Positions 1-32,000 of a DNA stretch of 32,000 nucleotides are shown here, piece by piece. The notes beneath the pieces were generated by a model. That model worked only from the letters and a program-made list of their open reading frames with translations, was not told the DNA's origin and searched no databases. Made by a program: the position numbers and the translations under genes. Each line of letters begins with the position of its first letter. Within the stretch, counting starts at the first letter, position 1. The DNA comes from Chloroflexota bacterium (GTDB taxonomy: Bacteria > Chloroflexota > Anaerolineae > UBA2200): contig JACIWX010000001.1 of the NCBI GenBank assembly GCA_014360755.1, positions 640,441 through 672,440 of the forward strand. The letters are read 5' to 3'.

Positions 1-1
1 G

Positions 2-928
2 GACGAGGTCTTTGCCATCAGCGAGCGGGTAACGGTGTTGCGCCAAGGGAAAGTAGTAGCCACGCTGGAAACAGCACAGACGGATAAGACAAGCCTTGCG
101 CGTCTGATGGTCGGGCGGGATGTGATCTTCCGGCTGGAGAAAAAGCCCGCTCAGCCAGGCGAAGTAGTGCTGCGTGTAGAGGCGCTGCACGTGTTGGATG
201 ACCGACGCTTGCCAGCAGTCAAGGGGGTATCCCTGACCGTTTCGGCTGGTGAAATACTGGGCATTGCTGGCGTAGCTGGTAATGGCCAGCGAGAATTGGT
301 TGAGGCACTGGTTGGGTTGCGAAAAAGCCAACGAGGCCGCGTCTTTCTCAAAGGCCAAGAGGTAACAAACCAACCTCCACGCGCCTTGATTGAGCAAGGA
401 GTTTGTTATATCCCTGGCGAACGCGCAATGGGCTTGGCTCCCGGGTTGAGTGTGGCAGAGAATCTCATCTTGAAGGATTACTGCCAGGAGCCGTTTGCGC
501 GGGGAGCATTTCTCGACTATGCGGTCATCAATGCCCATGCAAATCGCCTGGTTGACCAATACTCTGTAACGACTCCAAGTCCAGCAACACCCGTCAAACT
601 GCTCTCCGGTGGCAACATCCAGCGGGTAATTCTGGCTCGTGAAACGTGCCAATCTCCCACCCTATTGATCGCTGCGTATCCAACCAGTGGCCTAGATGTA
701 GGCGCTACTGAATATATCCGACAGCTTATCCTCCAACAACGCGACCAAGGAACCGCGGTGCTATTGGTCTCCGAGGATTTGGAAGAGATCCTGCAACTCA
801 GCGACCGCATCGCGGTGATGTTTGAAGGCGAGATCATGGGCATCTTGCCCGCTCACCAGGCAGATTTAGGAACGATCGGCATGATGATGGCTGGCGCCCA
901 GAGAATTCCTATGTCGGAGGCGGCATGA
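2..928 (+). CDS. ABC transporter ATP-binding protein, 5'-truncated by the window edge (C-terminal part of a two-domain CUT2/BMP sugar-nucleoside type ATPase)
   Basis: The frame is open from base 2 (DEVFAISERVTVLRQGK, typical end of a first ABC domain). The second domain has a degenerate Walker A (GEILGIAGVAGNGQRELV), signature LSGGNIQRV and Walker B LLIAAYPTSGLDV. The stop at 926-928 overlaps the next start (ATGA). Confidence 0.85.
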   Translation, partial: DEVFAISERVTVLRQGKVVATLETAQTDKTSLARLMVGRDVIFRLEKKPAQPGEVVLRVEALHVLDDRRLPAVKGVSLTVSAGEILGIAGVAGNGQRELVEALVGLRKSQRGRVFLKGQEVTNQPPRALIEQGVCYIPGERAMGLAPGLSVAENLILKDYCQEPFARGAFLDYAVINAHANRLVDQYSVTTPSPATPVKLLSGGNIQRVILARETCQSPTLLIAAYPTSGLDVGATEYIRQLILQQRDQGTAVLLVSEDLEEILQLSDRIAVMFEGEIMGILPAHQADLGTIGMMMAGAQRIPMSEAA

Positions 929-2013
929 ACAATTGGCCACACTTCCGACTAGAAAAACGGCTGACTGTCCCGCCGTGGTTAGAATTCCTGACTTTGGCTG
1001 TTTCTTTGCTCCTGGCGCTAGTGGCGATCGCGGTGCTCTTTCGTGTGTTGGGCGTTAACCCGATTGTGGCTTATCAGCGCATTTTCCGCGGCGCCTTCGG
1101 CAGCCTCTATGGGCTTTCTGAGACGATCGTCAAGGCTATCCCCCTCATGATGTGTGGCATTGGGCTATCCTTAGCCTTTCGCGCACGGGTGTATAACATC
1201 GGTGCAGAAGGGCAATTGCTCGTAGGGGCAATCTGTGCGACCGGTCTAGCCCTATCGCGTCCTGATTGGCCATCCTGGGCCCTTCGCCCTGCAATGTTCT
1301 TGGTCGGTTTTATAGGAGGAGCACTGTGGGCACTGATCCCTGCCTTGCTCAAAGCGCGGTTTCGGGTAGATGAAACGCTCAGCAGCCTGATGATGGTATA
1401 TATTGCCAGCGAATTAGTGAATTACCTGGTCTATGGCCCGTGGAAGGGAGCCAAAGAAATGGGATTCCCTTACACAGATAAATTCTCGCCCTCTGCCCAA
1501 CTTCCGCGTTTGCTCAATACGCGCATTCACTATCCAACCCTTATCCTAGCCCTGGTGCTGGCCGTACTGGCATACGTGCTTATCCAACGAACTAAATGGG
1601 GCTTTGAGATCCGCGTTACAGGTGAGAACCCTGAGGCTGCACGCTATGCGGGCATGAACTATTTCAAGACCGTGCTCCTGGTTATGCTGCTTAGCGGGGG
1701 GATGGCTGGCTTGGCTGGCGTAGGCGAGGTTGCAGGCATCCATTATCGGTTGCGCTATCCACAAGGGATTTCTCCTGGCTATGGCTTCACCGCTATCATT
1801 GTTACCTGGCTAGCTCGCCTCAACCCATTGTTGGTCATCATATCCGCTTTGCTGTTAGGGGGCTTGTTGGTAGGCGGGGACGCCATCCAAGTAGCGTTAG
1901 GGCTGCCGGTAGCCACAATCTATATCTTCAACGGCGTGATTCTGCTCTTTGTGCTGGGGAGCGACCTTTTCACGCACTACAAAATCCGCCTGGAATGGAG
2001 GCGAGAAAGATGA
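925..2013 (+). CDS. ABC transporter permease (BMP/CUT2 family, YufP/NupB-like)
   Basis: The ATG at 925 forms an ATGA overlap with the upstream stop, and GGAGG lies just upstream. The 362-aa polytopic membrane protein sits directly after the ABC ATPase and before a second permease. Confidence 0.8.
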   Translation: MNNWPHFRLEKRLTVPPWLEFLTLAVSLLLALVAIAVLFRVLGVNPIVAYQRIFRGAFGSLYGLSETIVKAIPLMMCGIGLSLAFRARVYNIGAEGQLLVGAICATGLALSRPDWPSWALRPAMFLVGFIGGALWALIPALLKARFRVDETLSSLMMVYIASELVNYLVYGPWKGAKEMGFPYTDKFSPSAQLPRLLNTRIHYPTLILALVLAVLAYVLIQRTKWGFEIRVTGENPEAARYAGMNYFKTVLLVMLLSGGMAGLAGVGEVAGIHYRLRYPQGISPGYGFTAIIVTWLARLNPLLVIISALLLGGLLVGGDAIQVALGLPVATIYIFNGVILLFVLGSDLFTHYKIRLEWRRER

Positions 2014-2936
2014 TCGTGGAATTCATTCTGTTGGTACTGAAAGCCGCTATTCCAGCTGGAACACCTCTCCTGTTTGGCACCCTTGGTGAAGTTACTGCCG
2101 AACGTTCTGGGGTGTTAAATCTGGGTGTGGAAGGGATGATGATTGTTGGAGCAGTAACCGCTTTTGGTGTGACATACACCACAGGAAACATCTGGCTTGG
2201 CCTAGCGGCAGCCGCGCTTGCGGGAAGTTTACTGGCATTGGTACACGCTTTCGCTAGTATCACCCTGCGCGTCAATCAGGTCGTCTCTGGCCTAGCCTTA
2301 ACCATGCTGGGGTTGGGTGTGAGCGGCTTGGTGGGCAAGCGGTTCATCGGTATGCCACCACGTACAAGATTGGCTCCATTGACCTTACCTGGATTGAGCG
2401 ATCTACCCGTCATTGGCCCGCTGTTTTTCCGTTATGACCCCATGGTGTACCTGGCGATCATCCTAGCGCTTGTCCTATGGTTCATGATGTACAAAACGCG
2501 CTGGGGTATCACTCTTCGCTCCGTAGGTGAAAGTCCAGCTACTGCTGATGCGCTGGGCGTTCCTGTTTTCCGGGTGCGCTACCTGGCCGTCCTATTTGGA
2601 GGGTTGATGGCTGGTTTGGGTGGGGCTTATCTATCCGTGGTCTACACCACCGCCTGGATAGAAGGCATGACCGCCGGCGCTGGTTGGATTGTGATTGCCT
2701 TGACCATTTTCGCGATGTGGGACCCTGTGCGTGCTATGCTGGGTGCCTATCTCTTTGGTGGTGTGCGGGTCCTACAGTACCGTTTGCAACCCCTCGGTAT
2801 TTCGCCTAACCTGCTTAACATGTTGCCATTCATTTTCACCATCCTCGTCTTGATGCTCAGCACTGGCGAAGTCATACGCCGCCGTGTTGGTGCACCGGCA
2901 GCGCTAATGCAGCCATATACGAGAGAGGAACGATAG
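2010..2936 (+). CDS. ABC transporter permease (BMP/CUT2 family, YufQ/NupC-like)
   Basis: The ORF opens at 1995. The ATG at 2010 has GGAGG (1997-2001) 8 nt upstream and an ATGA overlap with the upstream stop, so 2010 is preferred. The product is a 308-aa polytopic membrane protein. Confidence 0.8.
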   Translation: MIVEFILLVLKAAIPAGTPLLFGTLGEVTAERSGVLNLGVEGMMIVGAVTAFGVTYTTGNIWLGLAAAALAGSLLALVHAFASITLRVNQVVSGLALTMLGLGVSGLVGKRFIGMPPRTRLAPLTLPGLSDLPVIGPLFFRYDPMVYLAIILALVLWFMMYKTRWGITLRSVGESPATADALGVPVFRVRYLAVLFGGLMAGLGGAYLSVVYTTAWIEGMTAGAGWIVIALTIFAMWDPVRAMLGAYLFGGVRVLQYRLQPLGISPNLLNMLPFIFTILVLMLSTGEVIRRRVGAPAALMQPYTREER

Positions 2937-2984
2937 TTCGCGCACAAGCGCGATGGAATTTCGAAAAATGAAAGGAGGGCACAA

Positions 2985-4013
2985 TTGCCCGCAACAAAAC
3001 CATCGCTCGATGAATGGGGCAGGCTCTATCAGGCTGCGAGTCGCGTGAAACAAACTGCGCCTTGGGAGTGGATGGAAGAAACTGACGTCTTTGGTGTGCA
3101 AGATCCCGAAACGGGGGAGATGGGCTTTGTCAGTGTGATGGGCGCATTGGGTCAGCACCTAGCCATTGCCGTGTACTTAGGTGCCCAAGGGTTATACAGC
3201 TTCTGGGCATTTCAGCAACTGGCAGATCAGGTACCTGCAGAAGCATTGCTTGGCATCCCCCAACTCCAGGCTTCTTTCGAAAACCGCACTGATTTGAGCA
3301 AGGAGGATCGCCAAACGATCAAAGCCCTAGGACTCAAATTCCGCGGACGACAGTCCTGGCCACAGTTTCGCAGCTTTCGCCCCGGCTTTCTTCCCTGGTA
3401 TTTGGAGGCGTGGGAAGCACGCTTCCTAACCCATGTGTTGGAACAAGTGGTAGAGGTAGCACTGCAATTCAAAGAGAACCCCACCTTGTTGGACACAGAA
3501 AATGAGGAGGACTACTTGGTACGCTTGCCGCGGCAGGAGGAAGGCAAGCTGGTATGGGAAGGTCAAGTCCTGCCAGTCCCACCCCCTGAACCTACACCTA
3601 TCAGGATCGCCTTGGATCTTGACCTGCTTGAGAAGATGAAGCAACTCCCACAAAGTAACCTTGTGCTTGAAGTGGACCTCTTCGCAATGCCAACGCCCAT
3701 GGGAGAGCAAGATCAGCGCCCGTACTTTCCTTGCATGTTGTTAATAGTAGACAGCGAAAGTGGCTTGGTTTTGGGTAGTGAACTGCTTACCCCTGAGGAA
3801 GGCTTAGAAACAATGTGGGGGGTAATTCCACTGATGTTGCTCTACCAGCTTGCCCAAGCCGAGATTGTGCCACAACAAATCAACGTGCGCTCGCTGCTGC
3901 TCAGTCAACTGCTTCAGCCATTGGCTGACCAGTTGGGGTTCGAAATCAAGGGGAAACCAACACTGCGCAGCCTGAATCGAGCGAAAGAATTCTTCTTAGA
4001 GCGATTTGTCTAG
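2985..4013 (+). CDS. Hypothetical protein (342 aa, soluble, no domain recognised)
   Basis: Long ORF with a TTG start 5 nt after AAAGGAGGG (2971-2979). Codon usage is consistent with its neighbours. I could assign no catalytic or binding motif. Confidence 0.7.
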   Translation: MPATKPSLDEWGRLYQAASRVKQTAPWEWMEETDVFGVQDPETGEMGFVSVMGALGQHLAIAVYLGAQGLYSFWAFQQLADQVPAEALLGIPQLQASFENRTDLSKEDRQTIKALGLKFRGRQSWPQFRSFRPGFLPWYLEAWEARFLTHVLEQVVEVALQFKENPTLLDTENEEDYLVRLPRQEEGKLVWEGQVLPVPPPEPTPIRIALDLDLLEKMKQLPQSNLVLEVDLFAMPTPMGEQDQRPYFPCMLLIVDSESGLVLGSELLTPEEGLETMWGVIPLMLLYQLAQAEIVPQQINVRSLLLSQLLQPLADQLGFEIKGKPTLRSLNRAKEFFLERFV

Positions 4014-4910
4014 AGGAGTCGAGTTTGGGCTGCTCCCTGCCGGCAATTTTCTACTCCTCCTGCGCCGCCAGAACAGCCAAAGCGCAACAAAGGGGAGCAA
4101 AACTAGGCACGCCACAGGCAAAATATACAAGATAATCCAAATCACAGCGTCCACTAGGAAACGCAGCGTCTGCACCAGAGCACGGAGTGCTCCAGCCACC
4201 GTTTCAGAAGGCCGCCAGCCAGTGCCGGCAATGGGCCTGGCCAGCACATCGGGGATTAACTCGATGGTTACCGCCGACATTGCAGAGGTTCTCTCTAGAT
4301 ACTGCATCCGCCCCTTCAGTTGCTCGATCTGTCCGCGTATCTGTGTCAGCTCACGGTGCACTGCCAGAATATCCTCTGCTTTGCCTGTTTTCTCACGGAC
4401 TGTGCGCAGTAGTTCGAGAAGCTCTTGTTCCGTTGCCTCCAGGTTGCGCAGTTGTGCGCTGAGGTCAGAATACTCCTCCGTTACATCCTGGCTGCTGCCA
4501 CTTTCACGCTCCACCTTTACCGCAATACCCTTGAAACGGCTCAATGCTTCATCCAGTGCCTCGGCAGGCACACGCACAGTAATAGACCCTCGTAGCTGAT
4601 CCTGATCGCGCCACAACCTCACATTCACCACATAACCGCCCAGCGTGCTGACAATCCCCTTGATCTGCGCTACGCTCTCCTCCGTATCCTTGACCACCAG
4701 GGAAAGCTCTGCCGTGCGCACGATCATCCGCTCCTCATTAGACACCGGGCTGACTCCTGCTCCGGTGTCCCCTCTTCCTCCCTCCATGCCGACGGAGTAG
4801 GGCAATGGCGCAGGAGTAGGGACAGAGACGCTGCTCTTCGGCGCACAGGACCCAAGAAGCAAGGCTAACAATAAGATACAAATCATGCTCCATAACTTGA
4901 TGATTTTCAT
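3996..4910 (-). CDS. DUF4349-like lipoprotein
   Basis: The ORF extends to 4985, but the ATG at 4910 has GGAGGA upstream and starts a lipoprotein signal peptide (MKIIKLWSMICILLLALLLGSC, lipobox LLGSC). The mature part has the DUF4349-style layout: MIVRTAELSLVVKD, a coiled-coil segment and a C-terminal TM helix. Confidence 0.75.
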   Translation of the reverse strand: MKIIKLWSMICILLLALLLGSCAPKSSVSVPTPAPLPYSVGMEGGRGDTGAGVSPVSNEERMIVRTAELSLVVKDTEESVAQIKGIVSTLGGYVVNVRLWRDQDQLRGSITVRVPAEALDEALSRFKGIAVKVERESGSSQDVTEEYSDLSAQLRNLEATEQELLELLRTVREKTGKAEDILAVHRELTQIRGQIEQLKGRMQYLERTSAMSAVTIELIPDVLARPIAGTGWRPSETVAGALRALVQTLRFLVDAVIWIILYILPVACLVLLPFVALWLFWRRRRSRKLPAGSSPNSTPLDKSL

Positions 4911-4994
4911 CGCTATATCCTCCTGCCTGGCACTTCTCTCATTCGACTCATCATGAAAACGCGGATGGCAAGGATAAAGTTCCATCCTGGTAGG

Positions 4995-5750
4995 TCACCA
5001 GCCAAACGATAGGCGGGTGGCCAAGCGCGGCGGCAACTTTAGGGTAGCCATTAATCTTTGCGTCTCCTCGATAGGGTACTCTACCCTCCGTAGTTCAATG
5101 GTATTTGCCTCTTTGTCAAGGATCATATAGCTGGCGCGTGGATCACCATCGCGGGGCTGCCCTACTCCGCCTGGGTTAATCAACAAACGTTGCTCCCCAA
5201 TGGGCACAGGTTCATTGGGCTCCAGAAGGAATGCATCACAAGTCCGTTGCGATCCAGTGAAAGCATAGACTACAGGTACATGCGTGTGGCCAAACAAGCA
5301 ATACGTGGTATCAAAATGGGCAAAATTCGCTGCAGCCACAAATTGATGCGTGATATACTCCCAAATGGGATAGCGTGGACTGCCATGGACGATGGTAAAG
5401 TTATCCTCAACCAACTTTTCCGGCAAACTTTCAATAAATTCCCAATTGCTCGGGGTGAGCTGCTCTCTTGTCCAAAGACAAGCCTGGCGGGCATCGGGAT
5501 TGAAGGAGGAGATATCGAGTTTATTGATTGACGCCCAATCATGGTTGCCAGCCACACAAATATGCGGCAGTTCCTTCAGCCGCTCAATGCATTCATTGGG
5601 CTGTGGCCCATAGCCAATGACATCGCCCAGACACCACACTTTGTCAAACGGACCTGCATCAGCCAGCACTGCTTCAAAAGCAGCTAGGTTGCTGTGGATG
5701 TCAGATAGAATGAGATAGCGCACGATCGTGTTCCTTTCCCGTATGGTCAA
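4995..5750 (-). CDS. Metallophosphoesterase family protein (YfcE/MJ0936-like)
   Basis: Calcineurin-like phosphoesterase motifs are present: LILSDIHSN, CLGDVIGYG, VAGNHD, GHTH. The TTG start at 5750 has GGAGA 5 nt upstream. An alternative GTG start at 5723 (MRYLILSDIH) is also plausible. Confidence 0.85.
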   Translation of the reverse strand: MTIRERNTIVRYLILSDIHSNLAAFEAVLADAGPFDKVWCLGDVIGYGPQPNECIERLKELPHICVAGNHDWASINKLDISSFNPDARQACLWTREQLTPSNWEFIESLPEKLVEDNFTIVHGSPRYPIWEYITHQFVAAANFAHFDTTYCLFGHTHVPVVYAFTGSQRTCDAFLLEPNEPVPIGEQRLLINPGGVGQPRDGDPRASYMILDKEANTIELRRVEYPIEETQRLMATLKLPPRLATRLSFGW

Positions 5751-5829
5751 ATCGTTCTCCCAATATTACTACAATTTGCTTTCTTCCCCCAAGTTGTGCA
5801 AAAGTTGACAAAATAAATAGAATATATCC

Positions 5830-6780
5830 ATGTATGCTGCCGGCATCGCGCTACTGACGACAAGTGTCCTCTTTATTCTGGCGATCGCATGCACCGCGCT
5901 ATACGGAGCGCGCCGCCTCATCCATCCCAAGCGCACTATGGTCGGAGGCACGCCTTCCGACTACGGGTTGCCCTATGAAAATGTCTCCTTTCCCAGCCTG
6001 GATGGAATCGCCCTCCGTGGGTGGCTTGTACCAGCTCCCAACCCTCGTGGTGCCGTCATCTTCTGCCACGGCTATGCCGGCAGCAAGGCTCCCGATTTGC
6101 AATACGTCCCTCAGTTTCGTGCATGCGGATACCATGTCCTCCTCTTTGATTTCCGTGCGCACGGCGAAAGCGATGGCAATAGGAGCTCGTTAGTTTATTT
6201 CGAGCGCCAGGACTTGCTAGGTGCGATTGCTTACCTCCAACAAAAGGGCATACACCAAGTTGGGTTACTAGGTTTTTCTATGGGCGCGGCGGTAGCGATC
6301 GCTACCGCACCGCTGAGTGAAGCAGTGCGTGCCGTGATAGCTGACAGTGGATTCGCTGAATTGAAGACCATCCTCGCCACATATATGCAAAATAAGGGGA
6401 TGCCACGCGCTCTTGCTTCCCCTATGTCTAGATTAATCGTCTGGACAGCTGGACAATGCCTAGGCTGTTCGCTGCCAGAAAGCGACCCATTGCGTTGGGT
6501 CAGTCGCCTTGCTCCGCGACCCTTGTTCCTTATCCATGGCGAACGGGATCGCAGCATCCCGGTAAGCGACGCCTATCGTCTGTACGAAGCAGCCAGCCAA
6601 CCCAAAGAGCTATGGATTGCCCCGGGAGCAGACCACCGCTGCATAGACCAGCTTTACCCCAATGAGTATATAACTAGAGTACTTGCCTTCTTCGACAAGT
6701 GGCTGACACCACAACCTGTCGCATACGGAACACGGAGCACGCAACACATAACCCAATCAAAGGAGGACTCATCACAATGA
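5830..6780 (+). CDS. Alpha/beta hydrolase with N-terminal membrane anchor
   Basis: N-terminal hydrophobic helix, HGYAGSK oxyanion-type region, nucleophile elbow GFSMGAAVA (GxSxG), and later HGERD and GADH. There is no Shine-Dalgarno sequence in the 20 nt upstream of the ATG. Confidence 0.8.
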   Translation: MYAAGIALLTTSVLFILAIACTALYGARRLIHPKRTMVGGTPSDYGLPYENVSFPSLDGIALRGWLVPAPNPRGAVIFCHGYAGSKAPDLQYVPQFRACGYHVLLFDFRAHGESDGNRSSLVYFERQDLLGAIAYLQQKGIHQVGLLGFSMGAAVAIATAPLSEAVRAVIADSGFAELKTILATYMQNKGMPRALASPMSRLIVWTAGQCLGCSLPESDPLRWVSRLAPRPLFLIHGERDRSIPVSDAYRLYEAASQPKELWIAPGADHRCIDQLYPNEYITRVLAFFDKWLTPQPVAYGTRSTQHITQSKEDSSQ

Positions 6781-8054
6781 AAAGGATCCGCTTCCTGGAT
6801 TACTTCAACCTAAGTGTCTATTGGTTCGCCCTCTCTTACCTGTGGAACAGCATGGGACCTATCATCTTGCCCAATCTCATTGCCCCGCCGATGGTAGACG
6901 AGGCGATCAAGGGCTCAGCCTTGGGGTTGCTCAGCGCCGCTGGCCTGATTATTGCCATCATCGTACAACCGGTAGCTGGATTCATCAGCGACCGCAGCAC
7001 CTCTCGCTTTGGCCGCCGGCGTCCTTACCTCTTGGTCGGCACGCTTTTTGACCTGATCTTCCTGCTGGGCATTGCGCTCTCTACAAAATACTGGTTCTTA
7101 TTCCTCAGTTACATCCTGCTGCAGGTCTCATCCAATGTAGCACATGGTCCATACCAGGGCCTTATCCCGGATTTGGTTCCCGAAGAACGCCGTGGTACCG
7201 CCTCAGGCGTCAAGCAATTTGCTGAGATCGTGGGCATCATTGTTACTTCGCTAGCCACTGCAGCATTGATGGCTAAGGGTCAGACCCTGCTGGCGATTGG
7301 CGTCATCATGGCTGTGCTCACCGTAACGATGCTTATCACGGTCATCGGGGTGCGCGAGGAGCCGCTCCGGGATGCGCCAAAGCAGTCATTGCGCGAAACG
7401 ATGCTGGACACCTTCAAGGTAGATCCCCGCAGATACCCCGATTACTTTTGGCTGCTCCTATCGCGCTTGTTCGTCGTCATGGGCATGAATTTGGTGCGCA
7501 ACTATGTGCTCTATTTTGTCGCTGATGTGGTGATTGGACCAGAAGTGCCCTATGCGGAACGCCTGGCGCAAGCCAATAACCTGAGCGGCAGTCTATTAGC
7601 CATCATTGCCGTCGCTATTGCCATGACTGCACTGCCCACTGGCGTGCTTTCTGATCGCCTGGGCAAAAAGCTGCTGGTGCTCCTTTCCAGCATCCTGGGA
7701 GCATTGGGCGCCTTTCTTATGGTCTTTGCCAACGGTCGCACCCTCTTCACGCTTGGGGGCTTCCCCCTCATGGACATCCTTATCTTCGGCAGCCTCATTG
7801 GCTTGTCCGCCGGCATCTTTCTCAGTGCAAACTGGGCATTGGCTACAGACCTTATTCCGAAAGAAGAGGGAGGACGCTATCTGGGCATCTCTAACTTAGC
7901 CACAGCCGGGGCAGGGGTGCTCGCCGGCATTGGTGGGCCGATCCGTGATTTTCTAGGGTATACGGCGCTGTTTTTGAGCGCCTGTCTGTGTTACGTGTTG
8001 GGTACCCTGTTACTGGCAAAGGTGCACGAACACCCCAGTTCCACAAAGGCATAA
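6777..8054 (+). CDS. MFS-type transporter (GPH-like)
   Basis: The ORF opens at 6699. The ATG at 6777 has AGGAGG (6761-6766) upstream and an ATGA overlap with the upstream stop. The product has about 12 hydrophobic helices and the SDRSTSRFGRRRPYLL loop motif typical of MFS/GPH carriers. Confidence 0.8.
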   Translation: MKRIRFLDYFNLSVYWFALSYLWNSMGPIILPNLIAPPMVDEAIKGSALGLLSAAGLIIAIIVQPVAGFISDRSTSRFGRRRPYLLVGTLFDLIFLLGIALSTKYWFLFLSYILLQVSSNVAHGPYQGLIPDLVPEERRGTASGVKQFAEIVGIIVTSLATAALMAKGQTLLAIGVIMAVLTVTMLITVIGVREEPLRDAPKQSLRETMLDTFKVDPRRYPDYFWLLLSRLFVVMGMNLVRNYVLYFVADVVIGPEVPYAERLAQANNLSGSLLAIIAVAIAMTALPTGVLSDRLGKKLLVLLSSILGALGAFLMVFANGRTLFTLGGFPLMDILIFGSLIGLSAGIFLSANWALATDLIPKEEGGRYLGISNLATAGAGVLAGIGGPIRDFLGYTALFLSACLCYVLGTLLLAKVHEHPSSTKA

Positions 8055-8102
8055 GGACTGATATAGGCATTGTTGATATGCAGCTTGCCTACCAGGGTCA
8101 GC

Positions 8103-10295
8103 TCAGTTAGGACGCTCCAGCACCCAGCTATATTCGTAACCAGCTACCAGTAGCTCCTTGCCCGCAAAAGCAATTGGCCCTGGTATGTTGGCACTGGCAT
8201 AGACCGTATAGACCCCAGGCTCCAACTCCTTCGACCAAACCGTACCTGGCGCCAGAATAGTTGACTCGTCACCAAAAGAAAGCGTCATCGGACCCTGTAG
8301 GTTGTTCGTAATGTGCGCAATAGACTTGTCTTCAGCAGTTGCCGACCTTAACTGAGGCCGTGGCAGCGCCAGCTCCGTACCAGGTTTGGGTAATGGTGTG
8401 GGCTGAAGCTGCACTTCGACCTGGTGCAAGGAAAGTTGGTAAATCTTGCGATCGCCCTGGAAGAGCAACCACAAGTAGCCCTGCTCGTCAAAAGTCAAAG
8501 TTGGGTAGTATGGGAAGGTTCCGACACTCAGCTTGCCTGAACGCAGCAAGCTGCCGTCAAAACCAAATCGGTACCAGTCACCAAAGATGCCTATCACCCA
8601 CAGTCCGTCAGGAGCCCAGGCCAGAGCTTCGAGTCCACCCCAGATGGGAGCATGGAAAGTCTGGAGTAGTTCGCCATCTGCGCTAAACTTTAACAGAAAC
8701 TCGTCTCTATACTCCCACATCGTGCCGTCAGCCCCGCTCCATGTTTGATCTCCCTTCCAAGGAAGGCGCTGAGTAAATGAGTCCAGCACTGTACCCATAG
8801 CGTTCAAATGCACAATCAATGGATTATGTGGAGGGTCGCTCAATACCAGGCGCAATGCTGCACCATCCCAGGCCATACTCAAGACGCTAGTGGTGAAGGT
8901 GATTGGAAAAGAAGCCAGTGGCATGCCGAAGCGGTCCAATTGGTATAACACACGCTGCTTTCCGTCAATCACCCACAAGGTATCTCCAGCCACCGCCAAC
9001 GCGACAGGAGAAGGGCCAGGGGAGAAGAACTCGCCAACAAGGGCATCGGGAACAAAAATGAGCTGGCCAGTACCTGTCACAGCAGGTGAAGCACTGGGGG
9101 CAAGCAGCGTTTGTCGTGGTGTAGCGGTATTAATGGGAAGCGGCGAGCGAGATGGGGTAATTGTCCTTGAAATAGGTTCAGGTGGATGGGTTAGCGTGGC
9201 TTTTCCAGCGGGCACCATAGCAATACCGGTCAAAGTCGGGCCGAAAGGTGTGCTGCTAAGCGAGAGCGTCGTAGGAGATGGGGTCAGCGGTAGCCCGGGA
9301 AAAATCGCGGAGGATAGTATTCGCACCATCAGCAGCACCAGGGCGACCAGAGCCACTGCTGCCAGGCCTCCCCATAACCATTTCGGTAAAGGGGAGCGTC
9401 GTCCCACCCCACGTAGTTTAATGGCCTTGGCCAGCAAACTGGCAGCATCTTTATAAGCTTCGTCCTGATCAACGACCAATTCTCTCAATAACCTTATGGC
9501 TCGCTCGTAATCCTTCCTGACCAGGGCTGCTTTTCCCTCGGCATATGTGCGCGCCATCCGTTGCAACTTCTCAACCTGTTGCAGCTCCGCTTGGGCCGCT
9601 TCTCGATCTTCCGGCCCTAGTGCCAGGTACTCGCGCAAGGCCGACAGAGCCTCGTTCCACTCCTCCGCCTGGGTCAGGCTCCCGGCGCGGTCCCGCAACG
9701 CCTTCAGGCGGCTCTCCCGCTGTCGCTGCTGGATCTCCAGTAGTTCCCTTTGGATTGCGGCGTCACCGGGCACCAGGGCAAGGTATTCATTTAGCGCTGC
9801 CGTGGCCCTATCCCAGTCCCCTGCCTCTGTTGCCTGATTGGCCCGTCTCAGGATGGCTTCCAGCCGTTGCTCCTGCTCTCGGGCCGGGGCTTCGGCGACC
9901 AGCAAGGCCTGCACCCTGTCACCAAGCTTCTGCAGATGCTTCTCCAGCGGCGGCGTTAGCGCGTCCAGCCAATGGATCGCCTTGATGTAATACCCCATCT
10001 CCTTGGATGGTGGTACATCTTCGATGCGGAACGGAATGATGGGAATGCCCTTGTCCACTGCTTCTCCCACTTCGCGCAGCACTTGTGATGACTCGTTTGC
10101 GCCGTCGGAGAAAACCAGGACAAAGACACGGCTTTGGCCAATGGCATCAATCAAAACCCCCACCCAACTCTCACCAGGCAGCACATCCCGTGGGGCGATC
10201 CAGCAGCGCATCTTGCGGCTTTCCAGAGTAGCACACACCGCGTCCGCGACCACTTTATCCCGAGCCGAGTAGCTGATGAACACGTCATGAGCCAT
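8103..10295 (-). CDS. TIR domain protein: N-terminal TIR, three TPR-like helical repeats, one TM helix, P/S/T linker, C-terminal beta-propeller-like region and terminal beta-rich domain
   Basis: ATG at 10295 with AGGAGG 8 nt upstream (the ORF opens at GTG 10304). TIR blocks are DVFISYSARDK, CWIAPRDV, VFVLVFSDGANESSQVLREVGEA and IPIIPF. The hydrophobic helix is WLWGGLAAVALVALVLLMVRIL (about 9315-9380). The C-terminal half repeats motifs such as GDTLWVIDG...LYQLD, MAWDGAAL, WAPDGLWVIG and QGYLWLLFQG...IYQL. Confidence 0.8.
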   Translation of the reverse strand: MAHDVFISYSARDKVVADAVCATLESRKMRCWIAPRDVLPGESWVGVLIDAIGQSRVFVLVFSDGANESSQVLREVGEAVDKGIPIIPFRIEDVPPSKEMGYYIKAIHWLDALTPPLEKHLQKLGDRVQALLVAEAPAREQEQRLEAILRRANQATEAGDWDRATAALNEYLALVPGDAAIQRELLEIQQRQRESRLKALRDRAGSLTQAEEWNEALSALREYLALGPEDREAAQAELQQVEKLQRMARTYAEGKAALVRKDYERAIRLLRELVVDQDEAYKDAASLLAKAIKLRGVGRRSPLPKWLWGGLAAVALVALVLLMVRILSSAIFPGLPLTPSPTTLSLSSTPFGPTLTGIAMVPAGKATLTHPPEPISRTITPSRSPLPINTATPRQTLLAPSASPAVTGTGQLIFVPDALVGEFFSPGPSPVALAVAGDTLWVIDGKQRVLYQLDRFGMPLASFPITFTTSVLSMAWDGAALRLVLSDPPHNPLIVHLNAMGTVLDSFTQRLPWKGDQTWSGADGTMWEYRDEFLLKFSADGELLQTFHAPIWGGLEALAWAPDGLWVIGIFGDWYRFGFDGSLLRSGKLSVGTFPYYPTLTFDEQGYLWLLFQGDRKIYQLSLHQVEVQLQPTPLPKPGTELALPRPQLRSATAEDKSIAHITNNLQGPMTLSFGDESTILAPGTVWSKELEPGVYTVYASANIPGPIAFAGKELLVAGYEYSWVLERPN

Positions 10296-10337
10296 GTCCT
10301 TCACCTCCTATGTTTGCCACATACTTTGAGGCCAACT

Positions 10338-10393
10338 CTAGTGATGTTATCATTTGATAGAACCATACCACCCTAGTGACATTATCATTTGAT
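10338..10393. repeat. Two 21-bp direct repeats (19/21 identical), 35 bp apart, in the intergenic region upstream of the 8103-10295 TIR gene; possible operator
   Basis: The copies are CTAGTGATGTTATCATTTGAT (10338-10358) and CTAGTGACATTATCATTTGAT (10373-10393). Each contains the short inverted repeat ATCA-TT-TGAT. They lie 43-98 nt upstream of the start codon at 10295. Confidence 0.6.
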
Positions 10394-10415
10394 TTGGAGC
10401 GGCTCGACTGGGTGG

Positions 10416-13091
10416 TCACCATTTAGCCACCTCTCCCTGCAGCTTGACAATGGCATAGCCCGCCCTGGCCACAATTTCCGGGATGGCGCGTACCAATGCG
10501 CGATCTTTCTCTTTCTCGTCTTCGGGAAGAGGTTCGTCACCAATTGCTACCGCCACAGCGGGCTCGAGCGCTGCTCGTTCTGCGGCAGATAATCGTCGCC
10601 AAGGCAGTATCGCTGGGTTGATTTTCTCCGCATCATTGCGCTGGGGACCATAGCGCCAACCGGCAGCAATCTTGGCACGCAACCAGCGCTCGTGCTCCAT
10701 TTCCGCCAATTTCTCCAGATCTGCTTCGGAAAAGGCAAATGTTGCCATGCTGCCGCGCACTGGAATCATGACACAACCAATGAAAGCTAACTTGCGCATA
10801 ATGTCCAACACATTGTCGCGGTTCTGCTGCTTGAGATGCTGAGGCAACTGCTCATACGGCATGGATGCTGCTTCAGGTGCGCCTGGCTTGCCCTCTTGGC
10901 TCGCACTATAGACCTCGTGCACGGCCGCCGCCAGCCTTTCCAGCAATTCACCGCTCAATTCAGGTTGTTGCACGAGTGCCAGAAATTCCAACCCGTTCAC
11001 GTGCAGGTTTAACTGTGCCTCAGAGGGCAGGCAGGAGCGCTCAAAGCGGCTTTTGCCCGCCAACATGCTCATGGCAATGATAGATTCCATAGAGCGTACC
11101 CCGTGTTTGTAGCTGCTGATGTGCAAAAAAGCGCGCAGAACACCAGGGTCTATGTTCAGTTTTCCCTTGCCATTCGGTTCTGTGAATAGATAATGGGCAT
11201 TCAGTGCGAACAGGCTGCGCAGCAGAATCGCCCGTCGGATCAGGAAGTAGGGATCGCCAGCAGGATACTTGACGTCCAATGGATTGGGCCCCATGATGTT
11301 TACATACCCTTTCAAGCGGCTCAAAAAATCTGGCCCCTTGGCATCCTTCGCACGCATCGCCACTTGGGCAAACTCCTCCATGCTGGTAGACGTGCCCCCT
11401 GCGAAGACAAAGATGGCTTGGCCAATGGGATGAGTAACCTGCCCCTCCTGAAAAGAGCCATCCTGCATGGGCGAGAGGAAATAACGCAGCCAGCCAAGCG
11501 CCTGTCCATCCAGTTGGCTGTCAAACTCGTCCCAGAATACCAGTGGCATCTTGCCCGACAAGCCCAAATCCCTTACCTGATGCAGGGCGCCAATCAACTC
11601 ATCTGGTGTGCGGAACTGGGATAGGTTAAAGGTGCGCACCTCAATGGCCTGTGGGTCATCGGGCCGGATAGACCTAGCTACCTGTTCCACGCCAAACGAT
11701 TTGCCCGAGCCCGGTGGCCCAAAGACAGCGATGGATATAGGGCGTTTTTGTGGCCGGCTGCAATACTCAGCAAGAACCGCGCGGATGCTGCGATAGCTCT
11801 CAATCTCACGCCGATCCAGGGTCAAGAGTTTGCCAAATTGCCCTAGTGGCACCCCCTGCAAAGCAGCTTCAACACCCTCTTCAACTACTTTGCGTGCCAC
11901 TTCGTCCAGGTTCTCTGGATAGCGCTCCTGTAAAATAGTCCAGAATGGTGTCACTAACCCAGTGCCACTCCCACGCTTTTCCACCAGGAACGAGATAGGA
12001 TTCGGTACCCTGACAGATGCCAGGAGTGGCTCTTCCTCTCCATCCATCAGCCTGGCCGCCACTGCATCTATCGGGAACGCCAGCCGGCAGGCATCTCGAG
12101 CGGAGCCTGGTCCGAGGTAGCCGCCCTGGTGTAAGAGGCGCATTGCAGCGACCCCGTTCTGGATGCCTTGTGTTAGGTCAGGTTGGGCCGGGTTACGCAG
12201 GATCTGCCAGGCAATAGCCGCTGTGAGGCAGGTAGTATAACCAACAACCCGTCCTGGGTATTGGAGATTCCAACCACCCTCAGTGAACCTGGGGTCAAAG
12301 AACAACGTGCATTCGAGTTCGCCTTGCTGACACGAGAGCAGCAACGCTCCTGCCGTATCGAAGGAAATAACAACATGCGCACAATCCGATAGGTCGCTTA
12401 CATGCGGGTTGTTCGTCAGTTCCCAGAACAGGTCCTGGGCTGTGCGTTCCCAAGACAATTCACGGCTAATCTGCACCTGCGTCAGGCGCAGGTCATCAAT
12501 CGTCATCACCATGATCAAACGCTGGGCACAGGTCTTGTGCAAGTGTTCCCACAGTGGCCCGCGAGCCACGGGGCGAGCCATTTTGACCAGAACCCACCCT
12601 TGACAGTTGCCTTGCGCCACGGCACGCGGCCACAGCTCAGGCCAATGGCGAAAGCCCAGATCCGCATCGTCCAGCACAACTAACATGGGATCCGACGGGT
12701 CATTGCGCACTTTCTGCCATGAAGCAGGTTCTGCCATTGGGCTGGGGTCTAATCCCAGATGGTCTTTTACACGCCAAGCCATCTCTTGGCTTTTCCCGCC
12801 CTTGAACTGATCCCATAGCGCATAGGAATGATGGAAGCGCTCGTCGCCAGGATGCATAGGTTCCCGAGGAGCATCCATTTGGCGTACAATATAGCCCGAT
12901 TGTTTTGCAACCACATGAATGAGATCAGCGAGCATCGCTGCCCCACCGCGATGCCAGCAAGCCTTGGTACGGTCGCCAGCCCACCATGCACGCAAGGGTG
13001 TATCGTTCCTAGCACTGCGAAAGCGTGCCAAATTCCAATCCATGGTCACGTCACCTGTGACGACGACCTCTTTACCTATTGTATTGTTCAT
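10416..13091 (-). CDS. Multidomain ATPase: N-terminal ribokinase/PfkB-like domain, central classical AAA+ ATPase, C-terminal tandem RyR-type repeats
   Basis: ATG at 13091 preceded by AGGAGGA (the ORF opens at 13163). The N-terminal PfkB-like pattern is VVVTGDVTMDWNL, GGAAMLADLI, LVVLDDADLG and VVISFDTAGALLL, but no GAGD anion-hole motif is present (VGYTTCLTAAIA). Walker A is VFGPPGSGKS (about 11700-11723) and Walker B is LVFWDEFD. The RyR repeat is EHERWLRAKIAAGWRYGP...ILPW...EDEKEKDRALVRAIPEIVARAGYAIVKL. Confidence 0.75.
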   Translation of the reverse strand: MNNTIGKEVVVTGDVTMDWNLARFRSARNDTPLRAWWAGDRTKACWHRGGAAMLADLIHVVAKQSGYIVRQMDAPREPMHPGDERFHHSYALWDQFKGGKSQEMAWRVKDHLGLDPSPMAEPASWQKVRNDPSDPMLVVLDDADLGFRHWPELWPRAVAQGNCQGWVLVKMARPVARGPLWEHLHKTCAQRLIMVMTIDDLRLTQVQISRELSWERTAQDLFWELTNNPHVSDLSDCAHVVISFDTAGALLLSCQQGELECTLFFDPRFTEGGWNLQYPGRVVGYTTCLTAAIAWQILRNPAQPDLTQGIQNGVAAMRLLHQGGYLGPGSARDACRLAFPIDAVAARLMDGEEEPLLASVRVPNPISFLVEKRGSGTGLVTPFWTILQERYPENLDEVARKVVEEGVEAALQGVPLGQFGKLLTLDRREIESYRSIRAVLAEYCSRPQKRPISIAVFGPPGSGKSFGVEQVARSIRPDDPQAIEVRTFNLSQFRTPDELIGALHQVRDLGLSGKMPLVFWDEFDSQLDGQALGWLRYFLSPMQDGSFQEGQVTHPIGQAIFVFAGGTSTSMEEFAQVAMRAKDAKGPDFLSRLKGYVNIMGPNPLDVKYPAGDPYFLIRRAILLRSLFALNAHYLFTEPNGKGKLNIDPGVLRAFLHISSYKHGVRSMESIIAMSMLAGKSRFERSCLPSEAQLNLHVNGLEFLALVQQPELSGELLERLAAAVHEVYSASQEGKPGAPEAASMPYEQLPQHLKQQNRDNVLDIMRKLAFIGCVMIPVRGSMATFAFSEADLEKLAEMEHERWLRAKIAAGWRYGPQRNDAEKINPAILPWRRLSAAERAALEPAVAVAIGDEPLPEDEKEKDRALVRAIPEIVARAGYAIVKLQGEVAKW

Positions 13092-13176
13092 TATTCCTCC
13101 TAATGATCTTGCGAAGCTCCTGCAAGCCATCGAGTGAGCAAGGGGTATGGTTCCCCGACACAAGCTATCCCCTTGA

Positions 13177-14373
13177 TCACTCGTATATCCCCGCCTCGAG
13201 CACGCTTACCCCTTCCATATCCAACAAAGTGTCCCGTCGGCTGATCTCTCCCCGGACGAGAACCCACAAAGTGTGCCGTTTGTCCGCAATGTCCACACCG
13301 ACAGGCAAGGCAGCCTTAATCTGCTGGATAAGAGGAGAACGAGTGGCTGCCAGGCACGCTGCACCAGTGCCCAGGCTATGTGGCCCAGCGAGAACCATCA
13401 CAAGGCGGCCGGGATAATCGGGATGTGGCCCACGGACAATAATCCCGTGATCCATAACGTGGATAAGAGCCCCTTCCGTGCCTAGATACTCAGTCCTGCC
13501 TTCCACCAAGTCCACCTGACCATTCTTCGTGCGGTAGAGAGCAGTCAGGTAGTCTCCTTCCTCCTTTTCGCCGGGAAATGCCCCCAGAGTCCAATTGGGT
13601 TCGCGACCCTTTTGCAAACGTTGCAACATTTCTCGGACGGGTGGATTGCTCTTTGGAGAGCCAATCAGGTAGAGGTTTAACGGTCGGCTCAGCAGGTCTG
13701 GTGGGCTATATTGTCCTGAGACCAATTCCACGCCTCTGCCCTCGCCCATGATACATCCAAAAGCGGAGATGAGGCCAAGCACTCCCAGATTGTCGCCAAA
13801 CGTCCGTTGGTCATAGGCTTGAGCGCGAATGCGGCTGTCCTTGCCAGGGTATCTGGGGCTGGCGACGATGTAGGCTGGTGTGGGTATGTCCGCTTCCAGC
13901 ATGTCCCGCAGCAAAGCAATCTGCGCATTCACACGCGAACGAAGGTGATCTGCCAGGCGTTTGTCAAAGACCTCCATTGCTTCCCGGCTGCCACTATAGG
14001 AAATTACTTCCCTTCCCTTCAGATCGGTAGGCACGTCAACGCCTTCCTCGACGAGCAGCAACAACGGTTTCTGTACACCTACTGCATAGCCCACCTCGTA
14101 GAATACATTGGCGCTCGGGGTGCTGATTTCAGCAATCACCAGTTCTGCCCTCTCGATCAGCAAATGGATCTTGGCCAGTAAATCGTGGCCAGCACCATGC
14201 ACATCGTCAGCACGAATAGCCGCAAGCCCCACCGCCTGACGCACCACTTCGCGGATGTGCACGAAAAAGTCCCATCGGGATTTATATGGCATCACCACGA
14301 AGACATAGGGCTTGCCCTGGGTAAGCTCTTCAACGATATGCCCAAGGGCATACGATGAACTCTCTTTCCTCAT
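13177..14373 (-). CDS. Nucleoside 2-deoxyribosyltransferase/TIR-like N-terminal domain fused to an uncharacterised ~235-aa C-terminal domain
   Basis: ATG at 14373 with AAGGAGGG 8 nt upstream. The N-terminal pattern is YVFVVMPYKSRWDFF...IRADDV...LIERAELVIAEISTPSANVFYEVGYAVGVQKPLLLLV. It resembles the NDT-type D/E-x-G-T-x-x-E-x-G-Y-A block with a conserved Glu. I recognised nothing in the C-terminal domain. Confidence 0.6.
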   Translation of the reverse strand: MRKESSSYALGHIVEELTQGKPYVFVVMPYKSRWDFFVHIREVVRQAVGLAAIRADDVHGAGHDLLAKIHLLIERAELVIAEISTPSANVFYEVGYAVGVQKPLLLLVEEGVDVPTDLKGREVISYSGSREAMEVFDKRLADHLRSRVNAQIALLRDMLEADIPTPAYIVASPRYPGKDSRIRAQAYDQRTFGDNLGVLGLISAFGCIMGEGRGVELVSGQYSPPDLLSRPLNLYLIGSPKSNPPVREMLQRLQKGREPNWTLGAFPGEKEEGDYLTALYRTKNGQVDLVEGRTEYLGTEGALIHVMDHGIIVRGPHPDYPGRLVMVLAGPHSLGTGAACLAATRSPLIQQIKAALPVGVDIADKRHTLWVLVRGEISRRDTLLDMEGVSVLEAGIYE

Positions 14374-14416
14374 GACCACTTCCCTCCTTATAGGGAGTGC
14401 CTCTAATATAGTTCCA

Positions 14417-17317
14417 CTACGAAGCCGAAGCGGATGGATTGCAAAGGTCTGTCAGATTCGGGCATGTGGACTGGCACGGTTCGTCCTCTAGGAACTGCCG
14501 CCATTCCTTCGGGGTGAGGTTGCGATTGGCGATGCGACAGGCGCGAGCCCGCCACGAATCTAGACTGGCATCCCAGAGGATGATAGTGCCATCTAGGCTG
14601 CCAGATAACAAAGTACCGCCGTCCGGACTAAAAACCACGCTGTCCACCGCAGACCTGTGGCCAATGAGCGGCTTGCCTATGGCATGACCGCTTTTCACAT
14701 CCCATAGGATAATGGAGTTGTCCTCTGTGGGCGGAGACACTCGGCCGCTGCCAGATGCCAATATTCGCCCATCAGGACTGAAAGCAATGCTCTGCACTCC
14801 TACACTATGGCCTTTGAGCGGGGAAAAGAGGGGTTGACCGGTCGTGACATCCCACAGGATAACGGTGGAATCCTCTCCGCCTGATGCTAGGATATGGCTA
14901 TCTGGGCTGAAAGCGACGCTGTTCACCCAGAAAGCATGCCCACGCCATGGTTGGCCACATGGCATCCGTGTAGCGACATCCCAAAGGATGACCGTTCTAT
15001 CCATGCTACAGGAAGCCAACATCTTCCCATCTGGGCTGAATGCCACACTCTGCACCTCTGCACTGTGACCGGTTAATGGCTCGCCCAGTGGTCGATGCGC
15101 GGAGACATCCCAGAGGATAATGGTTTTATCCGCACTAGAGGAAGCCAATATCTTTCCATCCGGGCTGAAAGCAACACCCATAACCGATCGCGTATGCCCT
15201 GTCAAGGGTTCGCCAATGGCTTGCTGGGTCATCACATCCCACAGCATGACGGTATTGTCCTCGCTGCCAGACGCTAACGTCTGACCATCCGGACTGAAAG
15301 CAAGGCTGGTTATGAAAGACCTGTGTCCCTTCAACGGCTGGCCAATGGGCTGCCCTGTCTTGGCGTCCCATAGGATGATGGCGTTGTCCCTTCTGCCTGA
15401 GGCGAACACTTTGCCATGTGGGCTAAAAGCCAGGCTCCCAGTATAACCTGTCTCGTTGATGACAAGCTGGGCCAGCGGTTGGGACACCGTTTGCTGAGTA
15501 TTCCACAACATGATCAGAGTCCCACTGCCAGCGACCAAGGTTGCTCCATCTGAACTGAAAGCTAAGGACGGCACTCCTTCGGCGTGCCCGGTCGCTAGTG
15601 TGCCCAACGACTGATGTGTCTGCGCATCCCACAGAGTTACCGTGCCATGTCCACTACCTGATGCCAACACTCTTCCGCTGGGATTGAAAGCCAGGCTGAA
15701 TACCCCAGCGTCGCGACCAGTGAGAGGAATCTCCCCTATTGCTCCCCCGGCTGAGACGTCCCATATCATAATGGCATCATCGGCATCCCCGCCCGACAAG
15801 AGTGTTTTCCCATCTGGGCTGAAGGCAAGGCTAGTCACATAATGGCTGTGCCCTTCCAGGCGTGGCATCAGCGGTTTGAGGGTGGCAACATTCCAAAGAA
15901 CAATGGTGCGATAGGCACCTGCTGCCAATATGCGCCCATCGGGGCTGAAAGCGACCTCCTGTACCATTCCCCAGTGAGGTCCGAGTGGCTGACCAAGTGG
16001 TTCTCCTGTTGCCACGTCCCATAGAATCACAGTCTGGTCATCGCTGCCGGACGCCAACATCTTCCCATCCGGACTGAACGCGACACAGAGCACATGGTGC
16101 TGATGCCCTTTGAGAGGAGCAAGCACAGGCAAGCCAGTGGCTACATTCCACAGGATGATGGAGCCATCGGAACTGCCGGACGCCAGCATCTGTCCATCCG
16201 GGCTAAAAGCCACGCTGTTCACCGTGCCAGTATGTCCGGTGAGATGCCGTCCACCGGATTCAGGGTGCGTCGTATCCCAGAGCATAACGCTGCCATCTGC
16301 ACTGCCTGAGGCCAGCGTGTTCCCCTTTGGACTGAAAGCCACGCTGAACACGGAAGAGGTGTGGCCATGGAGAAAAGCAGTGAGATTGGGGCTGTGTTCT
16401 AACGCATCGAGCAGGCTAGCTCTGGCTTCTACAGTATCTGCGATGCGGCTGGCCTCAACAGCCAATAGCAGCGCCAAGTCAAGCTGATCGGAAAGGTGAG
16501 TCTGCGCCTGCGCTGCCAATTGGCGGGACAAAGCGATACGGCGTTGTTGCTCTGCGTTATCTCTCTGCGCGATTGCTTCTGCTTGAGCCGTAGCGCGCAC
16601 CCTAGCTTCCTCAACCGCAATGGCTTTCGCCTCTAGTGCTTCATTGCGTTGACCCCAGGCAACCAATGCCAAAACAGCAGTCACTACCAAGCCCAACGTA
16701 ACCGCTGCAAGCGTGGCTCTTTGCCGGTTTATTGCTGCCTTGCGACTGGCAAGGATGTACTCCACCTGCAGTGGAGTGGGTGTAGGTTCCTTTGTCGCAC
16801 TTTTGCCCAACCATTCCTCTGCCTCCTGGAGATCCCTGCCGCGTAGCGCAAAACTGTTGTCCCGTCCCTTGCTATCCCACTCTGTAGCACGCACGAGGAA
16901 CCGAGTATGTGCACGCACCCAGTCGAGATCCGTTTGAATGGCTTGCACCAACTTATCGAAAGACTGCTGGAAATCATCCTGCTCGCGGAAGAATATCCAA
17001 TGGAGCGAGGCAATCTCAGGAGGCAGGTCTCTAGGATCAAGATCGTGCAGCAGCACCGGTACCAATCGCTTGTGGTTTCCGAGGCCGTGCTCGATTTCCT
17101 TGCGACAGACCTCTGATTGGACCGATGTCTGGCTGACAATAAACACCAGTGTATCGGCCCCTTCGATGGCGCGATATACCTCAGACTGCCAGTCTGCACT
17201 AGGGGGAATATCCTCCCAGTCAACCCATATCTCTAGATCCCTGGCACGCAGGGCATCGTAGAGCACACGCGCAAAAGCAATATCCTTCCGTGAGTAAGAG
17301 ATAAAGACGTCTGACAT
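14417..17317 (-). CDS. TIR-WD40 protein: N-terminal TIR, one hydrophobic helix, coiled coil, 14 WD40 repeats
   Basis: ATG at 17317 with AGGAGA 6 nt upstream. TIR blocks are DVFISYSRKD, IWVDWEDI, LVFIVSQTSVQSEVCRKEIEH and LVPVLL. The hydrophobic helix is LAAVTLGLVVTAVLALVAW. There are 14 units of about 42 aa with the pattern L-x-GH-x-x-x-V-x-S-VAFSPDG-x-x-LASGS-x-D-x-T-(V/I)-ILWD. The C-terminal tail (ACRIANRNLTPKEWRQFL...TCP) is typical of bacterial WD40 arrays. Confidence 0.9.
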   Translation of the reverse strand: MSDVFISYSRKDIAFARVLYDALRARDLEIWVDWEDIPPSADWQSEVYRAIEGADTLVFIVSQTSVQSEVCRKEIEHGLGNHKRLVPVLLHDLDPRDLPPEIASLHWIFFREQDDFQQSFDKLVQAIQTDLDWVRAHTRFLVRATEWDSKGRDNSFALRGRDLQEAEEWLGKSATKEPTPTPLQVEYILASRKAAINRQRATLAAVTLGLVVTAVLALVAWGQRNEALEAKAIAVEEARVRATAQAEAIAQRDNAEQQRRIALSRQLAAQAQTHLSDQLDLALLLAVEASRIADTVEARASLLDALEHSPNLTAFLHGHTSSVFSVAFSPKGNTLASGSADGSVMLWDTTHPESGGRHLTGHTGTVNSVAFSPDGQMLASGSSDGSIILWNVATGLPVLAPLKGHQHHVLCVAFSPDGKMLASGSDDQTVILWDVATGEPLGQPLGPHWGMVQEVAFSPDGRILAAGAYRTIVLWNVATLKPLMPRLEGHSHYVTSLAFSPDGKTLLSGGDADDAIMIWDVSAGGAIGEIPLTGRDAGVFSLAFNPSGRVLASGSGHGTVTLWDAQTHQSLGTLATGHAEGVPSLAFSSDGATLVAGSGTLIMLWNTQQTVSQPLAQLVINETGYTGSLAFSPHGKVFASGRRDNAIILWDAKTGQPIGQPLKGHRSFITSLAFSPDGQTLASGSEDNTVMLWDVMTQQAIGEPLTGHTRSVMGVAFSPDGKILASSSADKTIILWDVSAHRPLGEPLTGHSAEVQSVAFSPDGKMLASCSMDRTVILWDVATRMPCGQPWRGHAFWVNSVAFSPDSHILASGGEDSTVILWDVTTGQPLFSPLKGHSVGVQSIAFSPDGRILASGSGRVSPPTEDNSIILWDVKSGHAIGKPLIGHRSAVDSVVFSPDGGTLLSGSLDGTIILWDASLDSWRARACRIANRNLTPKEWRQFLEDEPCQSTCPNLTDLCNPSASAS
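14542..16381 (-). repeat. Tandem array of 14 WD40-coding units of about 126 bp (intragenic repeat)
   Basis: There is periodic protein-level repetition (VAFSPDGKMLASGS...TVILWDVATG occurs nearly verbatim several times). The many spurious plus-strand ORFs of similar sequence across this interval reflect the underlying DNA periodicity. Confidence 0.8.
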
Positions 17318-17437
17318 TTGCTGTCTCCTAACTAAGAAGCATTTAACGACTTATAGAAGTGCCTTCACACTTGGCACAAGGTGCATTCCAATCCATCGCC
17401 ACGTCTTCTGCATTGTGTTCCCTCCAATAAGAAAGCC

Positions 17438-17752
17438 TCAGCGTCCCAACTTCTGACGCAATTGCTGGTAGTACTGCTCATCCGCTGGAGACACATACAT
17501 ACCAGCCCGCTTCATCTCCGAAAAGATGTCATACGCGCGCTGCCACCACTCAAGGGCTGTGGGGTCGCCCAAACGCTCCAGCGCATCGGCGATCCAGCAG
17601 CAAGCAACCCACAGATCGCGCTGCCAGCCGGCGTTGGATGGGTCCAACACCGCTAAGCGCTCACGGATCGCCAGACTCTCCCGATATTCTCTCAGTACAC
17701 CTGTCAAGTCTCCCTGCGCCTGCAGCACACTGGCAACCCTGTCGTGGCTCAC
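17438..17752 (-). CDS. Small TPR-like protein (104 aa); possibly an adaptor or a remnant of a longer TPR protein
   Basis: The GTG start lies 7 nt after the stop of the upstream RyR gene. The sequence VLQAQGDLTGVLREYRESLAIRERLAVLDPSNAGWQRDLWV matches the about 40-aa unit common in bacterial TPR arrays (GDLxGALxxYxxSLAIxExLAxxDPxNxxWQRDL). It is followed by a C-terminal cap. Confidence 0.55.
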   Translation of the reverse strand: MSHDRVASVLQAQGDLTGVLREYRESLAIRERLAVLDPSNAGWQRDLWVACCWIADALERLGDPTALEWWQRAYDIFSEMKRAGMYVSPADEQYYQQLRQKLGR

Positions 17753-17759
17753 GGATAGA

Positions 17760-19553
17760 TCATGCTACCATCCGGCGTTGGTAGGGCAGCCGGTACACCT
17801 GCAACCCTGCCCGTGCGAGGAAGCGCGGCAACTCGCGCACTACGTTGCGATCCTTTTCCTTCTCCGCTTCGGGCAGTTCGTCCCAGGGAACCAGGATAGG
17901 GCTGGTCTTTCGTTCCATGTCTTTGGGACCTGGGGCATAGCTCCAGCCTGCGCGTAACCGCTCTTCCACAAAGCGCTGATGTTCCATTTGTGCCATCTTC
18001 TCGACTTCCTCTGCCGTGAACTCGAACCGTTCCGCATCCCAGTCAGTCAACGGTGCTATACCATAGCCTACTGCCTTTAATTTCACCAAAATATGATCCG
18101 CTTGACACCGGTTCGATTCTTTGATCTCCTCCGGCAATTCCTCCCAACATACCAAGGAAGGATTCGTCGCTGGTGTTTCACCTAACCCTTGCTGGTGCCG
18201 CACATAGCTCTCATGAATAGCACGTGCCAACACCTCATGGGTGCCGCCGAGAATCAGTTCAGGACTACAAGTACGATCTAGCAATCCAAAGGCATAGGGG
18301 TTGTCAAAACCATCTCCTTCCGCGCTACGCAGGAGCAGCGCCAACCCCGTCTCGTGAGCCATGCGCACCACAATAGGAATTCTTTGCCCTCTTAAACGCT
18401 GCAGTAACGTCAAGCCTGTCTTTAAGCCAAGGGCATCGTTGTCCAGGCATACATATACCGCTGTTACATCGCAGTGCCCATCAGAGCCGAGCAGAAAACC
18501 CGCTTGCTCAAACTCTGGCCAGAGGATATCCATTTGCAGGACAGCCAGTTGGCAGGCTTTCTCCAATTTCGGATAACGTAGGCAGAGCGACGCTACTTTG
18601 CGCTTTGCTTCTCGATCGATGATGCTGATCCGCAGGGAACCATAAGTTTGCGTATAGTTGGTCCACCAACTCCTTGCCATATGGACTACCAGGCTCTCCC
18701 CCATGCGCCCCAAGCCAACAATGAGCACATGAGGTTGTTGCATCAATACACCGTCTTCCTCATGGAAGCACGGATGTTCTTCCAACAAGAGCCGGGCTCC
18801 ACGGTCAAAGATATTGAACAGTTCCAACCGATATGAAGGGACTGGTGACACTTCGCGCTCACGGAGCAGGTGGTATAGCCGCGCATCCACAATGTGCACA
18901 AAGCAAGTCAATGGACGCCCTTGGCGCGAAGCAACCAGCTCTCGGACGTGCACAGCAACCTCGGCATTGGTGCTGTCATCCCCACAGACGGAGAACACGT
19001 ATTTCGCCCTCGGAACCCCTGCCCGACACAGAACCCCTCGATCCTTAGCATTCCCCAGGGTCACGATGATACCTTCTTCCTGACACAATGTGATGAAATC
19101 GTTGTTCTCATCCTGCTCGATAACGACCACGCGCTCTCCCTGCTGGAGGAACCCCCGCGCTAAGAGCAATCCCATGCGACCTAACCCACAGATCACCACA
19201 TGATCGCGGATGAAACGCAAGCGCAACAATTGCACTTGCTCATAAAAGATCGTTACAAAAGTCTGTATAACCGTATAAGCAGCTACAGCCGGTGCCAACA
19301 ATCGTGCCGCTTGCAACTCCCAGCCTATAGGCGGAGGAACTGCTCCAGATTGCAGGGGAAAAAGCTGCAAAGTGAGGTAGAAAAGATCCCAGAACGAGCG
19401 ATTCTCGTTTAGCGCAGCAAAATGCTTGGCAAATCCAACATACCCCAGGTACAACGTGGTTAGCCACAGCCCAATAATCAAAACCCCTCGGTACTGAGAC
19501 CAATTACGCCAAACAGTTTGGCGCCAGGCTCTATTGGCTACTCTTTTCATCAT
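17760..19553 (-). CDS. 2TM pore-like membrane domain + two Rossmann (TrkA-N/RCK-like) domains + C-terminal tandem RyR-type repeats
   Basis: The start at 19553 is 9 nt after the upstream stop. The membrane layout is TM1 GVLIIGLWLTTLYLGYVGFA, a pore-helix-like segment SFWDLFYLTLQLFPLQSG and TM2 LLAPAVAAYTVIQTFVTIF. The TrkA-N domain reads VVICGLGRMGLLLARGF..VVVIEQDE..GNAKD..GDDSTN. A second GxGxxG is VLIVGLGRMG. The RyR repeats are AIHESY...WEELPEEIKESNR and MEHQRFVEERLRAGWSYAP...LVPWDELPEAEKEKDRNVVRELPRFLARAGLQVYRL. Confidence 0.75.
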   Translation of the reverse strand: MMKRVANRAWRQTVWRNWSQYRGVLIIGLWLTTLYLGYVGFAKHFAALNENRSFWDLFYLTLQLFPLQSGAVPPPIGWELQAARLLAPAVAAYTVIQTFVTIFYEQVQLLRLRFIRDHVVICGLGRMGLLLARGFLQQGERVVVIEQDENNDFITLCQEEGIIVTLGNAKDRGVLCRAGVPRAKYVFSVCGDDSTNAEVAVHVRELVASRQGRPLTCFVHIVDARLYHLLREREVSPVPSYRLELFNIFDRGARLLLEEHPCFHEEDGVLMQQPHVLIVGLGRMGESLVVHMARSWWTNYTQTYGSLRISIIDREAKRKVASLCLRYPKLEKACQLAVLQMDILWPEFEQAGFLLGSDGHCDVTAVYVCLDNDALGLKTGLTLLQRLRGQRIPIVVRMAHETGLALLLRSAEGDGFDNPYAFGLLDRTCSPELILGGTHEVLARAIHESYVRHQQGLGETPATNPSLVCWEELPEEIKESNRCQADHILVKLKAVGYGIAPLTDWDAERFEFTAEEVEKMAQMEHQRFVEERLRAGWSYAPGPKDMERKTSPILVPWDELPEAEKEKDRNVVRELPRFLARAGLQVYRLPYQRRMVA

Positions 19554-19562
19554 CTCAATTCT

Positions 19563-21068
19563 TCAGTGGCAAATTTGTGGGTCTACCCGATATAGCTTGT
19601 TCGTTTCGTTGTGGATCACCCACAGAAAACGCCCATCCCATGCCAGTCCTTTCCATGCCCACCAAACTGGCGCCGAAGGGAGATCAATCCTGCAAACACC
19701 TTGCATGGCTTGATTCACCTTCGTCAAATGATTGTCAACTAGCACCCAAAGATGTGTTCCGTCCCATACCAACCCAGATGCTCGGCTAGAAGGAAATATC
19801 CCAAAGTCCATAGCATAAGAATCCAACGTCTTTATCTCATTGCCCATCGGCCCAAGCTTGTATATCGCGCCCTCTGAAGAAGTCACCCACAAGTATTGTC
19901 CATCCCACGCAATATTTGTCGGACTGCCAAGGAAATCTTTCGGCATTTCGAAAAGAGTGGTTGTGGCGCCGGTTTGATCCTTAAGGCTAATGCCTTGATC
20001 ATCCAAAGCCCAAAACTGCTTTCGTGATTCATCCCAAGCCAACTCTCCCGGCGGCCAAAGGCATTCTTGCTCAGAAATGCGAAAACGGCTTTCCTCTTCT
20101 ACCAGTTCTAGCCTTACCTGCCCAGAAACAAATCGCACACACAAAGCCGAACCATCATAGATAACGCGAACGGGGTCATTGAGAGGCAACCTGTACGCCT
20201 TTATTGCCTCTGGTGTAGCCATGCCCACTGGCGTAGCCGTATAAATGGGGGCTGCAATAGGCATAACTGTCAATGTAGGAATCCGTGTGAAAGCACGAGT
20301 AGGACCTGCAGTTACTGTAGCAACAGGGGTAAAGGTAGCCATTTTCATCGCCGTAGGACTGTGCTTGGGAACCGATGTCGGTGAAGACACACTTGTAGCC
20401 GCCGTAGGGGAATACGTAGCTAGATTGGGGCTGGTCATCGCAGTAGATAATTGGAGCAATTTCCATGCTAGAAACACGATGACAGTGCCTTGAACCGTAA
20501 ATGCTACCGCTGCAATCCAGAACCATTTATGCTGCCACGGCGGCTTGGCTTCTTTATGTGGCACAACTGTTATCTCAGGTTGCCTTGCTCTAGGCAATGC
20601 GCTTAATTTCACCCCACCTGGCTCGGGCTCTCGGCTCTCACCCTTGCCCTGCGCCTCAATACCAAGGGCGTGCAAACCGCTGATGATGCGGGGAATAATT
20701 GGGGCAATTCCTTCAGGGGGAATGGTGATGGAAGAGGCGCTGCCCACCGCTTGCCGCCATAATGGCTGACGAATCTGAAACTGGCTATGGGTTACCTGGC
20801 TGAGCACAGGAATAAAAGGTTTGCCAGCTTCGTGAGCACGTACTACCTCACTGCTCACCTGGTTGGAGCCAAGCGAATGCACCGAGATAATGAGCACAAC
20901 AGCATGGGATTGTTCGATCGCTTGTCCTGTTTGCACGAGATAGGAGAGACCAGGGACACTATCCCGCTCATAGTACCAAACAGTATACCCAACTGCCTCC
21001 AGGCCTTGCGCAATCTCCAATGCAACTTGAGCATCTTCTTCCACATGGCTGATAAAAATATCGGCCAT
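19563..21068 (-). CDS. TIR domain protein: N-terminal TIR, one TM helix, S/T/P-rich linker, C-terminal beta-propeller-like domain
   Basis: ATG at 21068 with GAAGGAG 6 nt upstream (the ORF opens at 21104). TIR blocks are DIFISHVEEDAQVA, VWYYERD, AVVLIISVHSLGSNQVSSEVVRA and PFIPVL. The TM helix is WFWIAAVAFTVQGTVIVFLAWKLL. C-terminal repeats are IAWDGQYLWVTSSEGAIYKL, LVWDGTHLWVLVDNHLTKV and LAWDGRFLWVIHNETNKLYRV. Confidence 0.8.
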   Translation of the reverse strand: MADIFISHVEEDAQVALEIAQGLEAVGYTVWYYERDSVPGLSYLVQTGQAIEQSHAVVLIISVHSLGSNQVSSEVVRAHEAGKPFIPVLSQVTHSQFQIRQPLWRQAVGSASSITIPPEGIAPIIPRIISGLHALGIEAQGKGESREPEPGGVKLSALPRARQPEITVVPHKEAKPPWQHKWFWIAAVAFTVQGTVIVFLAWKLLQLSTAMTSPNLATYSPTAATSVSSPTSVPKHSPTAMKMATFTPVATVTAGPTRAFTRIPTLTVMPIAAPIYTATPVGMATPEAIKAYRLPLNDPVRVIYDGSALCVRFVSGQVRLELVEEESRFRISEQECLWPPGELAWDESRKQFWALDDQGISLKDQTGATTTLFEMPKDFLGSPTNIAWDGQYLWVTSSEGAIYKLGPMGNEIKTLDSYAMDFGIFPSSRASGLVWDGTHLWVLVDNHLTKVNQAMQGVCRIDLPSAPVWWAWKGLAWDGRFLWVIHNETNKLYRVDPQICH

Positions 21069-21241
21069 TGGCAGCTCCTTCTGTACCATTTTGGGTACTG
21101 ACAACCACAGCTAAAGGGGACGCAAAAGTATCACTGTTTTGAACTAGATACATCTATACAGGTATGTCAACTTGTTGTAGTATACAACCAAAAACCGGAT
21201 TGAGCAAGAGTTCTATACAAGTATCTAATTCAATCTATTTG

Positions 21242-21253
21242 TAGTAGTAGTAG
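21242..21253 (+). repeat. TAGTAGTAGTAG trinucleotide tract (DnaA-trio-like)
   Basis: Four perfect tandem TAG units sit at the edge of the AT-rich stretch inside the putative origin. Confidence 0.4.
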
Positions 21254-21395
21254 GATGGGTTGAAAAGGGGGAAAAAGTTTCCTAGGTACTAGGTTTTTTC
21301 TTATTAGAGCACAATTCGTAGGGCGTGCTGTGAAAAGTACTACCATAGATAGGGAAGCAAGTAATGGAGCAGAAGAGCGGTTTGTGCACAGGCAT

Positions 21396-21404
21396 TGTGG
21401 ATAA
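21396..21404 (-). promoter_or_regulatory. DnaA box, perfect consensus (TGTGGATAA on the plus strand)
   Basis: Exact 9/9 match to TTATCCACA on the minus strand. Confidence 0.7.
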
Positions 21405-21568
21405 ATACAGGACAATGTTTAATAGCGTGAAAAACGTATTGATCATGAAATGAGACGCTAGAAATTGAGGGGGGTGTGATATTGTACCCTATAGTTAGGA
21501 GCACACTGCATGGGGAAGGACAAGACAAAAACATTCCAGAGGTGGATTTATCCCCAGACAGGGGATAG

Positions 21569-21577
21569 TTATCCACA
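21569..21577 (+). promoter_or_regulatory. DnaA box, perfect consensus TTATCCACA
   Basis: Exact 9-mer, 21 bp from the next box in the same orientation, just past the dnaA stop codon. Confidence 0.7.
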
Positions 21578-21589
21578 ATAATTAGGCAC

Positions 21590-21598
21590 TTATCCACA
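21590..21598 (+). promoter_or_regulatory. DnaA box, perfect consensus TTATCCACA
   Basis: Exact 9-mer, 10 nt from the dnaA stop codon. Confidence 0.7.
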
Positions 21599-21607
21599 GA
21601 TTGATAG

Positions 21608-23017
21608 CTAGTGAGTCACAGGCACGCGCTCTTTGTACAATCGCTCTCTAATAGCCATCACATCACGGCGCAACTGGTCATCCTCTTCTATACCAACCTG
21701 AATTTTCTCACAGCCGTAGAGCACAGTCGTATGATCGCGTCCTCCAAGAATTTCACCGATTTGGGGCAATGAGCAACCAAGTTCTTCCTTCAACAGGTAC
21801 ATTGCCACCTGGCGGGGAAAGGCAATAGCATGGCTGCGCTGTCGGCTCTTCAACAGGTGTAGTTCCAAGCCGTAGTATTCACACACTGTCTCCAATACTT
21901 GTTCTGCTGTGATTGAATCGGATCTTGTCAGGATTCCCTTCAGAGCTGCGGTTGCCATTTCTATTGTAAGAGGAGACTTGGTCAATACCGCGTTCGCCAC
22001 CACCCGATTAAGGGCTCCTTCCAGCTCGCGCACGTTGCTGGGAAACTTTCCGGCAATATAGTCAATTACTTCTGGTGGAATTTGGACGGACTGTAGTTCG
22101 GCTTTTGCACGCAGGATAGCAATACGGGTTTCCAAGTCAGGGGGTTGGATGTCCGCAATTAGGCCTTGCTCGAATCGGGATTGGAGGCGTTTTTCCAGTG
22201 GCTTGATGGCGCGTGGCGGGCGATCGCTGGACATCACGATCTGCTTGCCTGCTTGGTACAGAGTGTTGAAGGTATGGAAAAATTCTTCTTGTGTGCTTTC
22301 TTTGCCGGCGATGAATTGGATGTCATCAATAAGCAGGATATCTACATGGTTGCGGTATTTGGCGCGAAATTCTTCAGTGCTTTGTGTGCGAATGGCATTG
22401 ATGAGTTCATTCGTAAAGGTTTCAGAGGACACATACAACACAGCAGGGGTCAAAGCCAGAGCTGCGTTGCCAATTGCCTGCAGTAGATGGGTCTTGCCTA
22501 ATCCTACTCCCCCATAGATAAAGAGGGGATTGTATTTCTTCCCCGGATTTTCAGCAACGGCTCTAGCAGCAGCGTGTGCCAAACTATTGGAGTTGCCGAC
22601 GACGAATGTTTCAAAGGTAAGCCTTGGGTTTAAGCCCGTATTCACAAGCAATTTTTGGGCATGGCTGGTCTGTGGTTTTGTCCAGGCAACGCGGGTTGGG
22701 AAACTAGGGGTTTCCTCATCCTGAGTCTCTAGCTCTAACAGGATATTTTCCTGTGCGGCCCTTTTGCTGCGCCGCGGATGGACAACAAACTTGATCTCTA
22801 CGGTCTGGCCGACAATGCCTATTAGGGTACGCTTAATGGTCGTGAGTAGGCGGTTTTCTAACCAATCTTTGGCATAGGCATTGTGTACTCCGATGACAAA
22901 TGTGCCGTCTTCATAGCTCAGCACATGGGTGTTTTTGACCCAGGTATCAAAAGTGGACTTGGTTAACTGCAATTGTAACTCGCCGAGTACTGCTTGCCAC
23001 GCTTGCTCAGCATTCAT
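21608..23017 (-). CDS. dnaA: Chromosomal replication initiator protein DnaA
   Basis: Unmistakable DnaA sequence: MNAEQAWQAVLGELQLQL..., Walker A GGVGLGKTHLL, Walker B ILLIDDIQF, SSDRPP, NVRELEGAL, and the C-terminal DNA-binding helix-turn-helix FPRQVAMYLLKEE...IGEILGGRDHTTVLYGCEKI. The ATG at 23017 has GGGAGA upstream. The ORF extension to 23122 is not DnaA-like. Confidence 0.97.
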   Translation of the reverse strand: MNAEQAWQAVLGELQLQLTKSTFDTWVKNTHVLSYEDGTFVIGVHNAYAKDWLENRLLTTIKRTLIGIVGQTVEIKFVVHPRRSKRAAQENILLELETQDEETPSFPTRVAWTKPQTSHAQKLLVNTGLNPRLTFETFVVGNSNSLAHAAARAVAENPGKKYNPLFIYGGVGLGKTHLLQAIGNAALALTPAVLYVSSETFTNELINAIRTQSTEEFRAKYRNHVDILLIDDIQFIAGKESTQEEFFHTFNTLYQAGKQIVMSSDRPPRAIKPLEKRLQSRFEQGLIADIQPPDLETRIAILRAKAELQSVQIPPEVIDYIAGKFPSNVRELEGALNRVVANAVLTKSPLTIEMATAALKGILTRSDSITAEQVLETVCEYYGLELHLLKSRQRSHAIAFPRQVAMYLLKEELGCSLPQIGEILGGRDHTTVLYGCEKIQVGIEEDDQLRRDVMAIRERLYKERVPVTH

Positions 23018-23269
23018 GTCAAGTCTCCCTGGAAATATCTGCATTTTAATATATTGACAACATGACCAGAGATTCAGAGTTCGCAAAGAATGCCCGTCAA
23101 GTGGTGACAGGGAAAAGAGCAAAAGAGGAACATATTTGCTCTACAAAGACGTCATTATTTGTGAAGGTCACAAAACCAGAGGAGATTTTCCCCCGCTGCA
23201 CTGGGGATTATTGTAGCCGATAGGCTTCTTTTTGGCAATCACGGGCAAGTCGCTACGGGTGCTGTATCT

Positions 23270-23278
23270 TTATTCACA
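23270..23278 (+). promoter_or_regulatory. DnaA box TTATTCACA (fits the relaxed consensus TTATNCACA) upstream of dnaA
   Basis: It is the only near-consensus box found by eye in the 480-bp dnaA upstream intergenic region. Confidence 0.45.
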
Positions 23279-23497
23279 GATGCTGCAAAGACACAACCTG
23301 TAGTGGTTCAGATTCGAAGGCAAACTAATTGTACGCTTTTTGCTGGTGCTCGCTTGAGCCAAAGATGCTACTCTAGTTTTAAGAATTTTTATCGTCAACG
23401 CTGAGGATTTTAGGGGGCTTTGCCTGGCTAGGTGTTTGCTTGTACACTAAGGCTAATTGCAATTCTGGTTTGATAGTCTATTTCATTGTAGGGACCA

Positions 23498-25477
23498 ATG
23501 CGTCGATTTGTATTCGTTATCTCCTTTTTCCTGGTTGTGATATCCCTGCCTATCGTTTTTCTGGCTGTGTGGCATCCTCGACGGGTGCAGGGTGCTGTGA
23601 GTGACGCCTTGACTGGTGAGGCTATTTCGGGCGCAGTCATCCAGGCTGGCAGGAGTGCTCTCTATGCAGACGGGGCTGGCGGTTTTGATTTAGGCTGGAT
23701 ATGCGGCACACGGACGATCACTGTGTATATGGATGGGTATCTTCCGCTGCAAGTAGAAGTGCCCAAGGCTAGATTCCCAAGCCAAATTGTATCCTTGCTT
23801 ATCCCCTTAACTCCTACTATGCTCTCAGGAACTGTGAGCGATGCTGAAACAGGAGCGCCACTGGCAGGCAGCATTGTAGCAGCAAACCATCTTTCTACCA
23901 CTACGGATGAACAAGGATACTATGTCCTGCACCGGGTCCGAACAGGGGCACTATTGAGTGCGTCCATGCCGGGTTATGAATCCGGCACAGCGATTTTCTA
24001 TGGACAGAAAGCACAGGATTTTACGCTGCAGCCTACAGAGACCCGAGTTCAGGTGCTGGACCTCTACTCAGGACAGCCTGTATCTGGCTCGTTGGTAATC
24101 TGGGGTTCTGCGCAGTTCAAGACGGATGTCAATGGCACTGCAGTCATTAAGCGCCTGCTCAACGGCTCGCTTTTGTCCATCCATGCCACTGGGTATGCAC
24201 CCACTGAGTATGGCTACAATGGTGGCAATCTAGTCTCCATTTGGTTACGGCCCAATACGTTGCGTGGCGTGGTCAGAGATAGCACAGACAAGCACCCTAT
24301 AGCCGGTGTTGAAGTGACCTTGCTTTCAGCCGGAGAAATAGTTGCTTCTACCCTTACCGACGAGGCTGGGCGATATGCCTTTCAAGATTTGCCTCCTTCC
24401 TCCCTGACACTGGTCGCTGCAGCCGTAGATTATGACCGCTTCGAGAGTTCAGTTGGTCCGGTCACGGAGATGGATGTTTACCTGCAGCGTTTCGAGGTGA
24501 AAGGCATTTACATGCCATTGGGCATTTTGACCAGCGAGAGAAGGGTGCGTGAACTCATCGAACTGGTCGATCGCACAGAGCTGAACGCCATCGTAGTAGA
24601 TTTGAAAAGCGATCGTGGTTGGTTGGCTTATCCCAGCGCGGAAATCAAGGCTCAGAAAAGCGGGGCATACCAGCCCAAGGTGATGGATATCAAACAGTTC
24701 TTGGCGCTGTGTAAGGAGAAGGGCATTTACACCATTGCACGTTTAGTGGTTTTCAAAGATTCGACTTTGGCTGCTGCTTATCCGGAACTAGCAGTGCACA
24801 AGCCTAATGGCGAATTGTGGGTGGACTTTGAGGGATCAGCGTGGCTTGACCCATTTCTCACAGAGGTGCAGGATTATAACATTGCTATTGCGAAAGAAGT
24901 AGCCCTACTTGGCTTTGATGAATTGCAGTTTGATTATTTGCGCTTCCCATCGGATGGCGACATTAGTGAAATCAGATATTCCCAAGAGAGCACCCTGGAA
25001 TCACGCTGCAGGACAATCAACGAGTTCTGTGCACGTTTGCAAAATGAGTTAAAGCCTTACGGCGTTCTCCTATCGGCGGACATCTTCGGATTGACCGTGT
25101 GGGTAGCACCAGAGGAGGACATGGGCATCGGGCAACGGGTTATGGACATCGCTCCCTACATGGACTATATCTCGCCCATGCTTTATCCGGCAACTTTTAT
25201 CAGCGGCAACCTCGGCTACGAGAATCCCCTCTTGTATCCCTATGAAGTGGTGTACCGCAGTTGTATGGAACTGGCTAAGCGCACTAAAACCCGCATCCGC
25301 CCATGGCTTCAACACTATTCATGGAACAATGTGGTCTATGGCGCAGAGGAAATGCGCTTGCAAAAACAAGCGGCCGCAGATGCCCAGACCTATGGGTGGA
25401 TGTTCTGGAACGCTGCCGGCAAGTATGATGCACAGTCCTTCAGTGTGGCGACAAAAGATAATCGTGCTTCAATTTAG
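23498..25477 (+). CDS. Membrane-anchored putative glycoside hydrolase (DUF4015-like TIM-barrel domain) with N-terminal carboxypeptidase-regulatory-like beta-sandwich repeats
   Basis: N-terminal TM helix, followed by repeated units of the type GTVSDAETGAPLAGSIVAAN...TTDEQGYYVL and GVVRDSTDKHPIAGVEVTL...TDEAGRYAF. The C-terminal part (VKGIYMP...ELNAIVVDLKSDRGWLAYPS...FDELQFDYLRFP) resembles the putative glycosyl hydrolase domain family. Confidence 0.65.
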   Translation: MRRFVFVISFFLVVISLPIVFLAVWHPRRVQGAVSDALTGEAISGAVIQAGRSALYADGAGGFDLGWICGTRTITVYMDGYLPLQVEVPKARFPSQIVSLLIPLTPTMLSGTVSDAETGAPLAGSIVAANHLSTTTDEQGYYVLHRVRTGALLSASMPGYESGTAIFYGQKAQDFTLQPTETRVQVLDLYSGQPVSGSLVIWGSAQFKTDVNGTAVIKRLLNGSLLSIHATGYAPTEYGYNGGNLVSIWLRPNTLRGVVRDSTDKHPIAGVEVTLLSAGEIVASTLTDEAGRYAFQDLPPSSLTLVAAAVDYDRFESSVGPVTEMDVYLQRFEVKGIYMPLGILTSERRVRELIELVDRTELNAIVVDLKSDRGWLAYPSAEIKAQKSGAYQPKVMDIKQFLALCKEKGIYTIARLVVFKDSTLAAAYPELAVHKPNGELWVDFEGSAWLDPFLTEVQDYNIAIAKEVALLGFDELQFDYLRFPSDGDISEIRYSQESTLESRCRTINEFCARLQNELKPYGVLLSADIFGLTVWVAPEEDMGIGQRVMDIAPYMDYISPMLYPATFISGNLGYENPLLYPYEVVYRSCMELAKRTKTRIRPWLQHYSWNNVVYGAEEMRLQKQAAADAQTYGWMFWNAAGKYDAQSFSVATKDNRASI

Positions 25478-26710
25478 GCTGGTCATGAGTTGATGCAGGG
25501 CTTCCATGGTTGGCTCGATTACATATGGTTTGCCCACTGCCTGGATGGCGCTTTGCACATCCTTGAGTCCATTGCCGGTGACTAGGACCACGATGCGTTC
25601 TTCGGAGTTGATTTGCCCCTGTTGCAGCAGCTTGCGCAAGCCGGCGAATCCGGTGGCTCCCGCTGGTTCAGCAAAGATGCCTGCATTCCTTCCTAGTACG
25701 CGCATCGCTTCCAGGATTTCCTCGTCGCTTATGGCAACAAATTGTCCCCCTGATTCGCGCACAGCGCGCAGTGCTTTAATCGCGTCGCGGGGCACGCCTA
25801 CAGAGATGCTATCGGCGATGGTGTTGGGCACAATGGGGGTAATCGTTTCTGTTCCCTCTTGCCAAGCCTTAACCAGGACAGCAGAGCCTTCTGCTTGTAC
25901 TCCGATAAGCTGCGGCAAGCGCTCGATGAAACCCAAAGCATAGAAGTCTTTGAACCCTTTCCATAGTCCCCCAATGATGCAGCCATCGCCTACTGCAACA
26001 AAAACTTTGTCTGGCGGTTGCCATCCTAATTGCTCGCAGATCTCCAGTGCAGCGGTCTTTTTTCCCTCGGAAAGATAGGGATTGTAGGCTGTATTGCGGC
26101 TGTACCAGCCGTAGCGGGCGGATGCTTGCAGGCACAGATCGAAAGCCTGATCATAGGTGCCACGAACCATGATCACATTGGCTCCAAAAATGAGCAGTTG
26201 GGCTACTTTGGCCTGTGGAGCACGTTCGGGGACAAAGATGTATGCGGTCAATCCTACGCTTGCTGCCAATCCCGCAAGCGATGAAGCAGCATTGCCTGTA
26301 GAGGCTGCGGTCATAATGTCTTTGCCTCGTTCCCTTGCCTTTACAATGCCCACAGCACTGGCGCGGTCTTTGAACGAAGCAGTGGGATTGCGTCCATCAT
26401 CTTTGATATAAAGGTGTGCTAGGCCCATTTGTGCCCTTAAGCGTGGCACAGCATAGAGTGGTGTCCAACCAACCTGCAGATTGGGAATCCATTGTCGGTT
26501 GACAATAGGCAATAGATCGGCATAGCGCCAGATAGAGTAATCGTGGTTATCCGCAAGTTTTTCTTTCGACATGTGGCGTCGAATAGCATTATAGTCGTAG
26601 GTGACATCGAGGATACCCTCGTTGCCGTGCTTAGGGCAGACATACTCCACCTCGTTTGCCGCATATTCTGCGCCGCAGAGCATGCATTTCAACCCCAAAA
26701 CGTGTTTCAC
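25469..26710 (-). CDS. thrC: Threonine synthase (PLP-dependent, with N-terminal zinc-ribbon-like Cys motif)
   Basis: GTG start at 26710 with AAAGGAGG 7 nt upstream. It has an N-terminal CMLCGAEY...YVCPKHG motif and the PLP-lysine motif PTASFKDRAS. The glycine-rich PLP phosphate loop region is GDGCIIGG. Length and order fit ThrC. The 3' end overlaps the convergent gene by 9 nt. Confidence 0.8.
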   Translation of the reverse strand: MKHVLGLKCMLCGAEYAANEVEYVCPKHGNEGILDVTYDYNAIRRHMSKEKLADNHDYSIWRYADLLPIVNRQWIPNLQVGWTPLYAVPRLRAQMGLAHLYIKDDGRNPTASFKDRASAVGIVKARERGKDIMTAASTGNAASSLAGLAASVGLTAYIFVPERAPQAKVAQLLIFGANVIMVRGTYDQAFDLCLQASARYGWYSRNTAYNPYLSEGKKTAALEICEQLGWQPPDKVFVAVGDGCIIGGLWKGFKDFYALGFIERLPQLIGVQAEGSAVLVKAWQEGTETITPIVPNTIADSISVGVPRDAIKALRAVRESGGQFVAISDEEILEAMRVLGRNAGIFAEPAGATGFAGLRKLLQQGQINSEERIVVLVTGNGLKDVQSAIQAVGKPYVIEPTMEALHQLMTSLN

Positions 26711-26733
26711 GATTTAGCCTCCTTTCTGAATGC

Positions 26734-26761
26734 ATTATAGAGGCACTTTCTTCTCTGTCAA
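26734..26761 (-). promoter_or_regulatory. Sigma70-type promoter for thrC (TTGACA-16 nt-TATAAT)
   Basis: The minus strand reads TTGACAgagaagaaagtgcctcTATAAT, with both hexamers at perfect consensus. The -10 ends about 24 nt upstream of the GTG start, leaving a short leader that contains the RBS. Confidence 0.65.
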
Positions 26762-26886
26762 AGAAACCCACACTCAAGCGAATGCTATCTGTTGTAGCAT
26801 TGGCTGCGTTAGCATACAACATATAGCGTTGTTTACCTGTCTGGCTAGTTGTAGGAACGCCGGCTCATTTTGAGGAATGATGCATT

Positions 26887-26915
26887 TTGCAAAAAGAGAC
26901 GTGTTGTGTTACAAT
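26887..26915 (+). promoter_or_regulatory. Sigma70-type promoter (TTGCAA-17 nt-TACAAT) directed toward the 27160 glycosidase gene
   Basis: The plus strand reads TTGCAAaaagagacgtgttgtgtTACAAT. It would give a leader of about 240 nt. Confidence 0.55.
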
Positions 26916-27070
26916 TTTTTCACTCTGAATACTGGAGGCATCAGTGCTCATTGTGGATGTAGAGCGATTGGGGGCTGTTTCCATCGTCCTTATGTCCATA
27001 CTGACATCGCATTGTATCTGCTGGCAGCAGACAGACATTGCAAATAATCGGATGTTGTAACCAGATAGCG

Positions 27071-27103
27071 GGGCTGGGTGCAGTTTGGTATGCATCCCAG
27101 CCC
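27071..27103 (+). other. Strong stem-loop in the 5' leader of the 27160 gene
   Basis: GGGCTGGGTGCA-gtttggta-TGCAtCCCAGCCC forms 12 bp with a one-nucleotide bulge. It is followed by the A/U-rich TAATATTATGTAAT and lies 57 nt upstream of the start codon. Confidence 0.5.
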
Positions 27104-27159
27104 TAATATTATGTAATGCACAGATTTGTCCAAATAACGAACAAAGGAAAGGATTGCAG

Positions 27160-30129
27160 ATGAAGGACTCCAATTTCCTCCAAACTCTGAGACGGATTGT
27201 GCATGACTCACGTACAGAGAACGCTGCATATACGCTGGCTGTAACTCTCCTGATAGTCAGCCTGTGGCTACCTCCCTTTTCCGTCGGAAATCGGGTCTTT
27301 CACTACGACTACCCGGTAATTCCCAAAGCAGGGGGTGTTTTGACCTTGCCCGATGGCGCCCAGCTTTTGATTCCCGCAGGCGCTCTGACCAATCAGCTCC
27401 GTTTGAAGATGACTTCCCTACCTGGGCTTGAGTTCCTCTCTAGCGTGAAGGACAAAGTACTGCGTACGGCAGCGGAGGCACTGTCTGCAGAGCCAGTTAC
27501 TTTGCATAGCGATGTCTACCGTTTCCAAGCGTATGGGCCATCTCCTGAAGAAGCAATCTTGTCCCTACCTTTGCCACAGGATTTGTCTCCCATTGTGGCA
27601 GATGTCTATGCCTGGGACGGGCAGCAGTGGGAATGGGTGCCGGCGCGTGCGATACCGGAAGAAGGGGTAATTGAAGCCTATCTTGATTCCCTTTCCTCTC
27701 TAGCCGCAGTGGTGCAAGTCAAGCGCATGAGACCCGCTATAGCCACCGTGATAACCACGGCAGATAGCATGACTGATAAGGCAACTGGCCTTCTGAACGA
27801 GATCAATCCTGGCGGATTTTATGTCGATGCGGATGGCACTGTTTACGATGCATGGGGTGCTGACCAGCGCCGCACACTGCAAGGATACCTGGTTATCCCT
27901 GTGGTGAAAAACGAGAAGGACGGCGTCGTTCAACCGCAAGTACTGACGAATATCCTCCTGAACCCTGAAGCACGTAACAGGAATATCACTGCACTCACTA
28001 TGCTGGCGGTAGAAGGTATGTACACGGGTGTGCAGCTGGACTACCAGGGCCTCGATCCCAGTTTGCGTGCTGAATATGTTTCCTTTGTGCAAGAATTAGC
28101 GGATGCCTTGCACAAACAGGGCAAAATATTATCCGTCCGTGTAGCGCAAGCCAGACAAATTGCAGAAGATCGCTGGGAAACCGGGGCATATGACTGGCGA
28201 GCATTGGGCAAGTTGGCAGATGTGCTGGTTATCCCGGCTCTGGAATCGCCATCGACCTGGGCTCCAGGCGGTCAGATGGAGGCGCTCTTGCGCTGGGCTG
28301 TAGGCGAAGTGAGCCGCACGAAACTGCAGGTTGCACTGTCCGTGTCTTCCCGTCAAATTGTGGATACGGTGGTTACCAGAATTCCCTATGCGCAGGCTCT
28401 GTCTGCGCTTGCTCAAGTAGCCGTGGAAGGCGACAAAGAGCTGGTGGGTGGTGGCGAGGATGTGGTGTTGTTGCTGCCTGTATTGCACCAATGGGGTGGA
28501 CTGCAGTACGATCGGCAGGTAGATGAGTGCTGGATTGCATATCAAGACGAGCAGGGTAAAAGTTGCCAGATTTGGTTAGAGAATGCTGCTAGCCTTGATC
28601 ATAAACTGCGGCTTATCGCTGACTACAACGTGCGTGGCTTGGTCTTGGAGGACCTGCTAGATCCACAGAATGATCAGCGCATATGGGATTTGGTGAAGCA
28701 GTTCAAAGACTGGCTTATCCCTTCCATCGAGAGCGATTTCGCTGTTGTTTGGACGATCAAGGGACCTGCTGGCGAGGAAATCCGCCAGGCTAGTTCTCTG
28801 TTGGAGGGAAAAGGAGAAGGACCTACCAGCGAAAGTAGTAAAGTAGGAAGCCAAGCACTTGCCGGCTCGAGTTACGTTTGGGAAGCACCTGCTACGCCAG
28901 GCGCCTATTTCATCGCCGCTGCTATTTCGGATGACGGGGGGCGCACGACGAACGTGCGCAGCAATGACGTCAGTTTGCTAGTGCCTAGCCCAACGCCTAC
29001 ACCGACACCTACGCCTACGCCAACCCCCACTCCCACGCCGAAACCGACGGCGAAACCACAGACAGCCTCGGTGGTCACTTCTGCCAGCCGTGGGCCGGGA
29101 TTTGATTATGGCATCCAAGGGGATGCCATTACCGACGGGGATCACGGCAGGCTCTTTGGCCTTATCCGGCAACTGGGCTTTCGTTGGTATAAGCAGCAGG
29201 TGGAGTGGTTCCGCTACAACCCCGCACCAGGGCAATATGACTGGGGAGCGCTGGACCGCATCGTGGACAGTGCGAATGCTGCGGGGATCAAGCTGCTGTT
29301 CAGCGTGGTCAAGGCTCCCAAATGGGCTCGTCCACCTGAAGATACCGACCAAGGCCCGCCTGCTGATCCGAACACGTATGGAGCCTTCCTGAGGGAAATG
29401 GCTGCGCGCTATAAGGGGCGTGTGCAAGCCTATGAAATTTGGAACGAGCAGAACCTGTATTATGAATGGGGCGGCTTGGGGGGCAAGCTCAATGCGCGCA
29501 AGTATGTTGAGCTCCTGAAAGTAGCCTACCAAGCCATCAAGTCTGTAGACCCCAATGCTACAGTGGTAGCAGGCGCGCTTACGCCAACGGGTTATAATGA
29601 TGGGAACATCGCCATTGATGACCGCGTCTATCTAGAGCAGATGTATCAGGCAGGGCTGAAAAACTACTGCGATGCGATAGGGGCACACCCTAGTGGCTAT
29701 AACAACCCGCCGGATGCCAAGTGGGAAACTTATCAAGATCCCAGCGCCACCTTCAATGCCAAGGGGCATCCGAGCTGGTTCTTCCGTGGCACCATGGAAA
29801 GCTATCGCAACATCATGCTGAAATATGGCGATGGAGCGAAACGAATTTGGGTTACAGAATTTGGTTGGGCTTCGGTGGAAAGCCTTGGGGTGCCGCCAGC
29901 CCGCGGTTATGAATATGCTGCAGACAACACGGAAATGGAGCAAGCCCAGTTTATCGTTCAGGCTTATCAAATGGCAAAGAACTGGGGATGGGTCGGGCCC
30001 ATGTTCCTGTGGAACCTCAACTTTGGCCCCATTTGTGGCCCGCATGATGAAAAGGCTGCTTTTAGCATTATCAGGCCAGATTGGAGCCTGCGCCCGGCTT
30101 TCGCTGCTTTGGCTAATATGCCCAAATAG
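27160..30129 (+). CDS. Large exported or membrane-anchored protein: N-terminal anchor, GH18-like domain lacking catalytic residues, PT linker, C-terminal GH5-like (cellulase superfamily) domain
   Basis: ATG at 27160 after AAAGGAAAGGA (the ORF opens at 27085 inside the leader hairpin). A TM helix is AAYTLAVTLLIVSLWL. The GH18-like strand GVQLDYQG stands in place of DGxDxDWE. The PT linker is PSPTPTPTPTPTPTPTPTPKPT. The GH5-type motifs are YEIWNEQN (acid/base NE) and IWVTEFGWAS (nucleophile E). Confidence 0.65.
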   Translation: MKDSNFLQTLRRIVHDSRTENAAYTLAVTLLIVSLWLPPFSVGNRVFHYDYPVIPKAGGVLTLPDGAQLLIPAGALTNQLRLKMTSLPGLEFLSSVKDKVLRTAAEALSAEPVTLHSDVYRFQAYGPSPEEAILSLPLPQDLSPIVADVYAWDGQQWEWVPARAIPEEGVIEAYLDSLSSLAAVVQVKRMRPAIATVITTADSMTDKATGLLNEINPGGFYVDADGTVYDAWGADQRRTLQGYLVIPVVKNEKDGVVQPQVLTNILLNPEARNRNITALTMLAVEGMYTGVQLDYQGLDPSLRAEYVSFVQELADALHKQGKILSVRVAQARQIAEDRWETGAYDWRALGKLADVLVIPALESPSTWAPGGQMEALLRWAVGEVSRTKLQVALSVSSRQIVDTVVTRIPYAQALSALAQVAVEGDKELVGGGEDVVLLLPVLHQWGGLQYDRQVDECWIAYQDEQGKSCQIWLENAASLDHKLRLIADYNVRGLVLEDLLDPQNDQRIWDLVKQFKDWLIPSIESDFAVVWTIKGPAGEEIRQASSLLEGKGEGPTSESSKVGSQALAGSSYVWEAPATPGAYFIAAAISDDGGRTTNVRSNDVSLLVPSPTPTPTPTPTPTPTPTPKPTAKPQTASVVTSASRGPGFDYGIQGDAITDGDHGRLFGLIRQLGFRWYKQQVEWFRYNPAPGQYDWGALDRIVDSANAAGIKLLFSVVKAPKWARPPEDTDQGPPADPNTYGAFLREMAARYKGRVQAYEIWNEQNLYYEWGGLGGKLNARKYVELLKVAYQAIKSVDPNATVVAGALTPTGYNDGNIAIDDRVYLEQMYQAGLKNYCDAIGAHPSGYNNPPDAKWETYQDPSATFNAKGHPSWFFRGTMESYRNIMLKYGDGAKRIWVTEFGWASVESLGVPPARGYEYAADNTEMEQAQFIVQAYQMAKNWGWVGPMFLWNLNFGPICGPHDEKAAFSIIRPDWSLRPAFAALANMPK
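28984..29064 (+). repeat. Pro-Thr linker-coding low-complexity repeat (CCN-ACN)n
   Basis: It encodes PSPTPTPTPTPTPTPTPTPKPTAKPQT in frame within the 27160-30129 CDS. Confidence 0.9.
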
Positions 30130-30172
30130 CCTACATCCAGCCATTTTGCAGCCTGGCTCGCAAGGCAGGTCG

Positions 30173-30206
30173 CAGAGCACGGGGATCTCCCCGTGCTCTG
30201 TTTGTG
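30173..30206 (+). terminator. Rho-independent terminator after the 27160-30129 gene
   Basis: Perfect 13-bp stem CAGAGCACGGGGA-tc-TCCCCGTGCTCTG followed by TTTGTG, 44 nt after the stop codon. Confidence 0.8.
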
Positions 30207-30260
30207 CAAGGGGTTTGGCATTACTTAGGCGGACTGGATGAAATAACATAAAGGAGTGCC

Positions 30261-31679
30261 TTGGTGACTGGAACAAAACCATCTCATGCGTTTTTCAAAC
30301 AGAGTAAAGATTCAGTGGTGATATGGATTGCGCTTGCCTTGGTGTGCATTGGAGTGGTGGGCTTGGTCTGGCTGCTGTTCTTCAACCAGCCTGCACAACC
30401 AGTGGCTCCTGCGGCTACCCGCACACCTCGTCCGACCTTTACTACTTCAGAGCAGGCAGTGCAACCTAGTGTGACGCCTGTTCCGCCTCAAGCGGTTGCT
30501 ACACAGACGCCCCTTGCCACAGCGCCCGTACAACCTACAGCAACTCAATTGCAACCAACAGTAACTCCTGTGCTGCCGACTGTTACTCCTATAGGACCGA
30601 CGGCAGCCCCTACCCCCACACCTTTACCGCCAGTACCACCACCCAAGCCTTTGCGCATGAACTCCCCTGAATACGGGATGCAGGCTTTCCTATGGTGGCG
30701 CCCAGAAGTCGCCAGCCGGGATATGGGCATGATTAAAGAGGCTGGCTTCGGTTGGGTGAAGCAGAATATTGGCTGGCGCGATGTGGAAGGAGCGGCCAAG
30801 GGCGTGTTCGATTGGAGCCGGGTGGACTGGATTGTTTACGAGTGCAACAAACTTGGTTTAGACCTGCTGGTGCGCATAGACCATCAGCCGCAATGGGCGG
30901 GAGGCAATTATCCCACCAATGGCCCGCCTAACAATTATGCCGATTTGGGTGATTTTCTGTACGCGATGGCTAGCCGTTACAAAGGGCGCATCCGTGCCTA
31001 TGAGATCTGGAATGAGCCTAATCTAGCCCGTGAATGGGGCGGCCGTCCTCCGAACGCTGCCCAGTATGTGCGGTTGTTGAAGGAAGCCTATCGGCGCATC
31101 AAGCAAGCAGATCCCAATGCAATGGTCATTAGTGCAGGCTTGTCACCCACAGGAACGTATTCTCCTGAAGCCACGCCCGATGATGTCTATTTGGAGCAAA
31201 TGTATCAAGCGATGGGGGGCAACAGCGATGGCTATTTCGACGTGTTGGGTGTTCATGCCGCCGGCTACAAGGCACCACCAGAGTTAAGCCCTGATGAAGC
31301 AGCGAAAAACCCTTACTATGGTGGACAACGCTTTTTCTGCTTCCGACGCGTTGAGGATCTTCGCCGCATTATGGAGAAATATGGCGATGCCGATAAGCAG
31401 ATTGCGGTGCTTGAATTTGGTTGGACCAGCGATCCCATTCACCCTGAGTACTCTTGGCACGCCATAGATGAGGAGACCAAGGCAGACTATTTCGTGCGTG
31501 CTTACAAGTGGGCGAAGGAGAATTGGTCGCCTTGGATAGGCTTAATGAGCCTCATCTATATCGCTGATCCGGATTGGACAGAGGCCAACGAGCAGTATTG
31601 GTGGGCTATTTCAGAACCAGGCTACCCGGATTTCCGGCCGCGCCCTGCCTACCTTAAACTGAAAGCGATGTCCAAGTAG
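30261..31679 (+). CDS. Membrane-anchored GH5-like (cellulase superfamily) protein, paralogue of the C-terminal domain of the preceding gene
   Basis: AAGGAG at 30251-30256; the start is TTG 30261 or, with better spacing, GTG 30264. The TM helix is VVIWIALALVCIGVVGLVWLLFF, followed by a P/T/V/Q-rich linker. Motifs YEIWNEPNL and IAVLEFGWTS are present. It aligns by eye with 27160-30129 (RYKGR(V/I)(Q/R)AYEIWNE, DPNA, VYLEQMYQA). Confidence 0.75.
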   Translation: MVTGTKPSHAFFKQSKDSVVIWIALALVCIGVVGLVWLLFFNQPAQPVAPAATRTPRPTFTTSEQAVQPSVTPVPPQAVATQTPLATAPVQPTATQLQPTVTPVLPTVTPIGPTAAPTPTPLPPVPPPKPLRMNSPEYGMQAFLWWRPEVASRDMGMIKEAGFGWVKQNIGWRDVEGAAKGVFDWSRVDWIVYECNKLGLDLLVRIDHQPQWAGGNYPTNGPPNNYADLGDFLYAMASRYKGRIRAYEIWNEPNLAREWGGRPPNAAQYVRLLKEAYRRIKQADPNAMVISAGLSPTGTYSPEATPDDVYLEQMYQAMGGNSDGYFDVLGVHAAGYKAPPELSPDEAAKNPYYGGQRFFCFRRVEDLRRIMEKYGDADKQIAVLEFGWTSDPIHPEYSWHAIDEETKADYFVRAYKWAKENWSPWIGLMSLIYIADPDWTEANEQYWWAISEPGYPDFRPRPAYLKLKAMSK

Positions 31680-31702
31680 CACAGGCTGAGTTTACAGTTT
31701 CT

Positions 31703-31731
31703 TTGACAACCGTTGCCATCTGCGATATACT
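31703..31731 (+). promoter_or_regulatory. Sigma70-type promoter for murA (TTGACA-17 nt-TATACT)
   Basis: The plus strand reads TTGACAaccgttgccatctgcgaTATACT, 70 nt upstream of the murA ATG. Confidence 0.6.
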
Positions 31732-31800
31732 CATAGCGCAAGTCAATCGGCACAGGAAAGACTTTCAACTAACTGACCATGTGGACAGCGTGGTGAGAAG

Positions 31801-32000
31801 ATGCATCTTGTAGTAGAAGGTGGTTACAAGTTAGAGGGAGAGGTATCCGTTTCTGGCGCTAAGAACGCCGCTTTGCCCATTTTAGCTGCGACGTTGCTCA
31901 CTCCCGATGAATGCTTGCTGGAAAATTTGCCAGACATTGAAGATATCCGCACCATGATTGCCTTGTTGCGCAGCCTCGGAGCTACTGTCAGGGTGGAAGG
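31801..32000 (+). CDS. murA: UDP-N-acetylglucosamine 1-carboxyvinyltransferase, 3'-truncated by the window edge
   Basis: The translation is MHLVVEGGYKLEGEVSVSGAKNAALPILAATLLTPDECLLENLPDIEDIRTMIALLRSLGATVRVE. It matches the conserved MurA N-terminus (G-x-V-x-(I/V)-SGAKNAALPI). Confidence 0.9.
   Translation, partial: MHLVVEGGYKLEGEVSVSGAKNAALPILAATLLTPDECLLENLPDIEDIRTMIALLRSLGATVRVE

Follow-up and report, generated by a model that had tools for sequence, protein, structure and literature searches.

A cluster of seven co-oriented minus-strand ORFs, lying in a 32,000-nucleotide stretch of DNA from a Chloroflexota bacterium (the window), has the appearance of a Thoeris-like signalling system that has not been described before. 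With a probability of roughly one half, we read it as a modular, Thoeris-like form of TIR signalling whose outputs would be read via RyR (Repeat12-type) domains. The conserved unit is itself modular and consists of a hub ATPase with TIR sensors that vary and, in many cases, an RCK-RyR protein. NAD-derived nucleotide signalling, proposed in a first-pass annotation of the same DNA, is still the best reading. The biological role is the least certain step and would most likely be defence or programmed cell death.

Organisation of the cluster

The seven ORFs and their spacing were recovered at the coordinates first assigned to them, with intergenic gaps, derived from these coordinates, of 9, 7, 120, 43, 85 and 120 nt, and no long interrupting gene was found on the opposite strand. 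Gene starts in the window match those called independently on a metagenome contig that is identical to it. In gene order, the products are 501, about 596-597, about 96-104, 966, 398, 891 and 730 aa long. All the motifs quoted beforehand (DIFISHVEED, DVFISYSRKD, DVFISYSARD, SNQVSSEV, SEVCRKEI, SSQVLREV and NVFYEVGYA) were found in the translations. Searches of the window detected no ThsA, CD-NTase, Argonaute or NACHT partner, as had been claimed, and PADLOC assigned the locus to no named system, returning generic TIR matches only.

One ORF is a doubtful member of the system. The 104-aa ORF (17438..17752, minus strand) resembles TPR proteins with scores that are all below the Pfam cut-off, gave a single weak tblastn match among 86 loci and is missing from the syntenic locus of a relative (L001). 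It is possibly a gene remnant.

Three membrane-anchored TIR proteins

The 501-aa protein (19563..21068, minus strand) is composed of a TIR domain (residues 1-130; TIR_2, 2.1e-16), a linker, a TM helix (183-201), a Ser/Thr/Pro-rich linker and C-terminal repeats with an (A/V)WDG..LWV motif. A counterpart with 43% identity occupies the same position in L001. The 966-aa protein (14417..17317, minus strand) comprises a TIR domain followed by a coiled region, a single TM helix (201-219) and a WD40 array of 14 repeats (3.9e-148 over 14 stretches); it matches the PADLOC TIR models SAVED_TIR (1.8e-12) and ThsB (6.7e-9), and in an Actinomycetota MAG a full-length homologue (40% identity over 982 aa) is encoded immediately upstream of the hub. 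The 730-aa protein (8103..10295, minus strand), immediate downstream neighbour of the hub ATPase, consists of a TIR domain (1-130; TIR_2, 1.2e-19), a TPR/coiled region (TPR_14), a TM helix (314-332), a Pro/Ser/Thr-rich linker and C-terminal repeats. At least 12 loci of other phyla (Firmicutes, Actinomycetota, Cloacimonadota and Ignavibacteriota) have hub-adjacent TIRs with 41-68% identity to its TIR domain.

Pfam TIR_2 and PADLOC matches thus support the initial assignment of three TIR-type proteins, each of which does carry one hydrophobic helix. The catalytic Glu, predicted to be retained, occupies its alignment column in 49 of the 50 TIR domains collected from the window and the hub-containing loci. 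The repeat regions had been described as sensor-like propellers or WD40 arrays. This stands for the WD40 array of the 966-aa protein; a beta-propeller was not established for the C-termini of the other two, which are weakly paralogous (27% mutual identity, E=2e-5) and yielded internal repeats plus a weak match to an enzyme with a six-bladed propeller (E=0.008). The repeat regions of two TIR proteins appear to face the cell exterior.

The RCK-RyR protein and the hub ATPase

The RCK-RyR protein (about 596-597 aa; 17760..19553, minus strand) belongs to a family of at least 1105 matches. The architecture announced for it, two TM helices followed by a double Rossmann/RCK region and a tandem RyR tail, was confirmed by TrkA_N (3.5e-19, 69.7 bits) and RyR (3.3e-17) matches and by helices at residues 24-42 and 85-103. 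Among 121 homologues, the loop between the helices is conserved as D-x-x-Y-L-T-L-Q-L-F-x-L-E/Q-S-G and the GxGxxG motif occurs twice in the Rossmann/RCK region. The RCK domain resembles those of TrkA, KefC and GsuK. The protein shares with RCK-gated K+ channels and transporters (MthK/GsuK/Kch, TrkA, KefC) the TrkA_N/RCK Rossmann domains and the two TM helices around a conserved loop, but differs from them by its extra tandem RyR domain and by the absence of a TVGYG-type filter; Ion_trans_2 was not matched and no similarity of the membrane part to solved channels was detectable. We propose that it is a ligand-gated pore.

The hub ATPase (891 aa; 10416..13091, minus strand) shows a Pfam RyR match (2.5e-15) and weak AAA matches. 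It contains a ribokinase/PfkB-fold domain (residues ~1-360), an AAA+ core whose Walker A (GPPGSGKS) and Walker B (VFWDEFD) motifs do not vary among 118 homologues, and, at its C-terminus, a tandem RyR domain (Repeat12-like). PfkB, part of the original description, was not detected by Pfam, and the claim holds at the level of the fold: a Foldseek search with the AF2 model retrieved pseudouridine kinase, HldA, nucleoside kinase and ribokinase (E 4e-8 to 1e-5), as well as RyR3 Repeat12/ATP structures. In a tentative alignment, 118 of 118 homologues have a hydrophobic residue where kinases canonically have Asp, and the catalytic Asp seems to be missing from the domain. The hub defines a family of ~900-aa proteins (at least 1510 matches) present in some archaea as well as in many phyla of bacteria, with relatives confirmed in 377 stretches of the GTDB collection (one genome per species). 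Its distribution across phyla is patchy and identity stays above 50%, which suggests horizontal spread.

The tandem RyR domain as candidate ligand receiver

The occurrence of the same tandem RyR tail on two otherwise unrelated proteins was verified by profile searches. The hub family profile matched the RyR2 Repeat12 region over two repeats (PDB profile search, E=3e-22), and the tail of the RCK-RyR protein matched a Bacteroides/human RyR chimera (phmmer, 1.5e-21) and the RyR1 Repeat12 region. Phage RyR-domain proteins bind 2'/3'cADPR with nanomolar affinity or cleave them, using residues H75, W78, H100 and D117, and the same pocket accommodates adenine nucleotides in Repeat12 of human RyR3 (PMC13232231). 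Adenine-nucleotide-bound Repeat12 structures (PDB 6uhh and 9ls7) were among our fold matches.

The four contacts of the phage protein RyDEP were mapped via the Bacteroides RyR spacing (+3, +22, +17), and three of them (His, aromatic and Asp) are conserved in the RyR domains of the window. In the hub (tandem domain at 10437..10949, minus strand), repeat 2 presents H800, W803 and D863, with N825 at the phosphate-His position; in the RCK-RyR protein (17784..18236, minus strand), the corresponding residues are H525, F528 and D568, with S551 at that position. Over 118 hub homologues, repeat 2 has the His in 118, an aromatic residue in 118 and the Asp in 117, the fourth site being His in 64 and Asn in 48. 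Over 121 RCK-RyR homologues, the His is found in 115, Trp or Phe in 120, and Asp in 89 or Asn in 25.

The window's domains thus belong to the same Pfam family as RyDEP (PF02026; bioRxiv 10.64898/2026.05.28.727677) and keep three of its contacts. They differ from these small viral counter-defence proteins in being C-terminal tandem repeats on large cellular proteins beside TIR genes, and in the replacement of the phosphate-binding His by Asn or Ser. Likewise, they align with the tandem repeats of animal Repeat12 (E about 1e-18 to 1e-22), which binds adenine nucleotides, and one bacterial carrier is channel-like as are the animal receptors; its membrane part, as predicted from sequence, is an unrelated 2TM module with RCK domains instead of the six-TM pore. 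The first-pass annotation had assigned ligand reception to the RCK Rossmann and PfkB folds; by analogy with the phage homologues, the shared tandem RyR domain is the better-supported receiver. RyR being the only module common to two different output-type proteins, it bears the signature of a common input domain.

TIR domains joined to WD40, TPR or STAND modules are commonly taken as effector heads in NTP-dependent conflict systems. The three TIR proteins could be self-contained sensors and NAD+-depleting effectors, with RyR domains that buffer or hydrolyse ADPR-type products, and so set thresholds, reset the system or recycle NAD+ instead of receiving an activating signal, while the ribokinase-fold and AAA+ parts process the ribosyl product. 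This we consider unlikely. RyDEP acts as a glycosidase through a His/Asp dyad whose two residues are retained here; yet six of eight tested phage homologues bound signals and the DyoEdafos RyDEP alone cleaved them (PMC13232231). Stand-alone RyR ORFs (94-133 aa), which adjoin the hub in three loci (L045, L069 and L078) and also occur in L089, are compatible with a removal function, as is the hub itself, in which no recognisable toxic domain was found; signal removal, however, poorly explains a channel-like fusion, and the sharing of RyR alone by two different output-type proteins points to an input domain. The ribokinase fold suggests handling of ribose compounds, against which stands the hydrophobic residue at its canonical Asp position.

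Conservation of the gene neighbourhood

Neighbourhoods were compared over 76 species-representative hub loci, comprising 140 immediate neighbour genes; as a simple longest-ORF rule was used to define the genes of these loci, counts are approximate. TIR_2 is the commonest Pfam family among the immediate neighbours (18/140), followed by TrkA_N (6) and DUF4062 (6). Genes lying within 4 kb of the hub were more often TIR (31 vs 6, p=7e-5), RCK (16 vs 2, p=1e-3) or SLOG-like (28 vs 2, p=1e-6) than those at 4-10 kb. When TIR, RCK-RyR, SLOG-like and DUF4062-STAND genes were combined, the counts were 98 vs 18 (p=1e-14), and the families co-occur across phyla beyond chance. At least one partner-class gene was present within 4 kb in 53 of the 76 loci, and none in the other 23. 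SLOG-like proteins (some SLATT-fused) and SLATT genes adjoin RCK-RyR and the hub. Many hub loci exhibit a SLOG-like partner and no TIR; therefore TIR is not the sole signal source.

L001, whose hub is 76% identical, keeps the RCK-RyR, TIR-WD40, 398-aa and hub genes, and its TIR sensor genes differ. This combination of a conserved effector set with varying TIR genes is a Thoeris-like pattern. Of the seven-gene system initially put forward, the functional linkage is retained; the set of seven is not conserved, nor is the 104-aa ORF.

The same chemistry might serve physiological or developmental signalling in filamentous, multicellular-type bacteria, with membrane-anchored TIR receptors sensing external or cell-cell cues and tuning ion flux via the RCK-RyR channel. 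The order TIR, TM helix, Ser/Thr/Pro-rich linker and repeats in two TIR proteins implies outward-facing sensors, RCK domains ordinarily regulate K+ transport, and the locus has a fixed chromosomal position by dnaA in two related genomes, flanked in the window by housekeeping genes and no defence island. Mobile-element genes are absent, and a search of IMG/VR found no hub homologue. Such a non-immune role is nevertheless rather improbable: elsewhere the hub is surrounded by toxin-antitoxin, NACHT/STAND, DUF4062, SLATT and ThsB-like genes, typical contents of conflict islands, TIR sensor content changes between close relatives, and the spread across phyla is patchy at more than 50% identity.

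TIR and WD40 genes are numerous in Chloroflexota and similar bacteria. A chance pile-up of such paralogues beside unrelated transport and ATPase genes, named at the outset as the alternative and with which the unconserved 104-aa ORF would agree, is hardly credible and was rejected on the above statistics: the association spans phyla and falls with distance from the hub, L001 retains a syntenic core, and searches started separately from the RCK-RyR and 398-aa families recovered the same kinds of genes.

Comparison with Thoeris and proposed mechanism

In Thoeris (types I-XI), a TIR protein, ThsB, is paired with a signal-activated effector. The present TIR-RyR arrangement is similar in that the TIR catalytic Glu is kept, several TIR genes accompany a conserved effector set, ThsB models recognise some of the hub-adjacent TIRs (2e-51 with the PADLOC model in one locus), and SLOG and SLATT genes, known Thoeris parts, are found in the same neighbourhoods; the effectors would likewise be activated by a TIR-made ADPR-type molecule. 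It differs in that the TIRs, known here from their genes, are large, membrane-anchored and multi-domain whereas ThsB is small, in that no SIR2-SLOG, Macro, caspase-like, DUF2270, DUF6650, HIT or CMP-hydrolase effector is present here, and in that the putative receiver is an RyR domain. RyR is not mentioned in the 29-type Thoeris catalogue or in its four supplements, as far as the available parts of two of these go. The "ATPase" class of this catalogue is a ParA-like + nSTAND1 protein, unrelated to the hub ATPase.

We suggest that a stimulus sensed by a repeat region would activate the TIR domain of the same protein, which would use NAD+ to make a messenger derived from ADP-ribose, either a cADPR isomer or a related compound. 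Binding of this messenger by the RyR domains would open the RCK-RyR pore, so that ions leak and the cell stops growing or dies, and would also switch on the ATPase. The 398-aa protein could act as an additional output that cleaves nucleotides, or as an enzyme that processes the signal.

The TIR/NDT-fold protein

The N-terminal domain (residues ~20-160) of the 398-aa protein (13177..14373, minus strand) carries an invariant N89..E93.G95 block (NVFYEVGYA). It had been described as NDT-like, which its fold bears out and Pfam cut-offs do not: Nuc_deoxyrib_tr reached 20.8 bits for a cut-off of 28.8, and CAP12-PCTIR_TIR was also sub-threshold. The AF2 model (pLDDT 84.6) gave TIR-STING and DNPH1 as top Foldseek matches (TM 0.7-0.78 for DNPH1), together with the MyD88 TIR; hhalign against a TIR profile returned a probability of 94% (E=1.3e-7), and the PADLOC "Effector TIR" model 1.8e-8. 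The C-terminal domain (167-398) is alpha/beta and matched none of the STING, SAVED and SLOG profiles.

The N-terminal fold is that of DNPH1/NDT N-glycosidases. With TIR-STING, TIR-SAVED and CAP12/Pycsar TIR effectors the protein shares a TIR/NDT-fold domain, a conserved Glu block and a second, C-terminal domain; in contrast to these systems, the window encodes neither a CD-NTase nor a pyrimidine cyclase. As the enzyme domain precedes a C-terminal domain in the same way, the 398-aa protein may be an output and not a signal maker. Relatives of this protein, whose family counts at least 272 full-length homologues, are located near RyR, TIR and SLATT genes in two other loci (L087 and L089).

Gene organisation and surroundings of the cluster

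The seven co-oriented genes reported in the first-pass annotation were all borne out by ORF listing, on the minus strand, at 19563-21068, 17760-19553, 17438-17752, 14417-17317, 13177-14373, 10416-13091 and 8103-10295, with gaps of 9, 7, 120, 43, 85 and 120 nt between them. In an identical contig from a public sequencing run, genes called independently encode, in the same order, products of 501, 596, 96, 966, 398, 891 and 730 residues. The 891-residue product, an ATPase ending in tandem RyR domains, is referred to below as the hub. The source of the window is a Chloroflexota metagenome-assembled genome. An MFS transporter gene and dnaA flank the cluster, and the rest of the window encodes transport proteins, hydrolases and glycosidases; these surroundings, together with dnaA, are therefore not those of a classical defence island. 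The dnaA gene (21608-23122, minus strand) directly adjoins the cluster and the sign of the GC skew switches at about 21-22 kb, which probably places the replication origin close by (about 21000-23500). In L001, a syntenic relative whose hub is 76% identical, the cluster holds the same dnaA-adjacent place. Promoters and terminators were scanned for over 7900-21700, where their counts were no higher than in shuffles, so that the operons could not be delimited. A gene for a protein combining DUF7309 and DUF6930 stands amid transport genes, upstream of the cluster, at 2985-4013 (plus strand), in the same place as in the identical Logan contig.

The two proteins carrying tandem RyR domains

The hub (10416-13091) and the RCK-RyR protein (17760-19553) had been described as ending in the same tandem RyR tail. 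The Pfam RyR profile indeed matched both, with scores of 62.9 and 56.9 bits for a cut-off of 27.4 (E-values of 3.3e-17 in the RCK-RyR protein and 2.5e-15 in the hub). Each tail consists of two repeats, which align with Repeat12 of animal ryanodine receptors and with a Bacteroides RyR protein.

The hub was modelled with AlphaFold2 (mean pLDDT of 73, poor at residues 532-613) and the model was searched against the PDB with Foldseek. Its first 360 residues or so match pseudouridine kinase, HldA, nucleoside kinase and ribokinase (E-values of 4e-8 to 1e-5), and the modelled tail matches structures of RyR3 Repeat12 obtained with ATP or AMP-PCP. The description of the hub as PfkB-like is thus right at the fold level, since the model matches ribokinase-family kinases, but no PF00294 match was obtained with Pfam at E<=0.01. 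The GG dipeptide of the ribokinase fold is invariant among the homologues. The catalytic Asp of the DTxGAGD motif, sought by eye, appears to be missing: the corresponding hub sequence is DTAGALL, with a hydrophobic residue at the presumed Asp position in 118/118 homologues. In the AAA+ part, the Walker A and Walker B motifs are invariant in 118/118 homologues, and the Pfam AAA score of 19.7 bits lies under the cut-off of 21.2. Among the scored candidates, the hub family has at least 1510 full-length matches, most of them with identities over 50%, distributed over Chloroflexota, Acidobacteriota, Planctomycetota, Chlorobi, Firmicutes, Actinomycetota and archaea and annotated merely as "ATPase" or "RyR domain-containing". 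Identity exceeds 50% between Chloroflexota, Acidobacteriota, Planctomycetota and archaeal members and the taxonomic spread is patchy, a combination consistent with horizontal spread. No hub relative was detected in a scan of IMG/VR.

In the RCK-RyR protein, TrkA_N was detected by Pfam at 3.5e-19, in agreement with the earlier assignment (69.7 bits for a cut-off of 23.8), with both GxGxxG motifs conserved. Two TM helices are predicted. Like an RCK-gated K+ channel, the protein thus has an RCK/TrkA_N domain, but the TVGYG selectivity filter sought in its 2TM part is missing, the conserved inter-helix loop ending in L-E/Q-S-G-A/S-V. Searched against the PDB, the membrane part gave no channel match and the RCK domain alone was matched. 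This family comprises at least 1105 matches, with, among the neighbours of its members, a TIR gene together with a hub gene (L091), a SLATT gene (L094) and a small upstream gene (L093).

Conservation of the RyR ligand contacts

Phage proteins of the PF02026 family were shown either to cleave 2'cADPR and 3'cADPR or to bind these molecules with nanomolar affinity (PMC13232231, a preprint of May 2026). In RyDEP, a phage RyR-domain protein, the ligand is contacted by His75, Trp78, His100 and Asp117, and in human RyR3 Repeat12 the same pocket takes adenine nucleotides; the fusion of RyR domains to ATPases or channels in host-encoded proteins is not discussed in that work (PMC13232231). We mapped the RyDEP contacts onto our proteins via the Bacteroides RyR sequence, where the spacings of +3, +22 and +17 fit, and counted conservation in repeat 2 over 118 hub-family and 121 RCK-RyR-family sequences. 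The His75 equivalent is His in 118 hub-family and 115 RCK-RyR-family sequences, and the Trp78 equivalent is aromatic in 118 (Trp, Tyr or Phe) and 120 (Trp or Phe), respectively. The Asp117 equivalent is Asp in 117 hub-family sequences and, in the RCK-RyR family, Asp in 89 and Asn in 25. The position of His100 is His in 64 and Asn in 48 hub-family sequences (Asn in the window) and mostly Ser, Asn or His in the RCK-RyR family (Ser in the window). The first-pass annotation had placed ligand reception in the RCK and PfkB folds. As phage homologues bind 2'/3'cADPR and the His, aromatic and Asp contacts are kept, the RyR domains appear as the likelier receiver: by analogy, those of the hub and of the RCK-RyR protein may receive a TIR-made molecule.

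TIR proteins with putative sensor regions and the remaining genes

All three proteins announced as TIR proteins were recovered. TIR_2 was detected by Pfam at 2e-16 in the 19563-21068 gene and at 1e-19 in the 8103-10295 gene; the third (14417-17317) matches PADLOC models and exhibits, besides its TIR domain, 14 WD40 stretches (Pfam). The position pointed out as that of the catalytic Glu is occupied by Glu in 49 of the 50 TIR domains of hub loci. One TM helix is predicted in each protein, as had been proposed, and the WD40 repeats are found in the 14417-17317 gene, but the beta-propeller put forward for the two others is unproven, the C-terminal repeat region of the 8103-10295 gene giving only a marginal propeller match in the PDB; judged from sequence, a propeller is plausible for both repeat regions. 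Their TIR domain is followed by the TM helix, a Ser/Thr/Pro-rich linker and the repeat region, an order seen at 8103-9200 and 19563-20300 (minus strand). The sequences suggest that the repeat regions are outward-facing sensors. This topology recalls that of Toll-like receptors, with an enzyme or adaptor domain inside and a repeat sensor, here of putative fold, outside.

The 398-residue protein (13177-14373) had been called NDT-like. A TIR/NDT fold was found, but the Pfam scores stayed below cut-off, at 20.8 bits (28.8) for NDT and 19.4 bits (24.7) for the CAP12-PCTIR TIR. In its AlphaFold2 model (pLDDT of 84.6), this fold covers the first 160 residues or so, which match DNPH1 (TM-score of 0.7-0.78) and the MyD88 TIR domain (0.70-0.72) in Foldseek, TIR-STING being the best match, and a TIR profile with 94% probability in hhalign. 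The NVFYEVG block, including N89, E93 and G95, is invariant in 24 homologues. The layout resembles that of TIR-STING, TIR-SAVED and CAP12 effectors. The family comprises at least 272 matches, and in two of the three long contigs examined its members have RyR, TIR, TIR-NACHT and SLATT genes nearby.

Finally, the 104-residue ORF (17438-17752), absent from L001, shows only a TPR similarity below the Pfam threshold.

Genomic linkage of the components

By scanning one genome per species, 377 stretches encoding a hub relative were confirmed, from which 80 loci with 10-kb flanks were kept; the hub ORF is complete in 76. Of these 76 loci, 53 carry one or more genes of the TIR, RCK, SLOG-like or DUF4062 classes within 4 kb of the hub. 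We compared the 458 ORFs located within 4 kb of the hub with the 421 located at 4-10 kb. The counts were 31 versus 6 for TIR (Fisher p=7e-5), 28 versus 2 for SLOG-like (p=1e-6), 16 versus 2 for RCK (p=1e-3) and 23 versus 8 for DUF4062 (p=0.016), and p=1e-14 was obtained for the four classes pooled. The partner genes thus concentrate near the hub, and the grouping proposed from the window proves to be above chance across genomes. A separate Pfam scan of 140 immediate hub neighbours returned TIR_2 most often (18), followed by TrkA_N, DUF4062 and ThsB_TIR (6 each).

The individual components recur as well. The TIR domain of the 8103-10295 gene is 41-68% identical to hub-adjacent TIRs of at least 12 loci in other phyla, in an Actinomycetota genome the gene directly upstream of the hub encodes a full-length homologue of the TIR-WD40 protein, and full-length RCK-RyR genes stand alongside the hub in 14-16 loci. 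One hub-adjacent TIR matches a PADLOC ThsB model at 2e-51. In L001, the core is made of the RCK-RyR, TIR-WD40, 398-residue and hub genes, with a different set of TIR sensor genes. The idea of seven genes forming a fixed unit is not upheld, L001 having other TIR genes and no 104-residue ORF: the conserved entity is a modular system and not the exact seven-gene set.

Comparison with known systems

The cluster had been said to fit no named system, which agrees with PADLOC: only generic TIR matches were returned, and none for the two RyR proteins. CBASS and Pycsar require a CD-NTase or a pyrimidine cyclase; the former had been declared missing, and neither is found among the window ORFs. As in Thoeris, TIRs with the catalytic Glu are linked in many genomes to a gene for a non-TIR effector, and the cluster may work alike but matches no named type. 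The Sorek-lab preprint catalogues 29 putative Thoeris types, including a type X with an "ion channel" effector from Bacillus and Vibrio two-gene operons; its text and the accessible parts of its four supplements make no mention of RyR, TrkA or PF02026. We also considered whether the hub belongs to the putative "ATPase" class of this catalogue and rejected the assignment, the example L098 being a ParA-like plus nSTAND1 protein that lacks an RyR domain and shows no similarity to the hub. In the literature library searched, no other paper connects host RyR-domain proteins with TIR genes.

Proposed mechanism and alternatives

Building on the observed domain content, conserved catalytic and contact residues and cross-phylum linkage, we propose that the repeat regions act as sensors switching on their own TIR domains, which would convert NAD+ into an ADP-ribose-type messenger received by the tandem RyR domains. 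The RCK-RyR protein would then open as a pore, its inter-helix loop being highly conserved and not a K+ filter, and the hub ATPase would be activated by the messenger. The 398-residue protein may either degrade nucleotides, as a further output, or process the signal. We give this mechanism as a whole a probability of about one half. A SLOG-like partner without any TIR is found at many hub loci, 23 of the 76 show no partner within 4 kb, and the hub has no evident toxic domain, all of which weakens any simple model.

Two other readings retain some weight, each with rather low odds. The RyR domains could buffer or hydrolyse the TIR products, for which RyDEP is a precedent, the TIR proteins themselves being the effectors. 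Alternatively, the same chemistry could serve a physiological or developmental role instead of defence, as the outward-facing sensors and the housekeeping surroundings would favour. Chance juxtaposition is rejected because of the distance-dependent cross-phylum linkage, the recurring components, the independent family searches and the syntenic relative.

Should the proposed messenger-receiver mechanism hold, TIR immune signalling would gain a receptor domain and two effector types, an RyR-gated pore and an RyR-regulated AAA+ ATPase. It would also explain the phage RyR-domain proteins, which may be borrowed from host receptors, provide a simple bacterial test system for cADPR-type sensing by Repeat12 domains, and give a context to three large unannotated families (1500+, 1100+ and 270+ matches) labelled "ATPase", "NAD-binding protein" and "hypothetical". 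The finding connects TIR signalling with RyR Repeat12 domains, one of whose carriers is channel-like, in a way that can be tested. In animals, the link between cADPR and the ryanodine receptor has long been debated. As a tentative extension, which we hold possible and rather doubtful, RyR domains of the Repeat12 type would form a third major class of cellular receptors for TIR-made ADP-ribose messengers, beside SLOG and Macro. A bacterial TIR enzyme would then gate an RyR-bearing ion channel, as a prokaryotic parallel to the animal link and perhaps its evolutionary origin, with the widespread ribokinase-fold AAA+ ATPase as a second output.

Other genes found at hub loci

The commonest immediate partner of the hub (24/76 loci), absent from the window, is a family of about 170-230 residues with the motifs GHR..(A/S)EGADR..WDG..GGTG, encoded directly downstream of the hub in L013 (12614-13195), L033 (12670-13224) and about 20 other loci. 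It has no Pfam match at E<=0.01, no NCBIfam match and no credible PDB match (best E=0.04, GAPDH). Its matches to the SLOG-clan families YAcAr, DprA and YpsA are consistent but weak, and the label SLOG-like is therefore tentative. A longer form bears a SLATT-like membrane domain (e.g. L036, 12599-14329). Comparisons by hhalign were negative for the SLOG-like family against TIR, NDT or the C-terminal domain (230 residues) of the 398-residue protein, and for DUF4062 against TIR.

DUF4062-NACHT/STAND proteins with TPR or WD40 arrays lie within 4 kb of the hub in 19/76 loci (for instance L012, 3565-6600, and L007, 13227-17624), which suggests that the same network has one more class of sensors, independent of TIR. 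Toxin-antitoxin pairs (RelE/HTH; ParE/PhD), not found in the window, adjoin genes of the RyR-ATPase or 398-residue families in Acidobacteriota and in a further metagenome contig (L004, 9227-9942, also L005 and L006; L087, 11240-11754), a typical company in conflict islands. Finally, small stand-alone RyR ORFs of 94-133 residues adjoin hub genes in L045 (10007-10294), L069 (9932-10216) and L078 (6730-7107), another being found in L089 (293-694). Though encoded by hosts, they are similar in format to phage RyDEP, and may therefore be signal buffers or regulators.

What the first reader, a model, noticed from the sequence alone, without database searches (positions are those of the whole stretch)
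10416..13091. Unusual fusion: catalytically doubtful PfkB/ribokinase-like domain + classical AAA+ ATPase + tandem RyR repeat
Seen in sequence: the first about 310 aa show the ribokinase-superfamily strand pattern. The elements are VVVTGDVTMDWNL, GGAAMLADLI, LVVLDDADLG and VVISFDTAGALLL. The C-terminal GAGD anion-hole/catalytic-Asp motif is absent; VGYTTCLTAAIA stands in its place. A classical AAA module follows, with Walker A VFGPPGSGKS, Walker B LVFWDEFD and a sensor-2-like HGVRSMESII. After it come two RyR-type repeats. Established knowledge: PfkB domains bind ribose, nucleosides or ADP-sugars, and classical AAA+ proteins are hexameric remodelling motors. Inference: the kinase-like domain may have been recruited as a ligand sensor, for example for ADP-ribose-type TIR products, to control an AAA+ motor. 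I do not recall a described defence or signalling protein with this architecture.
Basis: partly seen in the sequence, partly recalled or inferred. Interest (0 to 1): 0.7.

Follow-up and report, generated by a model that had tools for sequence, protein, structure and literature searches.

The report
Pseudo-ribokinase AAA+ protein with RyR sensor
This Chloroflexota gene encodes a widespread, uncharacterised three-part protein (a kinase-dead ribokinase fold, an intact AAA+ ATPase and a ryanodine-receptor-type nucleotide pocket) that sits among TIR immune-signalling genes and is most likely a new kind of receptor or effector for ADP-ribose-derived alarm molecules.

Summary
Window 10416-13091 (-) encodes an 891-aa protein, and every quoted motif is present. 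The N-terminal 370 aa model confidently (pLDDT 88.5); the top 50 listed Foldseek matches are all PfkB-type sugar or nucleoside kinases. No sequence method detects this, and the kinase catalytic Asp and the NxxE Glu are missing family-wide. The AAA+ catalytic residues are 100% conserved. The C-terminus is a complete two-repeat RyR Repeat12 domain.

TIR or DUF4062 genes lie within three genes in 62% of 60 non-clostridial loci across many phyla (Fisher p = 1e-11 against distal genes). However, the better candidate sensor is the RyR domain, not the PfkB-like domain. Two 2026 preprints show that phage RyR domains bind or cleave 2'/3'cADPR. Repeat 2 here keeps three of the four ligand-contact residues (H800, W803, D863). 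The C-terminus is also modular across homologues: absent, RyR, or RyR plus a SLOG-like domain. PfkB-like plus AAA+ is the invariant core.

Conserved partners are a SLOG-like protein and a 2TM-TrkA_N-RyR channel-like protein. I found no published description of this architecture. I read it as a new variant of Thoeris-like TIR signalling. The ligand, the direction of signalling and the output are all inferred.

The parts
10416..13091 (-). Whole gene: 891-aa PfkB-like / AAA+ / tandem-RyR protein. The ORF could extend to a TTG at 13163.
   Evidence: The 891-aa form is identical to database protein P0001, and homologue alignments start at this Met.
12006..13070 (-). Ribokinase (PfkB)-fold domain with a beta-sheet lid, residues 8-362. 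It is kinase-dead by motif: the GAGD position reads V-V-G284-Y285-T286, and the NxxE position reads D199-D200-L-R202.
   Evidence: The AF2 model has pLDDT 88.5. The top 50 listed Foldseek hits are all PfkB-type kinases. Invariant residues are D14, G49, R107, D142, K170, D200, R202, G248, E271, G280 and G284.
11847..12005 (-). Linker plus the conserved N-terminal helix of the AAA+ module, residues 363-415. It includes invariant W384.
   Evidence: Residues 370-381 have low pLDDT.
10992..11846 (-). AAA+ ATPase module with its helical lid, residues 416-700.
   Evidence: This is the most conserved domain, at 60% mean identity.
11697..11720 (-). Walker A motif, G458-PPGSGK464-S465.
   Evidence: 100% conserved in 67 homologues.
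11520..11543 (-). Walker B motif, LVFW-D521-E522-FD.
   Evidence: D521 and E522 are 100% conserved.
10752..10958 (-). RyR repeat 1, residues 712-780. It is degenerate in this protein. The pocket positions are H725, Y728 and N757.
   Evidence: The repeat-2 HMM hits it at E=9e-5, and hits 56 of 57 homologues.
10437..10733 (-). RyR repeat 2, residues 787-885. H800, W803, N825 and D863 correspond to RyDEP H75, W78, H100 and D117. It carries a 22-aa insert.
   Evidence: Pfam RyR E=2.5e-15. PDB hits to RyR2 and to 35tm. Alignment. Foldseek matches to Repeat12 domains.
8103..10304 (-). Neighbour: N-terminal TIR, TPR repeats, one TM helix (306-342), then a C-terminal repeat domain; 733 aa.
   Evidence: Pfam TIR_2 E=1.2e-19. 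TM prediction.
13177..14379 (-). Neighbour: 400-aa protein with a TIR-like / deoxyribosyltransferase-like N-terminal domain. It lies directly upstream of the target in the close relatives as well.
   Evidence: PADLOC 'Effector TIR' E=1.9e-8. Pfam gives only weak hits to CAP12-PCTIR_TIR and Nuc_deoxyrib_tr. Synteny is shown.
14417..17317 (-). Neighbour: TIR, one TM helix (199-225), then WD40 propellers; 966 aa.
17760..19553 (-). Neighbour: channel-like protein with two TM helices, a TrkA_N (RCK) domain and a tandem RyR domain; 597 aa.
   Evidence: Pfam TrkA_N E=3.5e-19 and RyR E=3.3e-17. TM helices at 23-43 and 85-104. It recurs next to the target in 17 or more loci.
19563..21104 (-). Neighbour: TIR, one TM helix (194-218), then a C-terminal domain with repeated 'WDG..LWV' motifs; 513 aa.
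   Evidence: Pfam TIR_2 E=2.1e-16. TM helix and sequence.

Best explanation
The protein is the cytosolic, signal-responsive ATPase component of a TIR-based (Thoeris-like) nucleotide-signalling island.

Inferred chain of events:
1. TIR proteins carrying variable sensor domains detect a threat. In this window they are membrane-anchored. They convert NAD+ into an ADP-ribose-derived messenger of the cADPR-isomer type.
2. The messenger binds the C-terminal tandem RyR (Repeat12-type) domain. The main site is the repeat-2 pocket, which keeps the His/Trp/Asp contacts seen in phage RyDEP and RyR-Tad.
3. Occupancy is passed to a catalytically intact AAA+ module, which changes its oligomeric state and/or ATP turnover.
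4. The output goes through the invariantly attached N-terminal ribokinase-fold domain. This domain has lost the kinase base and the Mg-binding Glu but keeps a strictly conserved active-site crevice. It therefore acts as a ribosyl- or nucleotide-binding module, or as a non-kinase catalytic module, and not as a sugar kinase.

Shown: the folds, the motif states, residue conservation, architecture variants and gene neighbourhoods. Inferred: the ligand identity, the direction of signalling, oligomerisation and the output.
For: Domains:
- PfkB fold.
- Intact AAA+ residues in 67 of 67 homologues.
- Complete Repeat12 fold, with the tandem repeat supported at family level.

RyR ligand site:
- RyDEP and RyR-Tad bind or cleave 2'/3'cADPR through H, W, H and D/K-D residues (PMC13232231; 10.64898/2026.06.04.730250).
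- An alignment with RyDEP gp78 fetched from GenBank gives H800, W803 and D863 in repeat 2. Across the 67 homologues H800 is invariant, W803 is conserved in about 91%, and D863 is conserved only in the TIR-linked clades (55 of 57).

Genomic context:
- 37 of 60 non-clostridial loci have a TIR or DUF4062 gene within 3 genes, and 51 of 60 have TIR, DUF4062, SLOG-like or TrkA_N(-RyR).
- Within 3 genes, 57 of 389 genes are TIR/DUF4062, against 2 of 265 genes more than 5 positions away; p=1e-11.
- Partner genes lie on the same strand in 91 cases and on the opposite strand in 13.
- The pattern is seen in Chloroflexota, Acidobacteriota, Actinomycetota, Planctomycetota, Gemmatimonadota, Cloacimonadota, Ignavibacteriota and archaea.

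Close relatives (target 73-76% identical) at the same chromosomal site keep the TrkA_N-RyR gene, the 398-aa gene and the target. They swap the set of TIR-X sensor genes for TIR-FGE-sulfatase, TIR-propeller, TIR-TPR and TIR-SH3.

Architecture classes:
- PfkBl-AAA, PfkBl-AAA-RyR and PfkBl-AAA-RyR-SLOG-like.
- Gene fusions with the SLOG-like partner occur in L033 and L038.
- TIR replaces the PfkB-like domain in L078 and L060.

The clade without TIR neighbours has D863-R864 changed to V/I-Y.
Against: - There is no biochemical evidence for any ligand, oligomer or output.
- The RyDEP H100 equivalent is Asn825 here and is variable across the family.
- A sizeable class has no RyR domain at all. RyR is therefore not needed for the core function, and the PfkB-like pocket could be the real sensor.
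- Nine clostridial loci have no TIR, SLOG-like or TrkA_N partner.
- TIR-repeat proteins are abundant in genomes such as those of Chloroflexota. Some adjacency could reflect island co-localisation.
- Neither the target nor the island matches known Thoeris models beyond weak TIR hits.
- AAA+ segment 527-612 is poorly modelled.
- Evidence for the classical-AAA clade is marginal.
Confidence: 0.5

Rival explanations
1. The kinase-dead PfkB-like domain is the sensor for ADPR-type TIR products and gates the AAA+ motor. The RyR domain has another role, such as oligomerisation, partner binding or adenine-nucleotide sensing.
For: - The canonical active-site crevice is strictly conserved: D14, G49, R107, D142, K170, D200, R202, G248, E271, G280 and G284.
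- Sugar-site equivalents are kept (D18/N, G49, D141-D142), while the phosphotransfer residues are lost.
- PfkBl-AAA proteins without RyR exist, so the core must be regulated in some other way.
- ADPR resembles an ADP plus ribose-phosphate bisubstrate. This last point is my inference.
Against: - No PfkB-fold protein is known to me as a cADPR or ADPR receptor, whereas RyR and SLOG domains have experimental precedent.
- The modular C-terminal position is filled by exactly those two domain types.
- TIR can replace the PfkB-like domain in paralogues, which suggests an enzymatic or output slot.
Confidence: 0.15
2. The protein is a host-encoded signal terminator or threshold setter. RyR repeat 2, which keeps the His/Asp dyad, acts as a RyDEP-like glycosidase that linearises 2'/3'cADPR to ADPR. 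The PfkB-like domain then binds or processes the ADPR. Together they reset or buffer TIR signalling, as ring nucleases do in type III CRISPR systems.
For: - Residues aligning with the RyDEP catalytic dyad, H800 and D863, are conserved in the TIR-linked clades.
- Other putative effectors are present in the same loci: the TrkA_N-RyR channel-like protein, the SLOG-TM protein and the 400-aa TIR-like protein.
Against: - In the RyDEP study, none of the eight other homologues tested degraded the signal despite high sequence conservation; six of them bound it. The dyad therefore does not predict catalysis.
- A large, strictly conserved AAA+ engine is unexpected for a simple hydrolase.
- The clostridial members are solitary.
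Confidence: 0.12
3. The PfkB-like domain is an active enzyme with non-canonical catalytic residues, for example D141/D142, E271 or K170. It would modify or deplete a nucleoside, a nucleotide or NAD-related metabolite once the AAA+ ring is activated. In this reading the protein is a metabolite-depleting effector.
For: - Many invariant charged residues sit at the C-terminal ends of beta strands and the N-terminal ends of helices in the crevice.
- TIR, an NAD-consuming enzyme, occupies the same slot in paralogues.
- Nucleotide-degrading effectors are known in Thoeris and CBASS; the type VIII 'CMP hydrolase' is one example.
Against: - The catalytic Asp of GAGD and the Glu of NxxE are missing in all 67 homologues.
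- To my knowledge, no non-kinase chemistry is known for this branch of the fold.
Confidence: 0.1
4. The protein is not an immune component. It is a metabolic or regulatory AAA+ protein that senses adenine nucleotides through RyR, as proposed for the animal Repeat12 domain. Its TIR neighbours reflect co-location in variable genomic islands.
For: - Clostridial isolates and related MAGs carry it with housekeeping-type neighbours and no TIR, SLOG-like or TrkA_N partners.
- The animal Repeat12 domain binds ATP analogues (9ls7).
- There are no hits in PADLOC or NCBIfam.
Against: - The adjacency is strong, spans many phyla and is mostly same-strand.
- The target is fused with the SLOG-like partner in some genomes.
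- Distribution is patchy, with about 50% identity across bacterial phyla and archaea, which suggests horizontal transfer typical of defence genes.
Confidence: 0.08

Closest known systems
Thoeris-type TIR signalling systems: ThsB TIR plus effectors such as ThsA SIR2-SLOG, type VII SLATT, type X ion channel and the putative 'SLOG and 4TM' effector (Yirmiya et al. 2025, 10.64898/2025.12.03.692087)
   Same: TIR genes sit next to proteins that carry domains able to bind ADPR-derived signals. Several TIR sensors can share effectors in one island. The partner genes here (SLOG-like plus TM, and a channel-like protein) resemble known effector classes.
   Different: No RyR, AAA+ or kinase-fold effector appears in that catalogue, in its text or in Tables S1-S2. 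The TIRs here are fused to TM helices and to large repeat or STAND domains. The target matches no PADLOC or NCBIfam Thoeris model. Defence activity is untested.
Phage RyR-domain proteins RyDEP (PDB 35TM) and RyR-Tad
   Same: They belong to the same Pfam family (PF02026). The His-x-x-Trp and Asp (K-D) ligand residues are conserved in repeat 2. The two-fold Repeat12 architecture is shared.
   Different: The phage proteins are small homodimeric sponges or glycosidases used against host immunity. Here the domain is an intramolecular tandem repeat at the C-terminus of a host AAA+ protein encoded next to TIR genes. The H100 equivalent is Asn. Repeat 1 has Asn in place of the catalytic Asp.
Ribokinase/PfkB carbohydrate and nucleoside kinases (RbsK, HldA, LacC, KHK, pseudouridine kinase), and kinase-dead members such as the plant fructokinase-like FLN proteins (the FLN comparison rests on my own knowledge)
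   Same: The alpha/beta fold with a beta-sheet lid is shared. The N-terminal G-x-x-x-x-D/N element, the Gly49 hinge and the 'TxGxxG'-like hairpin are in equivalent places.
   Different: There is no significant sequence similarity. The GAGD catalytic Asp and the NxxE Glu are absent. The family has its own invariant residues (R107, D142, K170, R202, E271). The domain is always fused to an AAA+ module.
Classical AAA ATPases (Mpa/ARC, the proteasomal Rpt subunits, Vps4, Cdc48)
   Same: The layout is an N-terminal accessory domain followed by a P-loop module. Walker A is GPPGxGKS and Walker B is hhhhDE. There are Arg-finger-like (R592) and sensor-2-like (R666) residues. The best profile hits in the PDB and in Pfam are to this group.
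   Different: Scores are marginal (E around 0.004; PF00004 near its cut-off). There is a single ATPase module. No aromatic-hydrophobic-Gly pore loop is evident. A conserved family-specific insert (PMQDGxFQ..HPIG) lies between Walker B and sensor 1.
Ligand-activated oligomerising effectors such as TIR-SAVED (Cap12), TIR-STING and SARM1
   Same: A messenger-binding domain is coupled to an enzymatic or output domain through regulated assembly. The rare TIR-AAA-RyR paralogue fits this logic.
   Different: Here an ATP-hydrolysing AAA+ module lies between sensor and output. That would be an unusual, energy-dependent step.
Animal ryanodine receptor Repeat12 domain
   Same: The sequence is clearly related (E=6e-17 to RyR2) and so is the structure (TM 0.54-0.64). 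The pocket residues that bind adenine ligands are conserved.
   Different: The context is entirely different: a soluble prokaryotic ATPase. The neighbouring 2TM-TrkA_N-RyR protein is the closer functional analogue of a RyR-domain-regulated channel.

Membership tests
Ribokinase/PfkB kinase family | Ribokinase-like alpha/beta fold with a beta-sheet lid | tested here: met
   The AF2 model has pLDDT 88.5. The top 50 listed Foldseek hits are all PfkB-type kinases, with E down to 2e-10, probability 1.0 and TM 0.47-0.57. This was repeated with the full-length model.
Ribokinase/PfkB kinase family | Significant match to the family sequence profile | tested here: not met
   There is no Pfam PfkB hit at E<=0.1. 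The family profile finds nothing in the PDB at E<=10. hhalign against a ribokinase profile reaches 1.5% probability.
Ribokinase/PfkB kinase family | C-terminal GAGD anion hole with the catalytic Asp (RbsK D255; residue numbering from my own knowledge) | tested here: not met
   The equivalent segment is G284-Y285-T286. Positions 285 and 286 are Y/L/H/N/T/F and T/S/N/G/K in 67 homologues, and are never Asp or Glu. The residue mapping rests on topology and a non-significant alignment.
Ribokinase/PfkB kinase family | NxxE motif that binds Mg2+ and phosphate | tested here: not met
   The segment after the equivalent strand reads (N/D)199-D200-L-R202, with R202 invariant. The mapping is approximate.
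Classical AAA (PF00004) ATPases | Walker A GxxGxGK[ST] and Walker B hhhhDE | tested here: met
   G458-PPGSGK464-S465 and LVFW-D521-E522 are 100% conserved in 67 homologues.
Classical AAA (PF00004) ATPases | Profile match above the Pfam gathering score | tested here: inconclusive
   The window protein scores 19.7 bits as the whole protein and 21.4 bits as the excised domain, against a cut-off of 21.2. 27 of 28 homologues match at E<=0.1, the best at 2e-6. Torsin matches 19 of 28. PDB profile hits to Mpa, Rpt and Vps4 have E 0.004-0.03 and cover only the Walker A to Walker B stretch.
Classical AAA (PF00004) ATPases | Second region of homology: a sensor-1 polar residue followed closely by two Arg fingers | tested here: inconclusive
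   The sensor-1 region is FAGG-T567-S568. One invariant Arg (R592) sits in 'SRLKG', 25 residues later, and K/R594 is variable. The region is poorly modelled.
Classical AAA (PF00004) ATPases | Hexameric ring with substrate-engaging pore loops | not testable with these tools
   No oligomer modelling was available. No Ar-hydrophobic-Gly motif is seen by eye. The conserved 'NLSQF' motif is of unknown role.
RyR / Repeat12 domain (PF02026) | Significant profile match | tested here: met
   Pfam E=2.5e-15, 56.9 bits against a cut-off of 27.4. PDB RyR2 E=6e-17 and RyDEP 35tm E=8e-4.
RyR / Repeat12 domain (PF02026) | Two repeats forming one pseudo-symmetric domain | tested here: met
   A repeat-2 HMM finds repeat 1 in 56 of 57 homologues, the best at 1e-17 and this protein at 9e-5. 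Foldseek aligns about 200 columns to whole Repeat12 domains, 6uhi and 9ls7. BLASTP between the two repeats of this one protein is not significant, E=0.16.
RyR / Repeat12 domain (PF02026) | Ligand-contact residues of RyDEP (H75, W78, H100, D117) | tested here: inconclusive
   Repeat 2 has H800, W803 and D863 present, and Asn825 in place of H100. Repeat 1 has H725, Y728, Glu and N757.
RyR / Repeat12 domain (PF02026) | Binding or cleavage of cADPR isomers | not testable with these tools
   This needs biochemistry.
Thoeris-like TIR signalling system | A TIR-domain gene in the same operon-like cluster as the putative effector | tested here: met
   The window has three TIR_2 genes and one TIR-like gene on the same strand within 13 kb. 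62% of 60 non-clostridial loci have a TIR or DUF4062 gene within 3 genes. The enrichment has p=1e-11.
Thoeris-like TIR signalling system | Match to curated models of known Thoeris components | tested here: not met
   The target has no NCBIfam hit and no meaningful PADLOC hit. The TIR neighbours give only sub-threshold ThsB and ThcB4 matches.
Thoeris-like TIR signalling system | The TIR makes a signalling molecule that activates the effector, and the system protects against phage | not testable with these tools
   This needs LC-MS of TIR products, effector activation assays and phage challenge.
Thoeris-like TIR signalling system | Catalytic Glu of the TIR domains | not tested
   By eye, Glu residues are present in the expected 'S..S.....E' region of the three TIRs. 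No alignment to characterised ThsB proteins was made.

The most novel reading that the evidence does not exclude
Host-encoded RyR Repeat12 domains are the native receptors of TIR-made cADPR-type messengers in a widespread prokaryotic immune system. They control two things: an ATP-driven AAA+ machine with a pseudo-ribokinase head (this gene), and a 2TM-RCK-RyR ion-channel-like effector (window 17760-19553). If so, the logic 'cADPR-like signal to RyR domain to channel or ATPase' would predate eukaryotes. These host receptors would also be the evolutionary source of the phage RyR sponges and glycosidases, and possibly of the nucleotide site in animal ryanodine receptors.
Probability: 0.35. Interest if true: 0.92.

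Novelty: new variant of a known kind. Interest (0 to 1): 0.78.

Why it matters
Two mid-2026 preprints showed that phage RyR-domain proteins sponge or cleave Thoeris cADPR signals. They noted the puzzling homology to the animal ryanodine receptor, but no host RyR-domain immune component was described in anything I could search.

This family would supply that missing host side.
- It comprises more than 1,500 clusters at 50% identity, spread across bacterial phyla and archaea.
- It would be a receptor and effector class for TIR signals with an architecture not in the current catalogue of about 29 Thoeris types.
- It adds an energy-consuming AAA+ step and a repurposed kinase fold to nucleotide-based immunity.
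- It comes with a channel-like RyR partner. That makes the long-debated link between cADPR and the ryanodine receptor testable in a simple prokaryotic system.

Cultured carriers exist, including Clostridium magnum DSM 2767, C. muellerianum P21, Anaerosporobacter mobilis DSM 15930 and Maioricimonas sp. JC845. All domains are small enough for direct binding and structural work.

Tried and rejected
1. Sequence-level proof of PfkB membership failed. Pfam, a family profile against the PDB, hhalign against a single RbsK sequence and hhalign against a 10-sequence ribokinase profile were all non-significant. Only the fold comparison is decisive. The active-site mapping therefore rests on topology plus a collinear but weak alignment.

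2. NCBIfam and PADLOC gave nothing for the target.

3. I considered a MoxR/AAA_5-type (pre-sensor-1 hairpin) ATPase, because the segment 'PMQDGxFQEGQ..HPIG' resembles that group. Pfam AAA_5 and bpMoxR hits are fewer and weaker than those to PF00004, and the best PDB hits are classical AAA proteins. The question is unresolved.

4. I tried to show that the ~195-aa partner is a SLOG domain. The only support is sub-threshold hits to YpsA, YAcAr, DprA and Nuc_deoxyrib_tr (E 0.003-0.04) and nothing meaningful in the PDB. I keep it as 'SLOG-like', an inference from the motifs GxTGHR, EGAD and GGT.

5. A phage or mobile-element origin is unlikely. PHROG hits cover only the RyR repeat. The flanking genes are housekeeping genes and dnaA.

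6. Promoter and terminator scans were not above the shuffled expectation. There are no Rfam hits.

7. BLASTP between the two repeats of this one protein is not significant. This was superseded by the family HMM test.

8. Foldseek with the full-length model did not bring up AAA+ structures in the top 50, because PfkB hits dominate.

9. A search with the TIR-AAA-RyR paralogue found only itself with that architecture. The TIR swap is therefore rare and is weak evidence.

Full report
**1. The observation**

The finding's coordinates correspond to a real gene on the minus strand. The mechanical ORF runs 10416..13163 (915 aa from a TTG). The 891-aa form that starts at ATG 13091 ('MNNTIGKE') is the one supported by homologue alignments. 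It is 100% identical to database protein P0001, 'MAG: ATPase [Chloroflexi bacterium]'.

The family is large and strongly conserved.
- 1510 homologues were found among 8000 scored candidates. Full-length identity is 51-57% in Chloroflexota, Acidobacteriota and a Halobacteriota archaeon.
- 374 confirmed relatives occur in one-genome-per-species contigs from many phyla.
- The N-terminal domain alone matches 1568 clusters at 50% identity.

**2. The N-terminal domain (residues ~8-362)**

No sequence method recognises it. There is no Pfam hit at E<=0.1 and no NCBIfam hit. The family profile finds nothing in the PDB. hhalign against a ribokinase profile, built from E. coli RbsK and nine plasmid-borne homologues, is collinear over 283 columns but reaches only 1.5% probability.

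The fold is nevertheless unambiguous.
- An AlphaFold2 model built on 57 homologues has pLDDT 88.5 and pTM 0.88.
- Foldseek returns 149 PDB hits at E<=1e-3. The top 50 listed are all ribokinase/PfkB-type kinases, including pseudouridine kinase, HldA, LacC, ketohexokinase and ribokinase. The best E is 2e-10, with probability 1.0.
- The model includes the beta-sheet lid.

I mapped motifs by topology and the weak alignment, taking RbsK residue numbers from my own knowledge.
- 'TGDVTMD18' corresponds to 'GSINAD16'.
- 'HVVISFDTAG248' corresponds to 'TVLITLGSRG'.
- The GAGD anion hole corresponds to V-V-G284-Y285-T286.
- The NxxE motif corresponds to (N/D)199-D200-L-R202.

In 67 full-length homologues, positions 285 and 286 are never acidic and R202 is invariant. 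The kinase base and the Mg-binding Glu are therefore absent family-wide.

The crevice is still under strong selection. D14, G49, R107, D142, K170, D200, R202, G248, E271, G280 and G284 are invariant or nearly so, even in members only ~25% identical. All of them lie at the C-terminal ends of strands or the N-terminal ends of helices in the model. I conclude that this is a kinase-dead ribokinase fold with a functional pocket. Whether that pocket binds or catalyses is unknown.

**3. The AAA+ module (~416-700)**

This is the most conserved part of the protein. Mean identity is 60%, against about 41% for the other two domains. Walker A (G458-PPGSGK464-S465), Walker B (D521-E522), R592, R619/R620 and R666 are 100% conserved. 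An active ATPase is therefore expected.

Clade assignment is weak.
- PF00004 scores 19.7-21.4 bits against a cut-off of 21.2 for this protein. It matches 27 of 28 homologues, the best at 2e-6. Torsin matches 19 of 28.
- The family profile hits Mpa/ARC, Rpt1/Rpt3 and Vps4 in the PDB at E 0.004-0.03, over the Walker A to Walker B stretch only.

A strongly conserved family-specific insert ('LAPMQDGxFQEGQ..HPIG', about residues 535-557), together with the segment up to residue 612, models poorly.

**4. The C-terminal domain (~712-885)**

- Pfam finds one RyR repeat, 792-841, at E=2.5e-15.
- phmmer against the PDB hits RyR2 at E=6e-17 and also 35tm, which is RyDEP.
- BLASTP between the two halves of this protein is not significant. 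A profile of repeat 2 detects repeat 1 in 56 of 57 homologues, the best at 1e-17 and this protein at 9e-5.
- The full-length model aligns about 200 columns to complete Repeat12 domains: 6uhi (TM 0.64, 28% identity) and 9ls7, which is human RyR3 Repeat12 with AMP-PCP.

The 'tandem RyR repeat' is confirmed.

**5. What RyR domains do**

Two 2026 preprints are directly relevant.
- RyDEP, gp78 of mycobacteriophage DyoEdafos (PDB 35TM), is a PF02026 protein. It binds and hydrolyses 2'cADPR and 3'cADPR through H75, W78, H100 and D117. None of the eight other homologues tested degraded the signals; six of them bound them, and the two characterised in detail behave as sponges (PMC13232231).
- RyR-Tad, from a Pectobacterium phage, binds 3'cADPR with a KD of 43 nM, and also binds 2'cADPR and cADPR. 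Its contact residues are H129/W132, K147/H154 and K170/D171 (10.64898/2026.06.04.730250).

I fetched gp78 from GenBank MN234187, confirmed the residue numbering, and aligned it to both repeats.
- Repeat 2 has H800, W803, N825 and D863, corresponding to H75, W78, H100 and D117.
- Repeat 1 has H725, Y728, Glu and N757.

Across homologues:
- H800 is invariant.
- W803 is about 91% conserved.
- D863 is present in 55 of 57 members of the main clades.
- The H100 position is variable.

**6. Genomic context**

In the window, six genes on the minus strand between 8103 and 21104 form a compact cluster.

| Coordinates | Product |
|---|---|
| 19563-21104 | TIR, TM helix, repeat domain |
| 17760-19553 | 2TM, TrkA_N, RyR |
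| 14417-17317 | TIR, TM helix, WD40 |
| 13177-14379 | 400-aa TIR-like protein |
| 10416-13091 | the target |
| 8103-10304 | TIR, TPR, TM helix, repeat domain |

The flanks carry housekeeping genes and dnaA.

I called ORFs in 80 related loci, clustered them, and built iterative domain HMMs. Among the 60 non-clostridial loci that have at least three flanking genes:
- 62% have a TIR or DUF4062 gene within three genes;
- 40% have a ~195-aa SLOG-like protein, usually at position +1;
- 32% have a TrkA_N(-RyR) membrane protein;
- 85% have at least one of these.

TIR/DUF4062 genes make up 57 of 389 genes within three positions, against 2 of 265 genes more than five positions away (Fisher p=1e-11). Partner genes are on the same strand in 91 of 104 cases. 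The pattern recurs in Actinomycetota, Planctomycetota, Acidobacteriota, Gemmatimonadota, Cloacimonadota, Ignavibacteriota, Alphaproteobacteria and a Methanobacteriaceae archaeon.

Close relatives (target 73-76% identical) at the same chromosomal site keep the TrkA_N-RyR gene, the 398-aa gene and the target. They carry different TIR-X proteins: TIR-FGE-sulfatase, TIR-PQQ propeller, TIR-TPR and TIR-SH3. This gives a diversifying sensor array around a constant core. The pattern recalls the conflict systems of multicellular prokaryotes described by Kaur et al. 2020 (PMC7159879). That paper does not mention RyR or ribokinase domains.

A clostridial clade (~36% identity, nine loci) has none of these partners. 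It has also replaced D863-R864 with V/I-Y.

**7. Architecture variation**

Among the 150 best cluster representatives, the PfkB-like domain is always N-terminal. Twenty-five fetched sequences fall into three classes.

| Class | Length (aa) | Examined |
|---|---|---|
| PfkBl-AAA, ending 10-20 aa after the AAA lid | 689-754 | 15 of 15 |
| PfkBl-AAA-RyR | 971-983 examined (about 850-990 across the family) | 4 of 4 |
| PfkBl-AAA-RyR-SLOG-like | 1050-1104 | 6 of 6 |

The last class also occurs as the fusions in L033 and L038. PfkBl plus AAA+ is therefore the invariant core, and the C-terminus is a modular slot. It is filled by RyR and by a SLOG-like domain. RyR has members shown to bind cADPR isomers, and so does the bona fide SLOG domain of ThsA (as summarised).

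In two loci, an adjacent paralogue has TIR in place of the PfkB-like domain: L078, TIR-AAA-RyR, and L060, TIR-AAA. This architecture is rare. The search found only P0121 itself.

**8. Interpretation**

The most economical reading is a Thoeris-like system. TIR sensors make an ADPR-derived messenger. The RyR domain, and the SLOG-like partner where present, receives it. The AAA+ module converts occupancy into an ATP-dependent change of state. The pseudo-ribokinase domain is the output or a co-factor site.

I put this at about 0.5. The rivals are:
- a host RyDEP-like signal terminator (0.12);
- a non-canonical enzymatic effector (0.10);
- a non-immune regulatory ATPase (0.08).

None can be excluded without biochemistry.

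**9. Comparison with the literature**

The systematic Thoeris survey (10.64898/2025.12.03.692087) lists 29 putative effector types. They include SLATT (type VII, cADPR), 'CMP hydrolase' (type VIII), an ion channel (type X) and 'SLOG and 4TM'. It has no RyR, AAA or kinase-fold effector in its text or in Tables S1-S2. Full-text searches combining RyR domain, TIR, AAA, SLOG, ribokinase and Thoeris found no description of this architecture.

I rate it a new variant of a known kind: TIR nucleotide signalling with a new receptor domain on the host side and a new effector chassis.

Noticed in passing
window 17760-19553 (-): A 597-aa channel-like protein. It has two TM helices (23-43 and 85-104) with a pore-helix-like 'FWDLFYLTLQLF' between them, but no K+ selectivity filter that I could see by eye. 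These are followed by a TrkA_N/RCK domain and a tandem RyR domain. The RyR pockets read H..Y..N in repeat 1 and H..F..D in repeat 2. It recurs next to the target in 17 or more loci and in the close relatives. It could be a cADPR-type-gated channel, which would be a prokaryotic analogue of the ryanodine receptor.
   Followed up: partly
window 8103-10304, 14417-17317 and 19563-21104 (all -): All three TIR proteins have an N-terminal TIR domain and then a single predicted TM helix, followed by a Pro/Ser/Thr-rich linker seen by eye in two of them. After that comes a large repeat domain: WD40, or repeated 'WDG..LWV' propeller-like motifs. This suggests a cytoplasmic TIR with an extracytoplasmic sensor, a Toll-like-receptor-style topology.
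   Followed up: partly
L082 and L084 (relatives with 73-76% identical target) compared with window 8103-21104: The island sits at the same chromosomal site, between dnaA and the abhydrolase, Metallophos and DUF4349 genes. The core (TrkA_N-RyR, the 398-aa gene and the target) is constant. The set of TIR fusion proteins differs: TIR-FGE-sulfatase, TIR-PQQ propeller, TIR-TPR and TIR-SH3. This points to rapid turnover of the sensor repertoire.
   Followed up: partly
window 13177-14379 (-): A 400-aa protein whose N-terminal ~150 aa resemble effector-type TIR or deoxyribosyltransferase domains: PADLOC 'Effector TIR' E=1.9e-8, phrog_3634 E=9e-14, and weak Pfam hits to CAP12-PCTIR_TIR. The C-terminal ~250 aa are unassigned. 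It lies directly upstream of the target here, in L082 and L084, and in L022.
   Followed up: partly
L008:7061-7651 and 20 or more other loci; fusions in L033, L038 and P0228, P0235, P0236, P0274, P0291, P0363: A ~195-aa protein with the motifs GxTGHR, EGAD, WDG and GGT lies immediately downstream of the target in 19 loci. It is fused to a TM region (~580 aa, with a weak DUF4231/SLATT-like hit) in 8 loci, or fused to the C-terminus of the target. It gives only sub-threshold matches to SLOG families (YpsA, YAcAr, DprA). It is absent from this window.
   Followed up: partly
L078:12721-14703 (P0121) and L060:2347-3906: Paralogues in which a TIR domain replaces the PfkB-like domain (TIR-AAA-RyR and TIR-AAA). 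Each is encoded next to a canonical PfkBl-AAA-RyR gene. Mixed AAA+ rings are possible.
   Followed up: partly
P0206, P0208, P0209, P0210, P0212 and P0216: Another RyR architecture combines RelA_SpoT nucleotidyltransferase (PF04607), RyR and, in three of the six proteins, LSDAT_prok (PF18171, a SLOG family). This again links RyR with nucleotide-signal domains.
   Followed up: no
L066, L068, L072-L077 (Clostridium and relatives): A solitary clade with no TIR, SLOG-like or TrkA_N neighbours. It shows correlated changes: D863-R864 to V/I-Y in RyR repeat 2, D18 to N, and G50 to E. It occurs in cultured isolates, so it could be studied experimentally.
   Followed up: partly
L036, L054 and L060 (genes of 94-125 aa adjacent to the target): Small stand-alone single-repeat RyR proteins are encoded next to the target. 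They could be host-encoded sponges or regulators, or partners that complete a pseudo-dimer.
   Followed up: no
window 10992-11510 (-), residues ~527-612: A highly conserved family-specific segment lies between Walker B and the Arg finger ('LGWLRYFLxPMQDGxFQEGQ..HPIG..FVFAGGTS'). It models with pLDDT below 50 despite near-invariance. It may fold only in an oligomer or when bound to substrate.
   Followed up: no
window 21608-23122 (-) and ~21000: dnaA lies immediately upstream of the island. The cumulative GC skew reaches its minimum near 21 kb, so the TIR/RyR island appears to sit next to the chromosomal replication origin.
   Followed up: no
window 2985-4013 (+): A DUF7309 plus DUF6930 protein of unknown function lies among ABC-transporter and MFS genes. 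It appears unrelated to the finding.
   Followed up: no

Follow-up and report, generated by a model that had tools for sequence, protein, structure and literature searches.

A predicted two-helix channel with tandem RCK-type and RyR domains, encoded among TIR genes: a candidate effector of a Thoeris-like system

Which signal would open a channel-like protein that combines a predicted membrane pore with RCK-type Rossmann domains and a pair of RyR domains, and what does it mean that its gene lies in an operon with several TIR genes? The question is raised by a locus on contig JACIWX010000001.1 of a Chloroflexota bacterium, of which a stretch of 32,000 nucleotides was analysed (called here the window). 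The genes of the operon are the following:

[quoted passage not shown]
17760..19553, minus strand: RyR-domain channel gene, 597 aa with an ATG start, predicted 2TM pore, RCK1, RCK2 and tandem RyR (R12) repeats (ORF, Pfam, AF2, Foldseek)
17438..17752, minus strand: small TPR-like ORF of 104 aa (weak TPR matches)
14417..17317, minus strand: TIR protein of 966 aa with one TM helix (201-219) and 14 WD40 repeats (Pfam WD40; NCBIfam and PADLOC TIR at residues 3-130)
13177..14379, minus strand: 400-aa protein with a weak TIR-like or nucleoside deoxyribosyltransferase-like signal (weak Pfam; PADLOC TIR effector model, 1.9e-08)
10416..13163, minus strand: p915, with an N-terminal domain of about 440 aa, an AAA+ ATPase and tandem RyR repeats (Pfam RyR 2.9e-15, weak AAA)
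8103..10304, minus strand: TIR_2 protein of 733 aa with TPR, one TM helix (317-335) and a long C-terminal region (Pfam TIR_2 E 1.2e-19, TPR_14)

Successive genes are separated by 9, 7, 120, 37, 13 and 111 nt, and in the window the channel gene has one TIR gene 9 nt upstream of it and two others downstream. At the upstream junction (TGA AGAATTGAG ATG ATG) the start codon of the channel follows 9 nt after the TGA of the TIR gene, as the preliminary description of this DNA had reported. Its picture of a TIR-rich operon was borne out as well: the neighbourhood in the window contains three Pfam-significant TIR_2 proteins and one weak TIR-like protein, the latter occurring only in close relatives, at 5 loci. 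By eye, S-x-x-[VC]-x-x-E can be recognized in each TIR where the catalytic glutamate of NAD-cleaving TIRs would be expected (SSEVVRAHE, SEVCRKEIE, SSQVLREVGE). The TIR proteins of the operon possess TM helices and large, probably extracytoplasmic domains and are in this respect unlike the known ThsB proteins. The 104-aa ORF is probably the remnant of a TIR-TPR gene: it corresponds to the TPR portion of a ThsB_TIR-TPR gene of 522 aa that occupies the same position at another locus of the family (L006). In p915 the Walker motifs and the RyR pocket residues were read from the consensus and the tandem RyR repeats were recognized by PDB profile; its N-terminal domain gave no match in Pfam or in the PDB profile search.

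The channel protein can be divided into these parts:

19413..19484, minus strand: TM1, residues ~24-47 (hydrophobic 24-42; model helix 2-47; G37 and G40 invariant)
19323..19397, minus strand: P-loop-like segment, residues 53-77 (short helix 54-62 and loop 63-77 in the AF2 secondary structure)
19212..19322, minus strand: TM2 or inner helix with the linker to RCK1, residues 78-114 (model helix 78-114; R84 and P88 invariant)
18774..19199, minus strand: RCK1 N-lobe (TrkA_N Rossmann), residues 119-260 (G123-L-G125-R-M-G128, E146)
18249..18731, minus strand: RCK2-like second Rossmann domain, residues 275-435 (G280-L-G282-R-M-G285, D313; beta-alpha-beta in the model)
18024..18248, minus strand: RyR repeat 1, residues 436-510 (H447, Y450, N464, N481; phmmer to RyR1-3 Repeat12, BLASTP to RyR Tad gp68)
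17784..18023, minus strand: RyR repeat 2, residues 511-590 (H525, F528, K544, S551, K567, D568; Pfam RyR 516-586)

The preliminary description had proposed a 2TM P-loop-like pore followed by two RCK-type Rossmann domains and a tandem RyR repeat, and this arrangement is backed by HMMs, structure prediction and Foldseek. The AF2 model of the monomer reaches a pLDDT of 89.9 and a pTM of 0.82. In the Foldseek comparison the best PDB matches of the whole chain are the chains of GsuK (E 5e-12, 514-528 aligned columns of about 547), in an alignment that takes in the membrane part; the TrkA ring, RyR3 Repeat12 with ATP/ADP, Slo1, MthK and CASTOR come further down the ranking. More than 1,100 full-length homologues with 52-80% identity keep every element of the protein, and the architecture is therefore not a chance pattern. 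An identical product, called as 596 aa from the second Met, is present on 8 public contigs. Computation establishes in this way the domain architecture and the fold of the channel, the conservation of its pocket and Rossmann motifs and its gene neighbourhood. A curated family for it is absent from PADLOC and NCBIfam, which gave only sub-threshold TrkA, Kch or Kef RCK matches, and in the literature searched nothing relevant came up on a RyR domain combined with TrkA, a potassium channel or conflict systems, or on SLOG plus TIR.

A Kyte-Doolittle scan of the channel detects exactly two hydrophobic segments, residues 24-42 (VLIIGLWLTTLYLGYVGFA) and 85-103 (LLAPAVAAYTVIQTFVTIF). They lie on either side of the modelled short helix and loop, in agreement with the two helices flanking a short segment that had been described initially, and an Arg/Lys-rich N-terminus, predicted to be cytoplasmic, precedes TM1. 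The loop at the filter-equivalent position reads F-P-L-Q68-S69-G70-A-V-P-P-P. The earlier observation that T-V-G-Y-G is missing here applies to the family as a whole: among 115 members no GYG motif was found and the T-[VI]-G-[YF]-G K+ signature filter is absent. The family consensus at this position is [V/T/P]-L-[E/Q/N/D]-S-G, mostly with E/Q, residue 68 being E in 66, Q in 25, N in 9 and D in 8 of the 115 members. Y59, Q63 and L64 are invariant, and S69 and G70 are kept in more than 90% of the members. Within the membrane part conservation is strongest in the P-helix and the loop, and this speaks against a mere anchor. The filter may resemble the motifs TLESW of bacterial Na+ channels and TIGETPPP of CNG channels, which we take as a lead and not as evidence. 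A filter that is non-canonical yet strongly conserved, and in which E or Q at position 68 would form a ring, would be of interest for ion selectivity in its own right.

The initial claim of a K+-channel-like pore holds at the level of predicted fold and architecture; no sequence method, however, detects a K+ channel pore. When the N-terminal domain was taken in isolation (pLDDT 86), nearly all of its top 50 PDB fold matches were P-loop channel pores, among them MthK, KcsA, Slo2.2, KirBac, NaK and iGluR; with E-values of 0.26-2 and TM of about 0.5 each of these matches is weak and individually non-significant. A Pfam scan of 33 N-terminal fragments yielded scattered noise and no Ion_trans_2 even at E 10, and a pore profile had no match at E 10 among all PDB sequences. 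Against 1.84 billion representatives the pore profile retrieved the channel family alone, in 2,035 clusters at E 1e-3, and nothing that would connect it to canonical channels; the best 150 of these clusters were proteins of about 600 aa or fragments, with no other architectures among them. An hhalign comparison of the pore with MthK gave a probability of 0.1%. What hhalign did align with MthK was only the TM2-RCK1 linker and RCK1, which fall in register with its C-linker and RCK (E 1.1e-05). The putative homology of the pore to K+ channels is not demonstrable by sequence and rests on the predicted fold and the architecture.

In the cytoplasmic part, directly after the inner helix, where a TrkA-N domain had been recognized initially, Pfam places TrkA_N at residues 119-209 (E 3.5e-19, 69.7 bits vs a cut-off of 23.8), and the GxGxxG motif and the acidic residue are conserved: G123 in 115, G125 in 108 and G128 in 113 of the 115 members, with E or D at position 146 in all of them. 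The PDB matches of RCK1 include TM1088A and the Kch RCK domain. The second GxGxxG Rossmann domain has no significant Pfam match of its own. It was nevertheless confirmed by the modelled beta-alpha-beta fold, by a near-invariant motif (G280, G285 and D313 in 115/115, G282 in 114/115) and by its inclusion in the Foldseek alignments (400-528 columns) with GsuK and TrkA, both of them tandem-RCK proteins. TrkA_C lobes were not reported in the channel at E 0.01.

For the C-terminal part Pfam RyR (PF02026) reports two stretches (E 3.3e-17, 62.9 bits vs a cut-off of 27.4), in keeping with the two RyR-type repeats noted before. With phmmer the channel matches the repeats of RyR1-3 (E 4e-14), a RyR domain of B. 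thetaiotaomicron is also matched in the PDB, and BLASTP aligns the channel to the phage protein RyR Tad gp68 (E 3e-10). According to two preprints of 2026, phage RyR domains bind 2'cADPR and 3'cADPR, cADPR isomers produced by bacterial TIR enzymes, with nM affinity or cleave them, and roles have been assigned to the residues of their pockets, in RyR Tad to the gcADPR-contacting H129, W132, K147, H154, K170 and D171 and in RyDEP to H75, W78, H100 and D117 (PMC13232231; 10.64898/2026.06.04.730250). We used RyR Tad gp68 (NC_048653) as the pocket reference; DyoEdafos, the phage from which RyDEP comes, was not among the tblastn matches in the phage collection. In the alignment to gp68 the residues H525, F528, K544, S551, K567 and D568 of repeat 2 are the counterparts of the six RyR Tad residues, and five of the six are retained or conservatively replaced. 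Within the 115 members position 528 is W in 70 and F in 44, and position 568 is D in 86 and N in 24; in repeat 1, H447 is found in 115/115 and Y450 in 113/115. Position 551, where the channel has S and RyR Tad has H154, is S in 58, N in 19, H in 18 and T in 12 members. Most members are thus without the phosphate-contacting His of the phage proteins at this position.

The preliminary description had assigned sensing to the RCK domains and treated the RyR repeats as an appendage. We would reverse this order: because the pocket residues of the channel RyR are largely conserved, a TIR-made nucleotide would, as judged from the sequence, more likely be sensed by the RyR pair. The ligand could also be a housekeeping nucleotide, since RyR3 Repeat12 binds plain ATP/ADP according to PDB titles.

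We then turn to the family, which comprises about 2,000 clusters at 50% identity. Only 144 matches occur among 185,579 GTDB species representatives, scattered patchily over many phyla (Chloroflexota, Acidobacteriota, Gemmatimonadota, Planctomycetota, Nitrospirota, Actinomycetota, Desulfobacterota and also Methanoperedens), and members from different phyla are 44-60% identical. Such a patchy multi-phylum distribution is typical of mobile defence genes. The gene neighbourhood was surveyed at 85 non-redundant loci with crude ORF calling, and the counts stand without a background rate. The link to TIR genes, first seen in the window, extends beyond it: TIR genes lie within 10 kb of the channel gene at 29 loci and within 200 nt, that is directly adjacent, at 12. 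About half of the 85 loci, however, have neither a TIR gene nor a second RyR gene within reach, and at several of these (L009, L010, L042, L049 and L089) flanks of 10 kb were available on both sides. A second large RyR protein is encoded at 34/85 loci. It is of the p915 type at 23 of them, where a full-length homologue adjoins the channel gene, making p915 the commonest partner; of the remaining 11, two were scanned with Pfam, one being a RelA_SpoT-TPR-SLOG-RyR protein and the other RyR plus an N-terminal domain without assignment. A SLOG-like gene adjoins the channel gene at 10 of the 12 loci having one, SLOG is fused to p915 at one locus (L085), and NUDIX genes are present at 7 loci. In all three look-ups made for p915 its homologues adjoin TIR-WD40 or TIR-TPR genes.

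Among characterized proteins the closest in plan is GsuK of Geobacter sulfurreducens (PDB 4gx0, 4gx1, 4gx2, 4gx5), a multi-ligand-gated K+ channel which likewise has a 2TM pore and then two tandem RCK domains in one chain, and in whose RCK domains ADP and NAD are bound (PDB titles). Sequence identity to the channel is only 15-18%, and the channel differs from GsuK in the additional C-terminal RyR pair, the [V/T/P]-L-[E/Q]-S-G filter, the missing Ion_trans_2 signal and the TIR-rich context. The TVGYG filter defines K+ channels, to which GsuK belongs. With the MthK, Kch and TrkA-KtrA rings the channel shares the TrkA_N Rossmann domain, the GxGxxG motif and the acidic residue after beta2; unlike the channel, MthK and Kch have a single RCK per chain, TrkA and KtrA are soluble, and all are K+-selective partners without a RyR domain. 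The phage proteins RyDEP (mycobacteriophage DyoEdafos gp78) and RyR Tad (Pectobacterium phage CB1 gp68) belong to the same Pfam family PF02026 as the RyR part of the channel, and phage RyR proteins are also the top viral fold matches. RyDEP and RyR Tad are small soluble dimers which sequester or cleave the host signal to block defence, whereas the RyR domains of the channel are host-encoded, form a tandem pair and share a chain with RCK domains and the predicted membrane pore.

Thoeris type X, which consists of a TIR protein and the ion-channel effector ThsK, defends B. subtilis against phages (10.64898/2025.12.03.692087) and resembles the window in that a TIR gene adjoins a predicted ion channel. 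Its TIR is of the soluble ThsB type (PF08937), whereas the TIRs of the window are of the TIR_2 type with TM helices and WD40 or TPR and stand in a multi-gene island. The candidate ThsK beside the TIR of Vibrio sp. JCM 19052 is a protein of 208 aa with the motif TLTYGGFSP, without Pfam on record and without RCK or RyR. Membership of the channel in type X was considered and rejected, this candidate ThsK being an unrelated protein (hhalign probability 0.18%). The systematic survey of TIR systems contains neither 'RyR' nor 'TrkA' in its supplementary tables, and its main text names neither as an effector domain (10.64898/2025.12.03.692087). Having no PADLOC match and no similarity to the candidate ThsK, the channel is by sequence comparison outside the described Thoeris effector families ThsA and ThsC to ThsL.

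The reading that we prefer, and to which we give an even chance of being correct, is that the protein is a tetrameric cation channel, not selective for K+, which would act as the effector of a Thoeris-like TIR system and be gated via its RyR domain with a possible input from RCK. Each subunit would follow the GsuK plan, with two TM helices, a re-entrant loop and the tandem RCK Rossmann domains as cytoplasmic gating ring, and a tetramer is probable. Upon a trigger the membrane-anchored TIR-WD40, TIR-TPR and TIR-propeller proteins would turn NAD+ into an ADP-ribose-derived signal, for which 2'cADPR, 3'cADPR or cADPR are candidates. This signal would bind to the RyR pair of the channel and in parallel to that of the AAA+ ATPase p915. 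The gating ring would then open the pore, and cation flow would collapse the membrane potential, upon which the cell would stop growing or undergo abortive infection; the level of NAD+, ADP or ATP may be read as a second input by the RCK Rossmann sites. Oligomeric state, conduction, selectivity, identity of the ligand and the role in defence are inferred, and selectivity for ions other than K+, depolarization and abortive infection purely so.

Three other explanations have to be weighed against this cADPR-type gating. The protein might be a housekeeping, metabolically gated cation or K+ channel related to GsuK, Kch and MthK, its RCK and RyR domains sensing ATP/ADP and NAD+/NADH and its TIR context being incidental or secondary. 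The ADP and NAD bound by GsuK, its best structural match, speak for this, as do the RyR3 Repeat12 structures with ATP, ADP or AMP-PCP, the annotation of several family members as Kch by JGI, and the location of about half of the loci amid metabolic or cell-division genes without TIR or RyR neighbours. A family that is so rare and patchy yet 44-60% identical across phyla is, however, unlike one that is vertically inherited; the K+ filter is missing in all members, and chance is an unlikely source of directly adjacent TIR genes at 12/85 loci together with recurrent SLOG-like, NUDIX, RelA_SpoT-RyR and AAA-RyR partners and the p915-SLOG fusion. We therefore regard a housekeeping channel as unlikely.

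Alternatively, the RyR pair could serve not as a small-molecule sensor but as a homotypic adaptor, docking the channel to its counterpart in p915, like the effector-associated domains of NTPase-centred conflict systems, and the channel would then open by protein-protein contact after activation of the ATPase. The domain is indeed common to the channel and its commonest partner (23/85 loci), two repeats per protein make pairing between proteins conceivable, and phage RyR proteins dimerize through the helices alpha1 and alpha4 (PMC13232231; 10.64898/2026.06.04.730250). Against this, the residues kept throughout the family are the polar and aromatic ones with which the phage proteins contact their ligand (H447, Y450, H525, W/F528, K/R544, D/N568) and not surface dimer contacts, a tandem repeat already satisfies an intramolecular pseudo-dimer as in RyR1-3, and most channel loci are without p915, which also occurs without the channel; we consider docking to be distinctly improbable. 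We place slightly lower still a non-conducting protein whose helices anchor an RCK-RyR module that sequesters or, like RyDEP, hydrolyses cADPR-type signals and so serves as a host-side buffer or off-switch for membrane-bound TIRs. The catalytic dyad H75/D117 of RyDEP does have counterparts in repeat 2, H525 and D568, but both His and Asp also occur in RyR Tad, a sponge without catalytic activity, and the dyad is therefore no sign of catalysis (10.64898/2026.06.04.730250). Since the TIR proteins of the operon are all membrane-anchored, a membrane-anchored regulator would be co-localized with them, and homology of the pore is without sequence support; an anchor, however, would require neither invariance of Y59, Q63 and L64, nor conservation of the S69-G70 loop, nor a TM2-RCK linker in the register of MthK, and the whole-chain match to GsuK covers the membrane part.

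Returning to the TIR-controlled channel, a broader and more doubtful proposal, which we put forward only tentatively, is that host RyR/Repeat12 domains would be native bacterial receptors for TIR-made cyclic ADP-ribose signals, that the channel family would be gated by cADPR isomers and not be K+-selective, that such host domains would be the likely source of phage RyR sponges and glycosidases, and that the channel would be one of a larger, undescribed group of effectors with RyR sensors that work with membrane-anchored, Toll-like-receptor-style TIR proteins. This group would take in the AAA+ ATPase, the RelA/SpoT-SLOG protein and the further RyR fusion. For the role of bacterial RyR-domain proteins the locus offers a concrete and testable answer, namely a host sensor module fused to effectors, in this case to a P-loop channel whose gating ring resembles that of GsuK. 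If this answer is right, Thoeris-like immunity would gain an effector class and probably also a type, both of them new, the origin of the phage sponges would be explained, and proteins with RyR sensors would be expected to form, with membrane-anchored TIR receptors, a larger network in Chloroflexota and other phyla.

In that case the channel would also be the prokaryotic equivalent of cADPR action on a channel with a RyR domain. Eukaryotic RyRs, like the proposed channel, are tetrameric cation channels of the P-loop type with a cytoplasmic Repeat12-type domain; with about 5,000 aa, a 6TM pore and many other domains they are otherwise unlike it, and the comparison does not imply homologous pores. 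What R12 does in the gating of RyRs is itself unsettled, and the bacterial protein could become a tractable model for the coupling of Repeat12 nucleotide binding to channel gating, a problem unsolved for the animal ryanodine receptors. A further analogue is the ADPR-gated channel TRPM2, and the ADPR modules of the TRPM2 type, SLOG (LSDAT_prok) and NUDIX, both occur in the neighbourhoods of the channel family.

The gene of the putative channel belongs to a tightly packed minus-strand array, with successive intergenic gaps of 9, 7, 120, 37, 13 and 111 nt and the following members:

19563–21104, minus strand: TIR–TM–propeller-like gene upstream of the channel (TM helix 195–213)
17760–19553, minus strand: channel gene, open reading frame of 597 aa
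17438–17752, minus strand: TPR-like open reading frame of 104 aa, between the channel and the TIR–WD40 gene
14417–17317, minus strand: TIR–TM–WD40 gene (TM helix 201–219, 14 WD40)
13177–14379, minus strand: 400-aa protein, weakly TIR-like
10416–13163, minus strand: p915, AAA+ ATPase of 915 aa carrying RyR repeats
8103–10304, minus strand: TIR–TPR–TM gene (TM helix 317–335)

The channel starts 9 nt past the TGA of the upstream TIR gene and, with the second Met taken as start, identical copies of its product are present on 8 public contigs. A hydropathy scan found exactly two segments of transmembrane grade (residues 24–42 and 85–103). Given the many Arg and Lys residues of the N-terminus and the basic character of the stretch past TM2, both ends are predicted to be cytoplasmic, as in 2TM K+ channels. 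In the Pfam scan TrkA_N matched residues 119–209 (E 3.5e-19) and RyR matched two stretches (E 3.3e-17), with no match to Ion_trans_2; no TrkA_C lobes were detected. The PDB sequence matches are the repeat regions of RyR1-3, the RyR domain of Bacteroides thetaiotaomicron and the RCK domains of TrkA and Kch. The feature is real, and the preliminary description, which had reported the reading frame, the two TM segments, TrkA_N, the RyR repeats and the 9-nt gap to the TIR gene, is confirmed in every particular.

An AlphaFold2 model of the channel (115 homologues in the alignment; pLDDT 89.9, pTM 0.82) has these elements:

residues 2–47: helix
residues 54–62: short helix
residues 63–77: loop
residues 78–114: helix
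residues 119–260 and 275–435: two Rossmann domains
residues 438–590: RyR pair, all-helical

The architecture proposed earlier, a 2TM unit followed by two Rossmann domains and an RyR pair, proved right. Foldseek against the PDB places chains of GsuK at the top (E 5e-12, 514–528 aligned columns of about 547); each chain of this 2TM K+ channel carries two RCK domains in tandem, and the titles of the entries mention bound ADP and NAD. Behind GsuK follow the gating ring of TrkA, Repeat12 of human RyR3 with bound ATP, ADP or dantrolene, Slo1, MthK and CASTOR. Modelled separately, the N-terminal 101 residues gave a pLDDT of 86, and of the 50 best PDB matches of this model almost every one is a P-loop channel pore (MthK, KcsA, Slo2.2, KirBac, NaK, K2P, SK4, iGluR), each match being weak (E 0.26–2, TM about 0.5). 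On the sequence level, Ion_trans_2 was not matched in the N-terminal part of 33 family members even at E 10, a PDB search with the family's pore profile gave no match, and the hhalign alignment with MthK covers the TM2–RCK linker and RCK1 only, not the pore. The putative P-loop pore is therefore based on the predicted fold, the topology, the GsuK-like overall plan and the linker register, not on demonstrable sequence homology. Although its plan is like that of GsuK and MthK, the channel falls outside the K+ channels on two counts, its filter and its sequence family. It would most likely assemble as a homotetramer in which eight Rossmann domains form a ring below the pore and four RyR pairs lie at the periphery.

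The P-region is the most strongly conserved stretch of the membrane domain. Among the 115 family members examined Y59, Q63 and L64 are invariant, S69 and G70 are kept in more than 90%, and a GYG motif is absent from every member. The family motif is Y-L-T-L-Q-L-F-[V/T/P]-L-[E/Q/N/D]-S-G-[A/S]-V-x-[G/P]-P, with E in 66, Q in 25, N in 9 and D in 8 members at the variable polar position; the window protein reads P-L-Q-S-G-A-V-P-P-P. A ring of Glu or Gln with fourfold symmetry would fit a cation pore without K+ selectivity. The filter-equivalent may resemble the TLESW motif of bacterial Na+ channels and the TIGETPPP motif of CNG channels.

GxGxxG and the acidic residue after beta2 are retained in each of the two Rossmann domains (G123, G125, G128 and E146 in the first; G280, G282, G285 and D313 in the second), and G280, G285 and D313 are conserved in 115 of 115 family members. 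Our reading of the RyR pair was changed by two 2026 preprints on phage RyR proteins, which together report such domains binding 2'/3'cADPR or cleaving it. The majority of the tested homologues of RyDEP, gp78 of mycobacteriophage DyoEdafos, bind TIR-derived signals without cleavage, the two characterised in detail doing so with nM affinity; the contacts of RyDEP (H75, W78, H100, D117) are conserved across PF02026 according to the authors (PMC13232231). For RyR Tad, gp68 of Pectobacterium phage CB1, the KD for 1''-3' gcADPR is 43 nM, with binding through H129/W132, K147/H154 and K170/D171 (10.64898/2026.06.04.730250). Gp68 aligns with the RyR region of the channel at E 3e-10, and the contact positions correspond as follows.

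Table. gcADPR contacts of gp68, aligned channel residues and their occurrence in the channel family (115 members)
gp68 H129; channel H525; H in 109
gp68 W132; channel F528; W 70, F 44
gp68 K147; channel K544; K or R in 109
gp68 H154; channel S551; S 58, N 19, H 18, T 12
gp68 K170; channel K567; K 56, L 23, Y 10, I 7
gp68 D171; channel D568; D 86, N 24

In the first repeat H447 is found in 115 and Y450 in 113 of the 115 members. By homology the RyR pair is a credible pocket for ADPR-derived signals.

The second RyR protein of the array, p915, begins with about 440 residues for which neither Pfam nor the PDB sequences gave a match. Next comes its AAA+ core (Walker A GPPGSGKSF, Walker B VFWDEFD) and then a tandem of RyR repeats that contains a full gcADPR-type pocket, the complete set being read from the alignment in the second repeat of the p915 consensus. 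Its family exceeds 1,700 homologues, shows roughly the same conservation across phyla as the channel and adjoins TIR–WD40 or TIR–TPR genes in three of three look-ups. In one of these look-ups (L094, 10628–11398) the p915 homologue is separated from three TIR genes by the gene of a 256-aa TrkA_N protein, which may be a shorter channel relative without RCK2 and the RyR pair.

In each of the three clear TIR proteins of the window the TIR domain is N-terminal, followed by a single strongly hydrophobic helix and then by an extensive repeat domain; this domain is propeller-like in one, composed of 14 WD40 in another and, in the third, a long stretch past the TPR. Such a layout, in which the TIR is cytoplasmic and the sensor possibly extracytoplasmic, recalls Toll-like receptors, whereas ThsB of the known Thoeris systems is soluble. 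Judged by eye, the glutamate-containing motif expected of NAD-cleaving TIRs is present in the TIR proteins of the operon. The 104-aa reading frame matches the TPR part of a 522-aa ThsB_TIR–TPR gene at the equivalent position of a related genome (L006, 11837–13405) and is probably a decayed gene remnant. Directly upstream of the TIR/RyR island lies dnaA (21608–23122, minus strand), likewise in L006 and in L004, a locus from another related genome; the island is therefore near the predicted replication origin and syntenic in the lineage. Its TIR gene content differs between genomes.

Open reading frames were called in 85 non-redundant channel loci and screened with iterated HMMs that derive from the window proteins; in a second approach all neighbouring reading frames were clustered without prior bias. 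A TIR gene was found within 10 kb of the channel in 29 of the 85 loci and within 200 nt in 12, raw counts that rest on crude gene calling; many of the loci are short, and divergent TIRs may have escaped detection. In 6 of the 12 close cases a short TIR protein is encoded directly downstream of the channel, and the representative inspected has a C-terminal TM helix. Full-length p915 homologues are present in 23 loci and other large RyR proteins in 11 further loci. Two of the latter were scanned against Pfam: one, of about 830 aa, has the order RelA_SpoT, TPR, LSDAT_prok (SLOG), RyR (L012, 13883–16372), and the other, of 603 aa, has RyR as its only match (L072, 5107–6918). A protein at L061 (4969–7482) belongs to the L012 type by sequence similarity. 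A SLOG-like protein of about 195 aa (weak Pfam YAcAr match) occurs in 12 loci and adjoins the channel in 10 of them, this separate gene sitting just upstream of the channel; in L085 (6349–9735) p915 is itself fused to a SLOG-like domain. Of the 85 loci, 7 have NUDIX genes and 6 a ClpB-like AAA+ gene.

The channel family is rare, patchy and well conserved. A word-indexed search gave more than 1,100 full-length homologues and an exhaustive search 2,035 clusters at 50% identity (E 1e-3), the best 150 of which are about 600 aa long or else fragments. Among the genomes of 185,579 GTDB species, the family was confirmed at 144 sites, and the genomes listed are all MAGs. It is found in Chloroflexota, Acidobacteriota, Gemmatimonadota, Planctomycetota, Nitrospirota, Actinomycetota, Desulfobacterota, Ignavibacteriales and Methanoperedens with 44–60% identity. 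One homologue without TIR or RyR neighbours (L010, 1–9432) lies directly downstream of kynurenine-pathway genes (3-HAO, kynureninase, an Amidohydro_2 enzyme, an FAD monooxygenase and an aldehyde dehydrogenase); this pathway is linked with the de novo synthesis of NAD, and the placement may be coincidence.

We propose that the TIR proteins of the operon would make an ADPR-derived signal, that the RyR pair would bind it and that, via the Rossmann ring, a cation pore without K+ selectivity would open and depolarise the membrane; for this whole chain we see about an even chance. The other RyR fusions, p915 included, would act in parallel as effectors responding to one common signal, much as several CARF or SAVED effectors share one. 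The Rossmann sites could in addition report NAD+, ADP or ATP, so that the channel would be doubly sensitive to TIR activity, to the loss of NAD+ and to the appearance of the signal. The earlier idea of a TIR-linked ligand-gated effector is plausible and better supported than before, with the RyR domain and not the RCK domains as candidate sensor.

Three other readings have to be weighed against this one. A housekeeping nucleotide-gated channel, which we consider unlikely, has to be seen beside both halves of the census: in 43 of the 85 loci there is at least one of a TIR gene and a second large RyR gene, and the others have nothing comparable, some of them with full 10-kb flanks amid metabolic or division genes. 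That the RyR pair serves as an adaptor to p915 appears improbable; most loci have the channel but no p915, and the residues conserved in the channel's repeats are those of the ligand pocket of the phage proteins. The chances of a non-conducting, membrane-anchored sponge or glycosidase are slim: the conservation of the P-region argues that it is functional and not a mere anchor.

In its logic the channel locus is like Thoeris. A systematic survey validated type X Thoeris, with an effector described as an 'ion channel' (10.64898/2025.12.03.692087). Host RyR-domain effectors are described neither in this survey nor in the two RyR preprints (PMC13232231; 10.64898/2026.06.04.730250), and wider literature searches found none; we therefore class the locus as a putative TIR-signalling system with the channel as candidate effector and with a new sensor–effector fusion.

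We located the type X TIR of Vibrio sp. JCM 19052, whose neighbour (L095, 3369–3995) is a 208-aa membrane protein with the motif TLTYGGFSP, taken here as ThsK by adjacency and motif and not from the sequence of the paper itself. This candidate has no Pfam match on record, lacks RCK and RyR domains and shows no similarity to our channel. Going by this candidate, we do not assign the channel to type X. Its TLTYGGFSP looks like a degenerate K+ channel filter, and the candidate ThsK would be a second, unrelated TIR-linked P-loop-like channel with a non-canonical filter.

Follow-up and report, generated by a model that had tools for sequence, protein, structure and literature searches.

The window analysed here, a 32,000-nt stretch of a Chloroflexota genome, contains a cluster in which genes for TIR-domain proteins lie beside two genes whose products were proposed, in a preliminary description of the sequence, to end in the same tandem RyR-repeat module. 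The question raised by this locus is what such a module does on two otherwise different proteins, and whether it connects both of them to a signal made by their TIR neighbors. Thoeris systems pair a TIR protein, ThsB, with an effector that carries a signal-binding domain; types I-XI have been validated and 29 putative types are listed (10.64898/2025.12.03.692087). Phage proteins with RyR domains, described in two 2026 preprints that deal with phage proteins, bind cADPR isomers with nanomolar to sub-micromolar affinity, or hydrolyze 2'/3'cADPR (PMC13232231; 10.64898/2026.06.04.730250).

We report that both modules are bona fide RyR repeats, homologous to each other, and that TIR genes adjoin RyR-capped genes far more densely than they occur at a distance. 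The cluster is probably (at a rough probability of 60%) a Thoeris-like TIR nucleotide-signaling system whose receiver domain has not been described before.

Results

The gene cluster and its genomic setting

Seven ORFs, all on the minus strand, occupy positions 8103-21104 of the window (Table 1). Intergenic gaps within the cluster are 7-120 nt, and the arrangement is operon-like. The flanks are of a housekeeping nature (an ABC transporter, hydrolases, an MFS transporter, dnaA and a PALP enzyme); neither a defence island nor a mobile-element setting was found in the window, where the cluster lies beside dnaA. The dnaA-adjacent chromosomal position is syntenic in two related loci (L001 and L003), and the trio of TIR, ATPase-RyR and channel-RyR genes recurs in L005, in a context without dnaA. 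Among close relatives (L001, L003, L008 and L093), the core genes are constant and the TIR genes turn over. No relative of either effector family was found among 2.9 million viral contigs.

Table 1. Features of the cluster (positions are those of the window)
Feature	Position	Strand	Evidence and remarks
TIR protein 1	19563..21104	-	PF13676, E 2.1e-16; TM scan; 9-nt gap to next gene
Channel-like effector, 597 aa	17760..19553	-	PF02254, E 3.5e-19; PF02026
Tandem RyR module of the channel-like protein, aa 438-590	17784..18242	-	PF02026, 68.3 bits
104-aa ORF ('mini-TPR')	17438..17752	-	TPR_12, E 2e-4, below cut-off
TIR protein 2 (TIR-WD40)	14417..17317	-	WD40, E 3.9e-148; PADLOC and NCBIfam TIR matches
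400-aa TIR/DNPH1-like protein	13177..14379	-	Weak PF05014 and PF10137; PADLOC, E 1.9e-8; Foldseek
ATPase effector, 915-aa ORF	10416..13163	-	Pfam; AF2 and Foldseek
Tandem RyR module of the ATPase, aa 738-911	10431..10952	-	PF02026, 66.5 bits
TIR protein 3	8103..10304	-	PF13676, E 1.2e-19; TPR_14; TM scan

A tandem RyR module ends two different proteins

The proposal that one tandem RyR module ends both the channel-like protein and the ATPase is borne out by Pfam, in which PF02026 matches both C-termini. In the profile search that had been suggested as a check, the scores were 68.3 bits (E 6.9e-19) for the channel-like protein and 66.5 bits (E 2.5e-18) for the ATPase, the gathering threshold being 27.4 bits. 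Two stretches were matched per protein, that is, the repeats are in tandem. The two C-termini, which had been described as alignable, are joined by BLASTP at 36% identity over 180 columns (E 3e-29) with a single gap of about 21 residues. The extra stretch of about 21 aa reported within repeat 2 of the ATPase reads RRLSAAERAALEPAVAVAIGDEP (aa 856-878, nt 10530-10598); this insertion (about 21-23 aa) is present in some orthologues and absent from others.

As also described earlier, the first repeat is divergent in both proteins: it is shortened, follows the pattern A-x-H-E-x-Y ... L-P-x-x-x-K-x-x-N-R, and stands before a canonical second repeat. In the channel module, repeat 1 spans approximately aa 438-505 (H447, Y450, S480-N481) and repeat 2 approximately aa 506-590 (H525, F528, W537, K544, S551, K567-D568); the corresponding residues of the ATPase module are H749, Y752 and Q780-N781 in repeat 1, and H824, W827, W836, N849 and K886-D887 in repeat 2. 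Both repeats of each module align with both repeats of orthologues, and with the phage protein gp68. The modules also match the solved Repeat12 constructs of RyR1/2/3 at E 3e-21 to 1e-11 (6UHI 3e-21; RyR1/2/3 about 1e-17), and a Bacteroides 'putative ryanodine receptor' (3NRT/6UAG) at E about 5e-10. Outside the module the two proteins are unrelated, as had been claimed, one having hydrophobic segments and TrkA_N/RCK, the other a ribokinase-like fold and AAA+.

As a C-terminal cap, the RyR module is mobile: these neighborhoods also contain RelA/SpoT-TPR-SLOG proteins and one WD40 protein that end in it, and stand-alone RyR proteins of 150-260 aa. Module identity is 43-62% within one host-protein family and 29-41% between families; because the modules are most alike within each host-protein family, the fusions appear to be old and maintained.

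The channel-like and ATPase effectors

A TM scan of the channel-like protein places hydrophobic segments at aa 24-42 (TM1) and aa 85-103 (TM2), with a conserved pore-loop-like segment, FWDLFYLTLQLFPLQSG (aa 54-70), between them. An RCK/TrkA_N domain (aa 119-209) and a second Rossmann-like domain (GLGRMG, aa 276-285) follow. The RCK region matches TrkA, KefC, Kch and GsuK, and an hhalign alignment to MthK begins at the end of TM2, so that RCK stands directly after the inner helix. A predicted order TM1-loop-TM2, followed directly by RCK/TrkA_N, likens the protein to MthK, Kch and GsuK, and to TrkA/KefC regulators. However, RCK-gated K+ channels possess a T-V-G-Y-G filter, whereas the loop of the channel-RyR family reads L-Q-L-F-x-L-(E/Q)-S-G; the K+ selectivity filter T-x-G-Y/F-G is absent from the window's loop (LQLFPLQSG) and from the family consensus (LQLFxLESG). 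Unlike MthK, Kch and GsuK, this putative channel also carries the second Rossmann-like domain and the RyR module. A Pfam search gave no Ion_trans_2 match in it, and no PADLOC or NCBIfam defence model matched. Its family comprises more than 1,100 proteins of fixed architecture.

The ATPase, whose true start is probably the ATG at 13091, consists of a ribokinase-like domain (aa 30-452), an AAA+ core (Walker A GPPGSGKS, aa 482-489; Walker B LVFWDEFD, aa 541-548) and the C-terminal RyR module. The AF2 model of the N-domain has a pLDDT of 81.7 and a pTM of 0.85, and every one of the top 50 Foldseek matches is a sugar or nucleoside kinase of the ribokinase family (E 3e-10 to 2e-7, TM 0.35-0.59). Pfam, with its PfkB profile, found no match in aa 1-454. 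N-terminal G-D-x-x-x-D-W and G-G motifs are invariant in the family; there is no clear DTxGAGD motif, the window's protein reading D-T-A-G-A-L-L. No NCBIfam family matched this effector, and a PADLOC match was judged spurious. The ATPase-RyR family has more than 1,750 members, which share 51-56% identity between phyla, and at least 530 species genomes from many bacterial and archaeal phyla carry the gene.

TIR proteins and other ORFs of the cluster

Three TIR genes had been noted in the cluster, and PF13676 recovers them at E 1e-16 to 1e-19. TIR protein 1 consists of an N-terminal TIR_2 domain, a TM segment (aa 195-213), a Pro/Ser/Thr-rich linker and C-terminal 'AWDG..LWV' repeats that are beta-propeller-like; we propose it to be a signal-generating receptor. 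In TIR protein 2, an N-terminal TIR domain, a TM segment (aa 201-219) and a stretch resembling a coiled coil precede about 14 WD40 repeats. TIR protein 3 has an N-terminal TIR_2 domain, a TPR region, a TM segment (aa 317-335), a Pro/Ser/Thr-rich linker and a C-terminal beta-propeller-like domain, which is related to that of TIR protein 1 (E 3e-5). Residue E74 of TIR protein 2 falls in the conserved Glu column of an alignment to the TIRs of TLR and TIR-STING, and a matching Glu is visible in the sequences of TIR proteins 1 and 3.

The N-terminal domain of the 400-aa protein has a TIR/DNPH1 (nucleoside 2-deoxyribosyltransferase-like) fold with an invariant E95, and its C-terminal domain is alpha/beta. 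The AF2 model (pLDDT 88) is matched by Foldseek to TIR-STING, MyD88 TIR and DNPH1, and the PADLOC match is to a TIR effector model. Its family has at least 396 members. The protein is possibly a fourth signal-making or signal-processing enzyme. The ORF named 'mini-TPR' in the preliminary description does exist, between the channel gene and TIR-WD40, yet its TPR assignment is weak; two related loci, L001 and L003, have no gene call there, and its standing as a gene is uncertain.

TIR genes adjoin RyR-capped genes across phyla

Co-occurrence of TIR genes with RyR genes, another suggested check, gave a positive result: TIR gene density within 1 kb exceeds that at 5-10 kb about 12- to 18-fold. Two sets were used, 80 genome loci seeded by the ATPase-RyR protein and 80 independent metagenome loci (contigs) seeded by the channel-RyR protein. 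Around the ATPase-RyR genes, TIR density drops from 21 per 100 kb in the first kilobase to 1.4-2.1 at a distance of 5-10 kb (p 7e-13); around the channel-RyR genes there are 18.8 per 100 kb nearby, against about 1 farther away (p 3e-8). A TIR gene lies within 5 kb in 39 of the 80 ATPase-RyR loci, within 1.5 kb in 30, and on the same strand in 26 of 32 adjacent cases. The adjacency extends over at least seven phyla, being seen in Chloroflexota, Acidobacteriota, Actinomycetota, Syntrophomonadaceae, Desulfobaccales, Alphaproteobacteria and Cloacimonadales.

Defence genes cluster without functional coupling, and the TIR-RyR neighborhood might be an accident of this kind, in which independent systems gathered in one variable region. 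TIR genes are numerous in Chloroflexota genomes, and in about half of the ATPase-RyR loci the available flanks contain no detectable TIR gene. Nevertheless, the enrichment is limited to the first kilobase, favors the same strand, recurs in two independently seeded samples and spans phyla, and the window's flanks contain housekeeping genes and no island; mere accident is most improbable.

The channel-RyR loci likewise lack a TIR gene in the available flanks in about a third to two thirds of cases. In 8 of 25 well-flanked loci, the channel-RyR gene stands alone amid housekeeping genes, as it does in L006 and L007. Such loci, together with the conserved position of the window's cluster beside dnaA, lend weight to a different explanation: the modules might be general adenine-nucleotide or metabolic sensors (for ATP, ADP, NAD+ or linear ADPR), a role that has been suggested for animal RyR Repeat12, and their host proteins K+ homeostasis or housekeeping factors, on which the TIR proteins would act indirectly (for example, by NAD+ depletion) or not at all. 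The RCK domains of known K+ transport systems themselves bind NAD(H) or ATP. RyR3 Repeat12 itself binds adenine ligands in the same pocket, according to work cited in the two phage preprints (PMC13232231; 10.64898/2026.06.04.730250). We nonetheless hold this explanation to be quite unlikely. It does not fit the sharp same-strand enrichment of TIR genes next to both RyR-capped families across phyla, nor the turnover of TIR genes among close relatives, which is typical of sensor diversification. Co-occurrence with SLOG, SLATT and RelA/SpoT parts, typical of nucleotide-signaling conflict systems, also speaks against it. Recognized nucleotide-signaling parts, SLOG-like and SLATT domains, are among the neighbors. 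It counts against our own reading that the commonest neighbor of ATPase-RyR genes is not a TIR gene but one for a SLOG-like protein (46 of 80 loci), which is absent from the window.

Conservation of a putative ligand-pocket core in the second repeat

The phage enzyme RyDEP cleaves 2'/3'cADPR; its pocket residues are H75, W78, H100 and D117, of which H75 and D117 form the catalytic dyad (PMC13232231). The phage protein RyR Tad binds 3'cADPR with a Kd of 43 nM, and also 2'cADPR and cADPR, through H129/W132, K147/H154 and K170/D171 (10.64898/2026.06.04.730250). In our alignment, H129, W132 and K170/D171 of RyR Tad correspond to H/F/K/D in repeat 2 of the channel module and to H/W/K/D in repeat 2 of the ATPase module; H129 and D171 are invariant in this alignment, and position 132 is aromatic (Phe in the window's channel protein). 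Within the ATPase family (n=117), repeat 2 retains H in all 117 members, W in 112, K in 106 and D in 116; within the channel family (n=119), it retains H in 113, W or F in 118, K in 59 and D in 88, the pocket Asp being replaced by Asn in 25. Several differences from the phage proteins weigh against our reading, the Phe at position 132 among them. Where the phage proteins have a phosphate-contacting His (H100 of RyDEP, H154 of RyR Tad), the channel module has Ser and the ATPase module Asn, and this position is variable across both RyR-capped families. Repeat 1 of both modules has Asn instead of the pocket Asp, and a shortened loop. As judged by alignment, the core of the His/Trp/Lys-Asp pocket is conserved in both modules of the window.

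This conservation bears on two further explanations. TIR domains signal via higher-order assemblies, and a TM scan indicates that the three TIR proteins and the channel-like protein of the cluster are all membrane-anchored; the module might, as the preliminary description also considered, be a docking domain that brings the effectors to TIR assemblies, or to each other, with no diffusible ligand. But conservation falls on the residues that line the small-molecule pocket of RyR Tad and RyDEP. The TIR partners, moreover, differ widely in number and architecture from locus to locus and the modules do not, a pattern expected of a shared small ligand more than of interfaces that co-evolve. Docking appears very unlikely.

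The modules might also, instead of or besides receiving a signal, terminate it by RyDEP-like hydrolysis of the ribose-ribose bond of 2'/3'cADPR through a His/Asp dyad. Every effector would then bear its own off-switch, much as some CARF domains degrade cyclic oligoadenylate. The RyDEP dyad (PMC13232231) does have counterparts in repeat 2 of both modules (H525/D568 and H824/D887), and in the ATPase family it is nearly invariant (H in 117 of 117 and D in 116 of 117). However, six of eight phage homologues of RyDEP tested bound 2'/3'cADPR, two of them, characterized in detail, with nanomolar affinity, and the other RyDEP homologues tested did not cleave it despite high sequence conservation (PMC13232231); because conserved homologues bound without cleaving, the dyad does not predict catalysis. 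Moreover, the Asp-to-Asn replacement in 25 of 119 channel family members runs counter to this explanation, and a purely enzymatic role leaves the C-terminal fusion to at least four different large proteins unexplained. We regard signal termination as unlikely.

Discussion

Most likely, both modules sense an ADP-ribose-derived signal of the adjacent TIR enzymes. The earlier interpretation, a shared signal input and a link between TIR and RyR domains, is supported by the computational results and the literature, and the idea of a common ligand input gains independent biochemical support from the phage RyR proteins. The signal would be made by the three TIR proteins, possibly also by the 400-aa protein. 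Each TIR protein would expose an N-terminal TIR domain with a catalytic Glu to the cytoplasm, cross the membrane once and end in a large propeller or repeat domain; when these sensor domains are triggered, the TIR domains would convert NAD+ to an ADP-ribose-derived messenger, most likely a cADPR isomer. The messenger would be received by the tandem RyR module, presumably an intramolecular pseudo-dimer equivalent to the phage RyR homodimer and to RyR Repeat12, whose second repeat keeps the His/aromatic/Lys-Asp pocket. As the same module ends both proteins, one signal could switch on two outputs, a 2TM-RCK channel-like protein causing ion flux or membrane depolarization, and a ribokinase-like/AAA+ ATPase. 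We infer that the TIR proteins are active cyclases, that the modules bind their product, that binding activates rather than terminates signaling and that the membrane protein conducts ions; the system may serve anti-phage defence or another form of sensing.

The putative system resembles Thoeris in its gene content, but the window's cluster lies outside a defence island. In both, TIR genes with a catalytic Glu adjoin effector genes and several TIR paralogues may share a locus; a single diffusible NAD+-derived signal activates the effector in Thoeris, and would be expected to do so here. Thoeris types V and X provide a precedent for a membrane or ion-channel effector. Differences are also evident. 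The receiver is tandem RyR (PF02026) rather than SLOG, Macro or others, and it sits on two different proteins here and on at least four elsewhere. The TIR proteins of the window are large, mostly membrane-anchored and equipped with C-terminal propellers, whereas ThsB is small and cytoplasmic. The text and four supplements of the 29-type survey do not mention RyR, PF02026 or TrkA (10.64898/2025.12.03.692087), and neither effector belongs to a Thoeris effector family described in PADLOC, NCBIfam or that survey. No description of host effectors with RyR modules was found in the searchable literature, PADLOC or NCBIfam.

[quoted passage not shown] Identity to gp68 is only about 31-33%. Being small, and working as sponges or glycosidases that take away the host's signal, the phage proteins differ from the window's modules, which are cellular and C-terminal on effectors of 600-900 aa. 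One ligand-binding module on many unrelated outputs beside a signal synthase is also the design of CARF/SAVED (type III CRISPR, CBASS) and SLOG (ThsA). The all-helical RyR repeat differs from these in fold and family, and two effectors with the same sensor in one operon are the rule in RyR systems, not the exception.

The link to the animal cADPR-RyR axis is an analogy. Metazoan RyR Repeat12 (and Repeat34) consists of tandem repeats similar in sequence to the window's modules (E down to 3e-21), and the K-I-N-P variant of the ATPase module matches R-R-N-P of RyR1 repeat 2. Repeat12 is a cytoplasmic regulatory domain on a protein of the cation-channel type, as the channel module would be. The bacterial host is nevertheless a 2TM-RCK protein of about 600 aa without other RyR or IP3R domains, whereas animal RyR is a giant six-TM Ca2+ release channel; and the module is C-terminal in the former and internal in the latter. 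A more far-reaching possibility, somewhat doubtful at present, is that bacteria and archaea possess a pathway from a transmembrane TIR receptor through a cADPR-type messenger to an RyR-opened cation channel, the RyR repeat being an ancient dedicated receiver of TIR-made ADP-ribose signals and the phage RyR sponges being captured host copies. If so, R12 would be pointed to as the long-sought site of cADPR-type ligands on RyRs.

If the modules receive TIR-made signals, they would represent a new receiver domain for signaling of the TIR/Thoeris type, with new outputs: an RCK channel-like protein, a ribokinase-like AAA+ ATPase, RelA/SpoT-SLOG proteins and a WD40 protein. The phage RyR sponges and glycosidases would be explained as mimics of the host's own receptor, and the channel-like RyR protein of about 600 aa would offer a small, tractable prokaryotic model for an old question of animal physiology, the site and mode of action of cADPR-type ligands on ryanodine receptors. 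Finally, TIR proteins that are anchored in the membrane and carry external propellers would point to Toll-like 'outside-in' sensing in bacteria, unlike the cytoplasmic ThsB sensors studied so far.

Results and Discussion

The same tandem RyR module on two unrelated proteins

The 597-aa membrane protein and the 915-aa ATPase of the cluster end in the same tandem RyR module (residues 438-590 and 738-911, respectively); this claim of the preliminary description was confirmed in every particular by Pfam, by mutual alignment and by PDB matches. Scores with the PF02026 profile were 68.3 and 66.5 bits (gathering score, 27.4), and each protein matched it over two stretches. The two modules are 36% identical (E 3e-29), with a single gap of ~21 residues that corresponds to the extra stretch noticed earlier in the ATPase copy (aa 856-878); some ATPase orthologues possess this insertion and others do not. 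Both modules match solved RyR Repeat12/34 domains and a Bacteroides RyR-like protein. Outside the modules, the two proteins share no relationship, as had been supposed.

Module sequences are more alike within a host-protein family (43-62% identity) than across families (29-41%), which indicates that the RyR fusions are old and did not arise by local duplication. A recent duplication within the locus was rejected, as modules of orthologues are 43-62% identical versus 36% for the other module of the same locus. Recent acquisition from phages was likewise rejected, because a tblastn search of 50,697 phage records gave only six weak hits. Neither the channel-RyR nor the ATPase-RyR family (the families of the 597-aa protein and the ATPase) had relatives among IMG/VR viral contigs.

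A putative channel and an ATPase with a kinase-like fold

The 597-aa protein contains two hydrophobic segments (aa 24-42 and 85-103) separated by a conserved loop (family consensus Y-L-T-L-Q-L-F-x-L-E-S-G), then an RCK/TrkA_N domain (E 3.5e-19) with matches to TrkA, KefC, Kch and GsuK, a second Rossmann-like domain and finally the RyR module. A profile-sequence alignment (hhalign) with MthK begins exactly where the second hydrophobic segment ends, and covers the RCK region only, not the pore. The hydrophobic segments, the RCK matches and this alignment therefore suggest the architecture of an RCK-gated 2TM channel. The protein lacks the K+ filter signature, and the Ion_trans_2 profile gave no match; on its architecture we regard it as channel-like, a putative channel. 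At E <= 1e-5, the family runs to more than 1,100 clusters, every one of them TrkA_N plus RyR.

The ATPase-RyR family is larger: it exceeds 1,750 clusters, is represented in no fewer than 530 of the 185,579 GTDB species genomes, and has identities of 51-56% over Chloroflexota, Acidobacteriota, Planctomycetota, Actinomycetota, Firmicutes, Proteobacteria, Armatimonadota and methanogenic archaea. An AAA+ core, marked by the motifs GPPGSGKS (Walker A) and LVFWDEFD (Walker B), forms the middle of the protein. The N-terminal 430 residues matched nothing in Pfam or among PDB sequences, and a profile of the whole family recovered only RyR matches from the PDB sequences and none for the N-domain, which was therefore modelled. 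The AlphaFold2 model (pLDDT 81.7, pTM 0.85) matches ribokinase/PfkB-family kinases only (E 3e-10 to 2e-7), among them pseudouridine kinase, HldA, a nucleoside kinase and ketohexokinase; this ribokinase/PfkB-like fold escapes every sequence profile used. Sugar-site-like motifs (G-D-x-x-x-D-W and G-G) are invariant in the domain. As its sequence shows no clear G-A-G-D catalytic motif, kinase activity is only putative; judged by the model, the domain may bind or phosphorylate a ribose-containing molecule.

Organization of the cluster

A run of minus-strand ORFs, separated by gaps of 7-120 nt, is bounded by an MFS transporter gene and dnaA (see the table). The position beside dnaA is conserved in the related loci L001 and L003. 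The cumulative GC skew has its minimum near 21 kb, and the G+C content falls to 0.44 at 21-22 kb, beside dnaA; together with dnaA itself, these features are consistent with a replication origin next to the cluster. The 104-aa ORF is doubtful: its similarity to TPR_12 (E 2e-4) is below the cut-off, and no counterpart was called at the equivalent position in L001 or L003. This ORF could be what is left of a TPR protein.

Coordinates of features in the window and in related loci (L numbers)
Feature	Position	Strand	Remark
dnaA	21608-23122	-	boundary
Candidate replication origin	about 20000-23500		
TIR-TM-propeller	21104-19563	-	first in transcription order; hydrophobic segment aa 195-213
Membrane/TrkA_N protein, 597 aa	19553-17760	-	second
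TPR-like ORF, 104 aa, doubtful	17752-17438	-	third; weak TPR_12 similarity
TIR-TM-WD40	17317-14417	-	fourth; hydrophobic segment aa 201-219
400-aa protein	14379-13177	-	fifth
ATPase, 915 aa	13163-10416	-	sixth
Ribokinase/PfkB-like fold (model)	11808-13076	-	N-domain of ATPase
TIR-TPR-TM-propeller	10304-8103	-	seventh; hydrophobic segment aa 317-335
MFS transporter gene	6699-8054	+	boundary
Sigma54-interaction-type AAA+ protein	L010:6566-8245; L037:4424-6115; L038:12761-14452; L089:6246-7910		~560 aa
SLOG-like protein	L015:10449-11042; L021:7208-7789; L111:8137-9744		~190 aa; 40+ other loci
RelA/SpoT-like nucleotide pyrophosphokinase + TPR + 'SLOG in TRPM' (LSDAT_prok) + RyR	L033:15251-17785; L095:3266-5755; L099:3457-5946; L101:16221-18731		
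Same architecture	L078:3243-6131	-	
WD40-propeller-RyR protein	L015:110-2830		
Stand-alone RyR proteins	L135:4334-4867; L140:10043-10507; L103:334-894; L139:3290-3793		150-260 aa
Stand-alone RyR protein	L055:16943-17737	-	150-260 aa

All three TIR proteins of the window carry a single strongly hydrophobic segment past the N-terminal TIR domain, and end in a large WD40 or propeller-like domain. Such a layout resembles that of Toll-like receptors, with a cytoplasmic TIR domain and a probably external sensor, and it recurs in 66 of the 99 TIR ORFs close to RyR genes in the two samples of loci described below. The two C-terminal domains that are not WD40 are related to each other (E 3e-5), and the conserved catalytic Glu is present in the TIR domains of the cluster.

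The N-domain of the 400-aa protein (model pLDDT 88) adopts a TIR/DNPH1 fold (nucleoside 2-deoxyribosyltransferase-like), and a Glu (E95) is invariant in the family, which has at least 396 members. On this model, the protein adds a fourth TIR-like member to the cluster; no fold could be assigned to its C-terminal domain, and none of the libraries scanned has a name for it. In other loci, the neighbours of the family are TIR, TIR-NACHT, Sigma54-type AAA, RyR and SLATT genes: at L089 a member lies beside Sigma54-type AAA, TIR and TIR-NACHT proteins, and at L091 another lies near a RyR protein and a SLATT protein. The Sigma54-interaction-type AAA+ protein recurs beside both ATPase-RyR genes and the 400-aa family.

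TIR genes are enriched near RyR genes

Profiles were built from the window domains, and all ORFs were scanned in two independently seeded samples, (a) 80 genome loci reached via the ATPase-RyR family and (b) 80 metagenome loci reached via the channel-RyR family. The TIR profile, built iteratively from the three window TIR domains, may overlook divergent TIR-like proteins, the 400-aa family among them, and the TIR counts are therefore minimum values: in sample (a), a TIR gene lay within 1.5 kb in 30 of the 80 loci and within 5 kb in 39, and 26 of 32 adjacent TIR genes were on the same strand. TIR density in this sample was 21 per 100 kb in the first kilobase versus 1.4-2.1 at 5-10 kb (binomial p 7e-13), and in sample (b) 18.8 per 100 kb within 1 kb versus about 1 at 5-10 kb (p 3e-8), p-values that ignore kinship among loci. 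A stronger argument for linkage is its reproduction in the second sample and its breadth, the TIR-adjacent loci of sample (a) coming from Chloroflexota, Acidobacteriota, Actinomycetota, Syntrophomonadaceae, Desulfobaccales, an alphaproteobacterium and Cloacimonadales. The proposal that RyR-domain genes co-occur with TIR genes is thus borne out, with enrichment near both families.

The trio of TIR, ATPase-RyR and channel-RyR genes also occurs at L005, in a different chromosomal context. In the close relatives L001, L003, L008 and L093, the channel, 400-aa and ATPase genes are kept, and TIR genes vary in number and architecture; a constant core with varying TIR genes is the pattern expected for diversifying sensors. 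At L008 (an Anaerolineae MAG with an 85% identical ATPase), the MFS and hydrolase genes of the window flank come immediately after the ATPase-RyR gene, with no TIR-TPR gene in between, from which it follows that TIR genes are gained and lost over a short evolutionary scale.

The available sequence shows no TIR gene in roughly half of the ATPase loci and in some two thirds of the channel loci. Strict dependence of RyR proteins on TIR genes was rejected as a universal rule: L006 and L007 have the channel gene alone, and a partner is missing from 8 of the 25 well-flanked channel loci.

Other partners of RyR proteins

When all neighbours of RyR loci were clustered, the commonest partner of ATPase-RyR proved to be a ~190-aa SLOG-like protein, encoded directly downstream in 46 of the 80 genome loci, often in the order ATPase-RyR, SLOG-like, channel-RyR. 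It carries the motif IGVTGHR...LAEGADR...WDG...GGT, is weakly similar to a YpsA-related SLOG family, and is in some cases fused with SLATT 2TM domains. The window has no such gene; there the 400-aa TIR-like gene adjoins the ATPase gene instead. RelA/SpoT-TPR-SLOG (LSDAT_prok) proteins are found in the same loci, several with a tandem RyR module at the end and others without this cap (L019, L022 and L030). In the capped versions, the TRPM SLOG domain and the RyR repeat, both known from animal cation channels, are therefore joined in one bacterial protein.

With all partners counted, at least one lay within 5 kb in 69 of 80 ATPase loci, and in 35 of the 38 that were well flanked; the other three had none. 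The survey thus portrays the RyR module as a promiscuous C-terminal cap in a network of nucleotide-signalling parts. The stand-alone RyR proteins, which adjoin channel-RyR and TIR genes, resemble phage RyR sponges in size, and could be buffers or a source of the phage genes.

Relation to known TIR systems

The cluster is like Thoeris (TIR-based anti-phage signalling) in logic, but belongs to no described Thoeris type. It differs from classical Thoeris in its receiver domain, in the sharing of this receiver by two or more effectors in one operon, in its large TIR proteins, which have a TM segment behind the TIR domain and a propeller at the C-terminus, and in its housekeeping context beside dnaA, without viral-contig relatives. 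No PADLOC or NCBIfam model matches the two RyR-capped effectors or the 400-aa protein, which therefore fall outside every catalogued defence family. A systematic TIR-system survey describes 29 putative types, including an ion-channel type X with an unknown signal, and contains no mention of RyR, PF02026 or TrkA in its text or available supplements (10.64898/2025.12.03.692087). Beyond two 2026 phage preprints, which treat viral and animal RyR domains and not host effectors (PMC13232231; 10.64898/2026.06.04.730250), we found no description of host RyR-domain effectors in the searchable literature, and prior description elsewhere is possible. The TIR-RyR link is already known from the phage side; the host-side arrangement appears undescribed.

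A possible receiver of TIR signals

RyDEP, a mycobacteriophage PF02026 glycosidase, opens 2'cADPR and 3'cADPR to ADPR; its pocket (H75, W78, H100 and D117) resembles RyR3 Repeat12, and six of eight phage homologues bound these signals, the two characterized in detail being sponges of nanomolar affinity (PMC13232231). RyR Tad (gp68 of Pectobacterium phage CB1) binds 3'cADPR with a Kd of 43 nM, and also 2'cADPR and cADPR, through H129/W132, K147/H154 and K170/D171 (10.64898/2026.06.04.730250). Like the window modules, gp68 combines an abbreviated first repeat with a complete second one. In an alignment of gp68 with these and other modules, H129, D171 and a loop G-W are invariant; the W132 position holds W, or F in the window channel protein, both window modules have K at the K170 position, and the H154 position holds S or N. 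Across the ATPase family, repeat 2 retains the His in 117 of 117 sequences, W in 112, K in 106 and D in 116; in the channel family, the His is kept in 113 of 119, W or F in 118, K in 59 and D in 88 (N in 25). In repeat 1, the His and an aromatic residue are retained, and Asn replaces the Asp.

Since the His/Asp dyad is present in the modules, self-limiting hydrolysis is a live alternative function for them, as are general sensing of adenine nucleotides and docking. The earlier suggestion that the shared module is a common input for both effectors gains support from the PF02026 scores, the linkage to TIR genes and the ligand precedent of the phage preprints. The simplest reading of these sequences, to which we assign a probability of roughly 60%, is that the module is a receiver: the TIR proteins would produce an ADPR-based messenger, and the RyR modules on both effectors would receive it.

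What the first reader, a model, noticed from the sequence alone, without database searches (positions are those of the whole stretch)
19563..21068. Toll-like-receptor-style topology in a bacterium: cytoplasmic N-terminal TIR, single TM helix, extracytoplasmic beta-propeller-like domain
Seen in sequence: the TIR domain covers about residues 2-110 of the 21068-start protein. A basic stretch follows (HKEAKPPWQHK), then one 23-residue hydrophobic helix and a 90-aa S/T/P/A-rich linker. The C-terminal region of about 200 aa has repeats of about 45 aa built on (A/V)WDG-x-x-LWV...(I/L)Y(K/R)(L/V). No signal peptide is present. By the positive-inside rule the TIR is cytoplasmic and the repeat domain is outside. 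Established knowledge: characterised bacterial TIR defence proteins are overwhelmingly cytosolic. The arrangement of an ectodomain sensor, one TM helix and an intracellular TIR is the hallmark of animal TLR/IL-1R receptors. Inference: this protein may sense an extracellular or periplasmic cue, such as phage adsorption, cell-wall damage or a neighbouring filament cell. It would then signal by TIR oligomerisation. It is the first gene of the cluster, and a paralogous architecture closes the cluster at 8103-10295.
Basis: partly seen in the sequence, partly recalled or inferred. Interest (0 to 1): 0.65.

Follow-up and report, generated by a model that had tools for sequence, protein, structure and literature searches.

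The report
Membrane-anchored bacterial TIR receptor with RyR partner
An uncultured oil-field Anaerolineae bacterium encodes a single-pass membrane protein with a TIR immune-type enzyme domain inside the cell and a five-bladed propeller outside; it belongs to a large receptor-like family I could not find described, whose genes repeatedly sit next to genes for RyR-domain proteins, a domain recently shown to bind TIR-made cyclic ADP-ribose signals.

Summary
The ORF at 19563-21068 (-) encodes 501 aa. It has an N-terminal TIR_2 domain with the catalytic-type Glu74, a basic juxtamembrane stretch and one hydrophobic helix (181-209). A Ser/Thr/Pro/Ala stalk follows, then a five-bladed beta-propeller (289-501) that resembles bacterial glutaminyl cyclase in fold only.

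N-in/C-out topology is not proven. Five indirect lines support it:
- The positive-inside rule holds across 94 homologues.
- A Cys pair is near-invariant, and a second pair co-occurs.
- The propeller's relatives are secreted-type proteins.
- The same ectodomain also sits behind a TM helix after Ser/Thr kinase, bacterial Death-like and EAD7 domains.
- The protein has no signal peptide.

The gene is not a one-off: 109 of the 120 closest TIR homologues have the same TIR-TM-variable-ectodomain layout, with LRR, WD40, TPR or lectin-like ectodomains.

The main new point is its partner. Nine bp downstream lies a GsuK-like 2TM/RCK channel-type protein with a RyR Repeat12 domain. TIR and RyR genes are linked in both directions across many lineages. 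Two 2026 preprints show that RyR domains bind cADPR-type TIR products.

My best reading is a surface sensor whose clustered TIR makes an NAD-derived signal that RyR-domain partners read or quench. The function is untested. I rate it a new variant of a known kind.

The parts
19563..21068 (-). Gene for the 501-aa TIR-TM-propeller protein (stop codon 19563-19565)
   Evidence: ORF list. The same 501-aa product is called on 9 public contigs. Full-length orthologues have 41-68% identity.
21075..21080 (-). Shine-Dalgarno-like AAGGAG, 6 nt upstream of ATG 21068
   Evidence: Read directly from the upstream sequence.
20649..21068 (-). Cytoplasmic TIR domain, residues 1-140
   Evidence: Pfam TIR_2 E=2e-16. 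AF2 pLDDT about 90. Foldseek hits to AbTir and the SPARTA TIR. Identity to orthologues is 60-86%.
20847..20849 (-). Codon of Glu74, the candidate catalytic glutamate (motif S-x-Q-V-x-x-E-V)
   Evidence: Invariant in alignment A3. In the profile-to-PDB alignment it lines up with the Glu of BtTir 'WTEYE' and Cat1 'WCWDE'. A single-sequence phmmer alignment had placed the AbTir Glu at Gln70; the profile alignment resolves this.
20529..20648 (-). Disordered, basic juxtamembrane segment, residues 141-180 (ends HKEAKPPWQHK)
   Evidence: pLDDT below 50 over 142-179. K/R enrichment on the N side of the helix holds family-wide: 3.56 against 1.31, with N>C in 79 proteins and N<C in 8.
20442..20528 (-). 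Single transmembrane helix, residues 181-209 (hydrophobic core 182-205)
   Evidence: It is the only Kyte-Doolittle peak above 1.6. AF2 models a helix over 181-209. A helix at the equivalent position occurs in 109 of 120 TIR homologues.
20205..20441 (-). Ser/Thr/Pro/Ala-rich stalk, residues 210-288
   Evidence: 62% S/T/P/A in the first 60 residues after the hydrophobic segment. Disordered in the model. Low sequence identity but the same composition in orthologues.
19566..20204 (-). Extracytoplasmic five-bladed beta-propeller, residues 289-501, with WDGxxLW repeats. Cys459/Cys500 are near-invariant and Cys310/Cys336 co-occur.
   Evidence: AF2 pLDDT about 90, with the strand pattern of five blades. 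The best PDB fold match is Xanthomonas glutaminyl cyclase 3mbr, E=4e-9, TMt 0.61. The family search found 2958 representatives at E<1e-3.
17760..19553 (-). Partner gene, 9 bp downstream: a 2TM pore-like module, two RCK (TrkA_N) domains and a RyR Repeat12 domain
   Evidence: Pfam TrkA_N and RyR. AF2 model with pLDDT 83. Foldseek matches the GsuK channel at E about 1e-12 over about 530 columns, then MthK, Slo1 and human RyR3 Repeat12. Linkage to TIR genes is shown.
14417..17317 (-). Island member: TIR, one hydrophobic helix (201-219), a coiled coil and 14 WD40 repeats
   Evidence: WD40 by Pfam. N-terminal TIR by my HMM (E=1.9e-14) and by PADLOC ThsB/TIR models. Helix. Sequence.
13177..14379 (-). 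Island member: soluble 400-aa protein with a CAP12/Pycsar-type TIR-like (DRHyd-like) N-terminal domain
   Evidence: Weak Pfam hits to CAP12-PCTIR_TIR and Nuc_deoxyrib_tr. PADLOC 'Effector TIR' E=1.9e-8. It is 66% identical to the gene directly upstream of orthologue P0005 in L007.
10416..13163 (-). Island member: AAA/STAND-like NTPase with a C-terminal RyR domain (about 891-915 aa)
   Evidence: Pfam RyR E=3e-15 plus weak AAA hits. This type of RyR protein lies directly upstream of TIR genes in many metagenome loci.
8103..10304 (-). Island member: TIR, TPR, TM helix (317-335), S/T/P stalk, WDG-type propeller-like domain and an extra C-terminal module
   Evidence: Pfam TIR_2 and TPR. TM helix and sequence. 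Distant paralogy to the target.
21396..21598 (.). DnaA-box cluster between dnaA (21608-23122, -) and the TIR gene: three perfect TTATCCACA and one 1-mismatch box. Probably oriC.
   Evidence: Pattern search: 14 matches against 6 expected, with the perfect ones clustered here. The cumulative GC-skew minimum lies at about 20-21 kb. dnaA was identified by Pfam.

Best explanation
The gene encodes a single-pass membrane receptor with its N-terminus in the cytoplasm and its C-terminus outside.

Shown or strongly supported. An enzyme-type TIR domain with the catalytic-position Glu74 lies in the cytoplasm. One TM helix anchors it. A flexible Ser/Thr/Pro/Ala stalk carries a disulfide-stabilised five-bladed propeller through the wall of a Chloroflexota cell. 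These cells are regarded as single-membrane (my own knowledge), so 'outside' here means the cell surface. The propeller is a portable sensor module. In other proteins it sits behind a TM helix after Ser/Thr kinase, bacterial Death-like (bDLD1), EAD7 or other TIR domains.

Inferred. Binding of an external or cell-surface ligand clusters the ectodomains and brings the TIR domains together. TIR NADases in general need self-association to form their active site. The TIR then cleaves or cyclises NAD+. The product, an ADPR or cADPR-isomer type molecule, is read or quenched by RyR Repeat12 domains of co-encoded proteins. The first of these is the GsuK-like RCK channel-type protein that starts 9 bp downstream. 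This would turn a surface event into a change in membrane ion flux, or into NAD+ loss leading to growth arrest. The ligand and the physiological role are unknown; candidates are phage or competitor defence, or kin or filament signalling.
For: Architecture
- TIR_2 E=2e-16.
- AF2 model: TIR 1-140, helix 181-209 and propeller 289-501 at pLDDT about 90, with disordered linkers.
- Fold matches to AbTir, the SPARTA TIR and glutaminyl cyclase.
- Glu74 is invariant and aligns with the Glu of BtTir and Cat1.

Topology
- One hydrophobic helix.
- K+R count of 3.56 on the N side against 1.31 on the C side in 94 homologues, with N>C in 79 and N<C in 8.
- Cys459/Cys500 are present in 32 of 33 family members, Cys310/Cys336 co-occur, and most members have an even number of cysteines.
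- Distant relatives of the propeller are DUF6923/SGL/glutaminyl-cyclase-type proteins with PKD and T9SS modules.
- The same ectodomain follows a TM helix in receptor-kinase, bDLD1 and EAD7 proteins.

Family
- 109 of the 120 nearest TIR homologues have a helix after the TIR, with LRR, WD40, TPR, FGE-sulfatase, PQQ or CARDB ectodomains.

RyR link
- The gap to the TrkA_N-RyR gene is 9 bp.
- The order dnaA, TIR-TM-propeller, TrkA_N-RyR is kept in relatives whose TIR proteins are only 43-44% identical.
- Of 80 TrkA_N-RyR loci from many phyla, 21 have a TIR gene within 10 kb. TIR gene density is 7.0 per 100 kb within 1 kb, against 1.7 per 100 kb at 1-10 kb.
- Pfam confirms the adjacent genes as TIR-TM-LRR, -TPR, -WD40 and -lectin-like proteins.
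- In the reverse direction, 27 of 79 TIR loci hold a RyR-domain ORF. Sixteen of these end within 120 bp upstream of the TIR gene on the same strand.
- RyR Repeat12 domains bind or cleave 2'cADPR, 3'cADPR and cADPR with nanomolar affinity (PMC13232231; bioRxiv 10.64898/2026.06.04.730250).
- The partner models as a GsuK-like channel with an added RyR3-like domain.
Against: - No experiment supports the topology, NADase activity, ligand binding or channel function.
- No dedicated topology predictor (such as DeepTMHMM) was available.
- More distant orthologues lack a RyR neighbour. P0008 lies among housekeeping genes. P0005 lies beside the CAP12-like TIR gene instead. The RyR link is therefore frequent but not obligatory.
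- About three quarters of TrkA_N-RyR loci show no TIR within the available flanks.
- Part of the dnaA-proximal synteny is simple vertical inheritance within one lineage.
- The partner lacks a TVGYG-type K+ selectivity filter, so ion conduction is unproven.
- By the residue spacing given in the preprints, the middle ligand-contact His of RyR appears replaced by Ser/Thr in this family. This is my own reading and is not an aligned test.
- Contigs from the libraries labelled metatranscriptomic cover genes and spacers evenly, so they do not show expression.
Confidence: 0.55

Rival explanations
1. The receptor architecture is the same, but the TIR is itself the terminal effector. Ligand-induced clustering simply burns NAD+, giving abortive or dormancy-type arrest. 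The RyR-domain neighbours are not downstream sensors. They act as buffers or terminators, as sponges or glycosidases that remove stray cADPR-type products and prevent self-activation.
For: - Many bacterial TIR effectors act by NAD+ depletion (my own knowledge; also PMC8195603).
- The characterised RyR-domain proteins are a glycosidase and sponges, not receptors.
- The catalytic dyad residues of RyDEP (His and Asp) seem to have counterparts in repeat 2 of the neighbour (His525, Asp568). This rests on motif spacing and is an inference.
- Some orthologues work without a RyR neighbour.
Against: - The RyR domain is fused to a channel-type and RCK gating architecture, and to an AAA/STAND NTPase. These are typical signal-receiving output modules rather than simple sponges.
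- Tight operon linkage in both directions is more typical of a signal-effector pair.
Confidence: 0.2
2. It is a non-immune environmental or cell-envelope sensor, comparable to receptor Ser/Thr kinases. Its TIR works mainly as a protein-protein interaction scaffold, or as a regulator of NAD-linked physiology, for example K+/ion homeostasis through the RCK channel. Its position next to dnaA/oriC would reflect a core role rather than a defence role.
For: - The same ectodomain is used by Ser/Thr kinases.
- The island is chromosomal, lies at dnaA/oriC, and is vertically conserved in the lineage.
- PADLOC finds no known defence system, only TIR-domain matches.
- RCK domains of GsuK-type channels bind NAD+/ADP (entry titles).
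Against: - The TIR keeps the catalytic-position Glu in all orthologues.
- The ectodomain is also fused to bDLD1 and EAD7. These adaptor domains were described from conflict and programmed-death systems of multicellular bacteria (PMC8195603, PMC7159879).
- The island holds four TIR-type genes and variable end genes, TIR-FGE-sulfatase in L091 against TIR-TPR here. This is typical of diversifying conflict loci.
- The ectodomain diverges faster than the TIR.
Confidence: 0.15
3. The hydrophobic segment is not membrane-spanning, or the orientation is reversed. The whole protein would then be cytosolic, like classical TIR-WD40 or TIR-TPR sensors, and the TLR-like picture would be an artefact of hydropathy reading.
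For: - The window protein's hydropathy peak (2.05) is at the low end of the family range.
- The TM helix has pLDDT of only about 70-85.
- No dedicated topology predictor or experiment was available.
Against: - The helix is conserved in position and character but not in sequence in all orthologues.
- There is strong K/R asymmetry across the helix.
- The S/T/P stalk, the conserved and co-varying cysteine pairs and the secreted-type relatives of the propeller all point outside.
- Kinase-TM-propeller relatives have the canonical receptor-kinase layout.
Confidence: 0.05

Closest known systems
Animal Toll-like and IL-1 receptors
   Same: [quoted passage not shown] One conserved TIR type is paired with many different ectodomains. 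Some family members (for example P0041 and the L020 TIR gene) even carry LRR ectodomains.
   Different: - The chain order is inverted: N-terminal TIR with a signal-anchor against an N-terminal ectodomain with a signal peptide.
- The ectodomain here is a five-bladed propeller, not LRR or Ig.
- The TIR is the bacterial TIR_2 type with a catalytic-position Glu, not a scaffold TIR that recruits MyD88-type adaptors.
- Nothing indicates common descent of the whole architecture.
Bacterial TIR NADases and signal generators (Thoeris ThsB, AbTir/BtTir, Cat1, SPARTA TIR-APAZ)
   Same: The TIR fold and the catalytic-position Glu are shared. The expected chemistry is NAD+ cleavage or cyclisation after self-association. 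The genomic pairing with a protein that carries a domain able to bind cADPR isomers mirrors the Thoeris logic.
   Different: - Those proteins are soluble and sense intracellular events, whereas this one is membrane-anchored with an external domain.
- No ThsA (SIR2 or Macro/SLOG) partner is present, and PADLOC calls no Thoeris system.
- The putative reader is a RyR Repeat12 domain. So far that domain is characterised only in phage counter-defence proteins and animal RyR channels.
Bacterial receptor Ser/Thr kinases (PknB-type: cytoplasmic kinase, one TM helix, external sensor)
   Same: The type II single-pass layout with a Pro/Thr/Ser-rich stalk is identical. The very same propeller domain is the external module of kinase proteins P0186, P0187 and P0212.
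   Different: The cytoplasmic output is a TIR domain instead of a kinase.
Bacterial and plant glutaminyl cyclase, five-bladed propeller (PDB 3mbr, 3nol, 2iwa); Pfam DUF6923 and SGL propellers
   Same: These are the best fold matches (E=4e-9, TMt 0.61). The distant sequence relatives of the propeller carry DUF6923, SGL and Glu_cyclase_2 annotations.
   Different: Identity is 12-18%. The window protein has no Pfam hit to Glu_cyclase_2 or DUF6923 at E<=0.01. The cyclase active site was not examined, so an enzymatic role is neither shown nor needed.
RyR Repeat12 domain proteins (phage RyDEP and RyR Tad; animal RyR1-3) and GsuK/MthK RCK-gated channels, for the partner gene
   Same: Pfam RyR matches at E=3e-17. 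The fold matches human RyR3 Repeat12 with 24% identity, and the GsuK channel over pore plus tandem RCK domains. Phage RyR domains bind 2'/3'cADPR and cADPR.
   Different: The cellular protein is membrane-embedded and lacks a K+ selectivity-filter motif. Ligand binding by this RyR domain is untested. RyR domains of cellular prokaryotic proteins were not characterised in the two preprints I read.

Membership tests
TIR domain superfamily (Pfam TIR_2, PF13676) | Significant match to the family profile, above the curated cutoff | tested here: met
   61 bits against a 28-bit cutoff, E=2e-16, residues 4-92.
TIR domain superfamily (Pfam TIR_2, PF13676) | Flavodoxin-like TIR fold | tested here: met
   AF2 pLDDT about 90 for residues 1-140. 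Foldseek hits AbTir 7uxu_A (TMt 0.76) and 8i87_G.
Enzymatic TIR NADases | Conserved glutamate at the catalytic position of helix alphaC | tested here: met
   Glu74 is invariant in 12 orthologues and relatives. It aligns with the Glu of BtTir 'WTEYE' and Cat1 'WCWDE' in the profile alignment. The conserved Trp four residues before it is Gln70 here.
Enzymatic TIR NADases | NAD+ cleavage or cyclisation activity | not testable with these tools
   This needs a biochemical assay.
Toll-like / IL-1 receptor family | N-terminal LRR or Ig ectodomain with a signal peptide, and a C-terminal cytoplasmic TIR (type I orientation) | tested here: not met
   The TIR is N-terminal. The protein has no signal peptide, the ectodomain is a C-terminal propeller, and no LRR or Ig domain is present.
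Toll-like / IL-1 receptor family | One TM helix separating an external sensor from a cytoplasmic TIR | tested here: inconclusive
   Hydropathy, the positive-inside rule, cysteine pairs and comparative architectures all agree. No experimental topology or dedicated predictor was available.
Thoeris defence system | A ThsB-type TIR gene together with a ThsA effector (SIR2 or Macro/SLOG sensor of gcADPR) | tested here: not met
   PADLOC gives only weak ThsB/TIR domain matches, and none of the six island proteins matches ThsA. Pfam shows no SIR2, Macro or SLOG domain.
Glutaminyl cyclase (Pfam Glu_cyclase_2, PF05096) | Profile match and cyclase active site on a five-bladed propeller | tested here: not met
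   No Pfam hit at E<=0.01 for the C-terminal domain. The similarity is in fold only, at 12-18% identity. Active-site residues were not examined.
Bitopic type II (N-in/C-out) membrane receptors of the receptor-kinase kind | No signal peptide, a single TM helix with positive charge on the N side, a low-complexity stalk, and a C-terminal domain shared with bona fide receptor kinases | tested here: met
   Searches cover the helix and charge. Searches cover the stalk. Searches show the same domain in Pkinase-TM-propeller proteins.
RyR Repeat12 domain proteins (for the partner at 17760-19553) | Profile match and Repeat12 fold | tested here: met
   Pfam RyR at 62.9 bits against a 27.4-bit cutoff. Foldseek matches human RyR3 Repeat12 with 24% identity and TMt about 0.55.
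RyR Repeat12 domain proteins (for the partner at 17760-19553) | Binding of cADPR-type ligands | not testable with these tools
   This is known only for phage homologues. In repeat 2, His525, Phe528 and Lys567-Asp568 fit the published residue spacing, but the middle His position is Ser/Thr. This is my own reading and is not an alignment to the phage proteins.

The most novel reading that the evidence does not exclude
TIR-TM-ectodomain proteins and RyR-domain proteins together form a widespread prokaryotic signalling axis that I could not find described. In it, a cell-surface receptor makes a cADPR-type nucleotide with its cytoplasmic TIR. A RyR Repeat12 domain on a GsuK-like channel, or on an AAA/STAND NTPase, reads that nucleotide to open an ion pathway or trigger arrest. 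This would be a bacterial counterpart, and possibly the evolutionary source, of the animal link between cADPR and ryanodine-receptor channels, combined with a Toll-like outside-in receptor logic.
Probability: 0.3. Interest if true: 0.85.

Novelty: new variant of a known kind. Interest (0 to 1): 0.66.

Why it matters
Characterised bacterial TIR systems sense events inside the cell. A large family of TIR proteins with external sensor domains would mean that bacteria also use outside-in TIR signalling, a logic so far tied to animal Toll-like and IL-1 receptors. The modular swapping of TIR, Death-like, EAD7 and kinase heads on one ectodomain points the same way.

The repeated pairing with RyR-domain proteins offers a concrete test. 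The RyR domain was shown in 2026 to bind TIR-made cyclic ADP-ribose isomers. The question is whether cellular RyR domains are receptors for TIR products, and whether the long-debated link between cADPR and ryanodine receptors in animals has a prokaryotic precedent.

The proteins are small and modular. The key assays are standard: topology reporters, NADase products, nucleotide binding and ion flux.

Tried and rejected
- **PADLOC and NCBIfam scans of the island**. No known defence system or named family appeared, only TIR-domain-level matches.
- **Literature searches** for bacterial TIR with a TM helix or ectodomain, and reading of the TIR survey PMC7075850 and the two Aravind-lab papers. I found no description of this architecture. 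The library is incomplete, so this is absence of evidence only.
- **Single-sequence phmmer against PDB**. It aligned the AbTir catalytic Glu with Gln70. I rejected this in favour of Glu74 after the profile alignment and the canonical S-x-W/Q-x-x-x-E spacing.
- **Metatranscriptome contigs**. Coverage is flat over genes and spacers, and contigs carry no strand information. This is uninformative about expression.
- **First related-loci run with alignment A1**. It failed because the ectodomain-only rows removed conserved TIR columns. I repeated it with A3.
- **The six genes as one obligatory operon.** I considered and rejected this. Distant orthologues are solitary or sit beside a different island member, and the island's end genes vary.
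- **The propeller as a membrane-anchored glutaminyl cyclase.** I considered this. There is no profile match and identity is only 12-18%, so I keep it only as a fold resemblance.
- **Disulfide geometry.** I could not check it because model coordinates are not exposed. The cysteine argument rests on conservation and co-occurrence only.
Full report
**1. The observation**

The window has one long ORF at 19563-21104 on the minus strand. The ATG at 21068 gives a 501-aa protein. It is preceded by AAGGAG six bases upstream. Gene callers used this start on nine public contigs, and orthologues start at the same Met.

Pfam places a TIR_2 domain at residues 4-92 (E=2e-16, 61 bits against a 28-bit cutoff) and finds nothing for the rest of the protein. 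Hydropathy shows a single peak at residues 183-201 (2.05), preceded by HKEAKPPWQHK.

An AlphaFold2 model built on 15 homologues gives the following:
- a confident TIR fold over residues 1-140, at pLDDT about 90;
- disorder over 142-179;
- one long helix over 181-209;
- disorder over 209-285;
- a confident all-beta domain over 289-501 whose strands group into five four-stranded blades.

The Y/W-D-G/E motif sits at residues 304, 345, 388, 435 and 478.

**2. What the domains are**

Foldseek against the PDB returns Xanthomonas glutaminyl cyclase, a five-bladed propeller, as the best hit (3mbr, E=4e-9, TM-score 0.61 on the target). Other propellers follow. For the N-terminus it returns the SPARTA TIR-APAZ and AbTir TIR domains.

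The catalytic glutamate needed a second look. A single-sequence alignment was ambiguous. A profile of 12 relatives aligned Glu74 with the Glu of BtTir 'WTEYE' and Cat1 'WCWDE', and Gln70 took the usual Trp position. Glu74 is invariant in that alignment. The TIR is therefore of the enzyme type and could be catalytically competent. Activity itself is untested.

**3. Topology**

I had no dedicated predictor, so the case rests on several independent indirect lines.
- Among the 120 closest homologues, 94 have exactly one strong helix after the TIR. K+R counts in the 15 residues on either side of it are 3.56 (N side) against 1.31 (C side). The N side is richer in 79 proteins and poorer in 8.
- The segment after the helix is a Ser/Thr/Pro/Ala-rich stalk that is disordered in the model. 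By my own knowledge, such stalks are typical of wall-spanning regions in single-membrane bacteria.
- The propeller has a Cys pair (459 and 500) present in 32 of 33 family members. A second pair (310 and 336) is present together or absent together. Most members have an even number of cysteines. This is the usual signature of disulfides in an oxidising compartment.
- Distant relatives of the propeller are DUF6923/SGL/glutaminyl-cyclase-type proteins that carry PKD and T9SS-sorting modules, so they are secreted-type proteins.
- An exhaustive search with the 212-aa domain found 2958 representatives. In the full-length matches that retain sequence upstream of the domain, the domain lies C-terminal to a hydrophobic helix; three are bare-domain records. 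The cytoplasmic head in front of the helix varies. It can be one of several different TIR subfamilies, a Ser/Thr protein kinase (P0186, P0187, P0212), bacterial Death-like domain 1 (P0198), effector-associated domain 7 (P0190), multi-TM modules or a bare anchor.

Kinase, one TM helix and an external sensor is the established layout of bacterial receptor kinases. I take N-in/C-out as very likely, about 0.85-0.9, but not proven.

**4. It is a family, not a curiosity**

The TIR of this protein is 55-70% identical to the TIR of more than a hundred other proteins. Their C-terminal parts are LRR, WD40, TPR, PQQ and SGL propellers, FGE-sulfatase (lectin-like), CARDB, 3-keto-disaccharide-hydrolase-like and others. 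In 109 of the 120, a hydrophobic helix follows the TIR. Labels where present are Chloroflexota, Anaerolineae or Anaerolineales.

The window itself carries three such proteins:
- the target;
- TIR, helix, coiled coil and WD40 repeats at 14417-17317;
- TIR, TPR, helix, stalk and a WDG-type propeller at 8103-10304.

The last is only a distant paralogue of the target, with 38% identity in the TIR and 28% in the ectodomain.

Against orthologues, the TIR is 60-86% identical and the ectodomain 38-75%. The juxtamembrane, helix and stalk regions keep their character but not their sequence. This pattern is typical of single-pass receptors.

**5. Surroundings**

The gene is the first after dnaA (21608-23122). 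The spacer between them holds three perfect DnaA boxes, and the cumulative GC-skew minimum lies nearby. The island therefore starts at the probable replication origin.

Downstream on the same strand lie:
- a TrkA_N-RyR protein, after a 9-bp gap;
- the TIR-WD40 protein;
- a soluble 400-aa protein with a CAP12/Pycsar-type TIR-like domain;
- an AAA/STAND-like protein that ends in a RyR domain;
- the TIR-TPR-TM-propeller protein.

The order dnaA, TIR-TM-propeller, TrkA_N-RyR recurs in relatives whose TIR proteins are 68%, 44% and 43% identical. In a 410-kb contig the island is kept, but its first gene is reduced to a 239-aa ectodomain-only ORF and its last genes differ.

More distant orthologues behave differently. 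One sits alone among housekeeping genes. One sits directly behind a 66%-identical copy of the 400-aa TIR-like gene. The six genes are therefore not an obligatory operon, but island members do keep finding each other.

The sequence comes from oil-field and oil-production metagenomes, with relatives in hot springs. Contigs from libraries labelled metatranscriptomic cover everything evenly and say nothing about expression.

**6. The RyR link**

Two 2026 preprints bear on this. They show that RyR Repeat12 domains (Pfam PF02026) of phage proteins bind 1''-2' and 1''-3' cyclic ADPR and cADPR with nanomolar affinity. One of them cleaves these molecules. The ligand-contact residues are reported as conserved across the family (PMC13232231; bioRxiv 10.64898/2026.06.04.730250). 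These molecules are the products of TIR enzymes. That made the two RyR proteins in the island worth testing as partners.

The TrkA_N-RyR family is large. It has more than 1100 close homologues and occurs in at least 561 species genomes from many phyla.

I built a TIR HMM from 96 homologues and applied it to 80 TrkA_N-RyR loci. It found a TIR gene within 10 kb in 21 loci. At E<1e-10, ten TIR genes lie within 1 kb (7.0 per 100 kb), against 13 in the remaining 773 kb (1.7 per 100 kb). Most of the linked TIR proteins have a helix 160-220 residues after the start of the TIR. Pfam confirmed TIR-TM-LRR, -TPR, -WD40 and -3-keto-disaccharide-hydrolase-like proteins, and short TIR-only proteins, in Dehalococcoidia, Anaerolineales and MAGs labelled Eubacteriales, Gemmatimonadota or deltaproteobacterial.

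In the reverse direction, 79 metagenome loci were picked by the TIR motif. Many of them are short contigs, yet 27 (34%) contain a RyR-domain ORF. In 16 of them that ORF ends within 120 bp upstream of the TIR gene on the same strand. Most are of the roughly 900-aa AAA-RyR type, the same arrangement as 10416-13163 followed by 8103-10304 in the window.

The linkage is therefore reciprocal, strongest at adjacency, and seen beyond one lineage. It is not universal.

**7. What the partner looks like**

The model of the TrkA_N-RyR protein (pLDDT 83) has TM1, a short pore-type helix, a loop and TM2. Two Rossmann-type RCK domains and a helical RyR module follow.

Its best PDB matches are the full-length GsuK channel (E about 1e-12, about 530 aligned columns), the TrkA ring, MthK and Slo1. 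For the C-terminus the match is human RyR3 Repeat12, at 24% identity. The loop where a K+ channel has TVGYG reads LFPLQSGAVPPP, so ion selectivity, and conduction itself, are open.

**8. Most likely mechanism**

Shown or strongly supported: a bitopic protein with an enzyme-type TIR inside and a portable propeller sensor outside. It belongs to a large modular family and is genomically coupled to RyR-domain proteins.

Inferred: an external ligand clusters the ectodomains, and the TIR domains self-associate and act on NAD+. By established knowledge, TIR NADases such as SARM1, AbTir and plant TNLs need self-association for activity. The nucleotide product is then read by the RyR domain of the co-encoded channel-type protein or of the AAA-RyR protein, or is removed by it.

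I give the whole chain 0.55. The main rival (0.2) keeps the receptor but makes the TIR the terminal NAD+-depleting effector and the RyR proteins buffers. A housekeeping-sensor reading gets 0.15. A non-membrane reading gets 0.05.

**9. Comparison with what is known**

It works like a Toll-like receptor in layout only. The chain order is inverted, the ectodomain fold differs, and the TIR is the catalytic bacterial type. It is not a member of that family.

It is a bona fide TIR_2 protein. It is not a Thoeris system as defined, because there is no ThsA. Its nearest architectural relatives are bacterial receptor Ser/Thr kinases, some of which use the same ectodomain.

Its relation to the conflict systems of multicellular bacteria (PMC7159879, PMC8195603) is suggested by the bDLD1 and EAD7 heads on the same ectodomain. 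In the passages I read, those papers do not describe TIR-TM-ectodomain receptors or a TIR-RyR pairing. Four literature searches found no description of either. The library is incomplete, so the novelty is provisional.

**10. Verdict**

The finding is real, and its topology reading is largely right. It is also more specific, because it has a RyR partner.

I class it as a new variant of a known kind: TIR signalling proteins in a receptor format with a candidate new reader domain. Interest is 0.66.

The most novel reading still open is a prokaryotic axis running from a surface receptor through a TIR and a cADPR-type signal to a RyR-domain channel. I give it a probability of about 0.3, and it would deserve about 0.85 interest if true.

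Noticed in passing
window 21105-21607 (boxes at 21396-21404, 21548-21556, 21569-21577, 21590-21598): Three perfect DnaA boxes and one 1-mismatch box cluster in the AT-rich spacer between the 3' end of dnaA and the start of the TIR gene. The cumulative GC-skew minimum lies nearby, at about 20-21 kb. This is probably oriC, so the TIR/RyR island begins at the replication origin, and the TIR gene's promoter region overlaps the DnaA boxes.
   Followed up: partly
window 14417-17317 (-): The 966-aa '14 x WD40' protein also has an N-terminal TIR domain and a hydrophobic helix at residues 201-219. A coiled coil follows the helix instead of an S/T/P stalk. Proteins of about 1000 aa with the same TIR and helix layout recur next to TrkA_N-RyR genes in L058, L073, L077 and L081; Pfam confirms the WD40 part only for L081. 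Whether its WD40 propellers are outside the membrane is open.
   Followed up: partly
window 13177-14379 (-); L007 8737-9939: The soluble 400-aa protein has a CAP12/Pycsar-type TIR-like N-terminal domain. It is 66% identical to the gene that lies directly upstream (a gap of about 60 bp) of the TIR-TM-propeller orthologue P0005, in a genome where no RyR gene is nearby. This is a second conserved companion of the target.
   Followed up: partly
window 10416-13163 (-) followed by 8103-10304 (-); metagenome loci L096, L099, L100, L105, L106, L113, L114, L118, L119, L122, L123, L127, L128, L138, L139, L169: An AAA/STAND-like protein of about 900 aa that ends in a RyR domain lies directly upstream of a TIR gene on the same strand in 16 of 79 TIR loci. 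This is a recurrent two-gene unit, distinct from the TrkA_N-RyR pairing.
   Followed up: partly
L091 9166-9885 (protein P0123, 239 aa): In a 410-kb contig with the same dnaA-proximal island, the position of the TIR-TM-propeller gene is occupied by an ORF that encodes only the ectodomain. This could be a decayed or split copy. The island's last genes there are TIR-TIR-FGE-sulfatase and another TIR protein instead of TIR-TPR-propeller.
   Followed up: no
proteins P0198 and P0190: The same propeller ectodomain is fused through a TM helix to bacterial Death-like domain 1 and to effector-associated domain 7. These have a 'death-receptor-like' layout in bacteria.
   Followed up: partly
window 17760-19553 (-), residues 50-80 of the product: The GsuK-like pore module has LFPLQSGAVPPP where K+ channels have the TVGYG filter. 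The surrounding residues (D56, Y59, Q63, L64, G70, W78) are invariant or nearly so in 18 homologues. This suggests a conserved but non-canonical pore loop.
   Followed up: no
window 23498-25477 (+): A 659-aa protein has three CarboxypepD_reg repeats and a DUF4015 putative glycosyl-hydrolase domain. It is syntenic with dnaA in the relatives and seems unrelated to the island.
   Followed up: no
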